Assembly (NCBI GenBank): GCA_946407675.1 | Contig: CAMJPK010000001.1 | Span: 1-58,333, forward strand | DNA length: 58,333 bases | Origin: an uncultured Clostridia bacterium | GTDB taxonomy: Bacteria; Bacillota; Clostridia; Oscillospirales; Oscillospiraceae | Direction: 5' to 3' | The notes under the pieces: generated by a model | What the model was told of the DNA's origin: nothing | The model's input: the letters and a program-made list of their open reading frames with translations, nothing else | Databases searched by the model: none | Part shown: positions 1 to 58,333 of the stretch, one piece after another | Layout: each line of letters starts with the position of its first letter | Position numbering within the stretch: the first letter of the stretch is position 1 | Made by a program: the position numbers and the translations under genes

Positions 1-1519
1 CGACCAGTACATGTACCCCTTCTACAAGCATGACATCGAAACCGGCGCCATCACGGACGACGAGGTGCTGGAGCTGCTGGAGATGCTGCGCGTCAAGATC
101 ATGCAGTTCAACTTCGTCAACGGCGGCGCGCAGCAGCGCGACAAGTGGGCCGGCATGGCCCGCTGGCACAACTTCCTGATCGGCGGCGTGAAGAAAGACG
201 GCAGCGACGCGACCAACGAGCTAAGCTACCTCGTCATTCAGGCGGCCTACGAGGTGCGCATCCCGCAGTACACGATCACCGTCCGCGTCGCAAAGAGCAC
301 GCCGCAGGCCCTCCTGATGAAGGCCGCGGAGCTCGTGCGCACCGGCATCGGCATGCCCGCCTTCGTCTCGGACGAGAGCTACATCGCCGGGCTTGTGGAG
401 CAGGGCATCCCGCTGGAGGAGGCGCGCGACTACGCGCTGGCCGGCTGCCTGGACCTGAACCTCCCCGGCAAAAGCCGCATCAACGCGCTGGGCATGTTCA
501 TCGTGCCGAAGGTACTCGACATCACGATGCACAACGGCGTTCTCACGCAGACCGGCGAGCAGCTCGGCCCGCGCACCGGCGAGATGAAGGACTTCGAGAG
601 CTTCGAGGCCTTCATGGACGCCTTCAAGACGCAGCTGAAGTATTTCATGGGGCTTTACAACGAGGAGCACAACATCCTCATCCGCGTCAGCAGGGAAACC
701 AGCAGCGACGTGGTGCACTCCGCGTTCACCTACGAGGGCATCAGCTCCGGCCGCGATATGTTCGACCGGAAGATGTTCTATGAAAACGCCTCCATGTTCA
801 ACCCGATCGGCATGATCAACGTCGCCAACTCGATGGCGAGCGTGAAGAAGCTGGTGTTCGACGAAAAGCGCTTCACGATGGAGACGCTTTACAAGGCCAT
901 CGAGGCCGACTGGGCCGGCTATGAGGACATCCAGCGCATGTGCGCCGCCGCCCCCAAGTTCGGCAACAACGATCCCTTTGTGGACGACCTCGCCGCGGAG
1001 CTCTACGACTACTGGATCCAGACGACGGCCTCCTTCCGCACGATCTACGGCGCGCCCCCGCGCCCGACCGGCGTCTCCATCACGGCGCACGCCCCCGGCG
1101 GCGCCTACACCTGCGCCACGCCGGACGGCCGCCACAGCGGAGAGACGCTGTGCGACGGCGTCATGAGCCCGTCGCAGGGCACGGACCACGAGGGCCCGCT
1201 CCAGTCGCTTTCCAGCGCCATGCGCATCAACCAGACCCCGTTCAACGCCGCGCTTCTGAACATGAAGATCTCGCCCACCGCCATGAAGAGCGAGCAAGAC
1301 CTTGAAAAGTTCGTCGCCCTCGTCAAGACCTACATGTTCCACGGCGGCAAGCACATCCAGTTCAACGTCGTTTCCAACGACACGCTGCGCGCGGCGCAGG
1401 CCGAGCCGCAAAAGCACTCCGACCTGATCGTGCGCGTCGCGGGCTACAGCACCTACTTCACGCTGCTCACGCCGGCGGTACAGAACGAGATCATCAAGAG
1501 AACGGAAAACCAACTTTAA
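1..1519 (+). CDS. Glycyl radical enzyme (PFL2 / dehydratase-like family), C-terminal part; the 5' end lies upstream of the window
   Basis: The ORF is open to the window edge (frame of nt 2). It aligns along its whole length with the full-length paralog at 5759-8158 (DQYMYPFYK vs DQYMYPYYK onward). Glycyl-radical fingerprint RVAGYSTYF (Gly codon 1442-1444). Thiyl loop AGCLD (Cys codon 446-448, Asp 452-454). Confidence 0.9.
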   Translation, partial: DQYMYPFYKHDIETGAITDDEVLELLEMLRVKIMQFNFVNGGAQQRDKWAGMARWHNFLIGGVKKDGSDATNELSYLVIQAAYEVRIPQYTITVRVAKSTPQALLMKAAELVRTGIGMPAFVSDESYIAGLVEQGIPLEEARDYALAGCLDLNLPGKSRINALGMFIVPKVLDITMHNGVLTQTGEQLGPRTGEMKDFESFEAFMDAFKTQLKYFMGLYNEEHNILIRVSRETSSDVVHSAFTYEGISSGRDMFDRKMFYENASMFNPIGMINVANSMASVKKLVFDEKRFTMETLYKAIEADWAGYEDIQRMCAAAPKFGNNDPFVDDLAAELYDYWIQTTASFRTIYGAPPRPTGVSITAHAPGGAYTCATPDGRHSGETLCDGVMSPSQGTDHEGPLQSLSSAMRINQTPFNAALLNMKISPTAMKSEQDLEKFVALVKTYMFHGGKHIQFNVVSNDTLRAAQAEPQKHSDLIVRVAGYSTYFTLLTPAVQNEIIKRTENQL

Positions 1520-1535
1520 TCGCACGGAAGGATCG

Positions 1536-1626
1536 GCTCCCCTGAAAGGGGAGCTGTCGCGAAGCGACTGAGGGGTCTGACCCCTCCGACCTCGCTCCGC
1601 TCGGCCACCTCCCCTTTCAGGGGAGG
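1536..1626. repeat. Dispersed double-hairpin intergenic repeat, two units tail-to-tail (composite ~90-bp palindrome)
   Basis: gctcccctgaaaggggagc (1536-1554) + tgtcgcgaagcgactgaggggtc, then the inverted unit ending in cctcccctttcaggggagg (1608-1626). Same family as the loci at 11171, 14806, 20112 and 49213. Confidence 0.85.
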
Positions 1627-1650
1627 ATCAAAGGGACAAGGAGGATTCCC

Positions 1651-2328
1651 ATGGACAAGAAGGCATTGATCGACGCCATTCTGGAAAAAGAGTGGCCGAT
1701 GTTCCACAACGTCAACGGCGAGGAGCGCGCCTCCTGCCAGAACGACTATCCGGTGTTCGAGATCATGCGCCGCGCGCAGTACGACGCGTGGAGCACCACG
1801 GCGCTCGAGGCCTATCTCGCGGACGTGACCGCCGCCGCGGCGGCGGGCCGCAACCTCGCGCGCGAGAAATACATCCGCATGATGGAAAGCACCGACCCGC
1901 GCGGCTATGCCGCCTTCTGCGGCGAGCTGCCGCCCGTCTCGGAGGAGCAGCGCACTCTCGCCGGGAAGATCTGGGAGAAGATGCTGGCGCAGACCGAGCG
2001 CCTGCGCGAGAATTACCCCATTCTGGCGCTGGGCGGCCGGCCGCTGCACGCGAGCGAGGAGCGGGACGGCTGGGCCTCCATCGAGACCTACCAGACCAGC
2101 GAGCTGCTGACCTATTCCGCGCCGACGCTCCGCGCGCTTCTGGCGGAGATCGAGCGGCTGGAGGCCGAGGGCAGGGACTTCGTATACATGGTGCAGGAAA
2201 ACACCGTGACCGGACAGGGCTTCCCCGACATGGCCGCGGCGGAGAAGGCCATGGCCGAGCAGCTCCTGAAGGAAATGAACATCGAGATCGGCGGCGGCGG
2301 ATGCTGCTGCTGCGGCCCGACCGAGTGA
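1651..2328 (+). CDS. DUF4125-like protein with C-terminal GGGGCCCCGPTE tail
   Basis: 225-aa ORF with RBS aaggagg 7 nt upstream. The N-terminal EKEWPMFHNVNGEERASCQNDYPVFEIMRRAQYDAW...GRNLAREKYIRMME pattern matches my memory of the DUF4125 family. Four consecutive TGC codons at 2302-2313. Confidence 0.75.
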   Translation: MDKKALIDAILEKEWPMFHNVNGEERASCQNDYPVFEIMRRAQYDAWSTTALEAYLADVTAAAAAGRNLAREKYIRMMESTDPRGYAAFCGELPPVSEEQRTLAGKIWEKMLAQTERLRENYPILALGGRPLHASEERDGWASIETYQTSELLTYSAPTLRALLAEIERLEAEGRDFVYMVQENTVTGQGFPDMAAAEKAMAEQLLKEMNIEIGGGGCCCCGPTE

Positions 2329-2350
2329 TAATAGAAGAATTTTATTACGG

Positions 2351-2379
2351 TTGATTTCCTGTGCGTTCCATGATAGAAT
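2351..2379 (+). promoter_or_regulatory. Sigma-A-type promoter candidate for tctBAC
   Basis: TTGATT, 17-nt spacer, TAGAAT with TGn extended -10 (atgaTAGAAT), in an AT-rich gap upstream of tctB. Confidence 0.55.
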
Positions 2380-2442
2380 GACAGCACAAAATCATTTGAT
2401 AATTCTGCGTTTTTCCCACCATCCGATTCTGGAGGCATGTCA

Positions 2443-2934
2443 ATGAACACGAAACAGAAAGACCGGGTCCTCGGCGTCATACTGCTGCTGATCTCGCTGT
2501 TCTTCTTCTACTTTACGATGCAGCAGGAGGCCGCCCGCTTCGAGGGCGACCCCGGCCCGAAGATGTTCCCGCTGATCGGCTGCGTCATCACCGCGGTGTG
2601 CGGCATTCTGACGATCGTGCACCCCGACAAAAAGGAGCACAAGGCCTACCTCTCGAAGGAGGAGTTCAAGCGCGCGGCCAAGCTCTTCGGGCTGTACGCG
2701 GCCTTCCTCGTGCTGATCTGGGGCGTCGGCTTCATGATCACGGCGCCGCTGCTCCTGTTCGCGATCTCCGTGCTGTTCTCGTTTGAATCCCGCCCGGACG
2801 ATCCCTGGGGCAAGCGCATTTTGCGCAGCGCGATCTACGCCGTCATCGTCGGCGGCGCGCTGTACCTGCTCTATGTCACGGTGCTGCAGACACAGCTGCC
2901 CACGGGCGCGCTGTGGAAGCTGTTCAAGAAGTAA
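2443..2934 (+). CDS. tctB: Tripartite tricarboxylate transporter TctB-family small membrane subunit
   Basis: About 160 aa with 4 predicted TM segments, located directly upstream of tctA. I prefer the ATG at 2443 (GGAGG 7 nt upstream) over the ATG at 2437 (1-nt spacing). Confidence 0.8.
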   Translation: MNTKQKDRVLGVILLLISLFFFYFTMQQEAARFEGDPGPKMFPLIGCVITAVCGILTIVHPDKKEHKAYLSKEEFKRAAKLFGLYAAFLVLIWGVGFMITAPLLLFAISVLFSFESRPDDPWGKRILRSAIYAVIVGGALYLLYVTVLQTQLPTGALWKLFKK

Positions 2935-2949
2935 GGAGGGAAAAACGAT

Positions 2950-4470
2950 ATGTGGCAATACATACTGGATTCTCTCCGGGCGCTGGCCTCCGTCACCGGC
3001 GTGCTCTACATCCTGCTGGGCTCCATCGTCGGACTGCTGTTCGGCTCGCTGCCCGGCCTCGCCGGCGGCACGGTCATGGTCATGCTCCTGCCCATCACCT
3101 ACAAGATGAACCCGGTGCTCGCGCTGGCGCTGTTCATCTCCATCCACATCGGCTCCACCTCCGGCGGCTGCATCGGCTCGATTTTGCTCGGCATCCCCGG
3201 CACGAGCTCCTCGATGGCCACGGTGTGGGACGGCTATGAGTTCACCAAGCGGGGCGACCCCGTCCGCCCGCTGTCCGTCGCGGTGGTCTGCAACTTCATC
3301 GGCACGCTCCCGTCCATCCTCATCGCGATGGCGGCGGCCAAGTTCCTCGCCGACTGGGGCGTGAAGCTCGGCCCGTGGGAGTACGCCGCGATGTGCTTCT
3401 GCGCCGTCGCCATGGTCGTCGGTCTGAGCGAGGGCAACCTCGTCAAGGGCATCGCCGGCGTCGGGCTCGCCATTTTGCTGTGCTCCATCGGCCCCGACCC
3501 GATCAGCGGCCGTCCGCGCCTGACCTTCGGCAACATGTACCTCTACGACGGCTTCAACATCATCAACATCATGCTCGGCATGTTCGCCGCGAAGATCATT
3601 CTGCTCGAGTACGCCCGCCGCACCAAGACGCAGGACGCCAGCAAGATCAAGGTCCGCGGCTTCAAGTGGCCCGGAAAGGACATCCTCGACAACCTCGGCA
3701 ACCTGATCCGCTCGTTCATCACGGGCGCGTTCATCGGCTTCCTGCCCGGCCTCGGCGCCCCGACCAGCACGGTCATCGCCTACTCCAACGAGCGCAACCT
3801 CGACAAGAAGCACAAGGAGCTGTGGGGCCACGGCCACATCGGCGGCGTCATCGCCCCGGAGGTCGCGAACAACGCCGGCATCGGCGGCGCGATGATCCCG
3901 ATGCTCGCCCTCGGCATTCCGGGCGACGCCATCATGGTCCAGTTCCTCGCCGTCATGAGCATCCACGGCGTGCAGTCCGGCCCGATGCTGATGACCACGA
4001 ACCCCGAGATGGTCTACATGCTCTACACGGCGGCGATCATCGCGGCGCTCTTCGTCCTGCTCGTCGAGGTGGGCGGCATGCCGCTGTTCCCGAAGTTCAT
4101 CTCCATGCCCTACCACTTCCTCTATCCCGCGATCATCGTCATCAGCTTCGTCGGCGCTTACATGACCGCCGGCAACATGATGGGCGTCATCGTCACCCTC
4201 TGCGCCTGCCTGCTCGGGCTCGGCATGGATTACTTCGGCGTGCCGACCACGCCGTTCATCATGATGTTCATTTTGAGCTCCCTGCTCGAGAAGAACATCC
4301 GCCAGGGCCTCAACCGCTCGTTTGACGGCGTCATCGACTTCTTCAAGCGCCCCGTGTCCCTCGGCTTCATCGTCGTCGGCTTGCTGGTGCTGGTGCTGCA
4401 CACCGTCATTCCCGCGATCAAGGCCGCGAAGGAGAAGAAGAACGCCGCGGCGCAGACCGAGGCGGAATAA
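2950..4470 (+). CDS. tctA: Tripartite tricarboxylate transporter TctA-family large permease
   Basis: 506-aa polytopic membrane protein. N-terminal LLGSIVGLLFGSLPGLAGGTVMVMLLP and an internal GFLPGLGAPTSTVIAY repeat are typical of TctA. RBS ggaggg. Confidence 0.9.
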   Translation: MWQYILDSLRALASVTGVLYILLGSIVGLLFGSLPGLAGGTVMVMLLPITYKMNPVLALALFISIHIGSTSGGCIGSILLGIPGTSSSMATVWDGYEFTKRGDPVRPLSVAVVCNFIGTLPSILIAMAAAKFLADWGVKLGPWEYAAMCFCAVAMVVGLSEGNLVKGIAGVGLAILLCSIGPDPISGRPRLTFGNMYLYDGFNIINIMLGMFAAKIILLEYARRTKTQDASKIKVRGFKWPGKDILDNLGNLIRSFITGAFIGFLPGLGAPTSTVIAYSNERNLDKKHKELWGHGHIGGVIAPEVANNAGIGGAMIPMLALGIPGDAIMVQFLAVMSIHGVQSGPMLMTTNPEMVYMLYTAAIIAALFVLLVEVGGMPLFPKFISMPYHFLYPAIIVISFVGAYMTAGNMMGVIVTLCACLLGLGMDYFGVPTTPFIMMFILSSLLEKNIRQGLNRSFDGVIDFFKRPVSLGFIVVGLLVLVLHTVIPAIKAAKEKKNAAAQTEAE

Positions 4471-4535
4471 GAAAGCGCATATCACGGGCAACCGTGCTAT
4501 ATAGGACAGGAAAACAAAATCTGAAGGAGGAAACT

Positions 4536-5648
4536 ATGAAGAAACTCATCGCATTCCTGCTTGCTGCTGTGATGATCGTCGCCCTCGTGGGCTGCGGCAG
4601 CGCCAAGACCGAAACCAAGACCGAGGCCCCGAAGACCGAAACCAAGACCGAGGCTCCCAAGACGGAGGCCCCCAAGACCGAAGAGCCCAAGACCGAGGCC
4701 CCCGCTGAGGTCAAGTGGCCCACCGGCGACGTGACCATCCTCGTGCCCGCCGATGTCGGCGCGCCCCTCGATCTGGCCACCCGCGTCATGAAGGACTACC
4801 TGCAGGAGAAGACCGGCTTCAACATCATCGTGAAGAACGACGGTACCGGCGGCGGCGCCAAGCTCGGTGAAGAGCTCTACAACGCCCCGAAGGACGGCAG
4901 CGTTCTGATGTATGCCGGCGGCGGCCAGGTGCCCCCGTACTACAACGGCTCCTGGGCCCACAACCTCTCCAACCCCGACGACTACACCATCGTCTCCTCG
5001 ATGGTCGGCCTGGCGGTCCCCTCCGGCGCCGTCGTCGTCACCCAGCCCGACGCCCCCTATGACACCTGGCAGGCCCTGATCGACTACATCAAGGCCAACC
5101 CCAACACCGTCGTCGCCGGCGCCGCCAACGGCACCCCGCACGAGGTCCGTCTGAAGCTCCTGCTGCGCGAGGAGGGCGTTCTGGATAAGGTCCGCTGGAT
5201 CTCCGGCACCAACAACGACATCTCCACCGGCCTGCTCGGCGGCAGCATCAACGTCGGTATGCTGACCGAGACCGCCGGCCCGCAGTTCATGGCCGAGGGC
5301 AAGCTGAAGGGCCTGCTTTACAGCAACGTCGTGCGCAACTACGCCGGCAAGCCCGAGGTCGTCGCCGCGCTCGACTCCGTCCCGACCGTCGCCGAGATCT
5401 ACGGCGAGGCGAAGGCCCCCGAGCTGACCTGCGCATGGCCGATGGCTCTCGCCGGCCCCGCCGGCATGGATGAGGCGCTCGCCGACAAGATCTGCGAGGT
5501 CGTCAACTCCATCGTCGACAGCCCCGAGTACATGGAGCGCGTCAAGGCCCTGGGCGGCACCAACACCTTCCAGGACTTCACCCGCGCCGAGATGCGCGAG
5601 ATGATGGATCGCGTCGACGCCCAGTGCAAGAGCTTTTTCGGCAACTGA
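4536..5648 (+). CDS. tctC: TctC/Bug-family substrate-binding lipoprotein with KTE(T/A/E)P tandem-repeat linker
   Basis: Lipoprotein signal MKKLIAFLLAAVMIVALVGC, RBS aaggagg. Mature part ILVPADVGAPLDLATRVM...VKNDGTGGGAKLG...PKDGSVLMYAG resembles the TctC/Bug fold signature. The upstream ATG at 4494 lacks an RBS. Confidence 0.85.
   Translation: MKKLIAFLLAAVMIVALVGCGSAKTETKTEAPKTETKTEAPKTEAPKTEEPKTEAPAEVKWPTGDVTILVPADVGAPLDLATRVMKDYLQEKTGFNIIVKNDGTGGGAKLGEELYNAPKDGSVLMYAGGGQVPPYYNGSWAHNLSNPDDYTIVSSMVGLAVPSGAVVVTQPDAPYDTWQALIDYIKANPNTVVAGAANGTPHEVRLKLLLREEGVLDKVRWISGTNNDISTGLLGGSINVGMLTETAGPQFMAEGKLKGLLYSNVVRNYAGKPEVVAALDSVPTVAEIYGEAKAPELTCAWPMALAGPAGMDEALADKICEVVNSIVDSPEYMERVKALGGTNTFQDFTRAEMREMMDRVDAQCKSFFGN
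4605..4703 (+). repeat. In-frame tandem repeat encoding the KTETKTEAP/KTE(A/E)P linker of TctC
   Basis: 33 codons: KTETKTEAP x2 followed by KTEAP, KTEEP, KTEAP directly after the lipobox Cys. Confidence 0.9.
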
Positions 5649-5758
5649 TCTGAACCCATAGCAAATCCGAATACACGCGGCGGGAGCCCAACCGGGCTCC
5701 CGCTGCGGTGTCCTTGAGGAAAATAACATCGTATTACTACCCGGAAGAGGTGTCTGCT

Positions 5759-8158
5759 ATGAATACGGAACGCATTGAACGCATCAAGAAGACCGTCATG
5801 GTCGACCATTATCCGATCTGCATCGAGAAATTCCGCATCACGCTGGACGTGCGGGAGCAGACCCGCAACGACAGCGTCATCATCCAGCGAGGCAAGATCC
5901 TGAAGGCCTGCGCGGAGCGGATGCCCATCGCCATCGGCGACGACGAGCTGATCGTCGGCATCGCCTCCAGCAAGCACATGGGCCTGGAGATCGACCCGGA
6001 CTACGGCATCTGGCCGCAAAACGAGATCGACTCCCTGAAGGCCGACGGCTTCCTCGTCGATCCCCAGGACGAGATCGACCTGCAGGAGCTGAACAAGCGC
6101 TACACGCCCAACACCCTCATCGGGCAGATGGGCGACATCTTCTATGACAATGAACGATTGATCAACATGCTGCGCGCCGGCCTGATCCTTCCCCCGTGGA
6201 AGCCGAAGGAGACCGAGCGCGGCGTCGGCGGCGGCTATGCCCAGAGCGGTCTGGGCCTGGGGCCCTCGCTGGTGCTGCTGTGCGTGGAGTATGACAAGAT
6301 CCTGAAATACGGCACGCGCGCGCTCATCCGCCAGGCGCGGGAATGCCAGAGCAAGATCCGCTTCACGGACATGGAGGCGCTGGACAAGTACCGCTACTAC
6401 GACAGCGTCGTCATGGCGTTTGAGGCGATGAACACGCTGGCCGCCCGCTATGCCGCGCTGGCGTCGGACATGGCGGCAAAGGAGACGCGCCCGCAGCGGA
6501 AGGCCGAGCTGGAGCAGATCGCGGCGATCTGCCGCGCCGTGCCCGAGAACCCGGCGAAGACCTTCCGCGAGGCGGTGCAGGCCTTCTGGTTCCAGGTGCT
6601 CTTCCTCAGCCCGTCCACCACGCTGCCCGGCGGCCGCTTCGACCAGTACATGTACCCCTATTACAAGGCCGACCTCGCGGCCGGGCGCATCACCTCCGAC
6701 GAGGCGCTGGAGCTGCTGTGCCTGCTGCGCCTGAAGGACATGGAGCTGGGCCGCACCTCCGGCAGCGAGCTGCGCAAGAAGAACTCCGGCATGGCCAAGT
6801 GGCACAACTACACGATCGGCGGCGTCGATCCCGTCACCGGCGAGGACGCCACCAACGACCTGACCTACCTGCTCATCGACGCGGCGATGATCACGAAGAC
6901 CCCGCACCACACGCTGACGCTGCGCGTCCACGAGAAGACCCCGCCAAAGCTTCTGCAGCGCGCGCTGGAGTGCGTGCGGCTCGGCCTCGGCATGCCCGCC
7001 TTCGTCTCCGACGGCAGCTACACCGCCACCTTCGCCTCCCGCGGCTGCCCGATCGAGTACGCGCGCGACTTTGTGATGACCGGCTGCCTCGACGGCAACC
7101 TGCCCGGCAAGAGCCGCACCGGTCCCGTCCCGATGGTCACCTTCCCGCTGATCTTCGACATCTTCCGCCACAACGGCGTGGACGTCAAGACCGGGCTGAA
7201 GGCGGGCATCGACGTCGGCAACTTTGCGGACTTTGAAAGCTATGACGACCTGTTCGCCGCGCTGGCGAAGGAGATCGACTATCTGCTGCGCCTGATCGGA
7301 GAGAAGAACAACGTCGAGCTCGCGATCACGCAGGAGCTGCTCTTTGACCCGCTGCGCAGCGCGCTGATGTTCGAGGGCATCGAGTCCGGCAAGGACACGT
7401 GGAAGCGCGTCATGCCCTTTGAAAACTGCGCCGTCGTGAACCCGATCGGCATGGTGAATCTCGGCGATTCGCTGGCCGCGATCAAGAAGCTGTGCTTTGA
7501 TGAGAAGAAGTACACGCTCGCCGAGCTGGGCAAGGCCCTTGACGCCGACTGGGTCGGCTATGAGCAGATGCAGCGCGACTTTGAATCTGCGCCGAAGTAC
7601 GGCAACGACATCGACTATGTGGATAACATCGTCGCGGACTGCTACAAGCTGCTCAACGACACGGTGGCGACGATCCCGAACATCCTCGGCTATCCCACGA
7701 TCGCGACGGGCATCTCCATCACCTCCCACCAGCCCGGCGGCCAGCTCACCGGCGCGACGCCGGACGGGCGCAAGGCCGGCAGCATCCTCGCGGACGGCAC
7801 GACCTCGCCGATGCACGGTATGGACTGCTGCGGCCCGACGGCGGTGTTCAAGAGCGCGATGAAGATCGACCAGGACCCGATGCAGGCCACGCTTCTGAAC
7901 ATGAAGTTCCCGCCCTCCGTCCTCAAGACGGACGCGGACCTCGCCAAGCTCGGCGCGCTCATCCGCACCTATCTCACCCACGGCGGCAAGCAGGTGCAGT
8001 TCAACGTCGTCGATCAGGAGACGCTGCGCGCCGCGCAGGCAACGCCGAAGGACTACCGCGACCTCGTCGTGCGCGTCGCCGGCTACTCCACCTATTTCGT
8101 GACGCTCTCCCGCTCCATGCAGGACGAGGTCATCGACCGCACGAGCCAGACGCTTTGA
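5759..8158 (+). CDS. Glycyl radical enzyme (PFL2 / dehydratase-like family), full length, 799 aa
   Basis: N-terminal ERIERIKKTV...ELIVG is typical of GREs. Thiyl loop TGCLD (Cys codon 7085-7087, Asp 7091-7093). Glycyl motif RVAGYSTYF (Gly codon 8081-8083). Start chosen at MNTERIE (RBS gaagagg) rather than the ORF-track ATG at 5708. Confidence 0.93.
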   Translation: MNTERIERIKKTVMVDHYPICIEKFRITLDVREQTRNDSVIIQRGKILKACAERMPIAIGDDELIVGIASSKHMGLEIDPDYGIWPQNEIDSLKADGFLVDPQDEIDLQELNKRYTPNTLIGQMGDIFYDNERLINMLRAGLILPPWKPKETERGVGGGYAQSGLGLGPSLVLLCVEYDKILKYGTRALIRQARECQSKIRFTDMEALDKYRYYDSVVMAFEAMNTLAARYAALASDMAAKETRPQRKAELEQIAAICRAVPENPAKTFREAVQAFWFQVLFLSPSTTLPGGRFDQYMYPYYKADLAAGRITSDEALELLCLLRLKDMELGRTSGSELRKKNSGMAKWHNYTIGGVDPVTGEDATNDLTYLLIDAAMITKTPHHTLTLRVHEKTPPKLLQRALECVRLGLGMPAFVSDGSYTATFASRGCPIEYARDFVMTGCLDGNLPGKSRTGPVPMVTFPLIFDIFRHNGVDVKTGLKAGIDVGNFADFESYDDLFAALAKEIDYLLRLIGEKNNVELAITQELLFDPLRSALMFEGIESGKDTWKRVMPFENCAVVNPIGMVNLGDSLAAIKKLCFDEKKYTLAELGKALDADWVGYEQMQRDFESAPKYGNDIDYVDNIVADCYKLLNDTVATIPNILGYPTIATGISITSHQPGGQLTGATPDGRKAGSILADGTTSPMHGMDCCGPTAVFKSAMKIDQDPMQATLLNMKFPPSVLKTDADLAKLGALIRTYLTHGGKQVQFNVVDQETLRAAQATPKDYRDLVVRVAGYSTYFVTLSRSMQDEVIDRTSQTL

Positions 8159-8176
8159 TCCCCGCCCATACCGCAG

Positions 8177-8211
8177 ATCCGGCGGCGTTTTCCATGCGCC
8201 GCCGGATTTTC
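8177..8211 (+). terminator. Rho-independent terminator after the second glycyl radical enzyme gene
   Basis: 11-bp stem atccggcggcg / cgccgccggat, 9-nt loop, followed by TTTT. Confidence 0.8.
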
Positions 8212-8276
8212 CTTGCATTGCGCACGAAACGCGTATACAATGCAAACCATATCGCGTTTGAAACGGGTGCATCTCA

Positions 8277-9623
8277 ATGAACAGAAATGAAATCAATATG
8301 ACCGAGGGGCGGATGCTGCCCAAGCTGCTGCGCTTCGTCGTGCCGCTGATGCTCTCCTCGCTGCTGCAGCTGGCCTTCAACGCCGCGGACCTGATCGTGG
8401 TCGGCCGCTTCGGGCGGCCCAACGCGCTGGCGGCCGTCGGCTCCAACGTGGCGCTGGTCTCGCTGGTGGTGAACACCTTCATGGGGCTTTCCATCGGCGG
8501 CGGCGTGCTCTGCGCCCGCTTTTACGGGGCGAAGGACCGCCAGCGGCTGGTTGAGACGGTGTCCACCGCGCTGATCGTCGGCTTTACCGGCGGCATCGTG
8601 CTGGGCGCGATCGGCGTTGCGCTCGCGATGCCGCTGCTGCGCCTGATGGGAAGCCCGGACGACGTGGCCCCGCTGGCGGCGGTCTACCTGCGCATCTATT
8701 TTGCCGGCATGCCGGTGATCGCGCTGTATAACTTTGCCGCGGCCCAGCTGCGCGCGATGGGCGACACGCGGCGGCCCTTCCTCTTCCTCGCCGCGGCGGG
8801 CGTCGTGAACGTTGCGCTGAACCTGTTCTTCGTCGTCGTGCTGGGCATCGACGTGGCCGGCGTCGCGCTCGCGACGGTGCTGAGCCAGTGCCTGTCCTGC
8901 TTCCTGACCGTCCGCTGCCTGCTGCGCACGACAAATCAGACCCTGCGCGCGCTGTGCTTTTCCGGCCGGCTCTTCCGCGACGTGCTGCGCATCGGTCTGC
9001 CCGCGGGCATACAGGGCTCGATGTATTCCATCGCCAACTTCGTCATTCAGGGGGCGGTCAACGCCCTCGGCACCGCGGTCATCACCGGCTGCGCGGCCGC
9101 CTCCAGCTTGGAGGGCTTCCTCTTCTGCCCGGTGGACGCCTGCCAGCAGGCGGCGACCACGTCGGTGAGCCAGAACCTCGGCGCGGGGAAGCTTGCGCGC
9201 ACGGACCGGGCGGCATGGCAGTGCATTGTGCTGGTCGCGGTCATCTCCGGTGTGGGCGCCGTGGCGATCTATCTCCTGCGCGCGCCGCTCCTGGGGCTTT
9301 ATACAACGGATGCCGCGGCGCTCGCGGCGGCCTGTGTCCGATTGCGCATCGACGCGTACTTCTATGCGATCAACGGCCTGATGGCGGTGGCCTCGGGCGT
9401 CGTCCGCGGCCTGGGACACAGCAGCCTGCCCGCGTTCGTCACCTTCCTGGGCTGCTGCGTGCTGCGCATCGTCTACATCTACACCCTCTATCCGTCGGCC
9501 CCCTCGGTGGGACGGCTGTTCATCGTCTATCCGATCTCCTGGACGGTCACCACGACGGTGCACATCATCTGCTTCTTCGTCATCCGGCGCCGGATGCGGC
9601 AAACCGCGGGGTGTTCCGAGTAA
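8277..9623 (+). CDS. MATE-family multidrug/oligosaccharidyl-lipid efflux transporter
   Basis: 448 aa, about 12 TM segments. N-terminal LPKLLRFVVPLMLSSLLQLAFNAADLIVVGRF is a classic MATE signature. The exact start is uncertain (alternative Met at codon 8). Confidence 0.88.
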   Translation: MNRNEINMTEGRMLPKLLRFVVPLMLSSLLQLAFNAADLIVVGRFGRPNALAAVGSNVALVSLVVNTFMGLSIGGGVLCARFYGAKDRQRLVETVSTALIVGFTGGIVLGAIGVALAMPLLRLMGSPDDVAPLAAVYLRIYFAGMPVIALYNFAAAQLRAMGDTRRPFLFLAAAGVVNVALNLFFVVVLGIDVAGVALATVLSQCLSCFLTVRCLLRTTNQTLRALCFSGRLFRDVLRIGLPAGIQGSMYSIANFVIQGAVNALGTAVITGCAAASSLEGFLFCPVDACQQAATTSVSQNLGAGKLARTDRAAWQCIVLVAVISGVGAVAIYLLRAPLLGLYTTDAAALAAACVRLRIDAYFYAINGLMAVASGVVRGLGHSSLPAFVTFLGCCVLRIVYIYTLYPSAPSVGRLFIVYPISWTVTTTVHIICFFVIRRRMRQTAGCSE

Positions 9624-9731
9624 CGCGGAAAAAGATTGCAATTCCGGGAAAATCCATATACAATAAAGCTCTACGCCCCGCGGGGCGAAAAACTGCGGTG
9701 GGGGAGGGCCCCTCGCCGAAAGGAGAAAACA

Positions 9732-11168
9732 ATGGCAAAAGAAAAGAAAGTGGAACAGATCACCGATATGGAGGTCGATTTCGCCCAGTGGTTCACCGAC
9801 GTCTGCATCAAGGCGGAGCTGGTGGACTACTCCGGCGTCAAGGGCCTGTTCATCCTGCGTCCCTACGGCTACGCCATCTGGGAGGCGATCATGACCTATC
9901 TGGACAAGCGCTTCAAGGAGCTCGGGCATGAGAACGTCTCGATGCCGCTGCTGATCCCGGAGAGCCTGCTGCAGAAGGAGAAGGACCACGTCGAGGGCTT
10001 CGCGCCGGAGTGCGCGTGGGTCACGCTGGGCGGCAGCGAGGAGCTCGAGGAGAAGCTCTGCGTCCGCCCCACGAGCGAGACGCTCTTCTGCGACCACTGG
10101 AGCCACATTGTCCATTCCTGGCGCGACCTGCCCTGCAAGTATAACCAGTGGTGCTCCGTTCTGCGCTGGGAGAAGACCACCCGCCCCTTCCTGCGCGGGC
10201 GCGAATTCCTCTGGCAGGAGGGCCACACGATCCACGCGACGAAGGAAGAGGCCATGGCCGAGACCGAGCAGATGCTCGAGGTCTACGCCGACTGCTATGA
10301 GCAGCTTCTGGCGATGCCCGTCGTCAAGGGCCTGAAGACCGACAAGGAGAAGTTCGCCGGGGCCGAGCGCACCTACACGGTGGAGTGCATGATGAAGGAC
10401 CACAAGGCCTTGCAAAGCTGCACCAGCCACTATTTCGGCGACGGCTTCTGCCGCGCCTTCAACATCACCTTCGCGGACAAGGAGAACCGGCAGAGCTATC
10501 CGCACCAGACGAGCTGGGGCCTTTCCACCCGCAGCATCGGCGGGCTCATCATGACCCACGGCGACAACAACGGCCTCGTCCTGCCGCCGCACGTCGCGCC
10601 TGTGCAGGTCGTCGTCGTGCCCGTCGCGCAGCACAAGCCCGGCGTGATCGAGAAGGCCGCCGAGCTCTACGCGGCGCTGAAGGCCGCGGGCGTGCGCGTC
10701 AAGATGGACGACAGCGACAATTCGCTGGGCTGGAAGTGCGCGCAGTATGAGATGAAGGGCGTGCCGCTGCGCATCGAGCTGGGGCCGCGCGACATCGAGG
10801 CGGGCCAGTGCGTCGCCGTCCGCCGCGACAACTTTGAGAAGACCACGGTGGCGCTCGACGCGCTGACCGAGGCCGTCCCGGCGCTGCTGGAGCAGGTGCA
10901 GCAGGGGCTGTACGACCGGGCGAAGCGCAACCTCGATGAGCACATCCGCGACTGCGAGACGCTTTCGGAGGTCAAGGACTTCATGGCCGGCGAGGGCGGC
11001 TTTGCGCGCACCAAGTGGTGCGGCGACCTCGCCTGCGAGCTCAGGATGAAGGACGAGGCGGGCGTTTCCTCCCGCTGCATGCCCTTTGCCCAGCGCGGCA
11101 CGAAGGGGAAGTGCGTCTGCTGCGGGAAAGAGGCAACGACGGACATCCTCTGGGGCGTCGCCTACTAA
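9732..11168 (+). CDS. proS: Proline--tRNA ligase (class II; appears to be the archaeal/eukaryote-like architecture, C-terminal ...WGVAY)
   Basis: Start at MAKEKKVEQITD with RBS aaggaga. FAQWFTDV, RPTSETLF, WCSVLRWE, FLWQEGHT and a C-terminal Cys-rich domain ending in Tyr. The architecture call (about 478 aa, no insertion editing domain seen) is from memory, not an alignment. Confidence 0.93.
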   Translation: MAKEKKVEQITDMEVDFAQWFTDVCIKAELVDYSGVKGLFILRPYGYAIWEAIMTYLDKRFKELGHENVSMPLLIPESLLQKEKDHVEGFAPECAWVTLGGSEELEEKLCVRPTSETLFCDHWSHIVHSWRDLPCKYNQWCSVLRWEKTTRPFLRGREFLWQEGHTIHATKEEAMAETEQMLEVYADCYEQLLAMPVVKGLKTDKEKFAGAERTYTVECMMKDHKALQSCTSHYFGDGFCRAFNITFADKENRQSYPHQTSWGLSTRSIGGLIMTHGDNNGLVLPPHVAPVQVVVVPVAQHKPGVIEKAAELYAALKAAGVRVKMDDSDNSLGWKCAQYEMKGVPLRIELGPRDIEAGQCVAVRRDNFEKTTVALDALTEAVPALLEQVQQGLYDRAKRNLDEHIRDCETLSEVKDFMAGEGGFARTKWCGDLACELRMKDEAGVSSRCMPFAQRGTKGKCVCCGKEATTDILWGVAY

Positions 11169-11170
11169 AG

Positions 11171-11218
11171 GCTTCCCCTTGAGGGGAAGCTGTCGCCGCA
11201 GGCGACTGATGAGGTGTC
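11171..11218 (+). repeat. Dispersed double-hairpin intergenic repeat, one unit
   Basis: gcttccccttgaggggaagc + tgtcgccgcaggcgactgatgaggtgtc, starting 3 nt after the proS stop. Confidence 0.8.
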
Positions 11219-11264
11219 ACAGCGAAGCGGCGCACCCCTTAATCCGATACCAACCGAACCCCCG

Positions 11265-11302
11265 CGCGGGGCGGCGGAGCGATCCGCCGCCCCGCGTTTT
11301 TT
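11265..11302 (+). terminator. Rho-independent terminator after proS
   Basis: 13-bp GC-rich stem gcggggcggcgga / tccgccgccccgc, loop gcga, followed by gTTTTTT. Confidence 0.85.
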
Positions 11303-11312
11303 CACTTTCCTC

Positions 11313-11367
11313 TTGACAAACCCGAACCCGTGGTGTATCTTTACTGTACTAACTGTACTAATACAGT
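11313..11367 (+). promoter_or_regulatory. Promoter plus probable GntR operator for the gntR-ABC operon
   Basis: TTGACA (11313-11318), 17 nt, TATCTT. Immediately downstream is the direct repeat actgtacta x2 (11343-11360) and the palindrome ACTGTA-ctaa-TACAGT (11352-11367). Confidence 0.55.
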
Positions 11368-11391
11368 TGCTCACAAAAGTGGGGTGAAGCG

Positions 11392-11757
11392 ATGTTTGCG
11401 ATCAATTACAGGGATTCCCGGCCGATCTATGAGCAGATCATGGACGAGCTGCGCAAAATGATCATATCCGGCGTGTTCGCGCCGGACGAGAAGCTGCCGT
11501 CGGTCCGGGAGCTGGCGCAGCAGCTGGCGATCAATCCGAACACGATCCAGCGGGCGTACCGCGAGCTGGAGATCAGCGGCTACATCTACTCCGTGGCGGG
11601 GAAGGGCAACTTTGCCGCCGCGCGGCATGAGGTGGACGAAAGCCGCAAAACGGCGCTGCTGGCGCAGCTGGCCGAGACGGCGCGGGAGCTGCGCTTCCTC
11701 GGCGTCAGCGACGCGGAGATCGCCGAAACAGTGAAGGGAGGAAGCAGCGATGATTGA
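11392..11757 (+). CDS. GntR-family (YtrA-subfamily, short) transcriptional regulator
   Basis: 121 aa. Winged-HTH KLPSVRELAQQLAINPNTIQRAYRELE. The stop overlaps the start of the downstream ABC ATPase. Confidence 0.9.
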   Translation: MFAINYRDSRPIYEQIMDELRKMIISGVFAPDEKLPSVRELAQQLAINPNTIQRAYRELEISGYIYSVAGKGNFAAARHEVDESRKTALLAQLAETARELRFLGVSDAEIAETVKGGSSDD

Positions 11758-12643
11758 AGTTAAGAACGTCACGAAGCGCTTTGACGGCTTCGCGGCGCTG
11801 CGCGATTTGACGATGACGGTGCCGACCGGCGCGGTCTACGGCCTCGTGGGGCCGAACGGCTCCGGCAAGAGCACGATCATCCGCCACATCACGGGCATTT
11901 TCCGGCAGGACGCCGGCGAGGTGCTTGTGGACGGACAGCCGGTGTACGAAAACCCGGCGGTCAAGGCGCGCATCGCCTACATCCCCGACGACGTCTTTTA
12001 TTTCCCGCAGGCGGGCGTCCGGGACATGATGCAATACTACAAGGGGATCTATCCGCGCTTCGACGCGGGGCGCTACGAGAAGCTGAAGGAGGTCTTTCAG
12101 CTTGACGAGCGCCAGCCCATCCGCCGCATGAGCAAGGGCATGCAGAAGCAGGCGGCCTTCTGGCTGGCCATGTGCCAGATGGCGGACGTCGTGGTGCTCG
12201 ACGAGCCGGTGGACGGCCTCGACCCGGTGATGCGCCGGCAGATCTGGGGCCTTCTCATGGCGGACGCCGCCGAGCGCGGCCTGACCGTGCTGGTGTCCAG
12301 CCACAACCTGCGCGAGCTGGAGGACGTCTGCGACCACGTGGGCATCCTCGACCACGGCCATCTGCTCTTAGAGCGCTCGCTCAGCGAGCTGCAGGAGAAC
12401 ATCACGAAGGTCCAGATCGCGCTGCCGGACGGCCGCCCGCTGCCCGAAGGGCTCAAGCTCGTCCACGAGACGGTCACGGGCCGCCTGCGGACGCTGATCG
12501 TGCGCGGCGACCCGGACGAGACGCTGCAAAAGCTGCAGGAGTGCGAGCCGCTGTTCCTCGACGCGGTGCCGCTGTCGCTGGAGGAGATCTTCATTTACGA
12601 GCTGGGAGGTGCCGACTATGCAGTCAAAGACATCCTGCTTTAA
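11750..12643 (+). CDS. ABC transporter ATP-binding protein (ABC-2/YtrB-like)
   Basis: Walker A GPNGSGKST, signature MSKGMQKQ, Walker B VVVLDEP, H-loop SSHNL. Confidence 0.92.
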   Translation: MIEVKNVTKRFDGFAALRDLTMTVPTGAVYGLVGPNGSGKSTIIRHITGIFRQDAGEVLVDGQPVYENPAVKARIAYIPDDVFYFPQAGVRDMMQYYKGIYPRFDAGRYEKLKEVFQLDERQPIRRMSKGMQKQAAFWLAMCQMADVVVLDEPVDGLDPVMRRQIWGLLMADAAERGLTVLVSSHNLRELEDVCDHVGILDHGHLLLERSLSELQENITKVQIALPDGRPLPEGLKLVHETVTGRLRTLIVRGDPDETLQKLQECEPLFLDAVPLSLEEIFIYELGGADYAVKDILL

Positions 12644-14771
12644 CAAAACGCTTTTCCGGAAGCACGTCACGCGCTTCTGGCCGGTCTGGACGGCGTATTT
12701 CGGCATCTGGCTGCTGATCCTGCCGATCGGCGTGCTCTCCGCGCGCCGGAGCATCGCAGCCAATCCGTTGACGGTGCAGACCGCGGTGCTGAACAGCGCC
12801 GGCGGGCTCGGCGTCGTCCTTCCGCTGGTCTTTGCCGTGCTCATGGCGATGGGCGTGTGGAGCTTCCTCTACAATGCGCGCAGCGCCTCGGGCGCCGGCT
12901 GCCTGCCCCTGACGCGCACGGCGCAGTACTGGTCCGCCGCGCTCGGCGGGCTCGTGCCGCTCGCCGGGGTGCACGTCGCCATCTTCGTGCTGACCGCGCT
13001 GGCCGAGCTGTCCGTCGGCGCGCTGCACCTGCCCTCGCTGCTGACGTGGCTGGGCGTGACGGTTTTAACGCTGCTGTTCTTCTACGGCTTCGCCACCTTC
13101 TGCGCGATGCTGACGGGCAACATCATCGTCCTGCCCGCGGTCTACCTTGTGCTGAACTTCACCGCCGCCGGCGTGGAGCTGCTGCTCAACGGCTTGGCAA
13201 ACTGCTTCCTCTACGGTCTCAACGGCAGCACGTGGAGCGGCTTTGCCGACGCCATGAACTGGCTTTCCCCGGCGATCCCGCTGCTGCGCTTCCTGCAGGC
13301 CGGAACGGATTATATGGAGGACCCCGTTTCCGGGGCGATGACGCCGGTCAGCGTGCACTTTGAGGGGGCGTGGGTCGCGGGGATCTACGCCGCCGTCGGC
13401 GTGCTGCTGCTGCTCGCGGCCTGGGCGCTGCTGCGCCGCCGTCGGATGGAGTCGGCGGGCGACGTCGTCGCCGTCGGGGCGCTCAAGCCCGTGTTCCGCT
13501 GGTGCATGGGCGTCTGCGGCGGGCTGTGCTTCGCCTGCGCGATGCTCTACGTCTTCGATTTCACGTTTACGACCCAGCGCGCGGTCTTCGCGGCGGTCGC
13601 GGTGTATCTCGTGATCGGCGCCTTCATCGGCTGGTTCGCCGCGGAAATGCTGATCCGCCGCTCCTTCCGCGCCTTCACCCGCGGAGTGCGCGGCTGGGCG
13701 GGCTGGGCGCTGTGCTGCGCCGTGCTGCTGCTCGGCCTGACCGCGACGGAGCTGGACCTCTTCGGCGTCGAGCGCCGCCAGCCGAAGCCGGCGCAGATCG
13801 AGTCGGCCATCGTCATCGCCGACGGCGAGGCCGCGCTCCTCACGTCGCCCGAGGGCGTCGCGGCGGCGCTGGACGTGCACCGCGGCATCATCGAGCACAA
13901 GTCCGTGCAGGACCAGACCGCGCAGCGCATCTTCTTCCTGCCCGATTACGACGCGGGCGAGATCGTCTCGGTCCACGTGACCTATCAGCTCAAAAACGGC
14001 GGAACGCTCACGCGCGTCTACCAGCTGCCGCACCTGCCCGGCGCGTCCGACGACGCCGCTGCGGTACAGGCGCTGCTCAACTGCCCCGAGGCCGTGCGCC
14101 GGCGCAAGGAGACCGCCGTGCCCTTCACGCCGGACAACGTGCGCTTCGGCACCGTCCGCGCCGTGATGACCGCGGCGGAGTGCGCCGCGGCAGCGGGTTA
14201 CGACGACCCGGCGGACTACGTCCTGTGCGCGCTCGGCGGCTACTCGCCGCAGGAGGCGAAGGGCATGAGTGACGCATCGCGCGCCGCGGCCGTCGAAAAG
14301 ACGCTGGAGCTGCAGTACAGCGAGTTCGGCGGGATGTACGGCTACGGCTACAACTACGACGGCATCATCGGCTATTATGAAAAGCAGGGGCGGGCGCTGC
14401 CCGCGCCGGACGCGACCGACTGGGACGGCGTGTGGCTGGAGTACACCCTGACGCTGAGCGACGCCGAGGCATGGGCGCTCTATCACGACTGCATCGTCCC
14501 GGACAATGCCGACGGCACGCTCGGGCGCGTGTGGGTGCTCCACACCGAGCCGGACTACGCCGCGACCGTCTGCGCCGGGACGCTGGAGATCGTCGCGGAG
14601 CGGCCCGAGGAGCCGAAGCGGCCCGCGCTGCCCGAGGACTATGGCCCCACCGTCTCCGACGGCTATTACAGCTTCACCACCACCCCGACGGTGGACGCCG
14701 CGCGCACCAACGCCTTCCTGGCCGAGCGCGGCATCCGCTTCCACACCTCCGCCGAGATTTGGGGGGAATAG
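12618..14771 (+). CDS. ABC-2-type membrane permease-like protein with large C-terminal non-membrane domain
   Basis: 717 aa. The N-terminal half (about 390 aa) is multi-TM. The C-terminal half (about 330 aa) is soluble and Asp/Tyr/Gly-rich with no domain I recognise. ATG at 12618 has GGAGG 7 nt upstream and overlaps the ATPase gene end. Confidence 0.8.
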   Translation: MQSKTSCFNKTLFRKHVTRFWPVWTAYFGIWLLILPIGVLSARRSIAANPLTVQTAVLNSAGGLGVVLPLVFAVLMAMGVWSFLYNARSASGAGCLPLTRTAQYWSAALGGLVPLAGVHVAIFVLTALAELSVGALHLPSLLTWLGVTVLTLLFFYGFATFCAMLTGNIIVLPAVYLVLNFTAAGVELLLNGLANCFLYGLNGSTWSGFADAMNWLSPAIPLLRFLQAGTDYMEDPVSGAMTPVSVHFEGAWVAGIYAAVGVLLLLAAWALLRRRRMESAGDVVAVGALKPVFRWCMGVCGGLCFACAMLYVFDFTFTTQRAVFAAVAVYLVIGAFIGWFAAEMLIRRSFRAFTRGVRGWAGWALCCAVLLLGLTATELDLFGVERRQPKPAQIESAIVIADGEAALLTSPEGVAAALDVHRGIIEHKSVQDQTAQRIFFLPDYDAGEIVSVHVTYQLKNGGTLTRVYQLPHLPGASDDAAAVQALLNCPEAVRRRKETAVPFTPDNVRFGTVRAVMTAAECAAAAGYDDPADYVLCALGGYSPQEAKGMSDASRAAAVEKTLELQYSEFGGMYGYGYNYDGIIGYYEKQGRALPAPDATDWDGVWLEYTLTLSDAEAWALYHDCIVPDNADGTLGRVWVLHTEPDYAATVCAGTLEIVAERPEEPKRPALPEDYGPTVSDGYYSFTTTPTVDAARTNAFLAERGIRFHTSAEIWGE

Positions 14772-14805
14772 GGAAGGCGGCGCGCAGCGCGGCCACCTCC
14801 CCTTG

Positions 14806-14890
14806 CAGGGGAGGCATAGGGAAGCGTCCGCCGCCCTGGCTCCCCTGCAAGGGGAGCTCCCGCGCAGCGGGTGAGGGGTCAAAGCCCCGC
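14806..14890. repeat. Dispersed double-hairpin intergenic repeat, two units head-to-head
   Basis: cctccccttgcaggggagg (14806-14824) and gctcccctgcaaggggagc (14849-14867) + tcccgcgcagcgggtgaggggtc. Confidence 0.8.
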
Positions 14891-15057
14891 CCATCGAAGA
14901 TACCATACGAATTTCCAAAGCCGCGCGGCGGGAGCCTGCTCCCCGCCGTGCGGTTCCTTTCCCCGAAAAACCGACAAACCCCGAAAATAATTCTTTACTT
15001 TAGCGAAACAGCGTGTTATTATAACAAAGCAATCTGTTATTTTGAGGTGATTCCACG

Positions 15058-15900
15058 ATGAAAAAGATCGTTTGTATCGCGCTGGCGGCGCTGCTGCTGC
15101 TCGCGCTGTGCGCCTGCGGCAAGGACAAGGGCCCCGTGACCTACGGCTTCCTGGATGAGACGCTGGGCGTGGAGAGCTACGCCATCGGCTTCCGCAAGGG
15201 CGACGACGCCCTGATGCAGACCGTGTCCGGCGCGGTCAAGGCCCTCGTCAAGGACGGCACCTACGCCGCCATCGGCGAGAAGTATCCCGACATCAAGGAC
15301 TATCTCTGCCTGAAGGCGGAGGACATCTCCGACGCCGATCTGCCCGCGAAGGGCAGCGGTGACCCGAGCTACACCTTCATCCACGGCTTCGATCTGGACT
15401 ATCCGCCCTACTCCTATCTGCAGGATGACGGCTCCGTCGGCGGCTTCGACGTGGAGCTGTGCCAGGCCGTCTGCGACTATCTCGGCTGGAAGTACCAGCC
15501 CCTGCCCTTCAACTGGGACGCCAAGGACGCCGAGCTGAACGCCGGCAGCTGCGACTGCATCTGGTCCGGCTTTACCAAGGAGGGCCGCGAGGATGACTAC
15601 TGCTGGGGCATCACCTACTCCAACAACACGCAGGGCATCCTCGTCGCCAGCAATTCCGGCATCAAGACGCTGGCCGACCTCAAGGGCAAGACCGTCGGCG
15701 TCCAGACCGCCACGAGCGCGATGGACATGCTGGAGGGCGACCGCAAGGACCTCGCGGACACCTTCAAGGAGCTCAAGGTCTATGAGACCTACACCATCGC
15801 CTTTGCCGACCTCAAGGCTGGCGCCATCGACGCCATCGCCATCGACATGACGGCGGGCAGCTTCCTCATCGCAAACGAGGCGGCCGCGGCGTCCAAGTGA
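15058..15900 (+). CDS. Amino-acid ABC transporter substrate-binding lipoprotein (SBP family 3), circularly permuted
   Basis: Lipoprotein signal ...LLLALCAC. The segment ESYAIGFRKGDDALMQTVSGAVKALVKDGTYAAIGEKY (normally the C-terminal end of GlnH/HisJ-type proteins) is at the N-terminus. It is followed by the usual N-terminal core (FDLDYPPYSY...GFDVELCQAV...DCIWSGFT...DLKGKTVGVQ...). Confidence 0.85.
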   Translation: MKKIVCIALAALLLLALCACGKDKGPVTYGFLDETLGVESYAIGFRKGDDALMQTVSGAVKALVKDGTYAAIGEKYPDIKDYLCLKAEDISDADLPAKGSGDPSYTFIHGFDLDYPPYSYLQDDGSVGGFDVELCQAVCDYLGWKYQPLPFNWDAKDAELNAGSCDCIWSGFTKEGREDDYCWGITYSNNTQGILVASNSGIKTLADLKGKTVGVQTATSAMDMLEGDRKDLADTFKELKVYETYTIAFADLKAGAIDAIAIDMTAGSFLIANEAAAASK

Positions 15901-15944
15901 TTCGCTGTTTCTTCTTCTGTTCTGTTTTTCTCCCCCGCGCGAAA

Positions 15945-15972
15945 AGGCATTGGGTCTTTCGACCCAATGCCT
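15945..15972 (+). terminator. Intra-operon hairpin between the SBP gene and the permease gene (partial terminator / mRNA stabiliser candidate)
   Basis: Perfect 12-bp stem aggcattgggtc / gacccaatgcct with loop tttc. No strong U-tract follows. Confidence 0.5.
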
Positions 15973-16109
15973 AATTGCCTTTCTTTCCGGCAAAACCCGC
16001 GCCATGCTGCGTTGCCGTCCTTGGGAATACAGGCAAGTTTGCCCTGCGGACGCCGCCTTGCCTGACACGCGTTTTGCGCGAAAAGCTTCAGAAGGAATGA
16101 GGGATTTCC

Positions 16110-16757
16110 ATGACCTTTTCCACGATGCTCTCCACGATGGCGGCAGGAATGCTGCGCACCTGCGGCATTTTCTTCCTCACGCTGCTCGGCTCGCTGCCGC
16201 TGGGCATGGTCGTGTGCCTGCTGCGCAAAAGCAAGCACGCGCTCGTGCGCACCATCGTCAAAATCTACATCTCCATCATGCGCGGCACGCCCTTGATGCT
16301 GCAGCTGCTGGTATGGTACTTCGGGCCGTACTATCTGTTCCGCCTGCCCATCGGCGGCTGGCGCTTTCCGGCGATCATCTTCGGGTTCGTCGTGAACTAC
16401 GCGGCCTACTTCGCGGAGATCTACCGCTCCGGCATCGACTCCATGCCGGTCGGACAGTACGAGGCGGCGGAGGTGCTGGGCTACACGAAGGGGCGCACCT
16501 TCTTCCGCATCATTTTGCCGCAGGTCGTCAAGCGCATTCTGCCCGCCGTCACCAACGAGGTCATCACGCTCGTGAAGGACACCTCGCTGGCCTTCACGCT
16601 GGCCTACAGCGAGGTTTTTTCGCTGGCCAAGCAGATCTCCGCCTCGCAGACGAGCTTTGTGCCCTTCGTGATCGCGGGCGTGTTCTACTACATCGCCAAC
16701 TACGCGGTGGCCTTTGCGATGGAGCGCATTGAAAAAGCGCTGAATTATTACCGCTAA
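16110..16757 (+). CDS. Amino-acid ABC transporter permease (HisM/GlnP type)
   Basis: 215 aa. Has the EAA-like loop (YEAAEVLGYTKGRTFFRIILPQV) typical of polar amino acid permeases. Confidence 0.92.
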   Translation: MTFSTMLSTMAAGMLRTCGIFFLTLLGSLPLGMVVCLLRKSKHALVRTIVKIYISIMRGTPLMLQLLVWYFGPYYLFRLPIGGWRFPAIIFGFVVNYAAYFAEIYRSGIDSMPVGQYEAAEVLGYTKGRTFFRIILPQVVKRILPAVTNEVITLVKDTSLAFTLAYSEVFSLAKQISASQTSFVPFVIAGVFYYIANYAVAFAMERIEKALNYYR

Positions 16758-16769
16758 GGGGGTGCGCGC

Positions 16770-17528
16770 ATGATCCTTGAAATGAAAAACATCCAGAAAT
16801 CCTTCGGCGGCGTGCGCGTCCTGCGGGACATCAGCGTGTGCGTCGATCAGGGCGAGGTCGTCAGCATCATCGGCCCGTCCGGCTCCGGCAAGAGCACGCT
16901 TCTGCGCTGCGCCACCTTCCTTGAGACCGTCGATTCCGGCGAGATCCGCTATGAGGGCGAGCCCGCCGTCACCACCGATGAATACGGCAACGCCCACTAC
17001 GCCGCGCCGGATGCCCTGCGCGCGCTCAAGCGCTACTACGGGCTGGTGTTCCAGCAGTTCAACCTCTTCCCGCACTACACCGTGCTGAAAAACGTCACGG
17101 ACGCGCCGCTGACGGTGCAAAAGCGCGACAAGGCCGAGGTGCACGGGACCGCGATGGAGCTGCTGCGGAAGATGGGGCTGGAGGACAAGGCGTCCAGCTA
17201 CCCTTACCAGCTCTCCGGCGGCCAGCAGCAGCGCGTCGCCATCGCGCGGGCGCTGGCGATGCGCCCCGAGATCCTGTTCTTCGACGAACCGACCAGCGCG
17301 CTGGACCCGGAGCTGACCGGCGAGGTGCTCAAGGTCATCAAGCAGCTCGCCGTGGAGAAGATGACGATGGTCATCGTCACGCACGAGATGCCCTTCGCCC
17401 GGGCGGTCAGCGACCGCGTCGTGTTCATGGACGGCGGCGTGATCGTGGAGCAGGGCGATCCCGAGGCGGTCTTCGGCGCGCCGCAGCAGGCGCGCACAAA
17501 GCAGTTCCTCCAGACCTATCAGCGATGA
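16770..17528 (+). CDS. Amino-acid ABC transporter ATP-binding protein (GlnQ type)
   Basis: Walker [10 protein letters not shown], signature [15 protein letters not shown], Walker [13 protein letters not shown]. Confidence 0.95.
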
Positions 17529-18313
17529 AGGCGCTGGAGTATGTGTTGCTCGACCCCACGGGCAACGTGACGGTTTTGGTGCGCACGGCGGTGCCGGTCC
17601 CGGCGCAGCCGCGCGTGGCCCGCGCGCTCCTCGAAGCCGAGCCGCGCGGCGAGCAGGTGGGCTTCCTCTCCCCGGGCGGCGCCGACGCGGACATCGCGCT
17701 GCGCATGGCCGGCGGCGAATTCTGCGGCAACGCGGCGATGTGCGCCGCGGCGCTGTGGTGCATAGAGCGGGGGCTTTCCGCGCAGACCGTCCGCGTCCGC
17801 GTCAGCGGGGCGGACCGGCCCGTGGCGGTGCAGGCCGCCGCGCAGGCGGAGGACTGCTGGTCCTGTGCGGAGGCGCTGCCCCGGCCCGCGCCGCCGGAGA
17901 TGGTAACGCTTGCGCTGGACGGGCAGACGTACCGCCTGCCGCTCCTGCGCTTTCCCGGCATCGGCCACCTCATTTTGCCCGGCGACACGGACCGCGCCTT
18001 TGCGGAGCGGGCGGCCCGGTCCTGGTGCGCCGCGCTGGGCGCGGAGGCGCTGGGGCTCATGCTGCTGGACGAGGCGGCCGGGCGCATGACGCCGCTGGTC
18101 TATGTCCCCGGCGCGGACACGCTCTACTGGGAGCGCTCCTGCGCCAGCGGCACCGCCGCGGCGGGGGCGTATCTGGCGTGGAAGCGCGGCGCGAGCGTGG
18201 AGGCCGCGCTGGACCAGCCGGGGGGATTTCTGCGTGTTTTTGCCGCGCCGGCAGGGGAGATCCGGCTCCGCGGCGCCGTCAGGGTACTGAAAGAGGGGAA
18301 AATTCTGGCCTGA
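17525..18313 (+). CDS. DapF-fold (diaminopimelate epimerase / CntK-like) two-cysteine racemase/epimerase-like protein
   Basis: 262 aa. The ATG overlaps the TGA of the ATPase gene (ATGA). [12 protein letters not shown], first catalytic-type Cys in GGEFCGNA, second in [11 protein letters not shown]. The spacing is consistent with the pseudo-two-fold DapF fold. Confidence 0.7.
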
Positions 18314-18340
18314 GCACAAGCCTTTGTGCACATTTTTTCA
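18314..18340 (+). terminator. Weak rho-independent terminator after the DapF-like gene
   Basis: 6-bp stem gcacaa / ttgtgc followed by acaTTTTTT. Confidence 0.4.
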
Positions 18341-18369
18341 AAAAAACCGAAAAAAACACAAAATATAGC

Positions 18370-18398
18370 TTGCCAAGCGTGATTTGCCGCCGTATAAT
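18370..18398 (+). promoter_or_regulatory. Sigma-A-type promoter candidate
   Basis: TTGCCA, exactly 17 nt, TATAAT; about 65 nt upstream of the 18464 start. Confidence 0.6.
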
Positions 18399-18463
18399 CA
18401 AAACGAGAAATAGTATTTCCTGTCGAAAACGACAGCATATCTTGTGTTTTGAGGTTTGAGCGC

Positions 18464-18892
18464 ATGAAAAAACTACTCTTGCCGATCTGCATCATCGCGC
18501 TTGCAGCGCTCGTGCTTTCCGCCTTTGCCGGAAAGACGAAGCCCGCCGCGGAGCAGACCGCGCCCCGCTTCACCACGGTTTCGGAGGCGGCCTTCTCCAT
18601 GCGCGCCTCCGGCGCGCAGGACGCCACCAGCTTTCTGGTCGGCAGCTTTACCGGCGAGAAGGGCGAAAAGCTTGTGTTCAGCGGGACGGGCGAGGTCCGG
18701 CGTGTGATGCAGAACCTCAGTTCCGTGACCGGGACGTATTCGCTCCTGCAGTCGTCGGACGGCGCCGCGATCCTCAATCTGGACATCGGCGGCAGCGAGA
18801 AGAATTACGCGTTCACGCTCGCCGCGCCGGACGGCAGCTTCACCATCCGCGACACGGACGGCAACGCGGAAAGCTTCGCGCCGGTCGAGTAA
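18464..18892 (+). CDS. Hypothetical small exported protein
   Basis: Signal peptide MKKLLLPICIIALAALVLSAFA and a beta-rich mature part with no recognised family. Consensus-like promoter at 18370-18398. Confidence 0.65.
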   Translation: MKKLLLPICIIALAALVLSAFAGKTKPAAEQTAPRFTTVSEAAFSMRASGAQDATSFLVGSFTGEKGEKLVFSGTGEVRRVMQNLSSVTGTYSLLQSSDGAAILNLDIGGSEKNYAFTLAAPDGSFTIRDTDGNAESFAPVE

Positions 18893-18906
18893 CGCAAACC
18901 ACATCG

Positions 18907-18940
18907 AAGGGGCTGTTGAATCGCAACAGCCCCTTTTCTT
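18907..18940 (+). terminator. Rho-independent terminator
   Basis: 12-bp stem aaggggctgttg / caacagcccctt, 5-nt loop, T-rich tail. Confidence 0.8.
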
Positions 18941-18966
18941 ATTCTTTCTGCTTCGGGAGGCGTACC

Positions 18967-20121
18967 ATGACGACGGAAAAGCTTTGGGAGGGCGACGCGT
19001 ATCTGCGCGCCTTCACCGCGACGGTGTGCGCGTGCACGCCCGCCAAGCGCGGCTGGGAGGTCGTGCTGGACCGCACGGCGTTTTACCCCGAGGGCGGCGG
19101 CCAGCCGGGGGACACCGGGATGCTCGGCGGCGTGGCGGTCACGGATACGCATACGTCGGACGGCGCCGTCGTCCACCTCTGCCAAGCGCCTTTGCCCGTC
19201 GGCGCCGCGGTGGAGGGCGAGATCGACTGGGCGCGGCGCTTCGACCACATGCAGCAGCACTCCGGCGAGCACATCGTCAGCGGGCTCATCTGCGCGGCGA
19301 AGGGCTGCAGCAACGTCGGCTTCCACATGGGCGCGGAGGAGGTCGTCATCGACTTTGACGCGGCTTTGACGCCGGAGGAGCTGGCGGAGATCGAACTGGC
19401 GGCCAACCGCGTGATCTGGGAAAACCGCCCCTTCCTCGTCACATACCCGTCGCCGGCGGAACTCGAAACGCTGGAATACCGCAGCAAGAAGGCCCTCAGC
19501 GGCGAAGTGCGCATCGTGGAGTGCCCGGGCGCGGACCGCTGCGCCTGCTGCGGCACGCACGTGCGCTTAGCGGGGGAGATCGGGCTCGTGCGGCTTACGT
19601 CCGTGAGGCCCTTCCGCAGCGGCGTGCGCATCACAATGCTCGCCGGACGGCGCGCCTATGACTGGAGCTGTGCGATGGCGGCGCAGAACGCGCGCGTCTC
19701 CGCGCTGCTCTCGGCCAAGCCCGCGGAGACCGCGGCGGCGGTGGAGCGGGTGCTGCGCGAGAAGGCCGCGGCGGAGTACCGCCTCGTGGGGCTGGAAAAC
19801 CGGCTGTTCGCGGAAAAGGCGGCGCAGCTTGCCGGGCAGGGCGACGTCCTGCTCTTTGTCGAGCCGATGGCGCCGGACGCGCTGCGCCGCCTGTGCGAGG
19901 CGGTGGGCGCGCGCTGCGGCGGGCGCTGCGCGGTTTTCGCCGGGGACGACGCGGCGGGGTATAAATACGCGCTCAATCTCCCGTCGGGCGACGTGCACGC
20001 CTTCACTGCGGCGATGAATGCCGCGCTGCGTGGCCGCGGCGGCGGCAGGGACGGCTTTGCGCAGGGCAGCGCCGGCGCGTCCCGCGCGGAGATCGAGGCA
20101 TATATGAAACAGCTCCCCTGA
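18967..20121 (+). CDS. alaX: Alanyl-tRNA editing protein AlaX-L (editing domain plus DHHA1-like C-terminal domain)
   Basis: TAFYPEGGGQPGDTG, zinc motifs HSGEHIVSG (HxxxH) and CCGTHV (CxxxH), C-terminal GGGRDGFAQG. Start at MTTEKLW with RBS gggagg. Confidence 0.88.
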   Translation: MTTEKLWEGDAYLRAFTATVCACTPAKRGWEVVLDRTAFYPEGGGQPGDTGMLGGVAVTDTHTSDGAVVHLCQAPLPVGAAVEGEIDWARRFDHMQQHSGEHIVSGLICAAKGCSNVGFHMGAEEVVIDFDAALTPEELAEIELAANRVIWENRPFLVTYPSPAELETLEYRSKKALSGEVRIVECPGADRCACCGTHVRLAGEIGLVRLTSVRPFRSGVRITMLAGRRAYDWSCAMAAQNARVSALLSAKPAETAAAVERVLREKAAAEYRLVGLENRLFAEKAAQLAGQGDVLLFVEPMAPDALRRLCEAVGARCGGRCAVFAGDDAAGYKYALNLPSGDVHAFTAAMNAALRGRGGGRDGFAQGSAGASRAEIEAYMKQLP

Positions 20122-20157
20122 AAGGGGAGCTGTCGAGCGAAGCGAGACTGAGGGGTC
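20112..20157 (+). repeat. Dispersed double-hairpin intergenic repeat, one unit, overlapping the 3' end of alaX
   Basis: gctcccctgaaaggggagc (20112-20130) + tgtcgagcgaagcgagactgaggggtc. The alaX TGA (20119-20121) is in the loop of the first hairpin. Confidence 0.85.
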
Positions 20158-20159
20158 GC

Positions 20160-20189
20160 GCGGCGGGGGCAAGCCCCCGCCGCATTTTT
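20160..20189 (+). terminator. Rho-independent terminator after alaX and the repeat unit
   Basis: 11-bp GC stem gcggcgggggc / gcccccgccgc followed by aTTTTT. Confidence 0.8.
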
Positions 20190-20197
20190 CGTTTTAT

Positions 20198-20998
20198 TCA
20201 ATTCGTGTTTTCCTTGTAGTACATCAGCATCAGACTGTCCATCGCAACGGCGGCGCACCAGCCGTTGTCGAGCGCGTTGATGCAGCGCTCCAGCGAGAGG
20301 TACTCCGTCGCGCCGGAGGCGTGCTTGGTGAGCTTTTCGCTGGAACGCACCGCGGAAAGCACGGCGGGATCGTGGATGACGCCGACGCGGCAGCCGTCCA
20401 GATCCTTCATGCGGCGGATCTCGCTTTCCGCGCGGACAGCCAGCAGGATGTCGCTTTTCAGGTACGGCGCGCCGACGGCGTATTTGTCCGCCTTGACGAT
20501 GCGCCCGTCGAAGCCGAGCGCGCAGTCCACGTTGCCGGAGGCGAGCTGCGCCGCAACGTCGTCCGCCGAGATGGGGAGAAGCATGACCTCCCAGCCGATC
20601 AGGGCGCCGATCGCCTCCGCCAGATCGACGCTGATGCCGCGCAGCACGCCGTTTTCCTCAAAGGCGATGGGGTTGTAGTTCGTCTCGACGCCGATGATGA
20701 GCTTGCGCGGCGTCGGCAGCTCTTCCAGGGCGTTCATCGCGTTCACGTCGCCCTCCAGACAACTGCGGTCCTTGCCCAGCCAGCGCGCGGTGATGGAGGC
20801 GAGCTGCCCGTTTCCGGCGAGGGTCTTGAGCGCCGCGTCGATGAGCGGGGCGAGCTTGTCGCCGCCGCGGCAGATTGCGCAGAACTGCTTTTCGCCCAGC
20901 ACCTCCATCGCGCGGAACGAGGAGATCTCCGGCTGGCCGCAGCCGCACAGCGCCGCCAAAAGCGCCGCCAAAAGCACGAGCGCGATCCACTTTTTCAT
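20198..20998 (-). CDS. SBP family 3 substrate-binding lipoprotein, circularly permuted, orphan (no adjacent permease or ATPase)
   Basis: Lipoprotein signal ...LLAALCGC. The N-terminal EKQFCAICRGGDKLAPLIDAALKTLAGNGQLASITARWLG corresponds to the usual C-terminal segment of the family. It is followed by LIIGVETNYNPIAFEE...GISVDLAEAIG. RBS aaggagagg. Confidence 0.8.
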   Translation of the reverse strand: MKKWIALVLLAALLAALCGCGQPEISSFRAMEVLGEKQFCAICRGGDKLAPLIDAALKTLAGNGQLASITARWLGKDRSCLEGDVNAMNALEELPTPRKLIIGVETNYNPIAFEENGVLRGISVDLAEAIGALIGWEVMLLPISADDVAAQLASGNVDCALGFDGRIVKADKYAVGAPYLKSDILLAVRAESEIRRMKDLDGCRVGVIHDPAVLSAVRSSEKLTKHASGATEYLSLERCINALDNGWCAAVAMDSLMLMYYKENTN

Positions 20999-21021
20999 CC
21001 GGCGTCACCTCTCCTTCGGGC

Positions 21022-21053
21022 AAAGTACGCATACTATAAAGTACGCATACTAT
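21022..21053 (-). repeat. Perfect 16-bp tandem duplication in the promoter region of the orphan SBP gene
   Basis: aaagtacgcatactat x2. On the coding (minus) strand each unit carries a TATAGT -10-like hexamer. Confidence 0.8.
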
Positions 21054-21109
21054 AAATCATTTCCCGAAGGAAAGCAAGCCAATTTTTCGGCGGCAGAGCG
21101 TTTGCTGTT

Positions 21110-21145
21110 GCATATGGTTCAGTGACTTGTCACTGAACCATATGC
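21110..21145 (-). terminator. 17-bp perfect palindrome embedding the mscS stop codon
   Basis: gcatatggttcagtgac tt gtcactgaaccatatgc. The last codons of mscS (CAT ATG GTT CAG TGA, minus strand) form one arm. Confidence 0.55.
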
Positions 21146-21930
21146 ACATTAATGTGGCTATAAGTCATGTGCACGCCGTCGGCGGCGAAGCGCTCGCGTA
21201 CGCGCTCGTTCATGCCGAAGTAGACGTCCCAGTAATCGGCGTTCTTGCACCAGACGCGGACGATGTACTCCACGCTGCTCTCCTTGTACTGGCCGATGAC
21301 GATGAACGGCGCCGGGTCGGCCAGGATCTTCGGGTCGGCCTTTGCGGCCTCGAGGATCGCGGCGCGGACGGCCTCGGTGCTGTCGTCATACGAGGCGTTG
21401 AAGGTCATGTCCACGCGGCGCAGCGGGTTGCGGCTGTAGTTGACGACGCTTGCGCCGGTCACGTCGCTGTTCGGGATGCTGATCACGCGGTTGTCCAGCG
21501 TGTCGAGCACGGTGTAGAACAGGCCGACGGTCTTCACAACGCCGGTGTTCGCGCCGACGTCGATGAGGTCGCCCGCGCCGAAGGGCTTGGTGATCAGCAG
21601 CGTGATGCCGGAGAAGAGGTTCGTCAGAATGTTCTGCACGGACAGGCTCAGCGCCAGGCCGGCGATGCTGATGACCGCGACGAGCGAGGCGGTGGGGATG
21701 CCCAGCGTGCCGGCGATGATGACGATGGCCAGCGCCCACAGCGCGACGCGCACGACGGTCTTCAGGAAGCCCTGCAGCACCGTGTCCATCTTCTTGGACC
21801 TGGCCAGCAGCTTCTCGACCGCCTTCATGATGAGCTTGATCGCGATCAGGCAGACCAGGAACACGAGGATCGCGGAGATCACGACGGATGCGCCCGAGAT
21901 CCCAAGGGACTCCAACAGCTTGTCTAACAT
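21130..21930 (-). CDS. Small-conductance mechanosensitive channel (MscS family)
   Basis: 3 TM segments followed by the beta-domain motif GAGDLIDVGANTGVVKTVGLFYTVLDTLDNRVISIPNS. Start chosen at the Met with 9-nt spacing from GGAGG (alternative at 21936). The 5' extension to 22260 in the ORF track runs through AT-rich non-coding DNA. Confidence 0.88.
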   Translation of the reverse strand: MLDKLLESLGISGASVVISAILVFLVCLIAIKLIMKAVEKLLARSKKMDTVLQGFLKTVVRVALWALAIVIIAGTLGIPTASLVAVISIAGLALSLSVQNILTNLFSGITLLITKPFGAGDLIDVGANTGVVKTVGLFYTVLDTLDNRVISIPNSDVTGASVVNYSRNPLRRVDMTFNASYDDSTEAVRAAILEAAKADPKILADPAPFIVIGQYKESSVEYIVRVWCKNADYWDVYFGMNERVRERFAADGVHMTYSHINVHMVQ

Positions 21931-22020
21931 ATGCATCAACCTCCGATTTGTTTGGTTGCTTCCATTATAGCACAGCATTTTCGAAATGACAGGCCTTCGA
22001 GAAAAAATATTTTTGGGGAG

Positions 22021-22080
22021 TTTTCCACAGAAACGCACAGTTATCCACAATTTTATCAACAGGGAAAGGGGCTTTCCACA
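22021..22080 (+). promoter_or_regulatory. Cluster of three same-orientation DnaA-box-like 9-mers
   Basis: TTTTCCACA (22021-22029), perfect consensus TTATCCACA (22041-22049), cTTTCCACA (22072-22080), in the 412-bp mscS/htrA divergent intergenic region. Confidence 0.45.
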
Positions 22081-22115
22081 GGCGCAACTGCGCCCCTTTC
22101 CTTGACTCGACTCCG

Positions 22116-22145
22116 TTCTTTCTTTCTCTATTCTTTCTTTCTCTA
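22116..22145 (+). repeat. 15-bp pyrimidine-rich tandem repeat inside an AT-rich island
   Basis: ttctttctttctcta x2, followed by further short repeats (tactgt x2, tatactta x2) up to about 22190. Confidence 0.8.
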
Positions 22146-22342
22146 TACTGTACTCTACTGTCCTATACTTATCTAAGCTATACTTAACTTTATTGTAATT
22201 AAGATGTATGAAAGGAATTCGCGCCGCGGCGATGTTACAAATCGCCCGCAAAAAGTTCAAAAAGCGTTTTGGCTTTGTTCATGCTTTCTTCACAAAGCTT
22301 CCGTAAAATATAGCTATCCAAAACGAAAAGAGGCAAATCCCC

Positions 22343-23941
22343 ATGGCAGACTATGAAGAACGCAATGAGTACGAAAACGAGCGCCCCGTGCGCAGCGAGG
22401 CGGAGCCGGCGGCCCAGTCCGCGGCGCCGCAGCAGGCCGCCCCGGCGGACGCCGCGGGATATACGCCGTCCAACGCGCCTTCCGATCCGGCAGCGCAGCG
22501 CCCGAACGCAGCGCAGGAGCACGGCGCCTACGCCGACGCGGGCTACATTCCCGCCTCCGACGCCGGCACGATGCCCAGAAGCTATTCCTTTGCCGAACAG
22601 CCCGTGCGGCAGAAAAAGGAAAAGCGCGTCCGCCGCGGCATGCACCCTGCGGCGGTGATCGCCCTGTGCCTGGTCTGCGCGATCCTCGGCGGGCTGGCAT
22701 GCAGCTTTGCGCCGACGCTTTTGGCGAAGAACACGCCCGCCGAGACGGTGGAGGAAGCGCCGCAGCGCGCCGCCTCCGGCAGCGGCAGCGACGCTTCCTC
22801 CGGCGCCGTTCTCAACCTTTCGAGCGGCGAGAGCACGAAGGCCGTGACCACCAACCGCGTCAGCAGCGGGGAGATGACGCCGACCGAGATCTATTATAAC
22901 CGCGCGTTGGAGCAGGTCGTCGGCGTCAAGACCGAGATCACCTACACCAACTATTTCGGCTATACCACCAAGGGCGCCGTCAGCGGCTCCGGCTTCATCA
23001 TCTCGGAGGACGGCTACATCCTCACCAACTACCACGTCATTGAGGACGCGGTATCCGGCGGCTACGAGGTCCAGGTCCTCACCCATGACGGCGCGACGTA
23101 TACCGCCGCGGTGATCGGCTACGAGGAGGACAACGACGTGGCGCTGCTGAAGATCGACGCCACGGGCCTGAACGCGGCCATCCTCGGCGACAGTGACGCG
23201 ATGCTGGTCGGCGAAACGGTCTACGCCGTGGGCAACCCGACCGGCGAGCTGGAGTATTCCATGACCGAGGGCATCGTCTCCGCGAAGGACCGCCAGATCA
23301 CGGCGGCCAATTCCAGCACCGGCAGGACCGAGACCGTCAACGTCTTCCAGACGACCGCGGCCATCAACGGCGGCAACTCCGGCGGCCCCATCTACAACAG
23401 CCGCGGCGAGGTCATCGGCATCGTCGTCGCCAAGAAGGTATCCACGGAGATCGAGGGCCTGGCCTTCGCGATCCCGATCAACGACGCGGTGCACATCGCG
23501 CAGGACCTCATCAGTGACGGCTTTGTCCGCGGGAAGGCCTATATGGGCATCAACGTCGGCACGGTGACCGCCTCCGCCGCCCAGTATTACGGGCTGGTGC
23601 AGGGAGCCCTGGTCGGCACGGTCCACGCGGGCAGCTGCGCCGAGACCGCAGGGTTGCAGGAGAGCGACATCATCGTCGCCATCGACGGCAAGGAGATCAC
23701 CTCCGGCAAAGAGCTGATCGCCGCCAAGAAGGACTACCACGCCGGCGACAGCGCCGTGCTGAAGGTCTACCGCGACGGGCAGTACCTGGAGCTCACGATC
23801 ACCTTTGACGAGGCCACCCCGGAGAAGCTGGAGGCCGACGGCAAGGACAACGAGGAGACGCCCCAGACGCCGGAGCAGTCCGGCAGCAGCTACGAGGACT
23901 TCTTCCGCGAGTTCTTCGGCGGCTCCCCCTTCGGCAGATAA
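22343..23941 (+). CDS. HtrA/DegP-family (S1C) serine protease with N-terminal Pro/Ala-rich cytoplasmic tail, one TM and a PDZ domain
   Basis: Catalytic triad contexts TNYHVIED (His), DVALLKID (Asp), GNSGGPIYN (Ser). C-terminal PDZ-like region (GLQESDIIVAIDGKEI). Confidence 0.92.
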   Translation: MADYEERNEYENERPVRSEAEPAAQSAAPQQAAPADAAGYTPSNAPSDPAAQRPNAAQEHGAYADAGYIPASDAGTMPRSYSFAEQPVRQKKEKRVRRGMHPAAVIALCLVCAILGGLACSFAPTLLAKNTPAETVEEAPQRAASGSGSDASSGAVLNLSSGESTKAVTTNRVSSGEMTPTEIYYNRALEQVVGVKTEITYTNYFGYTTKGAVSGSGFIISEDGYILTNYHVIEDAVSGGYEVQVLTHDGATYTAAVIGYEEDNDVALLKIDATGLNAAILGDSDAMLVGETVYAVGNPTGELEYSMTEGIVSAKDRQITAANSSTGRTETVNVFQTTAAINGGNSGGPIYNSRGEVIGIVVAKKVSTEIEGLAFAIPINDAVHIAQDLISDGFVRGKAYMGINVGTVTASAAQYYGLVQGALVGTVHAGSCAETAGLQESDIIVAIDGKEITSGKELIAAKKDYHAGDSAVLKVYRDGQYLELTITFDEATPEKLEADGKDNEETPQTPEQSGSSYEDFFREFFGGSPFGR

Positions 23942-24003
23942 GCTATCACACCATTGCTGAAATGGTTTTCTAATCCTCTCTCTCTTCTTTTTCCCAAGCG
24001 CGG

Positions 24004-24038
24004 CGACCCCCCGACACCAAGGTGCCGGGGGGTCGTTT
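24004..24038. terminator. Hairpin between convergent htrA and mntP
   Basis: 10-bp stem cgaccccccg / cggggggtcg plus an inner 3-4 bp extension, followed by TTT on the plus strand. Confidence 0.6.
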
Positions 24039-24050
24039 GCCGATACTTGC

Positions 24051-24617
24051 CTATTTCAGAAAAACGCCCTCGATCAGCAGCTTCAGGCCGATGCCGATGA
24101 GCACGATGCCGCCGACGATGCCGGCCTTTTTGCCGTTGAGCTTCGGGATGCGGCTGCCGAGCATCGCGCCGCCGAAGCTGATGACGAAGGTGGTGCAGCC
24201 GATCAGCAGGCAGCTGGGCAGCAGCTTCAGGTCCTCCTGAAAGGCGAAGCTGACGCCGACGGCCAGCGCGTCGATGCTGGTGGCGACGGCGGCGGCCAGC
24301 AGATTTTTGTGGCGCAGCTCGGCCATGCCGTCCGCTTCCTCCTCGCCCGGCTTGATGCTCTCCAGCAGCATCTTCCCGCCGATGAAGGCCAGAAGCGCAA
24401 AGCTGATGTAGGGGCCGAACTTCATGATGTAGTGGCTGACCGTGCTGCCGAGGAGATAGCCGAGCAGCGGCATCAAAAACTGGAAGCCGCCGAAGTAAAG
24501 CCCCATCCAAAGCGCGTGGCGGACGTTGAAATTCTTGAGCGTGAGTCCGTTGGTGACGGACACCGCGAAGGCGTCCATTGACAAACTGATGCCGATCAGT
24601 AAAATGGATATCAGCAT
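24051..24617 (-). CDS. mntP: Manganese efflux pump MntP
   Basis: 188 aa starting MLISILLIGISLSMDAFAVSV. The repeated DAFAV / DALAVG motifs in the two halves are typical of MntP/YebN. The upstream part of the ORF-track ORF overlaps tadA antisense and was rejected. Confidence 0.88.
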   Translation of the reverse strand: MLISILLIGISLSMDAFAVSVTNGLTLKNFNVRHALWMGLYFGGFQFLMPLLGYLLGSTVSHYIMKFGPYISFALLAFIGGKMLLESIKPGEEEADGMAELRHKNLLAAAVATSIDALAVGVSFAFQEDLKLLPSCLLIGCTTFVISFGGAMLGSRIPKLNGKKAGIVGGIVLIGIGLKLLIEGVFLK

Positions 24618-24647
24618 AGGAAAAATTCCTCTCCGGGTGGGATAAGA

Positions 24648-25094
24648 ATGGAGTTTGAACGCTATATGCGCCGGGCGCTGGAGCTGGCTGCCGCGGCGGC
24701 GGACGAGGGCGAGGTGCCTGTCGGCTGCGTGATCGTGGACGCGCAGGGCAGCGTGCTGGGCGAAGGGCGCAACCGCCGGGAGGCGACGCGCGCCGTCACC
24801 GGCCACGCGGAGCTGGAGGCGCTCACCGCCGCCTGCGCCGCGCGCGGCGACTGGCGGCTGGACGACTGCACGGCCTTCGTGACGCTGGAGCCCTGCCCAA
24901 TGTGTGCCGGGGCGTTCATCAACGCTCGGCTGGGCACGCTGGTCTACGGCGCGCGCGAGCCGAATTACGGCTCTGCTGCCAGCATCCTCAATCTCTTTGA
25001 GGAGCGATACCCCTCACACACGGCGATTTTCGGCGGAATCCTGGCCGAAGAGAGCGCTGAATTGCTGAAGGCGTTTTTTGGAAAGCGGCGCTGA
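24648..25094 (+). CDS. tadA: tRNA adenosine(34) deaminase
   Basis: CDA fold zinc motifs HAELEAL and PCPMCAGA; 148 aa. Confidence 0.93.
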   Translation: MEFERYMRRALELAAAAADEGEVPVGCVIVDAQGSVLGEGRNRREATRAVTGHAELEALTAACAARGDWRLDDCTAFVTLEPCPMCAGAFINARLGTLVYGAREPNYGSAASILNLFEERYPSHTAIFGGILAEESAELLKAFFGKRR

Positions 25095-25112
25095 CAAGCT
25101 CCGCAGCTTTCT

Positions 25113-25145
25113 CGTCCGGGAACACAGCGAAGCGGTTCCCGGACG
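25113..25145. terminator. Hairpin between convergent tadA and lepA
   Basis: 11-bp stem cgtccgggaac / gttcccggacg with an 11-nt loop, abutting the lepA stop. Confidence 0.55.
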
Positions 25146-25146
25146 A

Positions 25147-26958
25147 TCAATTATCGTCGTCGATCTTCAAAACCGCGAGGAAGGCCTCGGTCGGCATCTG
25201 CACGCTGCCGAGCGAGCGCATGCGCTTCTTGCCCTCCTTCTGCTTTTCCAGCAGCTTCTTCTTGCGCGTGATGTCGCCGCCGTAGCACTTGGCGAGGACG
25301 TCCTTGCGCATGGCCTTGACGGTTTCGCGGGCGATGATCTTGCCGCCGATGGCGGCCTGCACCGGCACCTCAAAGAGCTGGCGCGGGATGTTGTCCTTGA
25401 GCTTTTCGCAGATTTTTCTCGCGCGCGCGTACGCCTTATCCTTGTGGACGATGAACGAAAGCGCGTCCACCTGCTCGCCGTTCAAGAGCAGGTCGACCTT
25501 CACCAGCTCGCTGGGGCGGTACTCCAAAAACTCATAATCGAGCGACGCGTAGCCCTTTGTGCGGGCCTTCAGCGTGTCGAAGAAGTCGTAGACGACCTCG
25601 CCGAGCGGCATGTGATAGTGCAGCTCGACGAGGTTTTTGTCGAGGTACTGCATATCCTGATACTCGCCGCGGCGGTCCTGGCAGATGGGCATGATGTTGC
25701 CGATGTAGTCCGGCGGGGAGATGATCGACGCCTTGACGTAGGGCTCCTGCGCCTCCCGGATGATGCCGGGGTCGGGGTAGTCGTGCGGGTTGTCGATGCG
25801 CACCATCGTGCCGTCGGTCTTTGTGATCTCATAGATGACGCTGGGCAGCGTCGTGATGAGGTCGAGGTTGAACTCGCGCTCCAAACGCTCCTGGATGATC
25901 TCCATGTGGAGCATGCCGAGGAAGCCGCAGCGGAAGCCGAAGCCGAGGGCGACGCTGGTCTCCGGCTCGTAGACGAGCGAGGCGTCGTTGAGCTGGAGCT
26001 TTTCCAGCGCGTCGCGCAGGTCCCCGAAGCGGCTGCCGTCCTCGGTGTAGATGCCGCAGTAGACCATCGGGCGCACCGGGCGGTAGCCGGGCAGCGGCTC
26101 GGCGGCGCTTCGCGCTGCCTCGGTCACCGTGTCGCCCACGCGGGTGTCCTTGACGTTCTTGATGCTGGCGGTGAAGCAGCCGACCTCGCCGGCGCGCAGG
26201 CAGCGGACGTTTTCGACCCCCTTTGGGCGCAGGTAGCCGCACTCGAGCACCTTGTAGTCCGTGCCCGTCGCCATCATGCGGACCTCCTGCCCGACGGACA
26301 GGCTGCCCTCCATGACGCGGACGTAGACGACGACGCCGAGATAGCTGTCGTACTGGCTGTCGAAGATGAGCGCGCGCAGCGGCGCGTCCGGATCGCCCGT
26401 CGGGGCGGGGATGTGTTGGACGATGTCCTCCAGCACGGCGGGGATGTTGATGCCCTGCTTGGCGGAGATCTCCGGCGCTTCGTCGCAGGGCAGGCCGATG
26501 ATGTCCTCGATCTCCTGCTTGACGCGCGCCGGGTCGGCGGCGGGCAGGTCGATCTTGTTGATGACCGGCAGGATCTCCAGATCGTGGTCCATCGCGAGAT
26601 AGGTGTTGGCCAGCGTCTGGGCCTCCACGCCCTGCGCCGCGTCCACGACGAGGACGGCGCCCTCGCAGGCGGCGAGGGAGCGGCTGACCTCATAGTTGAA
26701 GTCGACGTGGCCCGGCGTGTCGATCAGGTTCAGGGCGTAGACCTCGCCGTTTTCCGCGGTGTAGTCCAGCCGGACGGCGCGGGCCTTGATCGTGATGCCG
26801 CGCTCGCGCTCCAGCTCCATGTTGTCCAGGATCTGGTCCTCCATCTCCCGCGCGGGGATCGCCTTGCACAGCTCGATGAGACGGTCGGAGAGCGTGCTCT
26901 TGCCGTGGTCGATGTGGGCGATGATGGAGAAATTTCGGATGTGGTCGCGTTCGATCAT
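25147..26958 (-). CDS. lepA: Elongation factor 4 (translational GTPase LepA)
   Basis: [29 protein letters not shown], and the LepA-specific C-terminal domain; 603 aa. Confidence 0.97.
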
Positions 26959-27266
26959 GGGTTCAGCTCCTCCCGCAGCTTGCCGCCGCGCTTCGCCAGC
27001 GCGTCAAGCTCCGCCGTCAGCTCGCCGAGCGCGGCGAGCGCGCCCTCCGCGCCGCCGGGCACGTCGGTGAGCCCCAGCAGATAGTCGGCGGACACGCCGT
27101 AATACCGGCAGGCCCGGCAGACGAAGTCCAGCCCCGGCTCACGGGCGCCGTTTTCGTAATGGCTCAGCAGCGCCTGTGAAATGTTCAGGTCCGCCGCCGC
27201 GTGCCGCTGGCTCAATCCTCGGCTGCGGCGCAGCGCGGACATGGTTTCGGAAAAGGTACGTGCCAT
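26955..27266 (-). CDS. XRE-family helix-turn-helix transcriptional regulator
   Basis: 103 aa. [30 protein letters not shown]. Its TGA overlaps the ATG of lepA (ATGA). Confidence 0.85.
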
Positions 27267-27338
27267 GGGGCGCCTCCGGAAATCTAGATAACAGTCTGTA
27301 TTATACCGGACGGGACAAGGGTTTGTAAAGGGGAAAGC

Positions 27339-27366
27339 TTGACTTTTCCGGGAGAAGTGATAAAGT
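27339..27366 (+). promoter_or_regulatory. Promoter candidate for pta
   Basis: TTGACT, 16 nt, TAAAGT with TGn extended -10 (gTGaTAAAGT). Confidence 0.5.
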
Positions 27367-27409
27367 GTTTGCGTCGCATTTTACATTATTGGAATGGGAG
27401 GCATCCGAA

Positions 27410-28423
27410 ATGTTCGATAAACTGATCGCAAAGCTCAAGGAGAGCAAAAAGACCATCGTCTTCACCGAGGGCACCGATGCGCGCATCCTCAGCGCCGCGT
27501 CCCGCCTGCTGGCGGACGACCTGATGGGCGTCATCCTCATCGGCCCGGAGGCCGACGTCAAGGCCGCGGCCGCGAAGGGCGGCTTTTGCATCGACGGCGC
27601 GAAGATCATCGACCCCGCCACCTATGCGGGCATGGACGGCATGGTTGAGAAGATGGTCGAGCTGCGCAAGGGCAAGATGACCGCCGAGGAGTGCCGCGCG
27701 GCGCTGATGAAGGGCAACTATTTCGGCACCATGCTGGTCAAGCAGGGCGTGGCCGACGCGCTTCTGGGCGGCGCGACCTACTCCACCGCCGACACTGTGC
27801 GCCCCGCGCTGCAGCTCGTCAAGACCAAGCCCGGCGCCCACCTCGTCTCCTCCTGCGTCATCCTCAACCGCGAGACCGGCGAGGAGCGCCTGCGCACGCT
27901 GTGCATGGGCGACATCGCCATCAACATCGAATACACCGACGACGTCGATAAGGACGGCAACGTGAAGTTCACCGCCGCGCAGAAGCTGGCGGAGGTCGGC
28001 GTCGAGAGCGCCCGCTGCGCCAAGATCTTCGGCATCGACCCGAAGGTCGCGTTCCTGAGCTTTTCCACGAAGGGCTCCGGCAAGGGCGGCACCGTCGCGC
28101 TGAGCGCCGAGGCCACGAAGATCGCCAAGGAGCTCGCGCCCGAGCTGAACATCGACGGCGAGATGCAGTTCGACGCCGCCGTCGCCCCCGAGGTCGGCCA
28201 GCTCAAGTTCCCCGGCAGCCCCGTGGCCGGCCAGGCGAACACCTTCATCTTCCCGCAGATCGAGTCCGGCAACATCGGCTATAAGATCGCGCAGCGCCTC
28301 GGCGGCTATGACGCCTACGGCCCGATCCTGCTCGGCCTGAACGCCCCGATCAATGACCTTTCCCGCGGCTGCAACGCCGACGAGGTCTACCACATGGCCA
28401 TCATCACCGTCGCGCTGGCATAA
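27410..28423 (+). CDS. pta: Phosphate acetyltransferase
   Basis: 337 aa. KTIVFTEGTDARIL, GGATYSTADTVRPALQ, SFSTKGS, ANTFIFPQIESGNIGYKIAQRLGG. RBS gggagg. Confidence 0.93.
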   Translation: MFDKLIAKLKESKKTIVFTEGTDARILSAASRLLADDLMGVILIGPEADVKAAAAKGGFCIDGAKIIDPATYAGMDGMVEKMVELRKGKMTAEECRAALMKGNYFGTMLVKQGVADALLGGATYSTADTVRPALQLVKTKPGAHLVSSCVILNRETGEERLRTLCMGDIAINIEYTDDVDKDGNVKFTAAQKLAEVGVESARCAKIFGIDPKVAFLSFSTKGSGKGGTVALSAEATKIAKELAPELNIDGEMQFDAAVAPEVGQLKFPGSPVAGQANTFIFPQIESGNIGYKIAQRLGGYDAYGPILLGLNAPINDLSRGCNADEVYHMAIITVALA

Positions 28424-28443
28424 ACAAATCAAATCGGCATCAG

Positions 28444-28477
28444 GCGCCCGTGCGCACGGCAGCGCACGGGCGCTTTT
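28444..28477 (+). terminator. Rho-independent terminator after pta
   Basis: 12-bp stem gcgcccgtgcgc / gcgcacgggcgc, 6-nt loop, TTTT. Confidence 0.85.
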
Positions 28478-28580
28478 CCGCAGCAAATATTCTCATACAC
28501 CACATGTCGCGGCTGTCCCCGGGCCGCGCCACTAAATGTGTAAGAAATGCATCAATTTTGTAAACATTTGCGGCCGCAGA

Positions 28581-28609
28581 TTGACATAACAACAAAAAAG
28601 CGTTACAAT
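28581..28609 (+). promoter_or_regulatory. Near-consensus sigma-A promoter
   Basis: TTGACA, exactly 17 nt, TACAAT; a second TACAAT follows at 28615-28620. Lies upstream of the 95-aa ORF. Confidence 0.7.
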
Positions 28610-28664
28610 TCGGTTACAATTATGTGCGATCCTGCGGACGAAACATGACAGGAGGGTTTGGGCA

Positions 28665-28952
28665 ATGGCAGAAAAGGCCGTGCTGACATACAAGGGACAC
28701 CCGCTGCGCCGGAAGGACAATCTGATCTATTTCGGCTCCATGGCGGACAAATACATCATCATGCTGCAGATCATGGAGACGAAGAAGGTCAAGGATCTTG
28801 ACGTCGCCTCCAAGGTCTCCGTCCAGCTGCAGCTGACCGATCCGGACATCAAGAGCCGTGACCGCGTCGTGAAAAAGACCGAGAAGGACAGTCTCTACAC
28901 CGCGATGGACGTCGCGTCCATCTGGCTTGAGCGCGCGCTCGCGCAGGGCTGA
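28665..28952 (+). CDS. Hypothetical 95-aa protein
   Basis: Strong RBS aggagg and a perfect sigma-A-type promoter at 28581-28609. Coding-type GC3 bias. No family recognised. Confidence 0.7.
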   Translation: MAEKAVLTYKGHPLRRKDNLIYFGSMADKYIIMLQIMETKKVKDLDVASKVSVQLQLTDPDIKSRDRVVKKTEKDSLYTAMDVASIWLERALAQG

Positions 28953-29010
28953 AACAGGGCGGAGGGGGCGATACGCTCCCGCGCCCGGAAACACGGGGAA
29001 ACAAACGGGT

Positions 29011-29898
29011 ATGAAACGCAAATGGATCCGGACGGCCGCGGCTGTGCTGCTTGCGGCGGTCCTGCTTACAACGCCGGGCGCGGCGCTCACCATCGGCGGC
29101 GCCACGGTGACGGGCAGCAGCGTGCGCCTGCGCACGAGCACGGACACGACGACCGACGCCAACGTCCTGCTGGAGATGCCGAAGGGCGCGTTCCTCCTTG
29201 TGGAGGCGCAGCTCGACGGCTGGTATCAGGTCGTCTATAACGGCGTGAAGGGCTACGTCTCCGCCGATTTCGCGGAATTTTCCGAGACCGCGGAGGGGAC
29301 GTATCAGTTCGCCGCCGCCACAAACGGCACCGACGTCAACCTGCGCGCCGCTGCCGGCACCGGCAGCGCCGTGATGAAGAATCTGAAGAAAACCGGCACC
29401 GCCGTGACCGTGACCGGCGTCAGCGGCCAGTGGCTGCGCGTGACGGACGAGAGCGGCAAGTCCGGCTACGTCCGCAGCGACCTTGTGCGCTATCAAAGCG
29501 CCGCGACCGGCTCCGCCGCGCAGACGGCGGGCGACGCGCTGGTGCAGACCGCGATGCTCTACAAGGGCTACGCCTACCGCTGGGGCGGCATGAGCCCCTC
29601 CACCGGCTTTGACTGCTCCGGCTTTGCCAACTATGTCTGCGCCCAGCACGACATCTCGCTCCACCGCGTGGCGCAGGACATCTACACGAGCGACGGCGCC
29701 GCCGTCAGCAAGGACGAGCTGCAGCCGGGCGACCTCGTGTTCTTCGGCTGGGGACCGTACAGCGTGTCGCATGTGGGCATCTACATCGGCGACGGGCAGA
29801 TGATCCACGCCAGCACCAGCTCCACCGGCGTCATCATCTCAGACCTGGACAGCAGCTACTACACCCGCAAATACGTCGGGGCGAAACGCGTCGTATAA
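29011..29898 (+). CDS. NlpC/P60 (C40) cell-wall peptidase with two SH3b domains
   Basis: Signal peptide MKRKWIRTAAAVLLAAVLL. Two SH3_3-like repeats (...GWYQVVYNGVKGYVSADF; ...GQWLRVTDESGKSGYVRSDL). Catalytic core YRWGG...GFDCSGF...SHVGIYIGDGQMIHAS. Confidence 0.92.
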   Translation: MKRKWIRTAAAVLLAAVLLTTPGAALTIGGATVTGSSVRLRTSTDTTTDANVLLEMPKGAFLLVEAQLDGWYQVVYNGVKGYVSADFAEFSETAEGTYQFAAATNGTDVNLRAAAGTGSAVMKNLKKTGTAVTVTGVSGQWLRVTDESGKSGYVRSDLVRYQSAATGSAAQTAGDALVQTAMLYKGYAYRWGGMSPSTGFDCSGFANYVCAQHDISLHRVAQDIYTSDGAAVSKDELQPGDLVFFGWGPYSVSHVGIYIGDGQMIHASTSSTGVIISDLDSSYYTRKYVGAKRVV

Positions 29899-29916
29899 AC
29901 AGAACAGATATAAGGA

Positions 29917-29945
29917 AACCGGGCCGATTTTCGGCCCGGTTTTTG
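29917..29945 (+). terminator. Rho-independent terminator after the NlpC/P60 gene
   Basis: 11-bp stem aaccgggccga / tcggcccggtt, loop ttt, TTTTT tail. Confidence 0.85.
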
Positions 29946-29992
29946 CGTGTGTATGTCAGCAAAGGCGGCAGAAGGAAAGCGCATCGGTCTTG

Positions 29993-30802
29993 TCACGCAA
30001 ACGAAACCATGACAGCGCCGTCCCGGAAGATGATCGTGATCGTCTCGCTGCCGTTGCCCGCGGTGAACATCTGCATGCCCATGACGTTCGTTTCCTGGGC
30101 GTCTCTGGCGTAGCCGGCGTCCCTGGCGGCCTGTACGATCGCCGCATACGCCTCGCTGCTCCGGTCCGGCAGGTTCAGCATGAACATGCCGTCCTCCTCC
30201 ATGGCCATGTCGCCGTCGCGCAGGCCGTCCGGCAGCAGGAAAGCGTATTTCTCCGGCAGCGCCGCGCCGGACGGCAGACCGGGCAGTTCTCCGATCTCCC
30301 CGTCGGGCGCATCAAACTCCGACCAGTCGAACGCCCCGGCCTCGTCCGGGCCTGGCGTCCAGTCGCCGGGGTCGTAATCATGCCATTCGCCGAGGTCGAA
30401 GACATAGTCGGCGTCGACCTCCGGGTCGGAATACGGCGCGGGGTCGCCGAACTCAAAGTCGCCGTCCGTCAGCGTCAGCACCGCTTCGTCCCAATTCTCC
30501 GGGTGAAGATACATATCCCAGATCTCCTCGGCAGAGTACATGGAGAGATCGGGCAGGCCGAATTCGTTCAGTCCGTCGGCATTTTGCGCCGCCTCGCCGG
30601 TGATCAGCGCGCCGCCGTCCGTCTCGGGCGGCTGCGCTTCGGCGGGGGCGGGCGTCTGCGCCGGCTGCTCCGCCGTTGCCGCGGGCGCCGGCGTCTGTGC
30701 CGGGGCGGGCGGCTGTGTCTGTGCCGGGGCGGGAGCGGAACCGCAGGCGCAGAGCGTCAGCAGCAGCGCCGCCGTCAAAAGCAGACCAAACAGCTTTTTC
30801 AT
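29993..30802 (-). CDS. Hypothetical lipoprotein with PAQ-rich linker and a very acidic/aromatic segment
   Basis: Lipoprotein signal MKKLFGLLLTAALLLTLCAC. Its ATG overlaps the TGA of the upstream 480-aa gene (ATGA at 30799-30802). No family recognised. Confidence 0.8.
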   Translation of the reverse strand: MKKLFGLLLTAALLLTLCACGSAPAPAQTQPPAPAQTPAPAATAEQPAQTPAPAEAQPPETDGGALITGEAAQNADGLNEFGLPDLSMYSAEEIWDMYLHPENWDEAVLTLTDGDFEFGDPAPYSDPEVDADYVFDLGEWHDYDPGDWTPGPDEAGAFDWSEFDAPDGEIGELPGLPSGAALPEKYAFLLPDGLRDGDMAMEEDGMFMLNLPDRSSEAYAAIVQAARDAGYARDAQETNVMGMQMFTAGNGSETITIIFRDGAVMVSFA

Positions 30803-32241
30803 GCTTCCTCCCCCTTCCAGCCCATGCGCAGGGTGATGCCGCCGGATTCCAGATCGCTGAAAATGTCGTGGTTGACCTTCAGCACGCCGCCGCTCGTGGT
30901 CTGGCTGTTGTCGATCGACCAGGTTTTCCCGTGCGCCCAACCGATGTAATCGGACGACATCAGATAGATCTGCGGGCTGAAGCCGTCCCAGATCTCGCCC
31001 GTCAGGTTCCAGATCGCGACGAACTGTCCCGCGCCGCCGCCCGGGAAGCTGTAACGCCCCTGCTGGTCCATGATCGGCAGGACGCCGTTCGGCACGACCC
31101 AGAGCGGATGCAGGCTCCAGAAGTCCTCCTTGGACTGGAAGAAGTCCCGGATCCCGACCTCGTCGATGAAGGCGCCCTTCGCGTAGCCCGCGACGTTGTC
31201 CGGGATGACAAAGCGCACCCGTTTGGCAAGGAGGTGTTTTTCCAGCTTGGAGGGCGTGCTCCAGCAGTCGTAGATGTTGTTTCCGACCGCGCGGGCTTTC
31301 TGGATCGCTTCCGGCAGAGGTCCCAGCTCGTTTGCCACCAGCGAGAGGAATTTCCCGTCGAACTTCGTCATGTCGTGGGTGATGTCGACCGCCATGACGC
31401 CGGAGTAGATGCCGCCGGGCTTCTCCGTGTCTTCCTCGATGCGCAGGTCGCACTTCAGCGTCCAGTTCTGCATGACCGGCGCGCCGAAGAGCGTGCGCTC
31501 CACCTTGCTCTTCCCGCTGGCGGTGAGGCGCCAGCTCGTGTTGTCCTTCTTGTCCGCCTCCTCCTTCAGCCGCTGGTTGCAGCGCTGATAGAAGGCGTCG
31601 AGGAGCGCGGCGGCGACGATGGCCTTCTGCTTGGCCTCTTCGTTCTGGATCGCCTTCAGCACCTCCTTCGCCATGGGCTTCACGGAGCCGGTCAGCGCGT
31701 TCACGATGAAGGCGCCGGCGGGGCCCATCGCGGCGTACTCGGCGAAGGCGGCGGCCCCCTGGGAGATCACCTTGTCTGTGAATTTGTCCATGAAAAACTG
31801 CGTGCCGGTCATCTGGCCGTCGGCGATGGCCTTTGCGGCAAAGGCGTCGCCCGCGCCCATGAGCTGGCCGATCATCTCGATCCAGAACTGGGGCTTGAAG
31901 GCGGGATCGAGCGCCTTCGCTCTGGCGATGTCCATCTCATAGAGCGCAAGCTTCGTCTCGTTCAGCCCGAAGCCCAGCATAGTGCTCTTGATGATGCCAT
32001 CCGCCTCCTTGTCCTCCAGGCGGTAGCCCTTTTTCAGCATCCCGTTGAAGGACTGGCTGCCGATCTCAAAGGTCACGCGGATATACTGCCGGGTGTCCTG
32101 CCGGATGCGGGTGTAATCCACACCCTTGAGCCGTCCGGTGGCGTTCAGGAAATCCTGAAAGCCGCTGTAGCCCCAGACGGGGACGGCGAGGGCGAACAGC
32201 AGCGTCAGCGCCAGCGCAAGGCACAGCAATCGTTTCTTCAT
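30799..32241 (-). CDS. Hypothetical secreted protein, 480 aa, no recognisable domain
   Basis: Signal peptide MKKRLLCLALALTLLFALAVPVWG. RBS aaggag lies inside the 15-nt gap after mobB. Coding-type codon bias throughout. Confidence 0.8.
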   Translation of the reverse strand: MKKRLLCLALALTLLFALAVPVWGYSGFQDFLNATGRLKGVDYTRIRQDTRQYIRVTFEIGSQSFNGMLKKGYRLEDKEADGIIKSTMLGFGLNETKLALYEMDIARAKALDPAFKPQFWIEMIGQLMGAGDAFAAKAIADGQMTGTQFFMDKFTDKVISQGAAAFAEYAAMGPAGAFIVNALTGSVKPMAKEVLKAIQNEEAKQKAIVAAALLDAFYQRCNQRLKEEADKKDNTSWRLTASGKSKVERTLFGAPVMQNWTLKCDLRIEEDTEKPGGIYSGVMAVDITHDMTKFDGKFLSLVANELGPLPEAIQKARAVGNNIYDCWSTPSKLEKHLLAKRVRFVIPDNVAGYAKGAFIDEVGIRDFFQSKEDFWSLHPLWVVPNGVLPIMDQQGRYSFPGGGAGQFVAIWNLTGEIWDGFSPQIYLMSSDYIGWAHGKTWSIDNSQTTSGGVLKVNHDIFSDLESGGITLRMGWKGEEA

Positions 32242-32256
32242 CCGTTCACGCTCCTT

Positions 32257-32754
32257 TCACGGTTGGTTATGAGGGGTAAGCATTTGCCGCGTCAGCCAGT
32301 CGGCCAGCGGCGCGGGATCGTCCAGCGGGAAGCAGGGGCGGCCCGCGGCGAGCATAGGTGCGTCGGTGACGACGGCGACACAGTCCGCAGGGGAGAGCTT
32401 CGGCGGCTTGCCCGTCGCGGCGCGGTGCAGCACGATCGCGTTGCCGGCCTCGGCGTGCCAGCCCTCGACGAGCACGATATCCGTCTCCGGCAAGCGCGCG
32501 AGCAGACCGGCGAGGGACGCGGGGCGGTATTCAAAAACGGCGCACTTTTCGCCGTCCGCGACGGCGACGACGTCGGCGCCCGCGCGGGCGAAGCGCCAGC
32601 TGTCCTTGCCCTCGCGGTCGGCGTCAAAGCGGTGGGCGTCGTGCTTGACGGCGGCGACGGAGACGCCGCGCGCCTTCAGCGCGGCGATCAGGCGCTCAAG
32701 ATAGGTGGTCTTTCCCGTGCCGGACCAGGCGATGAAGCTGTAGACCTTCGGCAT
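32257..32754 (-). CDS. mobB: Molybdopterin-guanine dinucleotide biosynthesis adapter protein MobB
   Basis: 165 aa. P-loop AWSGTGKTT, VAAVKHDAH, GKDSWR motifs. Confidence 0.88.
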   Translation of the reverse strand: MPKVYSFIAWSGTGKTTYLERLIAALKARGVSVAAVKHDAHRFDADREGKDSWRFARAGADVVAVADGEKCAVFEYRPASLAGLLARLPETDIVLVEGWHAEAGNAIVLHRAATGKPPKLSPADCVAVVTDAPMLAAGRPCFPLDDPAPLADWLTRQMLTPHNQP

Positions 32755-32882
32755 GGCGGTCCCTCCTTTCCGTATGAAAGAATCTTACCATTCCGGAAAA
32801 TCCCTGTCAAACCGAAAAAGCTCTTTTCAAACGCGGAGATATCCGATATAATACACTCAATGATAATCAGGAAGGGCGACGA

Positions 32883-33755
32883 ATGAACGAGATCGAAGTC
32901 AAGGCGTATGCCAAGCTGAACCTCTCGCTGGACGTGCTGGGGAAGCTGCCGAACGGCTACCATGAAATGAAAATGGTGATGCAGACCGCCTCGCTGTGCG
33001 ACGACGTTCACATCGCGCTGACCGACGATTCCGCCGTCACGGTGCGCAGCAACTTCGGCTTTTTGCCGCAGGACGGGAACAACATCGCCGCGAAGGCGGC
33101 GGCGGCGTTCTTCGCCGCGGCGGGGCTGCCGGGGCGCGGCGCGCGCATCACGCTGCGCAAGCGCATCCCCGTGGGCGCGGGGCTGGGCGGCGGCAGCGCG
33201 GACGCGGCCGCCGTGCTGCGCGCGCTCAACGCGCTGTGCGCCGCGGGCATGGACGCGCAGGCGTTGGAGACGCTGGGCGGGACGCTGGGCAGCGATGTGC
33301 CCTTCTGCGTCCGGGGCGGCACCGCGCTTGCCGTCGGGCGGGGTGAGATCCTGCAGCGCGCGCCGGAGATGCCCGCGTGCGGCATCGTGATCTGCAAGCC
33401 GCGCTTTTCCATCCGCACGCCGGAGCTCTTTGCGAAGATCGACGGCCGCCGCAGCCGCATCCACCCGGACACGGATGGGCTGCTGGACGCGATGGCCGCG
33501 GGCGACCTGGAGGGGCTGGCGCGGCGGATGTACAACGTCTTTGAGGACGTTCTGCCCCGCCGCTGCGGGGAGATCGGTGCGATCAAAAGCGCCCTGCTGG
33601 ACGCCGGCGCGCGCGGCGCGGTGATGAGCGGGACGGGCAGCGCGGTCTTCGGGCTGTTCCCGGACGCGGCCGCCGCCGAAGCCGCCGCCGCGACGCTGCG
33701 CGCGCGCTGGCGCGAGACCTTCGCGGCGCAGCCGGTGAGAGAGATCGAAATTTGA
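32883..33755 (+). CDS. ispE: 4-diphosphocytidyl-2-C-methyl-D-erythritol kinase
   Basis: KAYAKLNLSLDVLGKLPNGYHEM and GHMP kinase motif PVGAGLGGGSADAAAVL. Confidence 0.95.
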   Translation: MNEIEVKAYAKLNLSLDVLGKLPNGYHEMKMVMQTASLCDDVHIALTDDSAVTVRSNFGFLPQDGNNIAAKAAAAFFAAAGLPGRGARITLRKRIPVGAGLGGGSADAAAVLRALNALCAAGMDAQALETLGGTLGSDVPFCVRGGTALAVGRGEILQRAPEMPACGIVICKPRFSIRTPELFAKIDGRRSRIHPDTDGLLDAMAAGDLEGLARRMYNVFEDVLPRRCGEIGAIKSALLDAGARGAVMSGTGSAVFGLFPDAAAAEAAAATLRARWRETFAAQPVREIEI

Positions 33756-33767
33756 CGGAAAGAGAGA

Positions 33768-34514
33768 ATGCCTATGTTTATTGCATTTGACAGGATTGTG
33801 AACGTCCGCGACCTCGGCGGCATCCCCGCCGCGGACGGAAAGAAGGTCCGCCCGGGCCGCCTGCTGCGCGGCGCGGCGCTGGACAAGGCCAGCGACGCGG
33901 ACCTGGAGCGCCTGGAGAAGGAGTTCCGCCTGCGCCGCATCATCGACTTCCGCGACGGAAACGAGCGCGAAAAGTATCCCAACCGCGCCGTCCCCGGCGC
34001 GCAGGCGCACGCCTGCCCCGTGCTCCCGGAGCCGCCGAAGATGAAGCCGCCGACGATGGACGTCGTGCCGGACTTCGACGCGATCTTCCGCAGGGTCTAC
34101 GGCAACATCGGACGCAGCGAGGTCTCCGCTGCGGCCTACGCGGAGATGTTCCGGGTGCTGCTGGACTGCCCGGAGGGCGCGGTCTACTTCCACTGCGCGC
34201 AGGGCAAGGACCGCACCGGCATCGGCGCGATCCTGATCCTCACGGCGCTGGGCGCGGAGCTCGAGACGGCGAAGGAGGACTATTTCCTCTCCAACATCGG
34301 CCTGAAGGAAGCGGAGGCGGAGCCGATGAGCGTGGGCGTGCGCCCCTGGCCGCGGGAGGTCCTCGACAAGCTCTTCAACGTCTTCCCGGAGAATCTGAAC
34401 ATCTGGCTGGAGACCGTCAGGGAGACCTGGGGCGGGCTGGATGCCTACCTGCGCGGCCCCCTCGGCCTGACCGACGCCGACTTTGCGCGCCTGCGGGAGC
34501 TCTATCTGGAATAA
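33768..34514 (+). CDS. Protein-tyrosine phosphatase (Y_phosphatase3-like)
   Basis: CX5R active-site loop HCAQGKDRTG, N-terminal NVRDLGG. Confidence 0.88.
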   Translation: MPMFIAFDRIVNVRDLGGIPAADGKKVRPGRLLRGAALDKASDADLERLEKEFRLRRIIDFRDGNEREKYPNRAVPGAQAHACPVLPEPPKMKPPTMDVVPDFDAIFRRVYGNIGRSEVSAAAYAEMFRVLLDCPEGAVYFHCAQGKDRTGIGAILILTALGAELETAKEDYFLSNIGLKEAEAEPMSVGVRPWPREVLDKLFNVFPENLNIWLETVRETWGGLDAYLRGPLGLTDADFARLRELYLE

Positions 34515-34560
34515 TTTCCATCGAAACGGGGCAGACTTTCTCCAAAAAGGAGGAGTTTGC

Positions 34561-34860
34561 TTGCGTACGACCTTTCGCATCGCTGCGTGCGTCTGCCTGC
34601 TGGCTGCGGCTGTGACCATGGCGGCGCTCACGCTGGCGGATCTCACAAAGCCGAAGAAGGCGCCGGATGAGATGCTCTATCTCGGCGCATGGCAGGGCAC
34701 CGTCGCGGTGTTCGACCGCGGCGATCCCGCAACGCCGCGCAGCGTGACGGACATCGACCTGTCCACGCTGCGCGCCACGGACCGCGCCTTGATCGAGCGC
34801 GGCTATCCCGTCGGGGACGAATCCGAGCTTCTGGAGCTGCTGGAGGATCTCGGTTCGTAA
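34561..34860 (+). CDS. Small membrane-anchored protein, BofC C-terminal-domain-like
   Basis: TTG start with aggagg 8 nt upstream. TM anchor, then LYLGAWQGTVAVFDRGD...LIERGYPVGDESELLELLEDLGS, which resembles BofC_C-type proteins. The ORF-track ATG at 34483 would overlap the phosphatase gene and has no RBS. Confidence 0.6.
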   Translation: MRTTFRIAACVCLLAAAVTMAALTLADLTKPKKAPDEMLYLGAWQGTVAVFDRGDPATPRSVTDIDLSTLRATDRALIERGYPVGDESELLELLEDLGS

Positions 34861-34962
34861 AATTTCAGGGCGTGCTTTTGGCTGAAATTGCGATTGATTT
34901 CTCCGCCCACGTCGGATATACTATGACTGGACGGACGCCAAGAAAGACAGGAGGCGCAGCGC

Positions 34963-35244
34963 ATGGAAAAGGAAGAGGGCATCTACGTCGATATCACCGA
35001 CGAGGAGGGCAACAACTTCAAGCTGGAGGTCGTCGGAGAGGTGGAGTATGAGGATGCGCTTTACCGCGTCTTTCTCCCCACCGACATGGAGGAGGACGAT
35101 CCGGATTACGGCTTCATTATCCTGAAATGCACCGAGGTCGACGGCGAGGAAATGCTCGACAGCGTCGACGATGAGGAGCTTCTGGAGAAGGTCTACGCCG
35201 TTTTCATGGAGGAGCTCTTTGACGAGGAGGACGAGGAGGAATAA
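34963..35244 (+). CDS. DUF1292-family protein
   Basis: 93 aa, acidic. DEEGNNFKLEVVGEVEYEDALYRVFLP...GFIILK pattern is typical of DUF1292. RBS aggagg. Confidence 0.85.
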   Translation: MEKEEGIYVDITDEEGNNFKLEVVGEVEYEDALYRVFLPTDMEEDDPDYGFIILKCTEVDGEEMLDSVDDEELLEKVYAVFMEELFDEEDEEE

Positions 35245-35271
35245 TCCCCGCCGTTGTGCATAGAATAATTG

Positions 35272-35474
35272 AATGACTGCGATGTTCGTGGAAACAGGCT
35301 TCGTATGGACCTACAGGAATTATAAGGGACGCCGATTGCTCTCGCCGTGAATTGCAGGCCTCCCGCGCCCGGCTTTGACCGTGCGCGGACGTTGGAAGCA
35401 GAGAAGCGGCAAGGAGGCGACCCACCTGCAATTACGCAGGTTATCATGGAGCCCCACGGCATCGCGGTTTTTTT
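35272..35474 (+). ncRNA. Candidate ~200-nt structured small RNA (rod-like, 6S-RNA-like architecture; identity unproven)
   Basis: No plausible ORF. Upstream -10-like TAGAAT at 35261-35266. 14-bp closing helix 35277-35291 / 35454-35467 with one bulge. Second helix ggcttc (35297-35302) / ggagcc (35448-35453). Apical helix gaattgcagg+cctcc (35349-35363) / ggagg (35413-35417)...cctgcaatt (35425-35433). Inner hairpin 35364-35387. Purine-rich unpaired stretch about 35388-35412. U7 tract 35468-35474. Confidence 0.4.
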
Positions 35475-35513
35475 ATCGCAGCGAGGCCTGCTGATGCAGG
35501 CCGCGCTGCGATA
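35474..35513 (+). terminator. Very strong hairpin directly after the sRNA candidate (second, tandem terminator)
   Basis: 17 bp in two blocks: tatcgcagcg / cgctgcgata and ggcctgc / gcaggcc, loop tgat, followed by atTTg. Confidence 0.6.
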
Positions 35514-35541
35514 ATTTGTCATAGCTTTCCTGCGCGGCGTA

Positions 35542-35550
35542 TGCTACAAT
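35542..35550 (+). promoter_or_regulatory. Extended -10 promoter element placed for leaderless expression of hemZ
   Basis: TGcTACAAT at 35542-35550. The hemZ ATG (35557) begins 7 nt after the hexamer, and there is no SD sequence in between. Confidence 0.45.
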
Positions 35551-35556
35551 AGCGAC

Positions 35557-37041
35557 ATGGAACTTTTTTTGATCGGACATACCTACCGCTACGCGGTGGA
35601 ACAGATCATGCTGATGCTCTTTCCGGAGGAGCGCCCGACCTATCCGGCGCGTCCTTCCGGCGCGCTGCGCGCCCGGGTGACGCTGCGCGAGGGCGCGCAA
35701 TGGCTCACGGCGGAGACGGCGATCACCGCGCCCGACGGCCGCAGCTTCTGCGGCGTATCGCGCGTCCGCCTGGCCGACCTTGGCAGCGGACTGCAGGCCG
35801 AGCGGCTGCGCCAGCGCGCCGTCAAGCAGAGCTTTTACCGCGCCGCCGTCCGCTTTCACGGCGAAAAGCCGGTCTGGGGCGCGCTGAGCGGCATCCGCCC
35901 GGCGCTGCTGATGCGGCGGCTCATGGACGAGGGGCCGGACAGCGACGCGCATGCGCTGCGCCGCTTCATCGCGCTGTACGACGTGTCCCCGGAGCGGGCT
36001 GCGCTCACGCTGGACGCCGCCCGCGCCGCCCGCGAAGCGCAGCGGACGCTCGCACCGGAGGACGTCATGCTCTATGTCGGCGTGCCGTTTTGTCCCACCC
36101 GCTGCGCCTACTGCTCCTTTGTGAGCCAGTCGGTCGAAAAGAGCATGAAGCTGATCCCGGACTTCGTCGCGGCGCTGGAACAGGACATCCGCGCCACGGC
36201 GGACGCCGCGCGCGCAGCGCGCCGCCGCGTCCGCGCGGTCTATTTCGGCGGCGGCACGCCCACGACGCTTTCCGCTGCGCAGCTGGACGCCGTGCTGACG
36301 CTGCTGGAGGACTGCTTCGACCTGTCTGAGTGCGCCGAGCTGACTGTCGAGGCCGGGCGGCCCGACACGATCACGCGGGAGAAGCTGGAGGCGCTGCGCG
36401 CCCACGGCGTCACGCGCGTGAGCGTCAACCCGCAGACGATGTCCGACCGCGTGCTGGAGGCCATCGGCCGCAGGCACACGGCCGAGGACGTCCTGCGCGC
36501 GCTGGAGCTTGTGCGCGCCGTCGGCGGGTTTGCGGTGAACATGGACCTGATCGCCGGGCTGCCGGAGGACGACACGGTGGGCTTCGCGCACACGCTGGAC
36601 ACCGTGCTGTCCCTCGGCGCCGAGAACGTCACGGTGCACACGCTGGCGCTGAAGAAGGGCTCGCGCATTTTGCTGGAGGGCACGCGCCTGCCCGACGCGG
36701 CGGCGGTGGGGGAGATGCTGGCATACGCCGCGGCGCGCCTGCGCGAAGGCGGCTACGCCCCGTACTACCTCTACCGGCAAAAGTTCATGTCCGGCGGCTT
36801 TGAAAACGTCGGCTGGTGCCGCCCCGGCACGGAGAACCTCTACAACATCTGCATCATGGAGGAGCTGTGCAGCATCCTCGCCATGGGCGCGGGCGCGTCC
36901 ACGAAGCTGGCCGACGGCAAAGGCCTGCTCAAGCGCGTCTTTGCGCCGAAATATGCCAAGGAATACATCGACGGCATCGAGGCCGTCTGCGCGGACAAGC
37001 GCCGCATAACGGAGTTTTTTCAAGGAGAGAACATACCATGA
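35557..37041 (+). CDS. hemZ: Radical SAM coproporphyrinogen-dehydrogenase-like protein HemZ
   Basis: HemZ-type N-terminal domain (MELFLIGHTYRYAVEQIMLMLF) and radical SAM cluster CPTRCAYCSF. No SD sequence; the ATG sits 6 nt after an extended -10 element. Confidence 0.88.
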   Translation: MELFLIGHTYRYAVEQIMLMLFPEERPTYPARPSGALRARVTLREGAQWLTAETAITAPDGRSFCGVSRVRLADLGSGLQAERLRQRAVKQSFYRAAVRFHGEKPVWGALSGIRPALLMRRLMDEGPDSDAHALRRFIALYDVSPERAALTLDAARAAREAQRTLAPEDVMLYVGVPFCPTRCAYCSFVSQSVEKSMKLIPDFVAALEQDIRATADAARAARRRVRAVYFGGGTPTTLSAAQLDAVLTLLEDCFDLSECAELTVEAGRPDTITREKLEALRAHGVTRVSVNPQTMSDRVLEAIGRRHTAEDVLRALELVRAVGGFAVNMDLIAGLPEDDTVGFAHTLDTVLSLGAENVTVHTLALKKGSRILLEGTRLPDAAAVGEMLAYAAARLREGGYAPYYLYRQKFMSGGFENVGWCRPGTENLYNICIMEELCSILAMGAGASTKLADGKGLLKRVFAPKYAKEYIDGIEAVCADKRRITEFFQGENIP

Positions 37042-37973
37042 GCTATTCTCTGACTGACATCAATTACCGCACCGTTGCGGACCCGAAGGCTTTCCTTGCG
37101 GAGAGCGACGCGGCCTACAACACAAAGGTGGAAACCGCGGCGGAAAAGATCATTGCGAATCTCAGCCGCAGCCCCATCGTGCTGCTCTCCGGGCCGTCCG
37201 GCTCCGGCAAGACCACGACCGCGATGAAGATCGCGGACGCGCTGGAGCGCCGCGGCGTGGGCACGCACTACGTCGCGATGGACGACTATTTCAAGACCGT
37301 CACGCCCGAGACCGTGCCGCGCACGCCGGAGGGCGAGATGGACCTCGAATCCCCGCTGTGCCTCGACATGGACCTGCTCAACCGCCACTTCGACATGCTC
37401 GCGCGCGGCGAGCGCATCTATGTGCCGAAGTATGAGTTCGTCCGGCAGATGCGCGTGCAGGAGCCGGGCAAGTCCATCCGCCTGCACAAGGACGAGGTCG
37501 TGGTCTTCGAGGGCATCCACGCGCTCAACGACATGATCACCGACGTCCACCCCGAGGCCTTCAAGCTCTACATCAGCGCCCGCAGCGACGTGGTGTTCGA
37601 GGACAAGATCGTGTTCAAGCGCACGTGGTTCCGTCTCGTGCGGCGCATGGTGCGCGACCACAACTTCCGCGGCAGCGACCCGCAGGACACGATGCGCATG
37701 TGGGGCAACGTCCGCCGGGGCGAGATCGCCTACATCTCACCGTTCAAGGACAAGGCGGATTACCAGTTTGATTCCTCCTTCCCCTATGAGATGTGCGTGT
37801 TCAACAACACGGCAACGCGGCTGTTCCAGTCCGTGCCCGCCGGGATCGAGCGCTTTGAGGAGCTGCGGCGGGTGCTTCCGGCGCTGCAGCTTTTCGGCGT
37901 GATATCGAAGGATCTGGTCGCGCCGGACGCGCTGATCCGGGAATTCATCGGCGGCGGGATCTACGAATACTAA
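37038..37973 (+). CDS. Uridine kinase / phosphoribulokinase-family P-loop nucleoside kinase-like protein
   Basis: P-loop LLSGPSGSGKTT; VVFEGIHAL. The ATG overlaps the hemZ TGA (ATGA at 37038-37041). Confidence 0.8.
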   Translation: MSYSLTDINYRTVADPKAFLAESDAAYNTKVETAAEKIIANLSRSPIVLLSGPSGSGKTTTAMKIADALERRGVGTHYVAMDDYFKTVTPETVPRTPEGEMDLESPLCLDMDLLNRHFDMLARGERIYVPKYEFVRQMRVQEPGKSIRLHKDEVVVFEGIHALNDMITDVHPEAFKLYISARSDVVFEDKIVFKRTWFRLVRRMVRDHNFRGSDPQDTMRMWGNVRRGEIAYISPFKDKADYQFDSSFPYEMCVFNNTATRLFQSVPAGIERFEELRRVLPALQLFGVISKDLVAPDALIREFIGGGIYEY

Positions 37974-37979
37974 AAACAC

Positions 37980-38008
37980 TTGCGAAAGTCGCCGAAGGAG
38001 CATATAAT
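37980..38008 (+). promoter_or_regulatory. Sigma-A-type promoter candidate for the SGNH lipoprotein gene
   Basis: TTGCGA, exactly 17 nt, TATAAT. Confidence 0.6.
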
Positions 38009-38045
38009 GGCGGCATATTGAGACAAACGACAGGACATACGGCTT

Positions 38046-38930
38046 ATGCGCGGTCTGCTCCGTAAAAACAGAATATGGATCGCCCTTGCGCTGGCGGCGC
38101 TGCTGCTGGCCGGCTGCGGACAGACGACCCCCGCGCCGACGCCGACGCCGGAACCGACGCCCGCGCCGACCCCGACACCGACGCCGACGCCTGCGCCGAC
38201 CCCGACGCCGACGCCCGCGCCCGTCTCGGCCTCCGCCTCCGACCTGCCGAAGACGCCGCCCCCGGCCTCCGCCTCGGACGTCGCGCCCGTCCCCTCCGCG
38301 GAGCCCACGCCGGAGCCCACGCCGCCGCCCGGGCCCGCGGACGACAGCTACTTTGCCGACGCGGCTTTTCTGGGCAATTCCCTGATGGAGGGCCTGCATC
38401 TCTTCGGCGGCCTGAAATACGGCGATTTCTATTCCGGCACCAGCGCCAGCGTGGTCAGCGTCAGCGCGGTCAAGGACTGCAAGGATAAGTACGGCGCGCC
38501 GTCCACGATGCTGCACGCGCTTCTGGAGAAGCAGTATCGGAAGATTTTCGTCCTGTTCGGCATCAATGAGCTCGGCTTCCAGAAGGACGCCTTCATCGAC
38601 ATCTACGCCGAGCTGCTCGGCGACATCGCGGCGGGCGAGCCGGACGCGGAAATCTACGTCTTCTCGCTGACGCCCATCACGCAAAAGCGCTCGGACGCGG
38701 AGGAGCTCTTTACGCGCGCGCGCATCGAAGCGTTCAACGAGGCCATCGCGCAGATGGCGGAGAACGGCGGCTGGCACTATATGGACCTCTATACGGCGAT
38801 GGCCGACGAGGACGGCTGGCTCCCGGAGGCCGACGCCTCGCAGGACGGCATCCACTTCAACGGCCCGAAGTATGCGCAGTGGGTGGACTTCCTGAAAACC
38901 TATCCCTACGGCAGCTATCCCGCCGGTTGA
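38046..38930 (+). CDS. SGNH/GDSL-like hydrolase lipoprotein with Pro/Thr-rich linker
   Basis: Lipobox LLLAGC and (T/A/E)P repeat linker. Block I FLGNSLMEG, GINE, and C-terminal DGIHF (catalytic Asp/His context). Confidence 0.82.
   Translation: MRGLLRKNRIWIALALAALLLAGCGQTTPAPTPTPEPTPAPTPTPTPTPAPTPTPTPAPVSASASDLPKTPPPASASDVAPVPSAEPTPEPTPPPGPADDSYFADAAFLGNSLMEGLHLFGGLKYGDFYSGTSASVVSVSAVKDCKDKYGAPSTMLHALLEKQYRKIFVLFGINELGFQKDAFIDIYAELLGDIAAGEPDAEIYVFSLTPITQKRSDAEELFTRARIEAFNEAIAQMAENGGWHYMDLYTAMADEDGWLPEADASQDGIHFNGPKYAQWVDFLKTYPYGSYPAG
38128..38222 (+). repeat. In-frame Pro/Thr/Ala-rich low-complexity repeat (linker of the SGNH lipoprotein)
   Basis: Encodes PAPTPTPEPTPAPTPTPTPTPAPTPTPTPAP; ccgacg/ccgacc units. 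Confidence 0.9.
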
Positions 38931-38996
38931 CCGCCGAATCGGAATAAAAAATGAAAATCTCTCCGATACTACCAGAAAGATCGGAGGGATTTCTTT

Positions 38997-39236
38997 ATGC
39001 ATGGCAACCGACTGAAAAAGTGGGAGATCGCGCTCATCTGTGCCGTCGCGGTGACGGCGCTGTGGTCCTGTGTGCTCGGGCGGACGGACTGCTGCGCGTG
39101 GTGGGGGACGATCTACCCGGAGCTGACGCCCGCCGCGCCCTACGCGCAGGCCGCCGCCGGCGCGGACGGCGTCGTGCTGCGCTTCCGGGTTCTGGAGTGG
39201 CTCGACGCCTGCCTTGCCGCGCTCGGCCTGAAATAA
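38997..39236 (+). CDS. Hypothetical small membrane protein (79 aa)
   Basis: RBS ggaggg 8 nt upstream and one TM segment (WEIALICAVAVTALWSCVL). No family recognised. Confidence 0.5.
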   Translation: MHGNRLKKWEIALICAVAVTALWSCVLGRTDCCAWWGTIYPELTPAAPYAQAAAGADGVVLRFRVLEWLDACLAALGLK

Positions 39237-39240
39237 CTTG

Positions 39241-39271
39241 ACACAGCCCCCGCCGTCGGCGGGGGCTGTGT
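39241..39271. terminator. Bidirectional hairpin between convergent genes (small ORF / pyc)
   Basis: 14-bp perfect stem acacagcccccgcc / ggcgggggctgtgt, loop gtc. Confidence 0.7.
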
Positions 39272-39283
39272 CTGTGTAAATAC

Positions 39284-42200
39284 TTATTCGATGACGAGCA
39301 GAAGCTCCTTGGCCTTGACCACCTGTCCGGCGGCGACGCAGACCTCCTTGACCCTGCCGGCCTTCGGCGCGGTGACCGAGGTCTCCATCTTCATCGCCTC
39401 GATGATCGCGACGACCTGGTTTTCCTCCACTTCGTCGCCGACCTTGACGCTGACGGAGCTGACCAGACCGGGGATGGAAGCGCCGATCTCGCCGGGCTCG
39501 CTCTCGTCGGCCAGACGCGCCTGACGGCCCTTCTCGACCGCGTTCGGGTCCTTGACCGCGACCTCGCGGCGCATGCCGTTGAGCTCGAACTGGACGTTGC
39601 GCGTGCCGTCCTCGTTGTAGTCGCCGAGGCCGAGGTACTTGATGACGAGCGTCTTACCGTCCTCGATGTTGATCTTGTTCGTCTCGCCGAGGGCCATGCC
39701 GTTGAAGAAGACGTGGCTGCCCATGCGCATGATGTAGCCGTACTCCTTGCGGTGGGTGATGAACTCCTCGTACACCTTCGGGTACATGGCGTAGGAGATG
39801 ATGTCCTTCATCTCCGGCTCGCTGTCGCGGATCTTGCGCAGCTCGGCGCGCAGCGCCTCGAAGTCCGTCGGCGGCAGAAGCGCGCCGGGGCGGCAGGTGA
39901 TGGGCTCCTCGCCCTTGAGGACGACCTTCTGGATGTCCTCCGGGAAGCCGCAGGGCGGCTGGCCCATCATGCCCTTGAAGTAGCTCACAACGCTGTCGGG
40001 GAAGGCGAGCGTCTTGCCGCGCTCGACGATGTTCTCCGGCGTGAGGTCGTTTTGCACCATGAAGATCGCGAGGTCGCCCACGACCTTGCTGCTGGGCGTG
40101 ACCTTGATGACGTCGCCGAGCATGTCGTTGACGGTCTTGTACATCTCGCGCACCTCGTCAAAGCGGCTGGCGAGGCCGAGGGAGGCCACCTGCGGCTGCA
40201 GGTTCGTGTACTGGCCGCCGGGGATCTCGAAGCGGTAGATGTCCGTCGTGGTCGTCTTGAGGCCCTTGTCGAAGGTCTCATAGCGCAGGCGCACGTCGGC
40301 GTAGTAATCGCTGAGCTCCTGCAGGCGGACCGGGTCGATGCCGGTATCGCGCTCGGTGCCCTTGAGGGCGGTGACGACGGCGTTCATGCTCGGCTGGCTC
40401 GTGAGGCCGGACATGCTGGAGATCGCGGTATCGACGATGTCGACGCCCGCCTCCGCCGCCATGAGGATCGCGGCGACCTGGTTGCCGGTGGTGTCGTGGG
40501 TGTGGAAGTGGATCGGGATGCCGATCTCCTGCTTGAGCGTGGCGATGAGCTTTTTCGCGGCGTAGGGCTTGAGCAGGCCGGACATGTCCTTGATCGCCAG
40601 CAGGTGCGCCCCGCGCTTTTCAAGCTCCTTGGCGAGGTTGACGTAGTATTCCAGCGTGTAGCGGTCGCGCTTCGGGTCCATGATGTCGCCGGTGTAGCAC
40701 ATCGTGGCCTCCAGCAGCTTGCCCTGCTTCAAAACCTCGTCCATGGCGATCTCCATGGCCGGGATCCAGTTGAGCGAATCGAACACGCGGAACACGTCGA
40801 TGCCGCGCTTGGCGCTCTCCGCGACGAAGGCGCGCACGAGGTTGTCCGGGTAGTTGGCGTAGCCGACGAGGTTGCCGCCGCGCAAAAGCATCTGGAACGG
40901 GATGTTCGGGATCAGCTCGCGCAGCTTCGTCAGGCGCTCCCACGGGGATTCGTGCAGGAAGCGGTAGGCCACGTCGAAGGTGGCGCCGCCCCACATCTCC
41001 AGCGAGAAGCAGTCGCGCAGGATGTCCGCCGTGCCCTCCGCGCCCTTGAGCATGTCGCGCGAGCGCATGCGCGTGCTCAGCAGGGACTGGTGCGCGTCGC
41101 GCATCGTGGTGTCGGTGATCAGCAGCTTCTTCTGGTCGAGGACCCACTGCTTGACCGCGTCGGGGCCCTTCTCGTCGAGCATCTGCTTGAGGCCCGGCGT
41201 CAGCGGCGCCTTCGCCTGCGGGAAGCGCGGCGTGTCGTACTGGTGGCGCTCGGCGTTGGGGTTGGCCACCTGGATCTGCGCGATGTACTTCAGCACGCGC
41301 GTGGCGCGGTCGCGGCTGTCGGTGATTTCAAAGAGCTCGGGCGTTTCGTCGATGAACTTCGTGTGGCACTTGCCGGCGATGAAGGCCGGGTGCGTCAGGA
41401 TGTTGGTGACGAAGGGGATGTTCGTTTTCACGCCGCGGACGTGCACCTCGTTGATCGCGCGCACGGCCTTGCGGCAAACGGCGGGGAAGGTGCAGTCCCA
41501 GCTCGTGACCTTGACGAGCAGGGAATCGTAATACGGGGAGATGACCGTGCCGGTGGAGGCGTTGCCGCCGTCAAGACGCACGCCGAAGCCGCCGCCGGAG
41601 CGGTAGGCCGTGATGCGGCCGTTGTCCGGCGCAAAGTTGTTGGCCGGGTCCTCGGTGGTGACGCGGCACTGTATAGCGTAGCCGTTGATGTGCACGTCGT
41701 CCTGGCTTTTCAGGCCGATCTCGGGATAGTCCAGCGATTTGCCCTGCGCCACGAGGATCTGCGCGCGGACGATGTCGATGCCCGTGACCATCTCGGTGAC
41801 GGTGTGCTCTACCTGGATGCGCGGGTTCATCTCGATGAAGTAGTGCTGCCCGCTGCGCTGGTCGACGAGGAACTCCACCGTGCCGGCGCTGACGTACCCC
41901 ACCTGCTTGGCGATCTTGACCGCATCTTCCCGCAGGGCCTTGACCGTGGCCTCCGGCACGCTCCACGCCGGGGCGTACTCGACGACCTTCTGGTAGCGGC
42001 GCTGCAGCGAGCAGTCGCGCTCGCCGAGGTGGTAGACGTGGCCGTGCTTGTCGGCGAGGATCTGCACCTCAATGTGCTTGGGCTCGACAAGGTATTTTTC
42101 GATGAAGATATCGCCGCAGCCGAAGCTCTTCTCGGCCTCGGAGTGCACGAGGTCGTAGGCGGGCTTGACCTCCTCCGGCGTGTCGCAGCGGCGCATGCCG

Positions 42201-42712
42201 CGCCCGCCGCCGCCGGCGGCGGCCTTCAGAATGATCGGGAAGCCGAAGGAGATCGCCTTCTCCAGCGCCTCGTCGCCGTCTTTGAGCGGCTCGGTGCAGC
42301 CGGGGACGGTGGGGACGTTGCAGGCCTTCGCGATCTCCTTGGCGGAGAGCTTGTCGCCCATCTTGCCCAGCACGTCGCTGGGCGGGCCGATGAAGGTGAT
42401 GCCGTTGTCCTCGCAGGCCTTGGCAAAGGCGGGGTTCTCCGAGAGAAAGCCGTAACCGGGGTGGATGTAAGAAACGCCGCGGCGCTTGGCCAGGTCGATG
42501 ATGCCCGGGATGTCCAGATAGGCGCCGAGGGGCGTCTTGCCCTCGCCGATCAGATAGGCTTCGTCGGCGCGGGTGCGGAAGAGGGAATAGGTGTCCTCCG
42601 CGCTGTACATCGCAACGGTGTGCAGCCCGAGGTCATAGCAGGCGCGGAAAATGCGGATGGCGATCTCGCCGCGGTTGGCGACGAGCACTTTTTCGATCTT
42701 TTGCTCCGGCAT
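39284..42712 (-). CDS. pyc: Pyruvate carboxylase
   Basis: Biotin carboxylase domain (KVLVANRGEIAIR), carboxyltransferase domain (DTTMRDAHQS), C-terminal biotinyl domain (EAMKME). ATG at 42712 is preferred (GAGGTG 7 nt upstream) over the GTG at 42718. Confidence 0.97.
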   Translation of the reverse strand: MPEQKIEKVLVANRGEIAIRIFRACYDLGLHTVAMYSAEDTYSLFRTRADEAYLIGEGKTPLGAYLDIPGIIDLAKRRGVSYIHPGYGFLSENPAFAKACEDNGITFIGPPSDVLGKMGDKLSAKEIAKACNVPTVPGCTEPLKDGDEALEKAISFGFPIILKAAAGGGGRGMRRCDTPEEVKPAYDLVHSEAEKSFGCGDIFIEKYLVEPKHIEVQILADKHGHVYHLGERDCSLQRRYQKVVEYAPAWSVPEATVKALREDAVKIAKQVGYVSAGTVEFLVDQRSGQHYFIEMNPRIQVEHTVTEMVTGIDIVRAQILVAQGKSLDYPEIGLKSQDDVHINGYAIQCRVTTEDPANNFAPDNGRITAYRSGGGFGVRLDGGNASTGTVISPYYDSLLVKVTSWDCTFPAVCRKAVRAINEVHVRGVKTNIPFVTNILTHPAFIAGKCHTKFIDETPELFEITDSRDRATRVLKYIAQIQVANPNAERHQYDTPRFPQAKAPLTPGLKQMLDEKGPDAVKQWVLDQKKLLITDTTMRDAHQSLLSTRMRSRDMLKGAEGTADILRDCFSLEMWGGATFDVAYRFLHESPWERLTKLRELIPNIPFQMLLRGGNLVGYANYPDNLVRAFVAESAKRGIDVFRVFDSLNWIPAMEIAMDEVLKQGKLLEATMCYTGDIMDPKRDRYTLEYYVNLAKELEKRGAHLLAIKDMSGLLKPYAAKKLIATLKQEIGIPIHFHTHDTTGNQVAAILMAAEAGVDIVDTAISSMSGLTSQPSMNAVVTALKGTERDTGIDPVRLQELSDYYADVRLRYETFDKGLKTTTTDIYRFEIPGGQYTNLQPQVASLGLASRFDEVREMYKTVNDMLGDVIKVTPSSKVVGDLAIFMVQNDLTPENIVERGKTLAFPDSVVSYFKGMMGQPPCGFPEDIQKVVLKGEEPITCRPGALLPPTDFEALRAELRKIRDSEPEMKDIISYAMYPKVYEEFITHRKEYGYIMRMGSHVFFNGMALGETNKINIEDGKTLVIKYLGLGDYNEDGTRNVQFELNGMRREVAVKDPNAVEKGRQARLADESEPGEIGASIPGLVSSVSVKVGDEVEENQVVAIIEAMKMETSVTAPKAGRVKEVCVAAGQVVKAKELLLVIE

Positions 42713-42876
42713 GGTCACTCACCTCAAAAATTCATTTATTCAAATGGCGCGCTGTGTATATTCCTCTAATTATATAATTATACCGCATCGGCTGGAAAAA
42801 ACAAGCGTGATTCTGCCCGAAAAAGGCAAATGAAAACAGGCCTTCCTGACGGAACGCCTGTTTGGTGTCGCACATC

Positions 42877-43767
42877 TTATTTCCGCTTTTTCCGCAGCGC
42901 CGCCGCGAGCACCGCCGCCGCGACGACCACGACGCCGCCCGCGCCCGCCGCGAGGTAGGGCCCGCTGCCGCGATTGTCCTTTGCCGCCTGCTGCAGCGTC
43001 GCATCGTCCGCCGCCGGCGTGAGCGCGACGGTCTTGCCCGCGGGCGCGGACGTCTCCGCCGGCGCGGGTGCCTCCGTCGGCTCCGGCGTCGCCTGCGCGC
43101 TTGTCGCAACCGTCACGCAGTTTTCGTCCGGCGGCAGCGCGCCGTTGTACGGATCGTCGATGCAGACCCAGCAGTTGCGGATGCCATAGAAGTAGCCGAT
43201 CTCGCCCCATGTCCGGCCCGCCGGGTCGGTGAACAGCGGGGAGAGGTTCAGCACCATGCCGTCGTCCCACCAGCCGTCCGCGATCTCCTCCGTGACCTCG
43301 CCGCTGCCGGGATACTTGTAGCAATAGAGCGTCCTGGCCTTGTCCAGGGCCAGCTCGGCGGTCTCGTCGCGCAGCGCGGACGCGTGGTCGGCGTGGAAGC
43401 TTGCGTTGTCATAGTCCGCGACCATCTCGTCCATGTCCACCCAGCCGGAGACGCTGCCGTTGACCAAGGCGTTTTCCAGCGTGTCGGGGTCATACTCCAG
43501 CACGCCCCATTTGTTCTGGTAGACGTTGCTGATGTAGTACTTCCCGCCGTTGGGCAGCGGCGTCGCATCCTTGGAATCCGGCGTATTGTGGGCGAGGACA
43601 TAGCCGTCTGATCCGTTGGTCCAGAACCAGCGGTTCATATAGCTGCACTCGTCCCAGTGCTTTTCGATGAAGTTGTCCCGCGGCAGATAGGCGATGTCCG
43701 CGGCGGCGGGCAGCGCCAGCGCGCACAGCGCCGCGGCGAGCAGCAGGAAGGTAAAAATCCGTTTCAT
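42877..43767 (-). CDS. Hypothetical exported protein with C-terminal membrane anchor
   Basis: Signal peptide MKRIFTFLLLAAALCALALPAAA, Trp/Asp/Tyr-rich ectodomain, Ala/Thr/Pro linker, C-terminal TM plus KKRK stop-transfer. RBS aggagg. Confidence 0.75.
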   Translation of the reverse strand: MKRIFTFLLLAAALCALALPAAADIAYLPRDNFIEKHWDECSYMNRWFWTNGSDGYVLAHNTPDSKDATPLPNGGKYYISNVYQNKWGVLEYDPDTLENALVNGSVSGWVDMDEMVADYDNASFHADHASALRDETAELALDKARTLYCYKYPGSGEVTEEIADGWWDDGMVLNLSPLFTDPAGRTWGEIGYFYGIRNCWVCIDDPYNGALPPDENCVTVATSAQATPEPTEAPAPAETSAPAGKTVALTPAADDATLQQAAKDNRGSGPYLAAGAGGVVVVAAAVLAAALRKKRK

Positions 43768-43852
43768 GGGAGCGACCTCCTTTTGTATGACATCATTAGC
43801 CGTTTGCGAAAGTCCAAAAGACTTCCCAAAAACGTAAACTCAGCCCAATCAA

Positions 43853-44268
43853 AGGTTTTTGACGGGGCTTCGCCCTGTCAAAAACACCGCCAAGGCGAAG
43901 CGGGAGCGAGCCCTCGCGCCGTCGTCGTCGTGCGCCTCACGTCTTCGCTTCCCCGCGCAGCGGGAAAGCTCGTTGCGTTCGGCGACTCCTCCTCTTCGGA
44001 ACGCACCCACTTTGTTGGGCAGCGTCCCGATTTTGCAAAGCCGAGGGCGATAATACGAATTCCGTATTTCAGAATGAAATGCGCAGCGATTGCTGCGCAA
44101 GCAAAGCGCATGCTTTGCTTGGAATTCGTATTGCACGGTTTTTTCAAGGGCGCATTGCGCCCTTACCAGTGAGCTCCTCTCACTGGTAAGGGAAACATTA
44201 TATAATGTTTCTCTTGAAAAAGAGTATAAGCGCGAGTAACTCGATTGCGAAACGAGTTTCGCAATCGA
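43853..44268. repeat. Non-coding array of at least 8 perfect or near-perfect palindromes
   Basis: tttttgacgggg/ccctgtcaaaaa (43855-43884). aatacgaattcc (44052-44063) pairs with ggaattcgtatt (44121-44132) and encloses hairpins 44081-44098 and 44101-44118. aagggcgc/gcgccctt (about 44146-44164). ccttaccagtgag/ctcactggtaagg (44161-44191). gaaacattat/ataatgtttc (44192-44211). ctctt/aagag (44211-44224). tcgattgcgaaa/tttcgcaatcga (44241-44268). Confidence 0.8.
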
Positions 44269-44405
44269 ATAATATTCTATCGTATATGACGAAAAAAAGC
44301 AAAGAAAGTTTCACACCTATCCAAATGACACGCGCGCGCAACTGTGCTATGATAAACCCACAGCAAAAAACGGGAGGACCGGACATGAAATGATTTCTGA
44401 AAACG

Positions 44406-45194
44406 ATGCTGGCGTTTGTGCTCATCGCGGCGCTGGCCGCCGCCGTGCAGGCGCTGGCGGCGGAGGCCGCCGCGCAGGGCGGGCCCTACGAGCAGCTGCT
44501 GTACGTCCACGACTGGCTGACGACGCACAACGAATACAATTCCGACGCCGCGTACGAAGGCGGCGAGGAGAACTACTTCGCGTGGACGCCGCTGGCGGCG
44601 CTGACGGATGAAGGCCGGCCGATCTGCGAGGGCTATTCGAAGGCCTTCAAGCTGGTCTGCGACGAGCTGGCCTATTACGCCCCCGCGGTGACGTGGGCTG
44701 TGATGTGCGGGATGACCAACGGCATGGGCTGGGACGAACAGGGCAACGCGCTGTTCATGCCGGAATTTCAGGTCAACCGCGGCCAGGCCGTGACCTTCCT
44801 GTGGCGCGCGAACTGGTGCCCGGAGCCGGAGACGACCGACAACCGCTTCTCCGATGTGGCCGCGGGCAGCTATTATGAAAAGGCGGTGCTCTGGGCGATC
44901 GAGAACGGCATCACCAACGGCACGACCTGGGACGAGGAAGCCGGCGTCTACGAATTCTCGCCCGACGCGCCCGTGACGCGCGGGCAGATGCTGACCTTCC
45001 TCTGGCGCTCGGTCGGCAAGCCCGGCGAGACGGAGACCTATGAGGGCAAGCAGTGGTTCAGCGACGCGGAGCGCTGGGGCGACGAGAGCGGCTGCATCTA
45101 CGGCACCGCGGAGGCCTATGAGACGGGCGCGGACTGCCCGCGCGCCGACGTCGTCTACTACCTGTGGCAGGCGGTCCTCTCCATGGCGGGCTGA
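44406..45194 (+). CDS. SLH-repeat protein with truncated transglutaminase-like N-terminal fragment; possible pseudogene
   Basis: CEGYSKAFKLVCDEL (transglutaminase-core Cys context; no downstream His/Asp seen) followed by SLH-like repeats (FSDVAAGSYYEKAVLWAIENGITNGT...TRGQMLTFLWR). The SD-preceded ATG at 44385 is in frame but interrupted by TGA at codon 3. Confidence 0.5.
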   Translation: MLAFVLIAALAAAVQALAAEAAAQGGPYEQLLYVHDWLTTHNEYNSDAAYEGGEENYFAWTPLAALTDEGRPICEGYSKAFKLVCDELAYYAPAVTWAVMCGMTNGMGWDEQGNALFMPEFQVNRGQAVTFLWRANWCPEPETTDNRFSDVAAGSYYEKAVLWAIENGITNGTTWDEEAGVYEFSPDAPVTRGQMLTFLWRSVGKPGETETYEGKQWFSDAERWGDESGCIYGTAEAYETGADCPRADVVYYLWQAVLSMAG

Positions 45195-45216
45195 ACCGTA
45201 TCGAACGGACATTGAC

Positions 45217-45254
45217 GCCGGGGCTTTTCAGAGAAAAGCCCCGGCGCTGCTTTT
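45217..45254 (+). terminator. Rho-independent terminator after the SLH gene
   Basis: 13-bp stem gccggggcttttc / gaaaagccccggc, loop aga, TTTT 5 nt downstream. Confidence 0.75.
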
Positions 45255-45268
45255 GCGTTTTTCCGTAG

Positions 45269-45297
45269 TTGCCATCGCTTGACTTGCATGGTATAAT
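45269..45297 (+). promoter_or_regulatory. Sigma-A-type promoter candidate for the methyltransferase-ecf operon
   Basis: TTGCCA, exactly 17 nt, TATAAT with TGn (aTGgTATAAT). Confidence 0.65.
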
Positions 45298-45330
45298 ATC
45301 TTGTTAAATTGTGCGAAGCGGAGAAGCGCC

Positions 45331-46191
45331 ATGTGGATTTCTGACAAATGGAAAGACTATGAGCTGATCGACTGCTCCCGCGGGGAACGGCTGGAGCGCT
45401 GGGGCGATCAGATCCTCGTGCGTCCGGACCCCCAGGCCGTCTGGAACACGCCGCGCGTCAATCCCCTGTGGTCCCGCCCCTCCGCGCGCTACAGCCGCAG
45501 CAGCACCGGCGGCGGTCACTGGGACAAAAACGCGCTGCCGGAGCGCTGGACCGTCCGCTACGGAGACCTGACCTTCTGCGTCAAGCCGATGAACTTCAAG
45601 CACACGGGGCTGTTCCCGGAGCAGGCCTGCAACTGGGACTTTATCGCACAGCGCATCCGCGGCGCCGGGCGGCCTGTCAGTGTGCTGAATCTCTTCGGCT
45701 ACACCGGCGCGGCCACCGTCGCGGCGGCGAAGGCGGGCGCGAGCGTCTGCCACGTGGACGCGGCGAAGGGCATGGTGCAGTGGGGCAAGGAGAACGCGGA
45801 GGCCAGCGGCGTCCGGGACTGCCCGATCCGCTGGATCGTGGACGACTGCGGCAAGTTCGTCGAGCGCGAGCGCCGGCGCGGCCGCCGCTATGACGCGATC
45901 ATCATGGACCCGCCGAGCTACGGCCGCGGGCCGGGCGGCGAGGTCTGGAAGCTGGAGGACAACCTCTGGGACTTCGCCTCCGCCACGGCGGAGGTGCTCT
46001 CGGACGATCCGCTGTTCGTCGTCATCAACTCCTATACCACCGGCCTGTCCGCCTCCACGATCGGCTACGTCGCGGACAGCATCTTCACGAAGCGCTTCGG
46101 CGGGCGCGCGGAAAGCCGGGAGCTCGGCCTGCCCGTGACCGACAGCGGCCTGGCGCTGCCCTGCGGCGCAAGCTGCCGCTGGAGCAAATAA
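45331..46191 (+). CDS. Class I SAM-dependent methyltransferase (RlmI/YwbD-like)
   Basis: FKHTGLFPEQ, SAM motif I VLNLFGYTGAATVAAA, motif IV IIMDPPSYG. Confidence 0.85.
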   Translation: MWISDKWKDYELIDCSRGERLERWGDQILVRPDPQAVWNTPRVNPLWSRPSARYSRSSTGGGHWDKNALPERWTVRYGDLTFCVKPMNFKHTGLFPEQACNWDFIAQRIRGAGRPVSVLNLFGYTGAATVAAAKAGASVCHVDAAKGMVQWGKENAEASGVRDCPIRWIVDDCGKFVERERRRGRRYDAIIMDPPSYGRGPGGEVWKLEDNLWDFASATAEVLSDDPLFVVINSYTTGLSASTIGYVADSIFTKRFGGRAESRELGLPVTDSGLALPCGASCRWSK

Positions 46192-46209
46192 AACAAACGG
46201 AAATCAGCC

Positions 46210-47052
46210 ATGACAGATCCCATTCTCAAAATCGAACACGTTTCTTACACCTACCCCGAGGCGGAGGAGCCCGCGCTGCGCGACGTTACACTGGAGATCG
46301 CCCGCGGCAGCTTCGTCGCCGTGCTGGGGCACAACGGCTCGGGCAAGAGCACGCTGGCCAAGACCTTCAACGGCATCCTGATCCCCACGGAGGGCCGGGT
46401 GCTGGTGGAGGGCATGGACACCGCGGATGAGGACAGGCTGCTGGACATCCGGCGCACCGTCGGCATGGTGTTCCAGAACCCGGACAACCAGATCGTCGCC
46501 TCCGTCGTGGAGGACGACGTGGCCTTTGCCCCGGAGAACCTCGGCGTGGCGCCCAAGGAGATCCGGCAGCGCGTGGACGACGCGCTGCGCGCCGTCGGGA
46601 TGTACGACTTCCGGCTGCACGCGCCGCACCTGCTCTCCGGCGGGCAGAAGCAGCGCGTCGCCATCGCGGGCGTGCTGGCCATGCGCCCGGCGTGCATCGT
46701 GCTTGACGAGCCCACCGCGATGCTCGACCCCATCGGGCGGCGCGAGGTGCTCGCCACGGTGGAGGAGCTGCGCCGGGAAAGGGGCATGACCGTCGTGCTC
46801 ATCACCCATCACATGAGCGAGTGCGTGGACGCTGACCGCGTGATCGTGATGAACGGCGGGCGCGTCGCGCTCGACGGCAGCCCGAAGGCCGTGTTCTCGC
46901 AGGTGGAGACCATGCGCGCCGAGGGGCTGGCCGTGCCGGAGACGACGGAGCTCATCTATGGCCTGCGGCAGGGCGGCTTCGACCTGCCGCTGGACGCGCT
47001 CAGCGTCGACGAATGTGCCGACGCGATCGCCGCAATCTTCAAGAAGGACTAA
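46210..47052 (+). CDS. ecfA1: Energy-coupling factor transporter ATPase EcfA1
   Basis: Walker A GHNGSGKST, LSGGQKQRVAIAGVLA, IVLDEPTAMLDP; first of the ecfA1-ecfA2-ecfT triad. Confidence 0.93.
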   Translation: MTDPILKIEHVSYTYPEAEEPALRDVTLEIARGSFVAVLGHNGSGKSTLAKTFNGILIPTEGRVLVEGMDTADEDRLLDIRRTVGMVFQNPDNQIVASVVEDDVAFAPENLGVAPKEIRQRVDDALRAVGMYDFRLHAPHLLSGGQKQRVAIAGVLAMRPACIVLDEPTAMLDPIGRREVLATVEELRRERGMTVVLITHHMSECVDADRVIVMNGGRVALDGSPKAVFSQVETMRAEGLAVPETTELIYGLRQGGFDLPLDALSVDECADAIAAIFKKD

Positions 47053-47057
47053 CATCT

Positions 47058-47921
47058 ATGTCGATCATCAGGGTAGAAAACCTGACGCATGTTTACAGTC
47101 AGGGGACGCCGTTTGAAAAAGTCGCTGTCGACAACATATCGGTGGAGATCGGGCGCGGAGAGATCCTCGGCATCATCGGCCACACCGGAAGCGGGAAGAG
47201 CACCTTTATCCAGCACCTCAACGCGCTGCTGAAGCCGACGAGCGGCAGGGTGTTTTTCGACGGGAAGGACATCCACGCCTCCAAGGAGACCGCGCGCGAC
47301 GTGCGCTTTCAGGTGGGGCTGGTGTTCCAGTATCCGGAGTATCAGCTCTTTGAGGAGACGGTGTTCAAGGACATCGCCTTCGGCCCGAAAAACATGGGGC
47401 TGAGCGAGGCGGAGATCGCCGAGCGCGTGCACGAGGCCGCCGGCTTTGCCGACGTGCCGGAGTCGCTGCTGGAGGCGTCGCCGCTGGAGCTTTCCGGCGG
47501 GCAGAAGCGCCGCGTCGCCATCGCGGGCGTCATCGCCATGATGCCGCAGGTGCTGATCCTCGACGAGCCCACCGCCGGGCTTGACCCGGTCGGGCGCGAG
47601 AGCATCTTGCAGAAGATTCTCGACTACCGCCGCGAGACGGAGGGCACGATCCTGCTCATCTCCCACAGCATGGACGATGTGGCCCGGCTCGCCACGCGCC
47701 TGCTGGTGTTTGACAAGGGAAGGATCGCCATGGACGGCACGCCCGCGGAAATCTTTGACCGCGCCGGGGAGCTCAAGGCCATGGGCCTGACCGTCCCGGC
47801 GGCCACGGAGATCGCGCTGGCGCTGCGCAGGCGCGGGGTAGACATACCGGAGAGCATCTACACCATAAACTATCTGAGGAAGCAGCTCGTTTCCCTGCGA
47901 GAGGGGGGCGGCGCATGCTGA
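47058..47921 (+). CDS. ecfA2: Energy-coupling factor transporter ATPase EcfA2
   Basis: Walker A GHTGSGKST, LSGGQKRRVAIAGVIA, LILDEPTAGLDP. Start at MSIIRVENL. Confidence 0.93.
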   Translation: MSIIRVENLTHVYSQGTPFEKVAVDNISVEIGRGEILGIIGHTGSGKSTFIQHLNALLKPTSGRVFFDGKDIHASKETARDVRFQVGLVFQYPEYQLFEETVFKDIAFGPKNMGLSEAEIAERVHEAAGFADVPESLLEASPLELSGGQKRRVAIAGVIAMMPQVLILDEPTAGLDPVGRESILQKILDYRRETEGTILLISHSMDDVARLATRLLVFDKGRIAMDGTPAEIFDRAGELKAMGLTVPAATEIALALRRRGVDIPESIYTINYLRKQLVSLREGGGAC

Positions 47922-48718
47922 AGGACATCACGCTGGGCCAGTATTTTCCCGGCAATACCGTCATCCACCGGCTCGACCCGCGCACAAAGCTGCTCGGCCT
48001 CATCTGCTATATCGTCGCGCTGTTCCTTGCCAAGAGCTATTATTCCTACGCGCTGATGGCGCTGGTGCTCGTCACGCTGAGCGTGCTGTCGCGCATCCGG
48101 CCCAAGACGCTGCTGAGTGGGCTGAAGCCGCTGATTTTCATCGTGATCTTCACGGGCGTGATCAACCTGTTTTACGGCAGCGGCGAGCCGCTGGTACAGT
48201 TTTGGATCTTCAAAATCACGGCAAACGGCATCCGCACCGCGGTGTTCATGGTGCTGCGCATCATGCTTTTGGTCTGCGGGACCTTTCTGCTGACCTATAC
48301 CACCTCCCCGCTGCAGCTCACCGACGGCCTTGAAAAGCTGCTCGCCCCGCTGAAGGTCATCCGCTTTCCGGTGCACGAGCTGGCGATGATGATGAGCATT
48401 GCGCTGCGCTTTATCCCCACGCTCATCGAGGAGACGGACAAGATCATGTCCGCGCAGCGTGCGCGCGGCGCCTCCTTCGATACCGGCAAGCTTACCGAGC
48501 GCGCCAAGGCGCTGGTGCCGCTGCTGGTGCCGCTGTTCGTCAGCGCCTTCCGCCGCGCCGACGAGCTGGCAACCGCCATGGAGTGCCGCTGCTACCACGC
48601 GGGCATCGGTCGCACGCGGATGAAGGAGCTGCACTTTGCCGCGCGGGACGTCGTCGCGCTCGCGCTCTGCGCGGTCCTGATCGCCGCGGTCAGCGTCCTG
48701 CGCCACTACGGGCTGTGA
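47915..48718 (+). CDS. ecfT: Energy-coupling factor transporter transmembrane component EcfT
   Basis: 267 aa, IHRLDPRTKL, and the conserved ARG...R coupling helices (SAQRARGA; FRRADELATAMECR). Confidence 0.92.
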   Translation: MLKDITLGQYFPGNTVIHRLDPRTKLLGLICYIVALFLAKSYYSYALMALVLVTLSVLSRIRPKTLLSGLKPLIFIVIFTGVINLFYGSGEPLVQFWIFKITANGIRTAVFMVLRIMLLVCGTFLLTYTTSPLQLTDGLEKLLAPLKVIRFPVHELAMMMSIALRFIPTLIEETDKIMSAQRARGASFDTGKLTERAKALVPLLVPLFVSAFRRADELATAMECRCYHAGIGRTRMKELHFAARDVVALALCAVLIAAVSVLRHYGL

Positions 48719-48736
48719 GAGGTGCGGAGAGAGACG

Positions 48737-49198
48737 ATGAATGACGAACAAATCCGGCTGCTGTTTGATGGTTGGTGCCGAAAGCTGCGCATCGTTCCCG
48801 CGTGGGATGTGAAGCTGGAGCTTGTCACCGACCCGGATTGGCCAAAAACAGGGGACATCAAAATCGACTGTGACGACAAAAAAGCCATCTTAATGCTAAA
48901 TGTTGCCGCACCGAAGCAGGAAAACGTGGAAGAGGTCATTGTGCATGAGCTGTTTCACCTGAAGCTCTATCCGTTGGATCAGACGACGGAAAACCTGATA
49001 AGCAGCGGCTTTGAGGAAGGCAGCCACGGGTATGACTTTGCCATGACCCAGTTCATGCTGACGTTGGAACAGACGGTGGAGGAGCTTACAAAATGCTTTC
49101 TCCTTGAGTTTGGGGAAAACCGGGAGCTGTCGTTTGGACGCTGCGCCCAGAAAACCAGCTTTGATGATTTGTATAGGGGATTAAGGCCGCTGGGTTAA
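48737..49198 (+). CDS. Hypothetical HExxH-motif protein (putative zinc metallopeptidase-like)
   Basis: 153 aa from ATG 48737 (RBS ggagagag). VIVHELFHLKLYP contains HExxH. G+C and codon usage are visibly lower than in the flanking ecfT/truA genes. Confidence 0.65.
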   Translation: MNDEQIRLLFDGWCRKLRIVPAWDVKLELVTDPDWPKTGDIKIDCDDKKAILMLNVAAPKQENVEEVIVHELFHLKLYPLDQTTENLISSGFEEGSHGYDFAMTQFMLTLEQTVEELTKCFLLEFGENRELSFGRCAQKTSFDDLYRGLRPLG

Positions 49199-49212
49199 GT
49201 CAGACGCCCTTT

Positions 49213-49261
49213 CCCTCCCCCAGCGGGGGAGGGTGCCGCCCGCAGGCGGCAGGTGAGGGAG
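49213..49261 (+). repeat. Divergent member of the double-hairpin repeat family
   Basis: ccctcccccagcgggggaggg + tgccgcccgcaggcggcaggtgagggag. Same architecture: GC hairpin, second hairpin, (g)tgaggg tail. Confidence 0.65.
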
Positions 49262-49305
49262 AGCCCCGAGCTGACAACAACCTACTTCTGACAGGAGCAG
49301 ACAGC

Positions 49306-49674
49306 ATGTCAACAGACCGCTCTTATCTAACGCCCTATGCGCAGAAACTTCGCAAAAGCATGACCCCGGAAGAAATCAAACTCTGGACGCAATTCTTGCG
49401 GCGCCTTCCGGTCACGGTTCGCCGTCAAAAGCCCATCGGTCCATACATTGTGGATTTCTACATCGCAGAGAGAAAAGCGGTGATTGAACTGGACGGTTCC
49501 CAACATTTTGAGGAAACCGCACAAGCTGCTGACCGCACGCGAGACCAGTTTTTGCAGAGCAAGGGATTTGTTGTGCTCCGATATTCCAACGCAGAGATCA
49601 ACCGCAGCTTTTACGAGGTATGCGAGGACATCCGGAACAAGCTGGATCTGTCGCCGGGAGACGGTACAGATTGA
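49306..49674 (+). CDS. DUF559 (Vsr-like endonuclease fold) domain protein
   Basis: LRKSMTPEEIKLWTQFLRR...VRRQKPIGPYIVDFYIAERKAVIELDGSQH...FLQSKGFVVLRYSNAEI matches the DUF559 pattern closely. Confidence 0.85.
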   Translation: MSTDRSYLTPYAQKLRKSMTPEEIKLWTQFLRRLPVTVRRQKPIGPYIVDFYIAERKAVIELDGSQHFEETAQAADRTRDQFLQSKGFVVLRYSNAEINRSFYEVCEDIRNKLDLSPGDGTD

Positions 49675-49682
49675 TCTTCGCA

Positions 49683-49698
49683 CTCCCTCACCCGCCGC
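49683..49698 (-). repeat. Partial inverted copy of the repeat tail (right-hand inverted repeat flanking the DUF559 gene)
   Basis: ctccctcacccgccgc is the reverse complement of gcggcaggtgagggag (49246-49261) with 15 of 16 positions matching. Confidence 0.6.
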
Positions 49699-49710
49699 AA
49701 GGAACTGCTT

Positions 49711-50475
49711 ATGAGAAACATCGCCTTACGATTGAAATATGACGGCTCGGCCTACCACGGCTGGCAGGTGCAGAAAACCGACGTGTCCGTCGCGGAGACG
49801 CTGGAGAAGGCGCTCACGAAGGTCTGCAAGCATCCGGTGCGCGTCGTCGGCTGCGGGCGCACGGACGCGGGCGTTCACGCCCTGCGCTACTGCGCCAACT
49901 TCCGCACGGACTGTGCCATCCCGGTGGATAAGCTGCCGCTGGCGGCCAACGCCCGTCTGCCCGGCGATATCGCCGTGGTCGGCGCGGTCGAAGCGCCGGA
50001 GGACTTCAACGCCATCGGCTCGTGCATCCAAAAGGAATACGTCTACCGCATCCTCAACAGCCGCGTCCGCGACCCCTTCCTCGATAAGCGCGTGTGCTTC
50101 TGGCCGCAGCGGCTGGACTTCGAGCGCATGGCCGAGGCCGGGCGCGCCTTCGAGGGCACGCACGACTTCCGCGCGGTGCGCTCGGTCGGCACGGAGACAA
50201 GGACCACGGTGCGCACGGTGCACTGGTGCCGCACCGAGCGGGAGGGCGACCTCATCTCGGTGTACGTCTGCGCCGACGGCTTCCTCTACAACATGGTGCG
50301 CGCCATCGTCGGCACGATGGTCTACGCCTCCTACGGCAAGCTGGAGCCGGAGGAGATCCCGGCCCTGCTGGAGACGGGCGACCGCCGCCTGACCGGGCCG
50401 ACCATGCCGCCGCAGGGGCTCTACATGAACCGCGTGTGGTACGACGGCGCCGTGGGCGCGCTGATGGCGGACTGA
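49711..50475 (+). CDS. truA: tRNA pseudouridine(38-40) synthase
   Basis: YDGSAYHGWQVQ and catalytic GCGRTDAGVHA motif. Confidence 0.95.
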   Translation: MRNIALRLKYDGSAYHGWQVQKTDVSVAETLEKALTKVCKHPVRVVGCGRTDAGVHALRYCANFRTDCAIPVDKLPLAANARLPGDIAVVGAVEAPEDFNAIGSCIQKEYVYRILNSRVRDPFLDKRVCFWPQRLDFERMAEAGRAFEGTHDFRAVRSVGTETRTTVRTVHWCRTEREGDLISVYVCADGFLYNMVRAIVGTMVYASYGKLEPEEIPALLETGDRRLTGPTMPPQGLYMNRVWYDGAVGALMAD

Positions 50476-50540
50476 CGTTGTAAAAATGATGCAAGCAGCG
50501 CATAGAATTGTTCACAATTCCCCGATATAATGGAGACGAC

Positions 50541-51719
50541 ATGGACGAGAAAGAACCGCTGGACGGGCTGGAACAGACCGAACCGGGCAATCCCACAAAA
50601 AAGAAGCAACGCAGCAAAACGCTCGGCCGCATTCTGGCCGGAGTTTTGACGCTGCTGCTCATCGCGCTCGCCGTGCTGGTGTTCGTCTTCCGCGACCAGC
50701 TGACGGGCGAGGGGCTGCGCCGGCTGTTCGGCCGCGAGCCGGCTGTGGAAGCGGCGCGCGAGGCCTTCACCTATGAGACCGGCGCGGAGCAGGTGTTCGC
50801 CGCCGCGGGCGACGGGCTTGCCGTCGCAAGCACCTCCTCGGTGCAGCTGCTGAACGCCGCGGGCGAGACCTTGTTCAAGCAGGTGGCCTCCTACGAGACC
50901 CCCGCCGTCTTCGGCTCGGCCAAGGGCGCGCTGTTCTGTGACATCGGCGGGAAGCACGCCGTCTTTGCGGACTTCGCGGGCGAGGGGCATGCGCTCCCCG
51001 TCGGCGGCGAGATCCTCACCGCCGGTATGAACGACAGCGGCTGGTTCTATCTGGTCACGGCCGAGGCAGGCTACAAGGCGCTTGTCAGCGTCTACAACAG
51101 CGCGTGTGAAAAGCAATTTGAATGGTGGTCGGGCAGCGGCTACGTCCTGCGCGCGGCCATCTCTCCGGACAACCGCTCCCTCGCGGTGCTGTGCGCGGAG
51201 CGGGATGTCTCGAAGCTCCACTTCTTCTCGCTCGGCAGCGAGGACGAGCGCGCCGCCGCGACGGTTGCGGACACGCTGCTGTTCGACCTGTGCTATACCG
51301 GCGGCGACAGCGTCTGCGCCATCGGCGAGCGCGGGCTGTGGTTTTTCCGCGACACGGGCGAGCAGCTCGGCGCCTATCCGCTCGACGGGCGCTACCTGCT
51401 CGATTACGCCTTTGACCGCGGAAGCTTTGTGACGGCCTTCGTCAGCGACTACCGCTCCGGCGCGGGCGGCACGCTTCTGACCTTCGGCAGCGACGGCCGC
51501 GTGCTCGGCTCCGCGGCGCTTGACCGCGACGTGATCTCGCTGAGCGCGGCGGGGAAGCAGCTGCTGGTCATGACCGGCGGGAGCCTGGCGCTGTACAATC
51601 AGGAGCTCACGCTCCAGTCCGCCAACGAGACGCTGATGACCGCCAAGCGCGCGCTGCTGCGTCCGTCGGGCGATATTTTGCTGCTGCACGCCTACAGCGC
51701 GGAGCGCTTCTCATTTTGA
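50541..51719 (+). CDS. Membrane-anchored hypothetical protein (possibly DUF5711-like repeat/beta-propeller ectodomain)
   Basis: N-terminal basic tail plus one TM (ILAGVLTLLLIALAVLVFVF), then a repetitive beta-rich region. The family assignment is from memory and uncertain. Confidence 0.7.
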   Translation: MDEKEPLDGLEQTEPGNPTKKKQRSKTLGRILAGVLTLLLIALAVLVFVFRDQLTGEGLRRLFGREPAVEAAREAFTYETGAEQVFAAAGDGLAVASTSSVQLLNAAGETLFKQVASYETPAVFGSAKGALFCDIGGKHAVFADFAGEGHALPVGGEILTAGMNDSGWFYLVTAEAGYKALVSVYNSACEKQFEWWSGSGYVLRAAISPDNRSLAVLCAERDVSKLHFFSLGSEDERAAATVADTLLFDLCYTGGDSVCAIGERGLWFFRDTGEQLGAYPLDGRYLLDYAFDRGSFVTAFVSDYRSGAGGTLLTFGSDGRVLGSAALDRDVISLSAAGKQLLVMTGGSLALYNQELTLQSANETLMTAKRALLRPSGDILLLHAYSAERFSF

Positions 51720-51737
51720 CAAAAGGAGGTAGTGGAT

Positions 51738-52469
51738 ATGGCGATCAAAGCGATCATTGATCTGGTGCTGCTCGGCATCCTGATCGTCTGCATCTGGAGC
51801 GGATATAAAAAGGGCATCATCATGGGCGTCGGCGGGATCCTGTGCATCATCGTGGCGATCTACGGCGCGAATCTGCTGGCCAATTCCTTCTCCTTCGACG
51901 TGGTGCCCGCGCTCAAGCCCTTCGCCAACGGCTATACCGAGACGCTGATCGGCGGCAACGACAGCGCGGTGATGAAGCGCATGGGCTGGGACGGCTCTAC
52001 ATACAGCCCCGAGGACCTTGTGGAGATGTACCCGGAGCGCAAGCTGGAATTCTGCTCGGCCTGCTATCAGGTGCTTGGCATCGACACGGTGACCGCCGAC
52101 CACATGGCGGAAAAGGCCGTGACCTACGAGCAGGAGAGCGGCGTTACGATCCGCGTCGCGGTGGGGCAGGTGCTGTGCGAGACGATCAGCTACGCCGGCT
52201 GTTTTCTGATTGCCTTTGTGCTGATCGTGATCGTCCTGACCGTGATCGGGAACCTGCCGAACTTGAGCTGGAAGCTCCCGCGGCTGGACATTGTCAATGA
52301 TATTGCGGGCGCGCTGCTGGGCGCGGTGACGGGGCTGATGTTCTGCGCCGTGCTGGTATGGGCGCTGAAGTTTATGGGAATGCTGATAGGAAAAGACACG
52401 CTGGCATCCACCCGCATCGGCGGCTGGCTGCTGCAGAAGAATTTCCTTTTCAAGTATCTGGGTGTCTGA
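51738..52469 (+). CDS. cvpA: CvpA-family membrane protein
   Basis: IIDLVLLGILIVCIWSGYKKGII is a typical CvpA N-terminus; 4 TM segments. ATG at 51738 with AGGAGG 9 nt upstream. Confidence 0.8.
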   Translation: MAIKAIIDLVLLGILIVCIWSGYKKGIIMGVGGILCIIVAIYGANLLANSFSFDVVPALKPFANGYTETLIGGNDSAVMKRMGWDGSTYSPEDLVEMYPERKLEFCSACYQVLGIDTVTADHMAEKAVTYEQESGVTIRVAVGQVLCETISYAGCFLIAFVLIVIVLTVIGNLPNLSWKLPRLDIVNDIAGALLGAVTGLMFCAVLVWALKFMGMLIGKDTLASTRIGGWLLQKNFLFKYLGV

Positions 52470-52486
52470 CAGATTAGGAGAAACAC

Positions 52487-54808
<2,322 letters not shown>

Positions 54809-54819
54809 CACAGAGATAC

Positions 54820-54854
54820 GAAACGACCGGCTGCTATCAGCAGCCGGTCGTTTC
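54820..54854. terminator. Bidirectional hairpin between convergent clpE and the rrf2 gene
   Basis: 14-bp perfect stem gaaacgaccggctg / cagccggtcgtttc, 7-nt loop. Confidence 0.75.
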
Positions 54855-54864
54855 TATATGCGCT

Positions 54865-55263
54865 TTACCGAACAAGGTCGCTCAGCTTCTTGCCGTAAAA
54901 GTACTCGTGCGTCAGCCGGTCGTACTCCGCCCAGAGGGGCAGCGTCTGGCAGTCCGCGGCCCGGGGGCAGGGCGCCGCGCCGTCGTTCAGACACGCGACC
55001 GAGGCCAGCGGGCCTTCCGTACATTCAAGGATCTCCCCGATGGGGTAGTCCGCCGGCGCGCGGCACAGCTTATAGCCGCCGCCCTTGCCGCTGACGCCCG
55101 CGACGAGCTTTCCATCCACCAGCTCCTTGACGATGATCTCCAGATATTTTTTCGAGATGCCCTGCCGCGCGGCGATCTCCTTGAGCGGGATGCAGCCCGC
55201 GCCGTCGTGCTCGGCCAGGTCGATCATCACCCGCAGCGCATAGCGCCCCTTCGTCGATATCAT
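54865..55263 (-). CDS. Rrf2-family transcriptional regulator (IscR/CymR-like, three-Cys cluster ligands)
   Basis: MISTKGRYALRVMIDLA and a C-x(8)-C-x(5)-C pattern (SVACLNDGAAPCPRAADC). Divergent from nifS-nifU. Confidence 0.9.
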   Translation of the reverse strand: MISTKGRYALRVMIDLAEHDGAGCIPLKEIAARQGISKKYLEIIVKELVDGKLVAGVSGKGGGYKLCRAPADYPIGEILECTEGPLASVACLNDGAAPCPRAADCQTLPLWAEYDRLTHEYFYGKKLSDLVR

Positions 55264-55341
55264 TCGGATCGCCCCTTTTCTGCTTTTGCCTATTCTACCG
55301 CAGGGTGAATGGGAAAATCAAGCGTTTTTTCAAAAAACCTA

Positions 55342-55370
55342 TTGACACGATAGGCAAATAGGCGTAAAGT
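55342..55370 (+). promoter_or_regulatory. Promoter candidate for nifS-nifU, overlapped by a possible Rrf2 operator
   Basis: TTGACA, 17 nt, TAAAGT. The spacer contains ataggcaaa, the inverted partner of tttgcctat at 55286-55294. Confidence 0.5.
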
Positions 55371-55410
55371 AAGGGCGCAAGATACCAAGGGACCGAAAAG
55401 GGGAGACGCA

Positions 55411-56595
55411 ATGATCTACGCAGACAACGCGGCGACGACGAAGATGAGCCGCGCCGCGATCGACGCCATGACGGCGTGTATGGAACAGGAATACGGAAAC
55501 CCGTCCTCGCTCTACGCACTGGGGCAGCACGCGAAGGAGACGCTGGAGCGCGCCCGCGCGCAGGTCGCCGCCGTCATCGGCGCGCAGCCGGAGGAGATCT
55601 ATTTTACCTCCGGCGGCAGCGAGGCGGACAACCAGGCGCTGCGCTCCGCGGCGGAGGCGGGCCGGAAAAAGGGGAAAACGCACATCATCTCCACCGCCTT
55701 CGAGCATCACGCCGTGCTGCACACCCTGAAAAAGCTGGAGGCCGAGGGCTTTGACGTGACGCTGCTGCCCGTCCACACGGACGGCCTTGTCCGCGTGGAG
55801 GAGCTTGACGCGGCGCTGCGCGAGAGCACCTGCCTCGTATCGGTCATGACCGCCAACAACGAGATCGGTACGATCCAGCCCATCGCGGAGCTCGGCGCGC
55901 TGTGCCGTGCGCGCGGCGTCCCCTTCCATACCGACGCGGTGCAGGCGGTGGGCCATCTCCCCATCGACGTGGAGGCGCAGCACATCGACCTGCTCTCCGC
56001 CTCGGCCCACAAGTTCCACGGGCCGCGCGGCGTCGGCTTCCTCTATGCGAGAAAGGGGATCCGCCTCACGAACCTGATCGAGGGCGGCGCGCAGGAGCGC
56101 GGCAAGCGCGCGGGGACCGAAAACGTCGCGGGCATCGTGGGCATGGCGGCGGCGCTGGAAGCGTCGGCGGCGCACATGGAGGAGACCGCCGCGCGCCTCG
56201 TGCCGCTGCGCGACCGGCTGATCGCGGGGCTGCGGGAGATCCCGCACAGCGCGCTGAACGGCGACGCGGACCACCGGCTGCCCGGCAACGTGAACTTCTG
56301 CTTTGAGGGCATCGAGGGCGAATCGCTCCTGCTGCTGCTGGACGACCGGGGCATCTGCGCCTCCTCCGGCAGCGCCTGTACCTCCGGCTCGCTCGACCCC
56401 AGCCATGTGCTGCTGGCCATCGGCCGCGTGCACGACGTGGCGCACGGCTCCCTGCGGCTGACGCTGGGGGACGACGCCACCGCGGAGGACGTCGATACCA
56501 TCATTCAGAATGTGAAGGAAGTCGTCGAATATCTGCGCGGCTTTTCCCCGATCTGGCGGGATCTGCAAAGCGGAAAGAAACCGTTTATTCTGTAA
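55411..56595 (+). CDS. nifS: Cysteine desulfurase (NifS/IscS type)
   Basis: IYADNAATT, PLP-Lys context SASAHKFHGPRG, active-site SSGSACTSG. Confidence 0.95.
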   Translation: MIYADNAATTKMSRAAIDAMTACMEQEYGNPSSLYALGQHAKETLERARAQVAAVIGAQPEEIYFTSGGSEADNQALRSAAEAGRKKGKTHIISTAFEHHAVLHTLKKLEAEGFDVTLLPVHTDGLVRVEELDAALRESTCLVSVMTANNEIGTIQPIAELGALCRARGVPFHTDAVQAVGHLPIDVEAQHIDLLSASAHKFHGPRGVGFLYARKGIRLTNLIEGGAQERGKRAGTENVAGIVGMAAALEASAAHMEETAARLVPLRDRLIAGLREIPHSALNGDADHRLPGNVNFCFEGIEGESLLLLLDDRGICASSGSACTSGSLDPSHVLLAIGRVHDVAHGSLRLTLGDDATAEDVDTIIQNVKEVVEYLRGFSPIWRDLQSGKKPFIL

Positions 56596-56607
56596 GGAGA
56601 AAGCGAT

Positions 56608-57000
56608 ATGGCATTGTACAGTGAAAAAGTAATGGACCATTTCCGCAACCCGCGCAACGTCGGCGTCATCGAGGACGCGGACGGCGTCGGCGAGGTGGGC
56701 AACGCCAAGTGCGGCGATATTATGAAGATGTATCTGAAGATCGAGGACGACGTCGTGCAGGACGTGAAGTTCGAGACCTTCGGCTGCGGCAGCGCCATCG
56801 CGTCCAGCTCCATGGCGACGGAGCTCATCAAGGGCAAGCCGCTGTGCGAGGTGAAGCAGCTCACCAACAAGGCCGTGGCGGAGGCGCTGGACGGCCTGCC
56901 CGCCTACAAGATGCACTGCAGCGTGCTGGCGGAGGAGGCCATACAGTCCGCACTGGAGGACTATTACAGCCGCCACCCGGAGAAAAAGCCGGCGGAATGA
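56608..57000 (+). CDS. nifU: Fe-S cluster assembly scaffold (NifU N-terminal / IscU type)
   Basis: YSEKVMDHFRNPRNVG, GNAKCGD, FGCGSAIASSS, HCSVLAEEA. Confidence 0.95.
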   Translation: MALYSEKVMDHFRNPRNVGVIEDADGVGEVGNAKCGDIMKMYLKIEDDVVQDVKFETFGCGSAIASSSMATELIKGKPLCEVKQLTNKAVAEALDGLPAYKMHCSVLAEEAIQSALEDYYSRHPEKKPAE

Positions 57001-57109
57001 CAGCATAAACAAGCGAGAGCTTTTCTGTCCCCCTTCATGCGCAAGTCCCGGACTCCAAAAGAGCCCGGGGCTTGTGATTCCTTTATGCTTCGGCGACGGT
57101 ATGGCGTTC

Positions 57110-57553
57110 TTACCCGTTGGGCAGCGTCACGGTCATCACCTCGCCGGGCGCGATATCCCCGCCGGTGAGCACCTCCGCGAACACGCCCTCGTGCGGCATG
57201 ATGCAAGCGCCCACGCGGCGGAAAATCGCACAGTGGGAATGACATTCCTTGCCGATCTGCGTCAGGCGCAGCTTTGTGTGCGGCGTTGCAAAGATCGTTC
57301 CGAGGGGCAGCGTGCGAAAGTCGATGCCGGAGACCAGCAGGTTCTCCCCAAACGCGCCGTCGGTCACCTGCGCCCCGCGGCGGTTGAATTCCTCCACCTT
57401 TTCATACGACAATAAGCTGACCTGCCGGTGCCACGGCCCGGCGTGCGCGTCGCCGTCGAGCCCGTGCTGCGCGGTCAGATGTGCCGAGGGTACGGGGTGC
57501 TTTTCCGTCCCCTTTGCCTCGCTGATACAGACGGCCCGGATGATGCCCTGCAT
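57110..57553 (-). CDS. MOSC domain-containing protein
   Basis: 147 aa. QVSLLS...GAFGENLLVSGID...IGKECHSHC pattern. Start at the Met with 9-nt spacing from AAGGAG. Confidence 0.8.
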   Translation of the reverse strand: MQGIIRAVCISEAKGTEKHPVPSAHLTAQHGLDGDAHAGPWHRQVSLLSYEKVEEFNRRGAQVTDGAFGENLLVSGIDFRTLPLGTIFATPHTKLRLTQIGKECHSHCAIFRRVGACIMPHEGVFAEVLTGGDIAPGEVMTVTLPNG

Positions 57554-57719
57554 GCAACCCATCTCCTTTTCCTTCGATGGGGCGATTATACTCCTATTCA
57601 CCTACTATGTCAATGAACAAAGGGGGCGGCAGCAAACCTTCCGGTTGCAATCCCATGCCATCCTGATATAATAAATCATCATTTTATTTCACGCGTGCGC
57701 GCGAAGGGAGAAATGCGAA

Positions 57720-58333
57720 ATGACGATCCAGCAGCTTCGCTATGCGGTGACGATCTCCGAGACCGGCTCCATGAACAGGGCGTCGGAGATCCTGTATGTC
57801 GCGCAGCCCTCGCTGACCTCCGCCGTGCAGGAGCTGGAGCGCGAGCTGGGCATCACGGTGTTTTCCCGCAGCGGCCGGGGCGTCACGCTGACGAATGACG
57901 GCGTCGAGTTCGTCCGCTACGCGCGCGAGGTGCTCAGCCAGTACGACGGGCTTCTGGAGAAGTTCGGGAAGAACGGGACGAGGAAGCAGAAGTTCGGCAT
58001 CTCCACCCAGCACTATTCCTTCGCCGTGAAGTGCTTTGTGGAGATGGTGCGGCAGTTCGGCACGGAGGAATACGAGTTCGCCATCCGCGAAACGCGGACG
58101 CGCGACGTGATCGACGACGTGTTCACGGGGAAAAGCGAGCTTGGCATCCTGTATTTCAGCGACTTCAACCGCAAGCCGCTGGAAAAGCTGCTGCACGCCA
58201 ACGCGCTGGAATTCCACCCGCTGACGCAGTGCGAGGCCTACGTCTATCTTTGGCGCGGCCATCCGCTCGCGCAGCGGCGCGTGATCCGCTTTGCCGATCT
58301 GGAGCCCTATCCCTGCCTCTCCTTCGAGCAGGG
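57720..58333 (+). CDS. LysR-family transcriptional regulator, N-terminal about 204 aa; the 3' end lies beyond the window
   Basis: Absent from the ORF track because it has no stop in the window. My translation from ATG 57720 gives MTIQQLRYAVTISETGSMNRASEILYVAQPSLTSAVQELERELGITVFSRSGRGVTLT, a canonical LysR HTH. RBS agggag. Confidence 0.88.
   Translation, partial: MTIQQLRYAVTISETGSMNRASEILYVAQPSLTSAVQELERELGITVFSRSGRGVTLTNDGVEFVRYAREVLSQYDGLLEKFGKNGTRKQKFGISTQHYSFAVKCFVEMVRQFGTEEYEFAIRETRTRDVIDDVFTGKSELGILYFSDFNRKPLEKLLHANALEFHPLTQCEAYVYLWRGHPLAQRRVIRFADLEPYPCLSFEQ

Follow-up and report, generated by a model that had tools for sequence, protein, structure and literature searches.

The closest described relatives of the two glycyl radical enzymes (GREs) studied here are the B12-independent glycerol and 1,2-propanediol dehydratases (GD and PD) and the choline TMA-lyase CutC, 1,2-eliminases that are their best neighbors in both sequence and structure. 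According to a June 2026 review, eliminases and isomerases all carry a CXE motif in the Cys loop, and PFL and TdcE carry Cys-Cys (PMC13450708). An acidic residue two positions after the radical Cys (Cys+2) is universal in eliminases and isomerases but is present in only two of four decarboxylases (PMC13450708; PMC7079210), with PhdB having CxQ (PMC7079210) and AAD, in our HMMER alignment, GCVL (i.e., CxL). The arylacetate decarboxylases (HPAD, IAD, PhdB, and AAD) act on carboxylic acids and are encoded in simple loci with a dedicated importer and activase. A further precedent comes from known paralogous GREs that divide the stereoisomers of a substrate bearing a carboxylate between them, one enzyme per isomer (PMC13450708).

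The window, a 58,333-nucleotide stretch of DNA from an uncultured member of the Oscillospiraceae, opens inside the first of the two enzymes. GRE1 (positions 2 to 1519, + strand) comprises the C-terminal 505 amino acids of a 798-amino-acid "A-type" CxD GRE (Pfam PFL-like, E 5e-106; Gly_radical, E 9e-30). Its N terminus lies upstream, and the complete gene is found at 6174 to 8570 of locus L007, which is 99.5% identical to window positions 1 to 14469 and hence offers a view of the upstream DNA. GRE2 (5759 to 8158, + strand) is a complete, 799-amino-acid "T-type" CxD GRE (PFL-like, E 1e-142; Gly_radical, E 9e-30), for which gene callers use the ATG at 5759. Translation places the thiyl loop of GRE1, A-G-C-L-D, at 440 to 454 and its glycyl radical loop, RVAGYSTYF, at 1433 to 1459; in GRE2, T-G-C-L-D (Cys443 and Asp445, aligned onto the GCVE of GD) lies at 7079 to 7093 and RVAGYSTYF (Gly775) at 8072 to 8098, all on the + strand. 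The first-pass annotation, which had reported these loops, was exact to the base. In HMMER alignments, the Asp of the Cys loop falls exactly on the Glu of GCVE, GCIE, or GCTE in glycerol dehydratase, HplG, HpsG, and PflD. The earlier expectation that characterized eliminases and decarboxylases have Glu at this position held for the eliminases but not for all decarboxylases, given the Gln of PhdB and the Leu of AAD. Asp occurred in none of the characterized classes compared (CXE eliminases and isomerases, CC PFL, CxQ PhdB, and CxL AAD), and there is accordingly no characterized Asp-at-Cys+2 clade among them into which the pair could fall.

The pair shares with GD, PD, and CutC the same Gly and Cys loops and an acidic residue at Cys+2, but differs in having Asp rather than Glu there and a clade-specific insertion, GGGYAQSGLGLGP, where these enzymes have a substrate-binding loop. 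The best PDB sequence matches included CutC (437 bits) and GD (410 bits), with AAD (383 bits) also among the better ones, and the closest solved structures are about 30% identical to either protein. The structural comparison proposed in the first-pass annotation placed an AF2 model of GRE2 (pLDDT 85.5, falling below 50 at residues 653 to 687, candidate pocket residues included) nearest to GD, PD, and CutC, with TM scores of 0.89 to 0.90 at just 29 to 31% identity. Moreover, both proteins score under every NCBIfam functional cut-off (348 to 522 bits versus 678 to 1150). Judged from their sequences, the two enzymes belong to a large branch outside all named GRE families. Unlike GD, PD, and CutC, they have neither downstream genes for processing an aldehyde or ketone nor genes for a microcompartment shell, both of which are usual at eliminase loci, and their context points to an anionic substrate.

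This branch is widespread. Of the nearest 100 GREs in the species genomes of GTDB, 86 carried CxD, with hosts among the Clostridia, Spirochaetes, Acidobacteriota, Deltaproteobacteria, and others, and Asp was present in every Cys-loop pattern among the matches listed for the closest 120 database homologues. The clade divides into sister subclades, "A" (AGCLD[LVI]) and "T" (TGC[LV]D[GA]), to which GRE1 and GRE2, respectively, belong. The two share 43% protein identity, and 70 to 72% DNA identity in conserved blocks. The paralogy noted in the first-pass annotation therefore stands, although by sequence GRE1 and GRE2 are ancient paralogues, one per subclade, rather than the products of a recent or local duplication. 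Residues T288, W348, H349, N350, C443, D445, N447, R453, S653, and H657 are common to the A and T pockets, and positions 160, 162, 446, and 658 are type specific; the two pockets thus appear related yet distinct.

Between the GRE genes lie, as first annotated, a DUF4125-like gene and a full TctBAC system, each recognized by its Pfam family. The DUF4125 protein (1651 to 2328, + strand; 225 amino acids, with a C-terminal GGGGCCCC tail; E 2e-57) recurs beside GREs and activases in other loci, and its all-alpha AF2 model (pLDDT 90) gave no match in a PDB fold search. The transporter, of the TctABC/Bug/TphC type and in canonical B-A-C order, consists of tctB (2437 to 2934; TctB, E 2e-18), the small membrane subunit of a tripartite tricarboxylate transporter; tctA (2950 to 4470; TctA, E 4e-119), the large permease subunit; and tctC (4536 to 5648; TctC, E 2e-14), all on the + strand. 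TctC, called as 370 amino acids in metagenome contigs, is a Gram-positive-type substrate-binding lipoprotein in which the lipobox LVGC is followed by a TEAPK repeat linker (a DNA tandem repeat at 4603 to 4703). Among binding proteins whose ligands are known, its PDB matches (BugD and the terephthalate-binding protein) are weak (about 43 bits). The proposal that tct has its own promoter fared poorly: the single sigma-70-like match 5' of tctB (2351 to 2379, + strand; TTGATT-17-TAGAAT with TG, 9/12) is weak evidence, with one seen versus 1.4 expected from shuffles. The spacer between GRE1 and DUF4125 contains a nearly perfect hairpin of 99 nt (1531 to 1629, + strand; MFE -68 kcal/mol, z -3.5), a palindromic insertion specific to this lineage. 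It is present once in the window, has no Rfam match, and does not occur in the corresponding spacer of L017. The clean terminator described at the locus end was borne out by a strong intrinsic-terminator-like hairpin (8176 to 8208, + strand; 13-bp G+C stem, -26 to -29 kcal/mol, z -4.5) followed by the U-rich tail UUUUCCUU. Beyond it lies a MatE efflux transporter gene (8277 to 9623, + strand; E 2e-49), which may be associated with the locus, because MatE genes adjoin the GRE in seven CxD loci.

The first-pass annotation saw no GRE-activating radical SAM enzyme beside either gene, and our motif scan agrees, in that the sole CX3CX2C motif in the window is HemN-like, at 36091. Its suggestion to look upstream for an activase and a regulator yielded only the latter: as read in L007, the 6 kb upstream holds no activase, and a divergent LysR gene, adjoined by an SDR/epimerase gene, was found. 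Since orthologous loci, including L019 and L102, carry one activase, and neither the window nor L007 does, we infer that GRE1 and GRE2 are activated in trans.

Whether the transporter and the GREs belong together was considered by surveying neighborhoods. The order GRE1-DUF4125-TctBAC-GRE2 is repeated in L017, and the same parts, rearranged, occur in L019, although this exact context is confined to the nearest relatives. Besides L007, L017, and L019, where it is conserved, TctABC occurs in L040, L041, L049, L068, and L076; 19 CxD loci have MatC/CitMHS, and 7 have TRAP DctM. One or more of these three carriers was present in 33 of the 68 CxD loci, gathered using GRE2-like motifs as seeds, versus 1 of a control set of only 11 non-CxD loci. 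PGA_cap, MmgE/PrpD, and PucR, LysR, or MerR genes are also frequent in CxD loci. It could be argued that the juxtaposition is incidental, with TctABC serving an unrelated nutrient and the GREs acting on neutral or non-carboxylate small molecules: the GRE2 orthologs in L102 (86% identical, with PGA_cap, PrpD, an activase, and MatC alongside) and L020 (82%) lack TctABC, and half of the CxD loci have no carboxylate carrier within 10 kb. Against this, three unrelated carboxylate-carrier families interchange beside CxD GREs, and the tct genes sit between the two GRE genes, all in the same orientation and without a terminator before 8176, so that we regard coincidence as highly unlikely. The evidence supports more than a chance juxtaposition, as well as the earlier suggestion that the GRE substrate is an imported organic acid. 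A different question is whether GRE1 and GRE2 are subunits of a single hetero-oligomeric GRE. Thirteen other loci across several phyla have an A+T pair, exactly one activase accompanies 10 of these 13, just 15 to 25 nt or so separate the A and T genes in some (L022 and L050), and A-partner and T-partner distances correlate (Mantel r 0.70, 0/5000 permutations), albeit in a manner that shared species phylogeny could also explain. However, each type is autonomous, with 17 A-only and 38 T-only loci carrying their own activase and carrier; both proteins have complete Gly and Cys loops; gene order within pairs varies, with 4.2 kb between the window genes; and the catalytic subunits of known GREs form homodimers (PMC13450708). 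An A/T heterodimer is therefore distinctly unlikely.

As to the chemistry, the CxD enzymes might be radical decarboxylases that remove CO2 from an imported arylacetate or aliphatic di- or tricarboxylate, the product leaving by diffusion, through the adjacent MatE pump, or by precursor/product exchange on the carrier. Every known GRE that acts on a plain carboxylic acid is a decarboxylase (PMC13450708), and the minimal loci of regulator, carrier, GRE, and activase (L096 and L101, each with PGA_cap or DUF4125 in addition, and L032, L065, and L080) resemble the logic of the IAD locus; a decarboxylase would also fit the many loci holding just GRE, activase, and carrier. The MatE neighbors and the AAD match are in line with this reading, and a link to the metabolism of aromatic acids is hinted at by esterase, URO-D-type methyltransferase, 2-hydroxyacyl-CoA dehydratase, and family III CoA-transferase genes at some loci. 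Yet the NCBIfam scores are far too low (IAD, 420 to 449 versus 1100; HPAD, 348 to 376 versus 1150), TM scores to AAD reach 0.85 to 0.86 versus 0.89 to 0.90 to GD, PD, or CutC, the HPAD-type small subunit is absent, and an acid at Cys+2, dispensable in known decarboxylases and never Asp in the arylacetate enzymes, is invariably Asp in the CxD clade. Decarboxylation thus seems unlikely, if the most serious rival on chemistry. C-S lyases for a sulfonated carboxylate (such as sulfolactate or sulfoacetate), like IslA and HpsG, are barely plausible. HpsG is among the better NCBIfam matches, and TTT systems are reportedly mentioned alongside sulfonate-degrading GRE pathways in papers on Bilophila wadsworthia and Taurinivorans muris. 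The HpsG score (452 to 506 bits) is, however, well under the cut-off of 1000, the motif is CxD rather than CXE, IslA, IseG, and HpsG are structurally less similar than the diol dehydratases, and genes for sulfite reductase or sulfite handling are absent from the window and every surveyed locus.

We favor instead elimination or isomerization of a hydroxy- or otherwise hetero-substituted acid as the most likely reaction type, a call held tentatively, at slightly under an even chance. The lean toward eliminase chemistry comes from the acidic Cys+2, the proximity to GD, PD, and CutC, and the SDR/epimerase gene beside LysR. The lack of aldehyde- or ketone-processing and shell genes speaks against it, and any elimination by GRE2 would not be GD-like, as GRE2 has Leu and Pro at the positions of GD His164 and Asp447, which protonate the leaving group. 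Under this scheme, the divergent LysR regulator directly upstream of the window would turn the locus on, and TctC, as the lipoprotein, and TctBA, as the permease, would import an organic (poly)carboxylate. GRE1 and GRE2, each self-sufficient, would then convert this acid and a close relative of it, e.g., a stereoisomer or the first-step product; the known stereoisomer-specific paralogues are CXE enzymes only about 28% identical to the CxD enzyme GRE2. The radical on Gly775 would be installed by an activase whose gene lies elsewhere in the genome. The invariant Asp445 may act as the acid/base, as Glu does in the CXE class, and, having the shorter side chain, may leave room for a bulkier, anionic substrate, the carboxylate and hydroxyl groups of which could be held by invariant Arg453, His349, His657, Asn350/447, and Ser653/Thr655. 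Given the importer between them and a clade that always has Asp in place of the catalytic Glu, the two enzymes probably catalyze a reaction not yet described, with an imported acid as the substrate. It is an evenly balanced proposition that the locus as a whole would provide this rumen or gut Oscillospiraceae bacterium with a regulated module for organic-acid uptake and radical conversion.

The two glycyl radical enzymes (GREs) of the locus constitute, inside the GRE superfamily, an active-site class without a characterised member. Their genes belong to a row on one strand, which ORF listing and Pfam resolved into the C-terminal 505 aa of a PFL-like GRE (GRE1; 2-1519), a DUF4125 protein (1651-2328; PF13526), tctB (2437-2934; PF07331, E 2e-18), tctA (2950-4470; PF01970, E 4e-119), tctC (4536-5648; PF03401, E 2e-14), and a complete GRE of 799 aa (GRE2; 5759-8158). 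The permease, small subunit, and binding protein of a tripartite tricarboxylate transporter are thereby encoded together, and a MatE efflux gene (8277-9623) adjoins the row. Both GREs match PF02901 (PFL-like barrel domain) and PF01228 (C-terminal glycyl radical domain) and carry the superfamily fingerprint, in which RVxG holds the radical Gly and the thiyl loop supplies a Cys. Specifically, translation placed the thiyl loops at 440-454 (AGCLD; GCLD 443-454) and 7079-7093 (TGCLD; GCLD 7082-7093), and the glycyl radical loops, both RVAGYSTYF, at 1433-1459 and 8072-8098, in agreement with the first-pass annotation. The terminator it had seen closing the locus was likewise recovered as a hairpin with a 13-bp G+C stem (8176-8208; -26 to -29 kcal/mol, z -4.5), after which comes a U-rich tail, while the separate promoter it had given tctB reduced to a single sigma-70-like match (2351-2379), no better than chance expectation. 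Long antisense ORFs over the GRE and tct genes are artefacts of the 64% G+C of the window. Exact-sequence database look-up matched ATG-start GRE2 and TctA and returned zero matches for the 816-aa GTG-start GRE2 and the window's DUF4125, and no riboswitch that could name the ligand emerged when 1-9000 was scanned with Rfam.

Two further features of the row lie outside the GREs. The TctC N-terminus (4536-4740) has a lipoprotein signal, LVGC, and then repeated TEAPK units encoded by a 15/27/42-nt tandem DNA repeat (4603-4703), a predicted low-complexity tether joining the lipid anchor to the binding domain; the likeness of TctC to solved binding proteins was too remote for a ligand to be assigned that way. 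The GRE1-DUF4125 spacer holds a 99-nt near-perfect hairpin (1531-1629; -68 kcal/mol), which matched no Rfam family and has no second copy in the window. A spacer segment of ~115 nt that includes it is missing from the orthologous spacer of the near relative L017, and it looks like a palindromic insertion specific to the lineage.

What sets the two GREs apart is the Asp two residues after the radical Cys (CxD). In HMMER alignments, this residue (Asp445 in GRE2) falls on the catalytic Glu of GCVE in glycerol dehydratase (GD) and PflD, GCIE in HplG, and GCTE in HpsG. A June 2026 review reports that CXE is kept by all eliminases, whether of C-O, C-N, or C-S bonds, and by all three isomerases, where the Glu forms a hydrogen bond to the substrate OH and deprotonates it, that the Cys loop of PFL and TdcE bears two adjacent cysteines, and that the decarboxylases HPAD and IAD have Glu at Cys+2 (PMC13450708). 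The decarboxylase PhdB has Gln484 there (PMC7079210), BSS has Cys493-Met494 (PMC11194802), and the Cys loop of the decarboxylase AAD aligns as GCVL. Comparing the eliminases, isomerases, PFL/TdcE, decarboxylases, and BSS described in the literature, we found no characterised GRE with Asp at Cys+2. Both window proteins read C-L-D where eliminases and isomerases have CXE, have a single Cys in G-C-L-D where PFL and TdcE have two, and place Asp where HPAD, IAD, PhdB, and AAD have Glu, Glu, Gln, and Leu. Every NCBIfam cut-off was missed by both: the CutC, HypD, HpsG, HpfG, and PflD equivalogs scored 381-506 bits (cut-offs 1000-1109), the broad PFL2/glycerol-dehydratase subfamily model TIGR01774 511/522 (678), TIGR01255 (PFL) 88-117 (994), the IAD model 420-449 (1100), and the HPAD model 348-376 (1150). 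The first-pass view that the pair fits no characterised active-site class thus holds.

Other branches of the superfamily were compared in turn. Isethionate/DHPS sulfite-lyases combine an Arg/Gln/Arg sulfonate anchor with CXE; here CXE is absent, and HpsG reaches 452-506 bits against its cut-off of 1000, as a whole-protein score. Aminoacyl radical enzymes store the radical on Ala, Ser, or Thr in place of Gly, and the Gly is kept in RVAGYS. X-succinate synthases have a pocket for hydrocarbon and fumarate and small beta/gamma subunits encoded beside the catalytic subunit; the neighbours here are DUF4125, TctBAC, and MatE, and the synthases BSS and MASS rank with the weaker matches (280-322 bits, TM 0.83-0.86). 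Solved GRE structures are 27-31% identical to the window GREs. The AF2 model of GRE2 (pLDDT 85.5, with confidence over residues 653-687 too low to support pocket geometry) superposes on solved GREs with TM 0.83-0.90, best on diol dehydratases and CutC (0.89-0.90) and slightly more poorly on C-S lyases, succinate synthases, and AAD (0.83-0.86). Our literature search found no paper on the CxD clade, and entire GRE clades are without assigned function according to the 2026 review (PMC13450708).

The clade is broad. Among the 120 closest database proteins (55-96% identity), all Cys-loop patterns listed read G-C-[LM]-D, and in a survey of one genome per GTDB species, which returned 79 loci, G-C-[LVIM]-D is carried by 86 of 100 full-length GREs. 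Carriers span Oscillospiraceae, Lachnospiraceae, Selenomonadales, Anaerovoracaceae, Spirochaetes, Acidobacteriota, Anaerolineae, Syntrophus, and Desulfobacterota. Gut Clostridia of ruminants, horses, mice, and humans commonly have the clade, and so do Acidobacteriota, Spirochaetes, and syntrophic Deltaproteobacteria. A neighbor-joining tree separates two branches, an A type (AGCLD[LVI]) that includes GRE1 and a T type (TGC[LV]D[GA]) that includes GRE2. Given these separate branches and a protein identity of 43%, GRE1 and GRE2 are old paralogues. Nested within the A-type side is an AGCLG branch (Asp to Gly) with the Gly-loop variant VRIGGCS (L082, L085, L086, and L088, from Sterolibacterium, Alphaproteobacteria, and Novosphingobium), lineages usually regarded as aerobic.

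Active-site residues of GD were mapped onto GRE2 by HMMER sequence alignment alone. In GD, His164 and Asp447 serve the leaving group, and Ser282, Tyr339, and Tyr640 surround glycerol. The residue set of the B12-independent glycerol dehydratase is not retained in GRE2: His164 falls in the Leu173 region, the Leu adjoining the clade-specific GGGYAQSGLGLGP insertion, and Ser282, Tyr339, Glu435, Asp447, and Tyr640 correspond to Thr288, His349, Asp445, Pro456, and Ser653, respectively. Invariant or nearly so in both types are T288, W348, H349, N350, C443, D445, N447, S452, R453, S653, T655, and H657, and the types differ (T type/A type) at positions 160 (Y/G), 162 (Q/G), 332 (R/F), 342 (N/W), 446 (G/L), and 658 (Q/A). 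Such a pattern would suit substrates that are related but not identical, in what may be a polar, partly cationic pocket.

The region upstream of the window could be read in L007, a metagenome scaffold 99.5% identical to window 1-14469, which gives a full-length GRE1 of 798 aa and, upstream of it, a divergent LysR regulator and an NAD-dependent epimerase/SDR gene, and beyond these, pseudouridine kinase/glycosidase-type genes (PfkB and Indigoidine_A domains). The upstream search for an activase and a regulator that the first-pass annotation had proposed thus yielded the regulator, with no activase in the 6 kb covered. The whole 58-kb window contains no GRE activase either. As had been noticed earlier, none lies beside either GRE and the only radical SAM protein is HemZ: the sole CX3CX2C motif, GVPFCPTRCAYCSF at ~36091 (+), is HemN/HemZ-like and not that of a GRE activase. 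The window thus departs from the superfamily hallmark that the enzyme's cognate radical-SAM activase is encoded alongside it, and activation must therefore occur in trans. An activase is present in 41 of the 68 CxD loci, among them the ortholog loci L019 and L102. Since it lies between GRE2 and MatE in L019 (an 84%-identical ortholog locus), it was lost from, or moved out of, this position in the window lineage.

Clustering and Pfam annotation of the neighbours revealed the recurrent company of CxD GREs. Over the 68 CxD loci, we counted a PucR-type regulator in 22, a MatC/CitMHS dicarboxylate/citrate carrier in 19, PGA_cap (CapA-like) in 18, MmgE/PrpD in 15, TctA, a URO-D-like protein, and an Opp-type binding protein in 10 each, a family III CoA-transferase in 9, DUF4125 and a TPR protein in 8 each, and TRAP DctM, a 2-hydroxyacyl-CoA-dehydratase-like protein, MatE, and MerR in 7 each. 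At least one of the three carboxylate-carrier families TctABC, MatC/CitMHS, and TRAP occurs in 33 of these loci versus 1 of 11 non-CxD control loci, which supports the earlier interpretation that the GRE substrate is an imported organic acid; the strongest evidence for organic acids is that one carboxylate importer is swapped for another between loci. The GRE, DUF4125, and TctABC neighbourhood proved conserved in the nearest relatives: L017 repeats the window's exact gene arrangement at 86-90% DNA identity, and L019 has its parts in rearranged order. L102, with an 86% GRE2 ortholog, places MerR, PGA_cap, PrpD, an activase, and a CoA-transferase beside it, plus a second GRE with MatC, while the minimal loci L096 and L101 consist only of a regulator, a MatC carrier, a GRE, and an activase, with DUF4125 or PGA_cap added. 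As for the acid, PrpD and citrate-type carriers hint at tricarboxylates as candidate substrates, and some loci, through esterase, O-demethylase-like, and 2-hydroxyacyl-CoA dehydratase genes nearby, give a hint of plant-derived acids.

PGA_cap, a CapA-like metallophosphatase fold, adjoins CxD GREs in L023, L031, L071, L074, L101, L102, and others, often accompanied by an MmgE/PrpD gene; neither is found anywhere in the window. L068, from the same MAG as L017 and a sister MAG of the window's organism, encodes at 7726-21132 a third CxD GRE (TGCVDG), accompanied by TctBAC, PGA_cap, PrpD, PucR, and MatE genes of its own. Directly 5' of that GRE lies a radical-SAM gene that was considered as an unusual activase and rejected as a SPASM-domain protein. 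MatE adjoins CxD GREs in seven loci and is noted in the window, L019, L032, L036, L048, L068, and L070, an arrangement through which a reaction product may be exported.

The DUF4125 protein scores 194 bits against PF13526 (gathering cut-off 25), and its AF2 model is an all-alpha domain (pLDDT 90) for which no PDB fold matched at E < 0.001; NCBIfam and PADLOC searches were also without a match. Its C-terminal tail, GGGGCCCC (2284-2328), is shared only by the closest relatives (alignment of L007, L017, and L063), and the Cys-rich tail was rejected as a conserved metal site or family feature, as distant DUF4125 proteins end without it. In L096, DUF4125 lies directly 3' of the activase, and DUF4125-TPR-DUF4037 triads stand beside CxD GREs or activases in L019 (14.7-17.1 kb), L028 (3.1-5.5 kb), L051 (6.3-8.8 kb), and L058 (19.5-21.0 kb). 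Triads also occur without any GRE nearby, in L097 (8.0-10.5 kb) and L098. DUF4125 is not CxD-specific, because L099 (4491-10670) pairs it with an uncharacterised GRE of another clade (LGCVYP Cys loop, RIGGFS Gly loop), followed by SDR, DUF4125, TetR, and MatE. The sole literature lead found is a limonene-degradation operon in which DUF4125 and DUF4037 adjoin a GRE chaperone gene (PMC12583861). On gene context, DUF4125 is possibly a GRE accessory factor.

Taken together, the best-supported reading is a LysR-controlled module in which the regulator would control the locus, TctABC would take up an organic acid, an activase from elsewhere would activate both CxD GREs in trans, and GRE1 and GRE2 would convert the imported acid by radical chemistry. 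For that chemistry we lean, at a little short of an even chance, toward elimination or isomerisation with Asp445 as acid/base, favoured because eliminases and isomerases all have a catalytic acidic residue at Cys+2, which half of the decarboxylases can do without, because the closest relatives in sequence and structure are eliminases, and because the locus has a linked SDR-type gene. The main rival is radical decarboxylation, which we regard as unlikely.

How the two types work together bears on a further, non-exclusive alternative, an A/T heteromer. One A and one T gene occur together in 13 further loci, some only ~15-25 nt apart and in no constant order; exactly one activase accompanies them in 10 of the 13, and A-partner distances correlate with T-partner distances (Mantel r 0.70, to which shared species history could contribute). 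The many loci with a single type, 17 with A only and 38 with T only, make an obligate heterodimer less likely, the T type being over-sampled because the survey was seeded with GRE2-like motifs. A-only and T-only loci have their own activase and carrier, so each type looks self-sufficient, and we consider the heteromer improbable. A more ambitious joint reading, to which we give a limited chance, is that the CxD clade would be a further functional GRE class performing a radical reaction new to the superfamily on imported hydroxy- or poly-carboxylic acids (e.g., the stepwise dehydroxylation of acids from plants or the host, or their C-C/C-X cleavage), with A and T types as an obligate team, in sequential steps or as a heteromer, sharing one activase, and with DUF4125 as a new GRE accessory factor.

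In gut and sediment microbiomes, the most difficult anaerobic transformations fall to GREs, among them those leading to TMA, p-cresol, skatole, and H2S precursors and the activation of hydrocarbons. The CxD clade is sharply delimited by a simple sequence rule, G-C-[LVIM]-D, and by two co-inherited subtypes; TctC is a dedicated binding protein with which to fish for the ligand, and candidate activases are available from related loci. By its invariant change from Glu to Asp, nature has in effect run an experiment on what the Cys+2 acid does in radical catalysis. Once assigned, the CxD chemistry would give many genes an annotation together and could show how anaerobes break down a class of organic acids.
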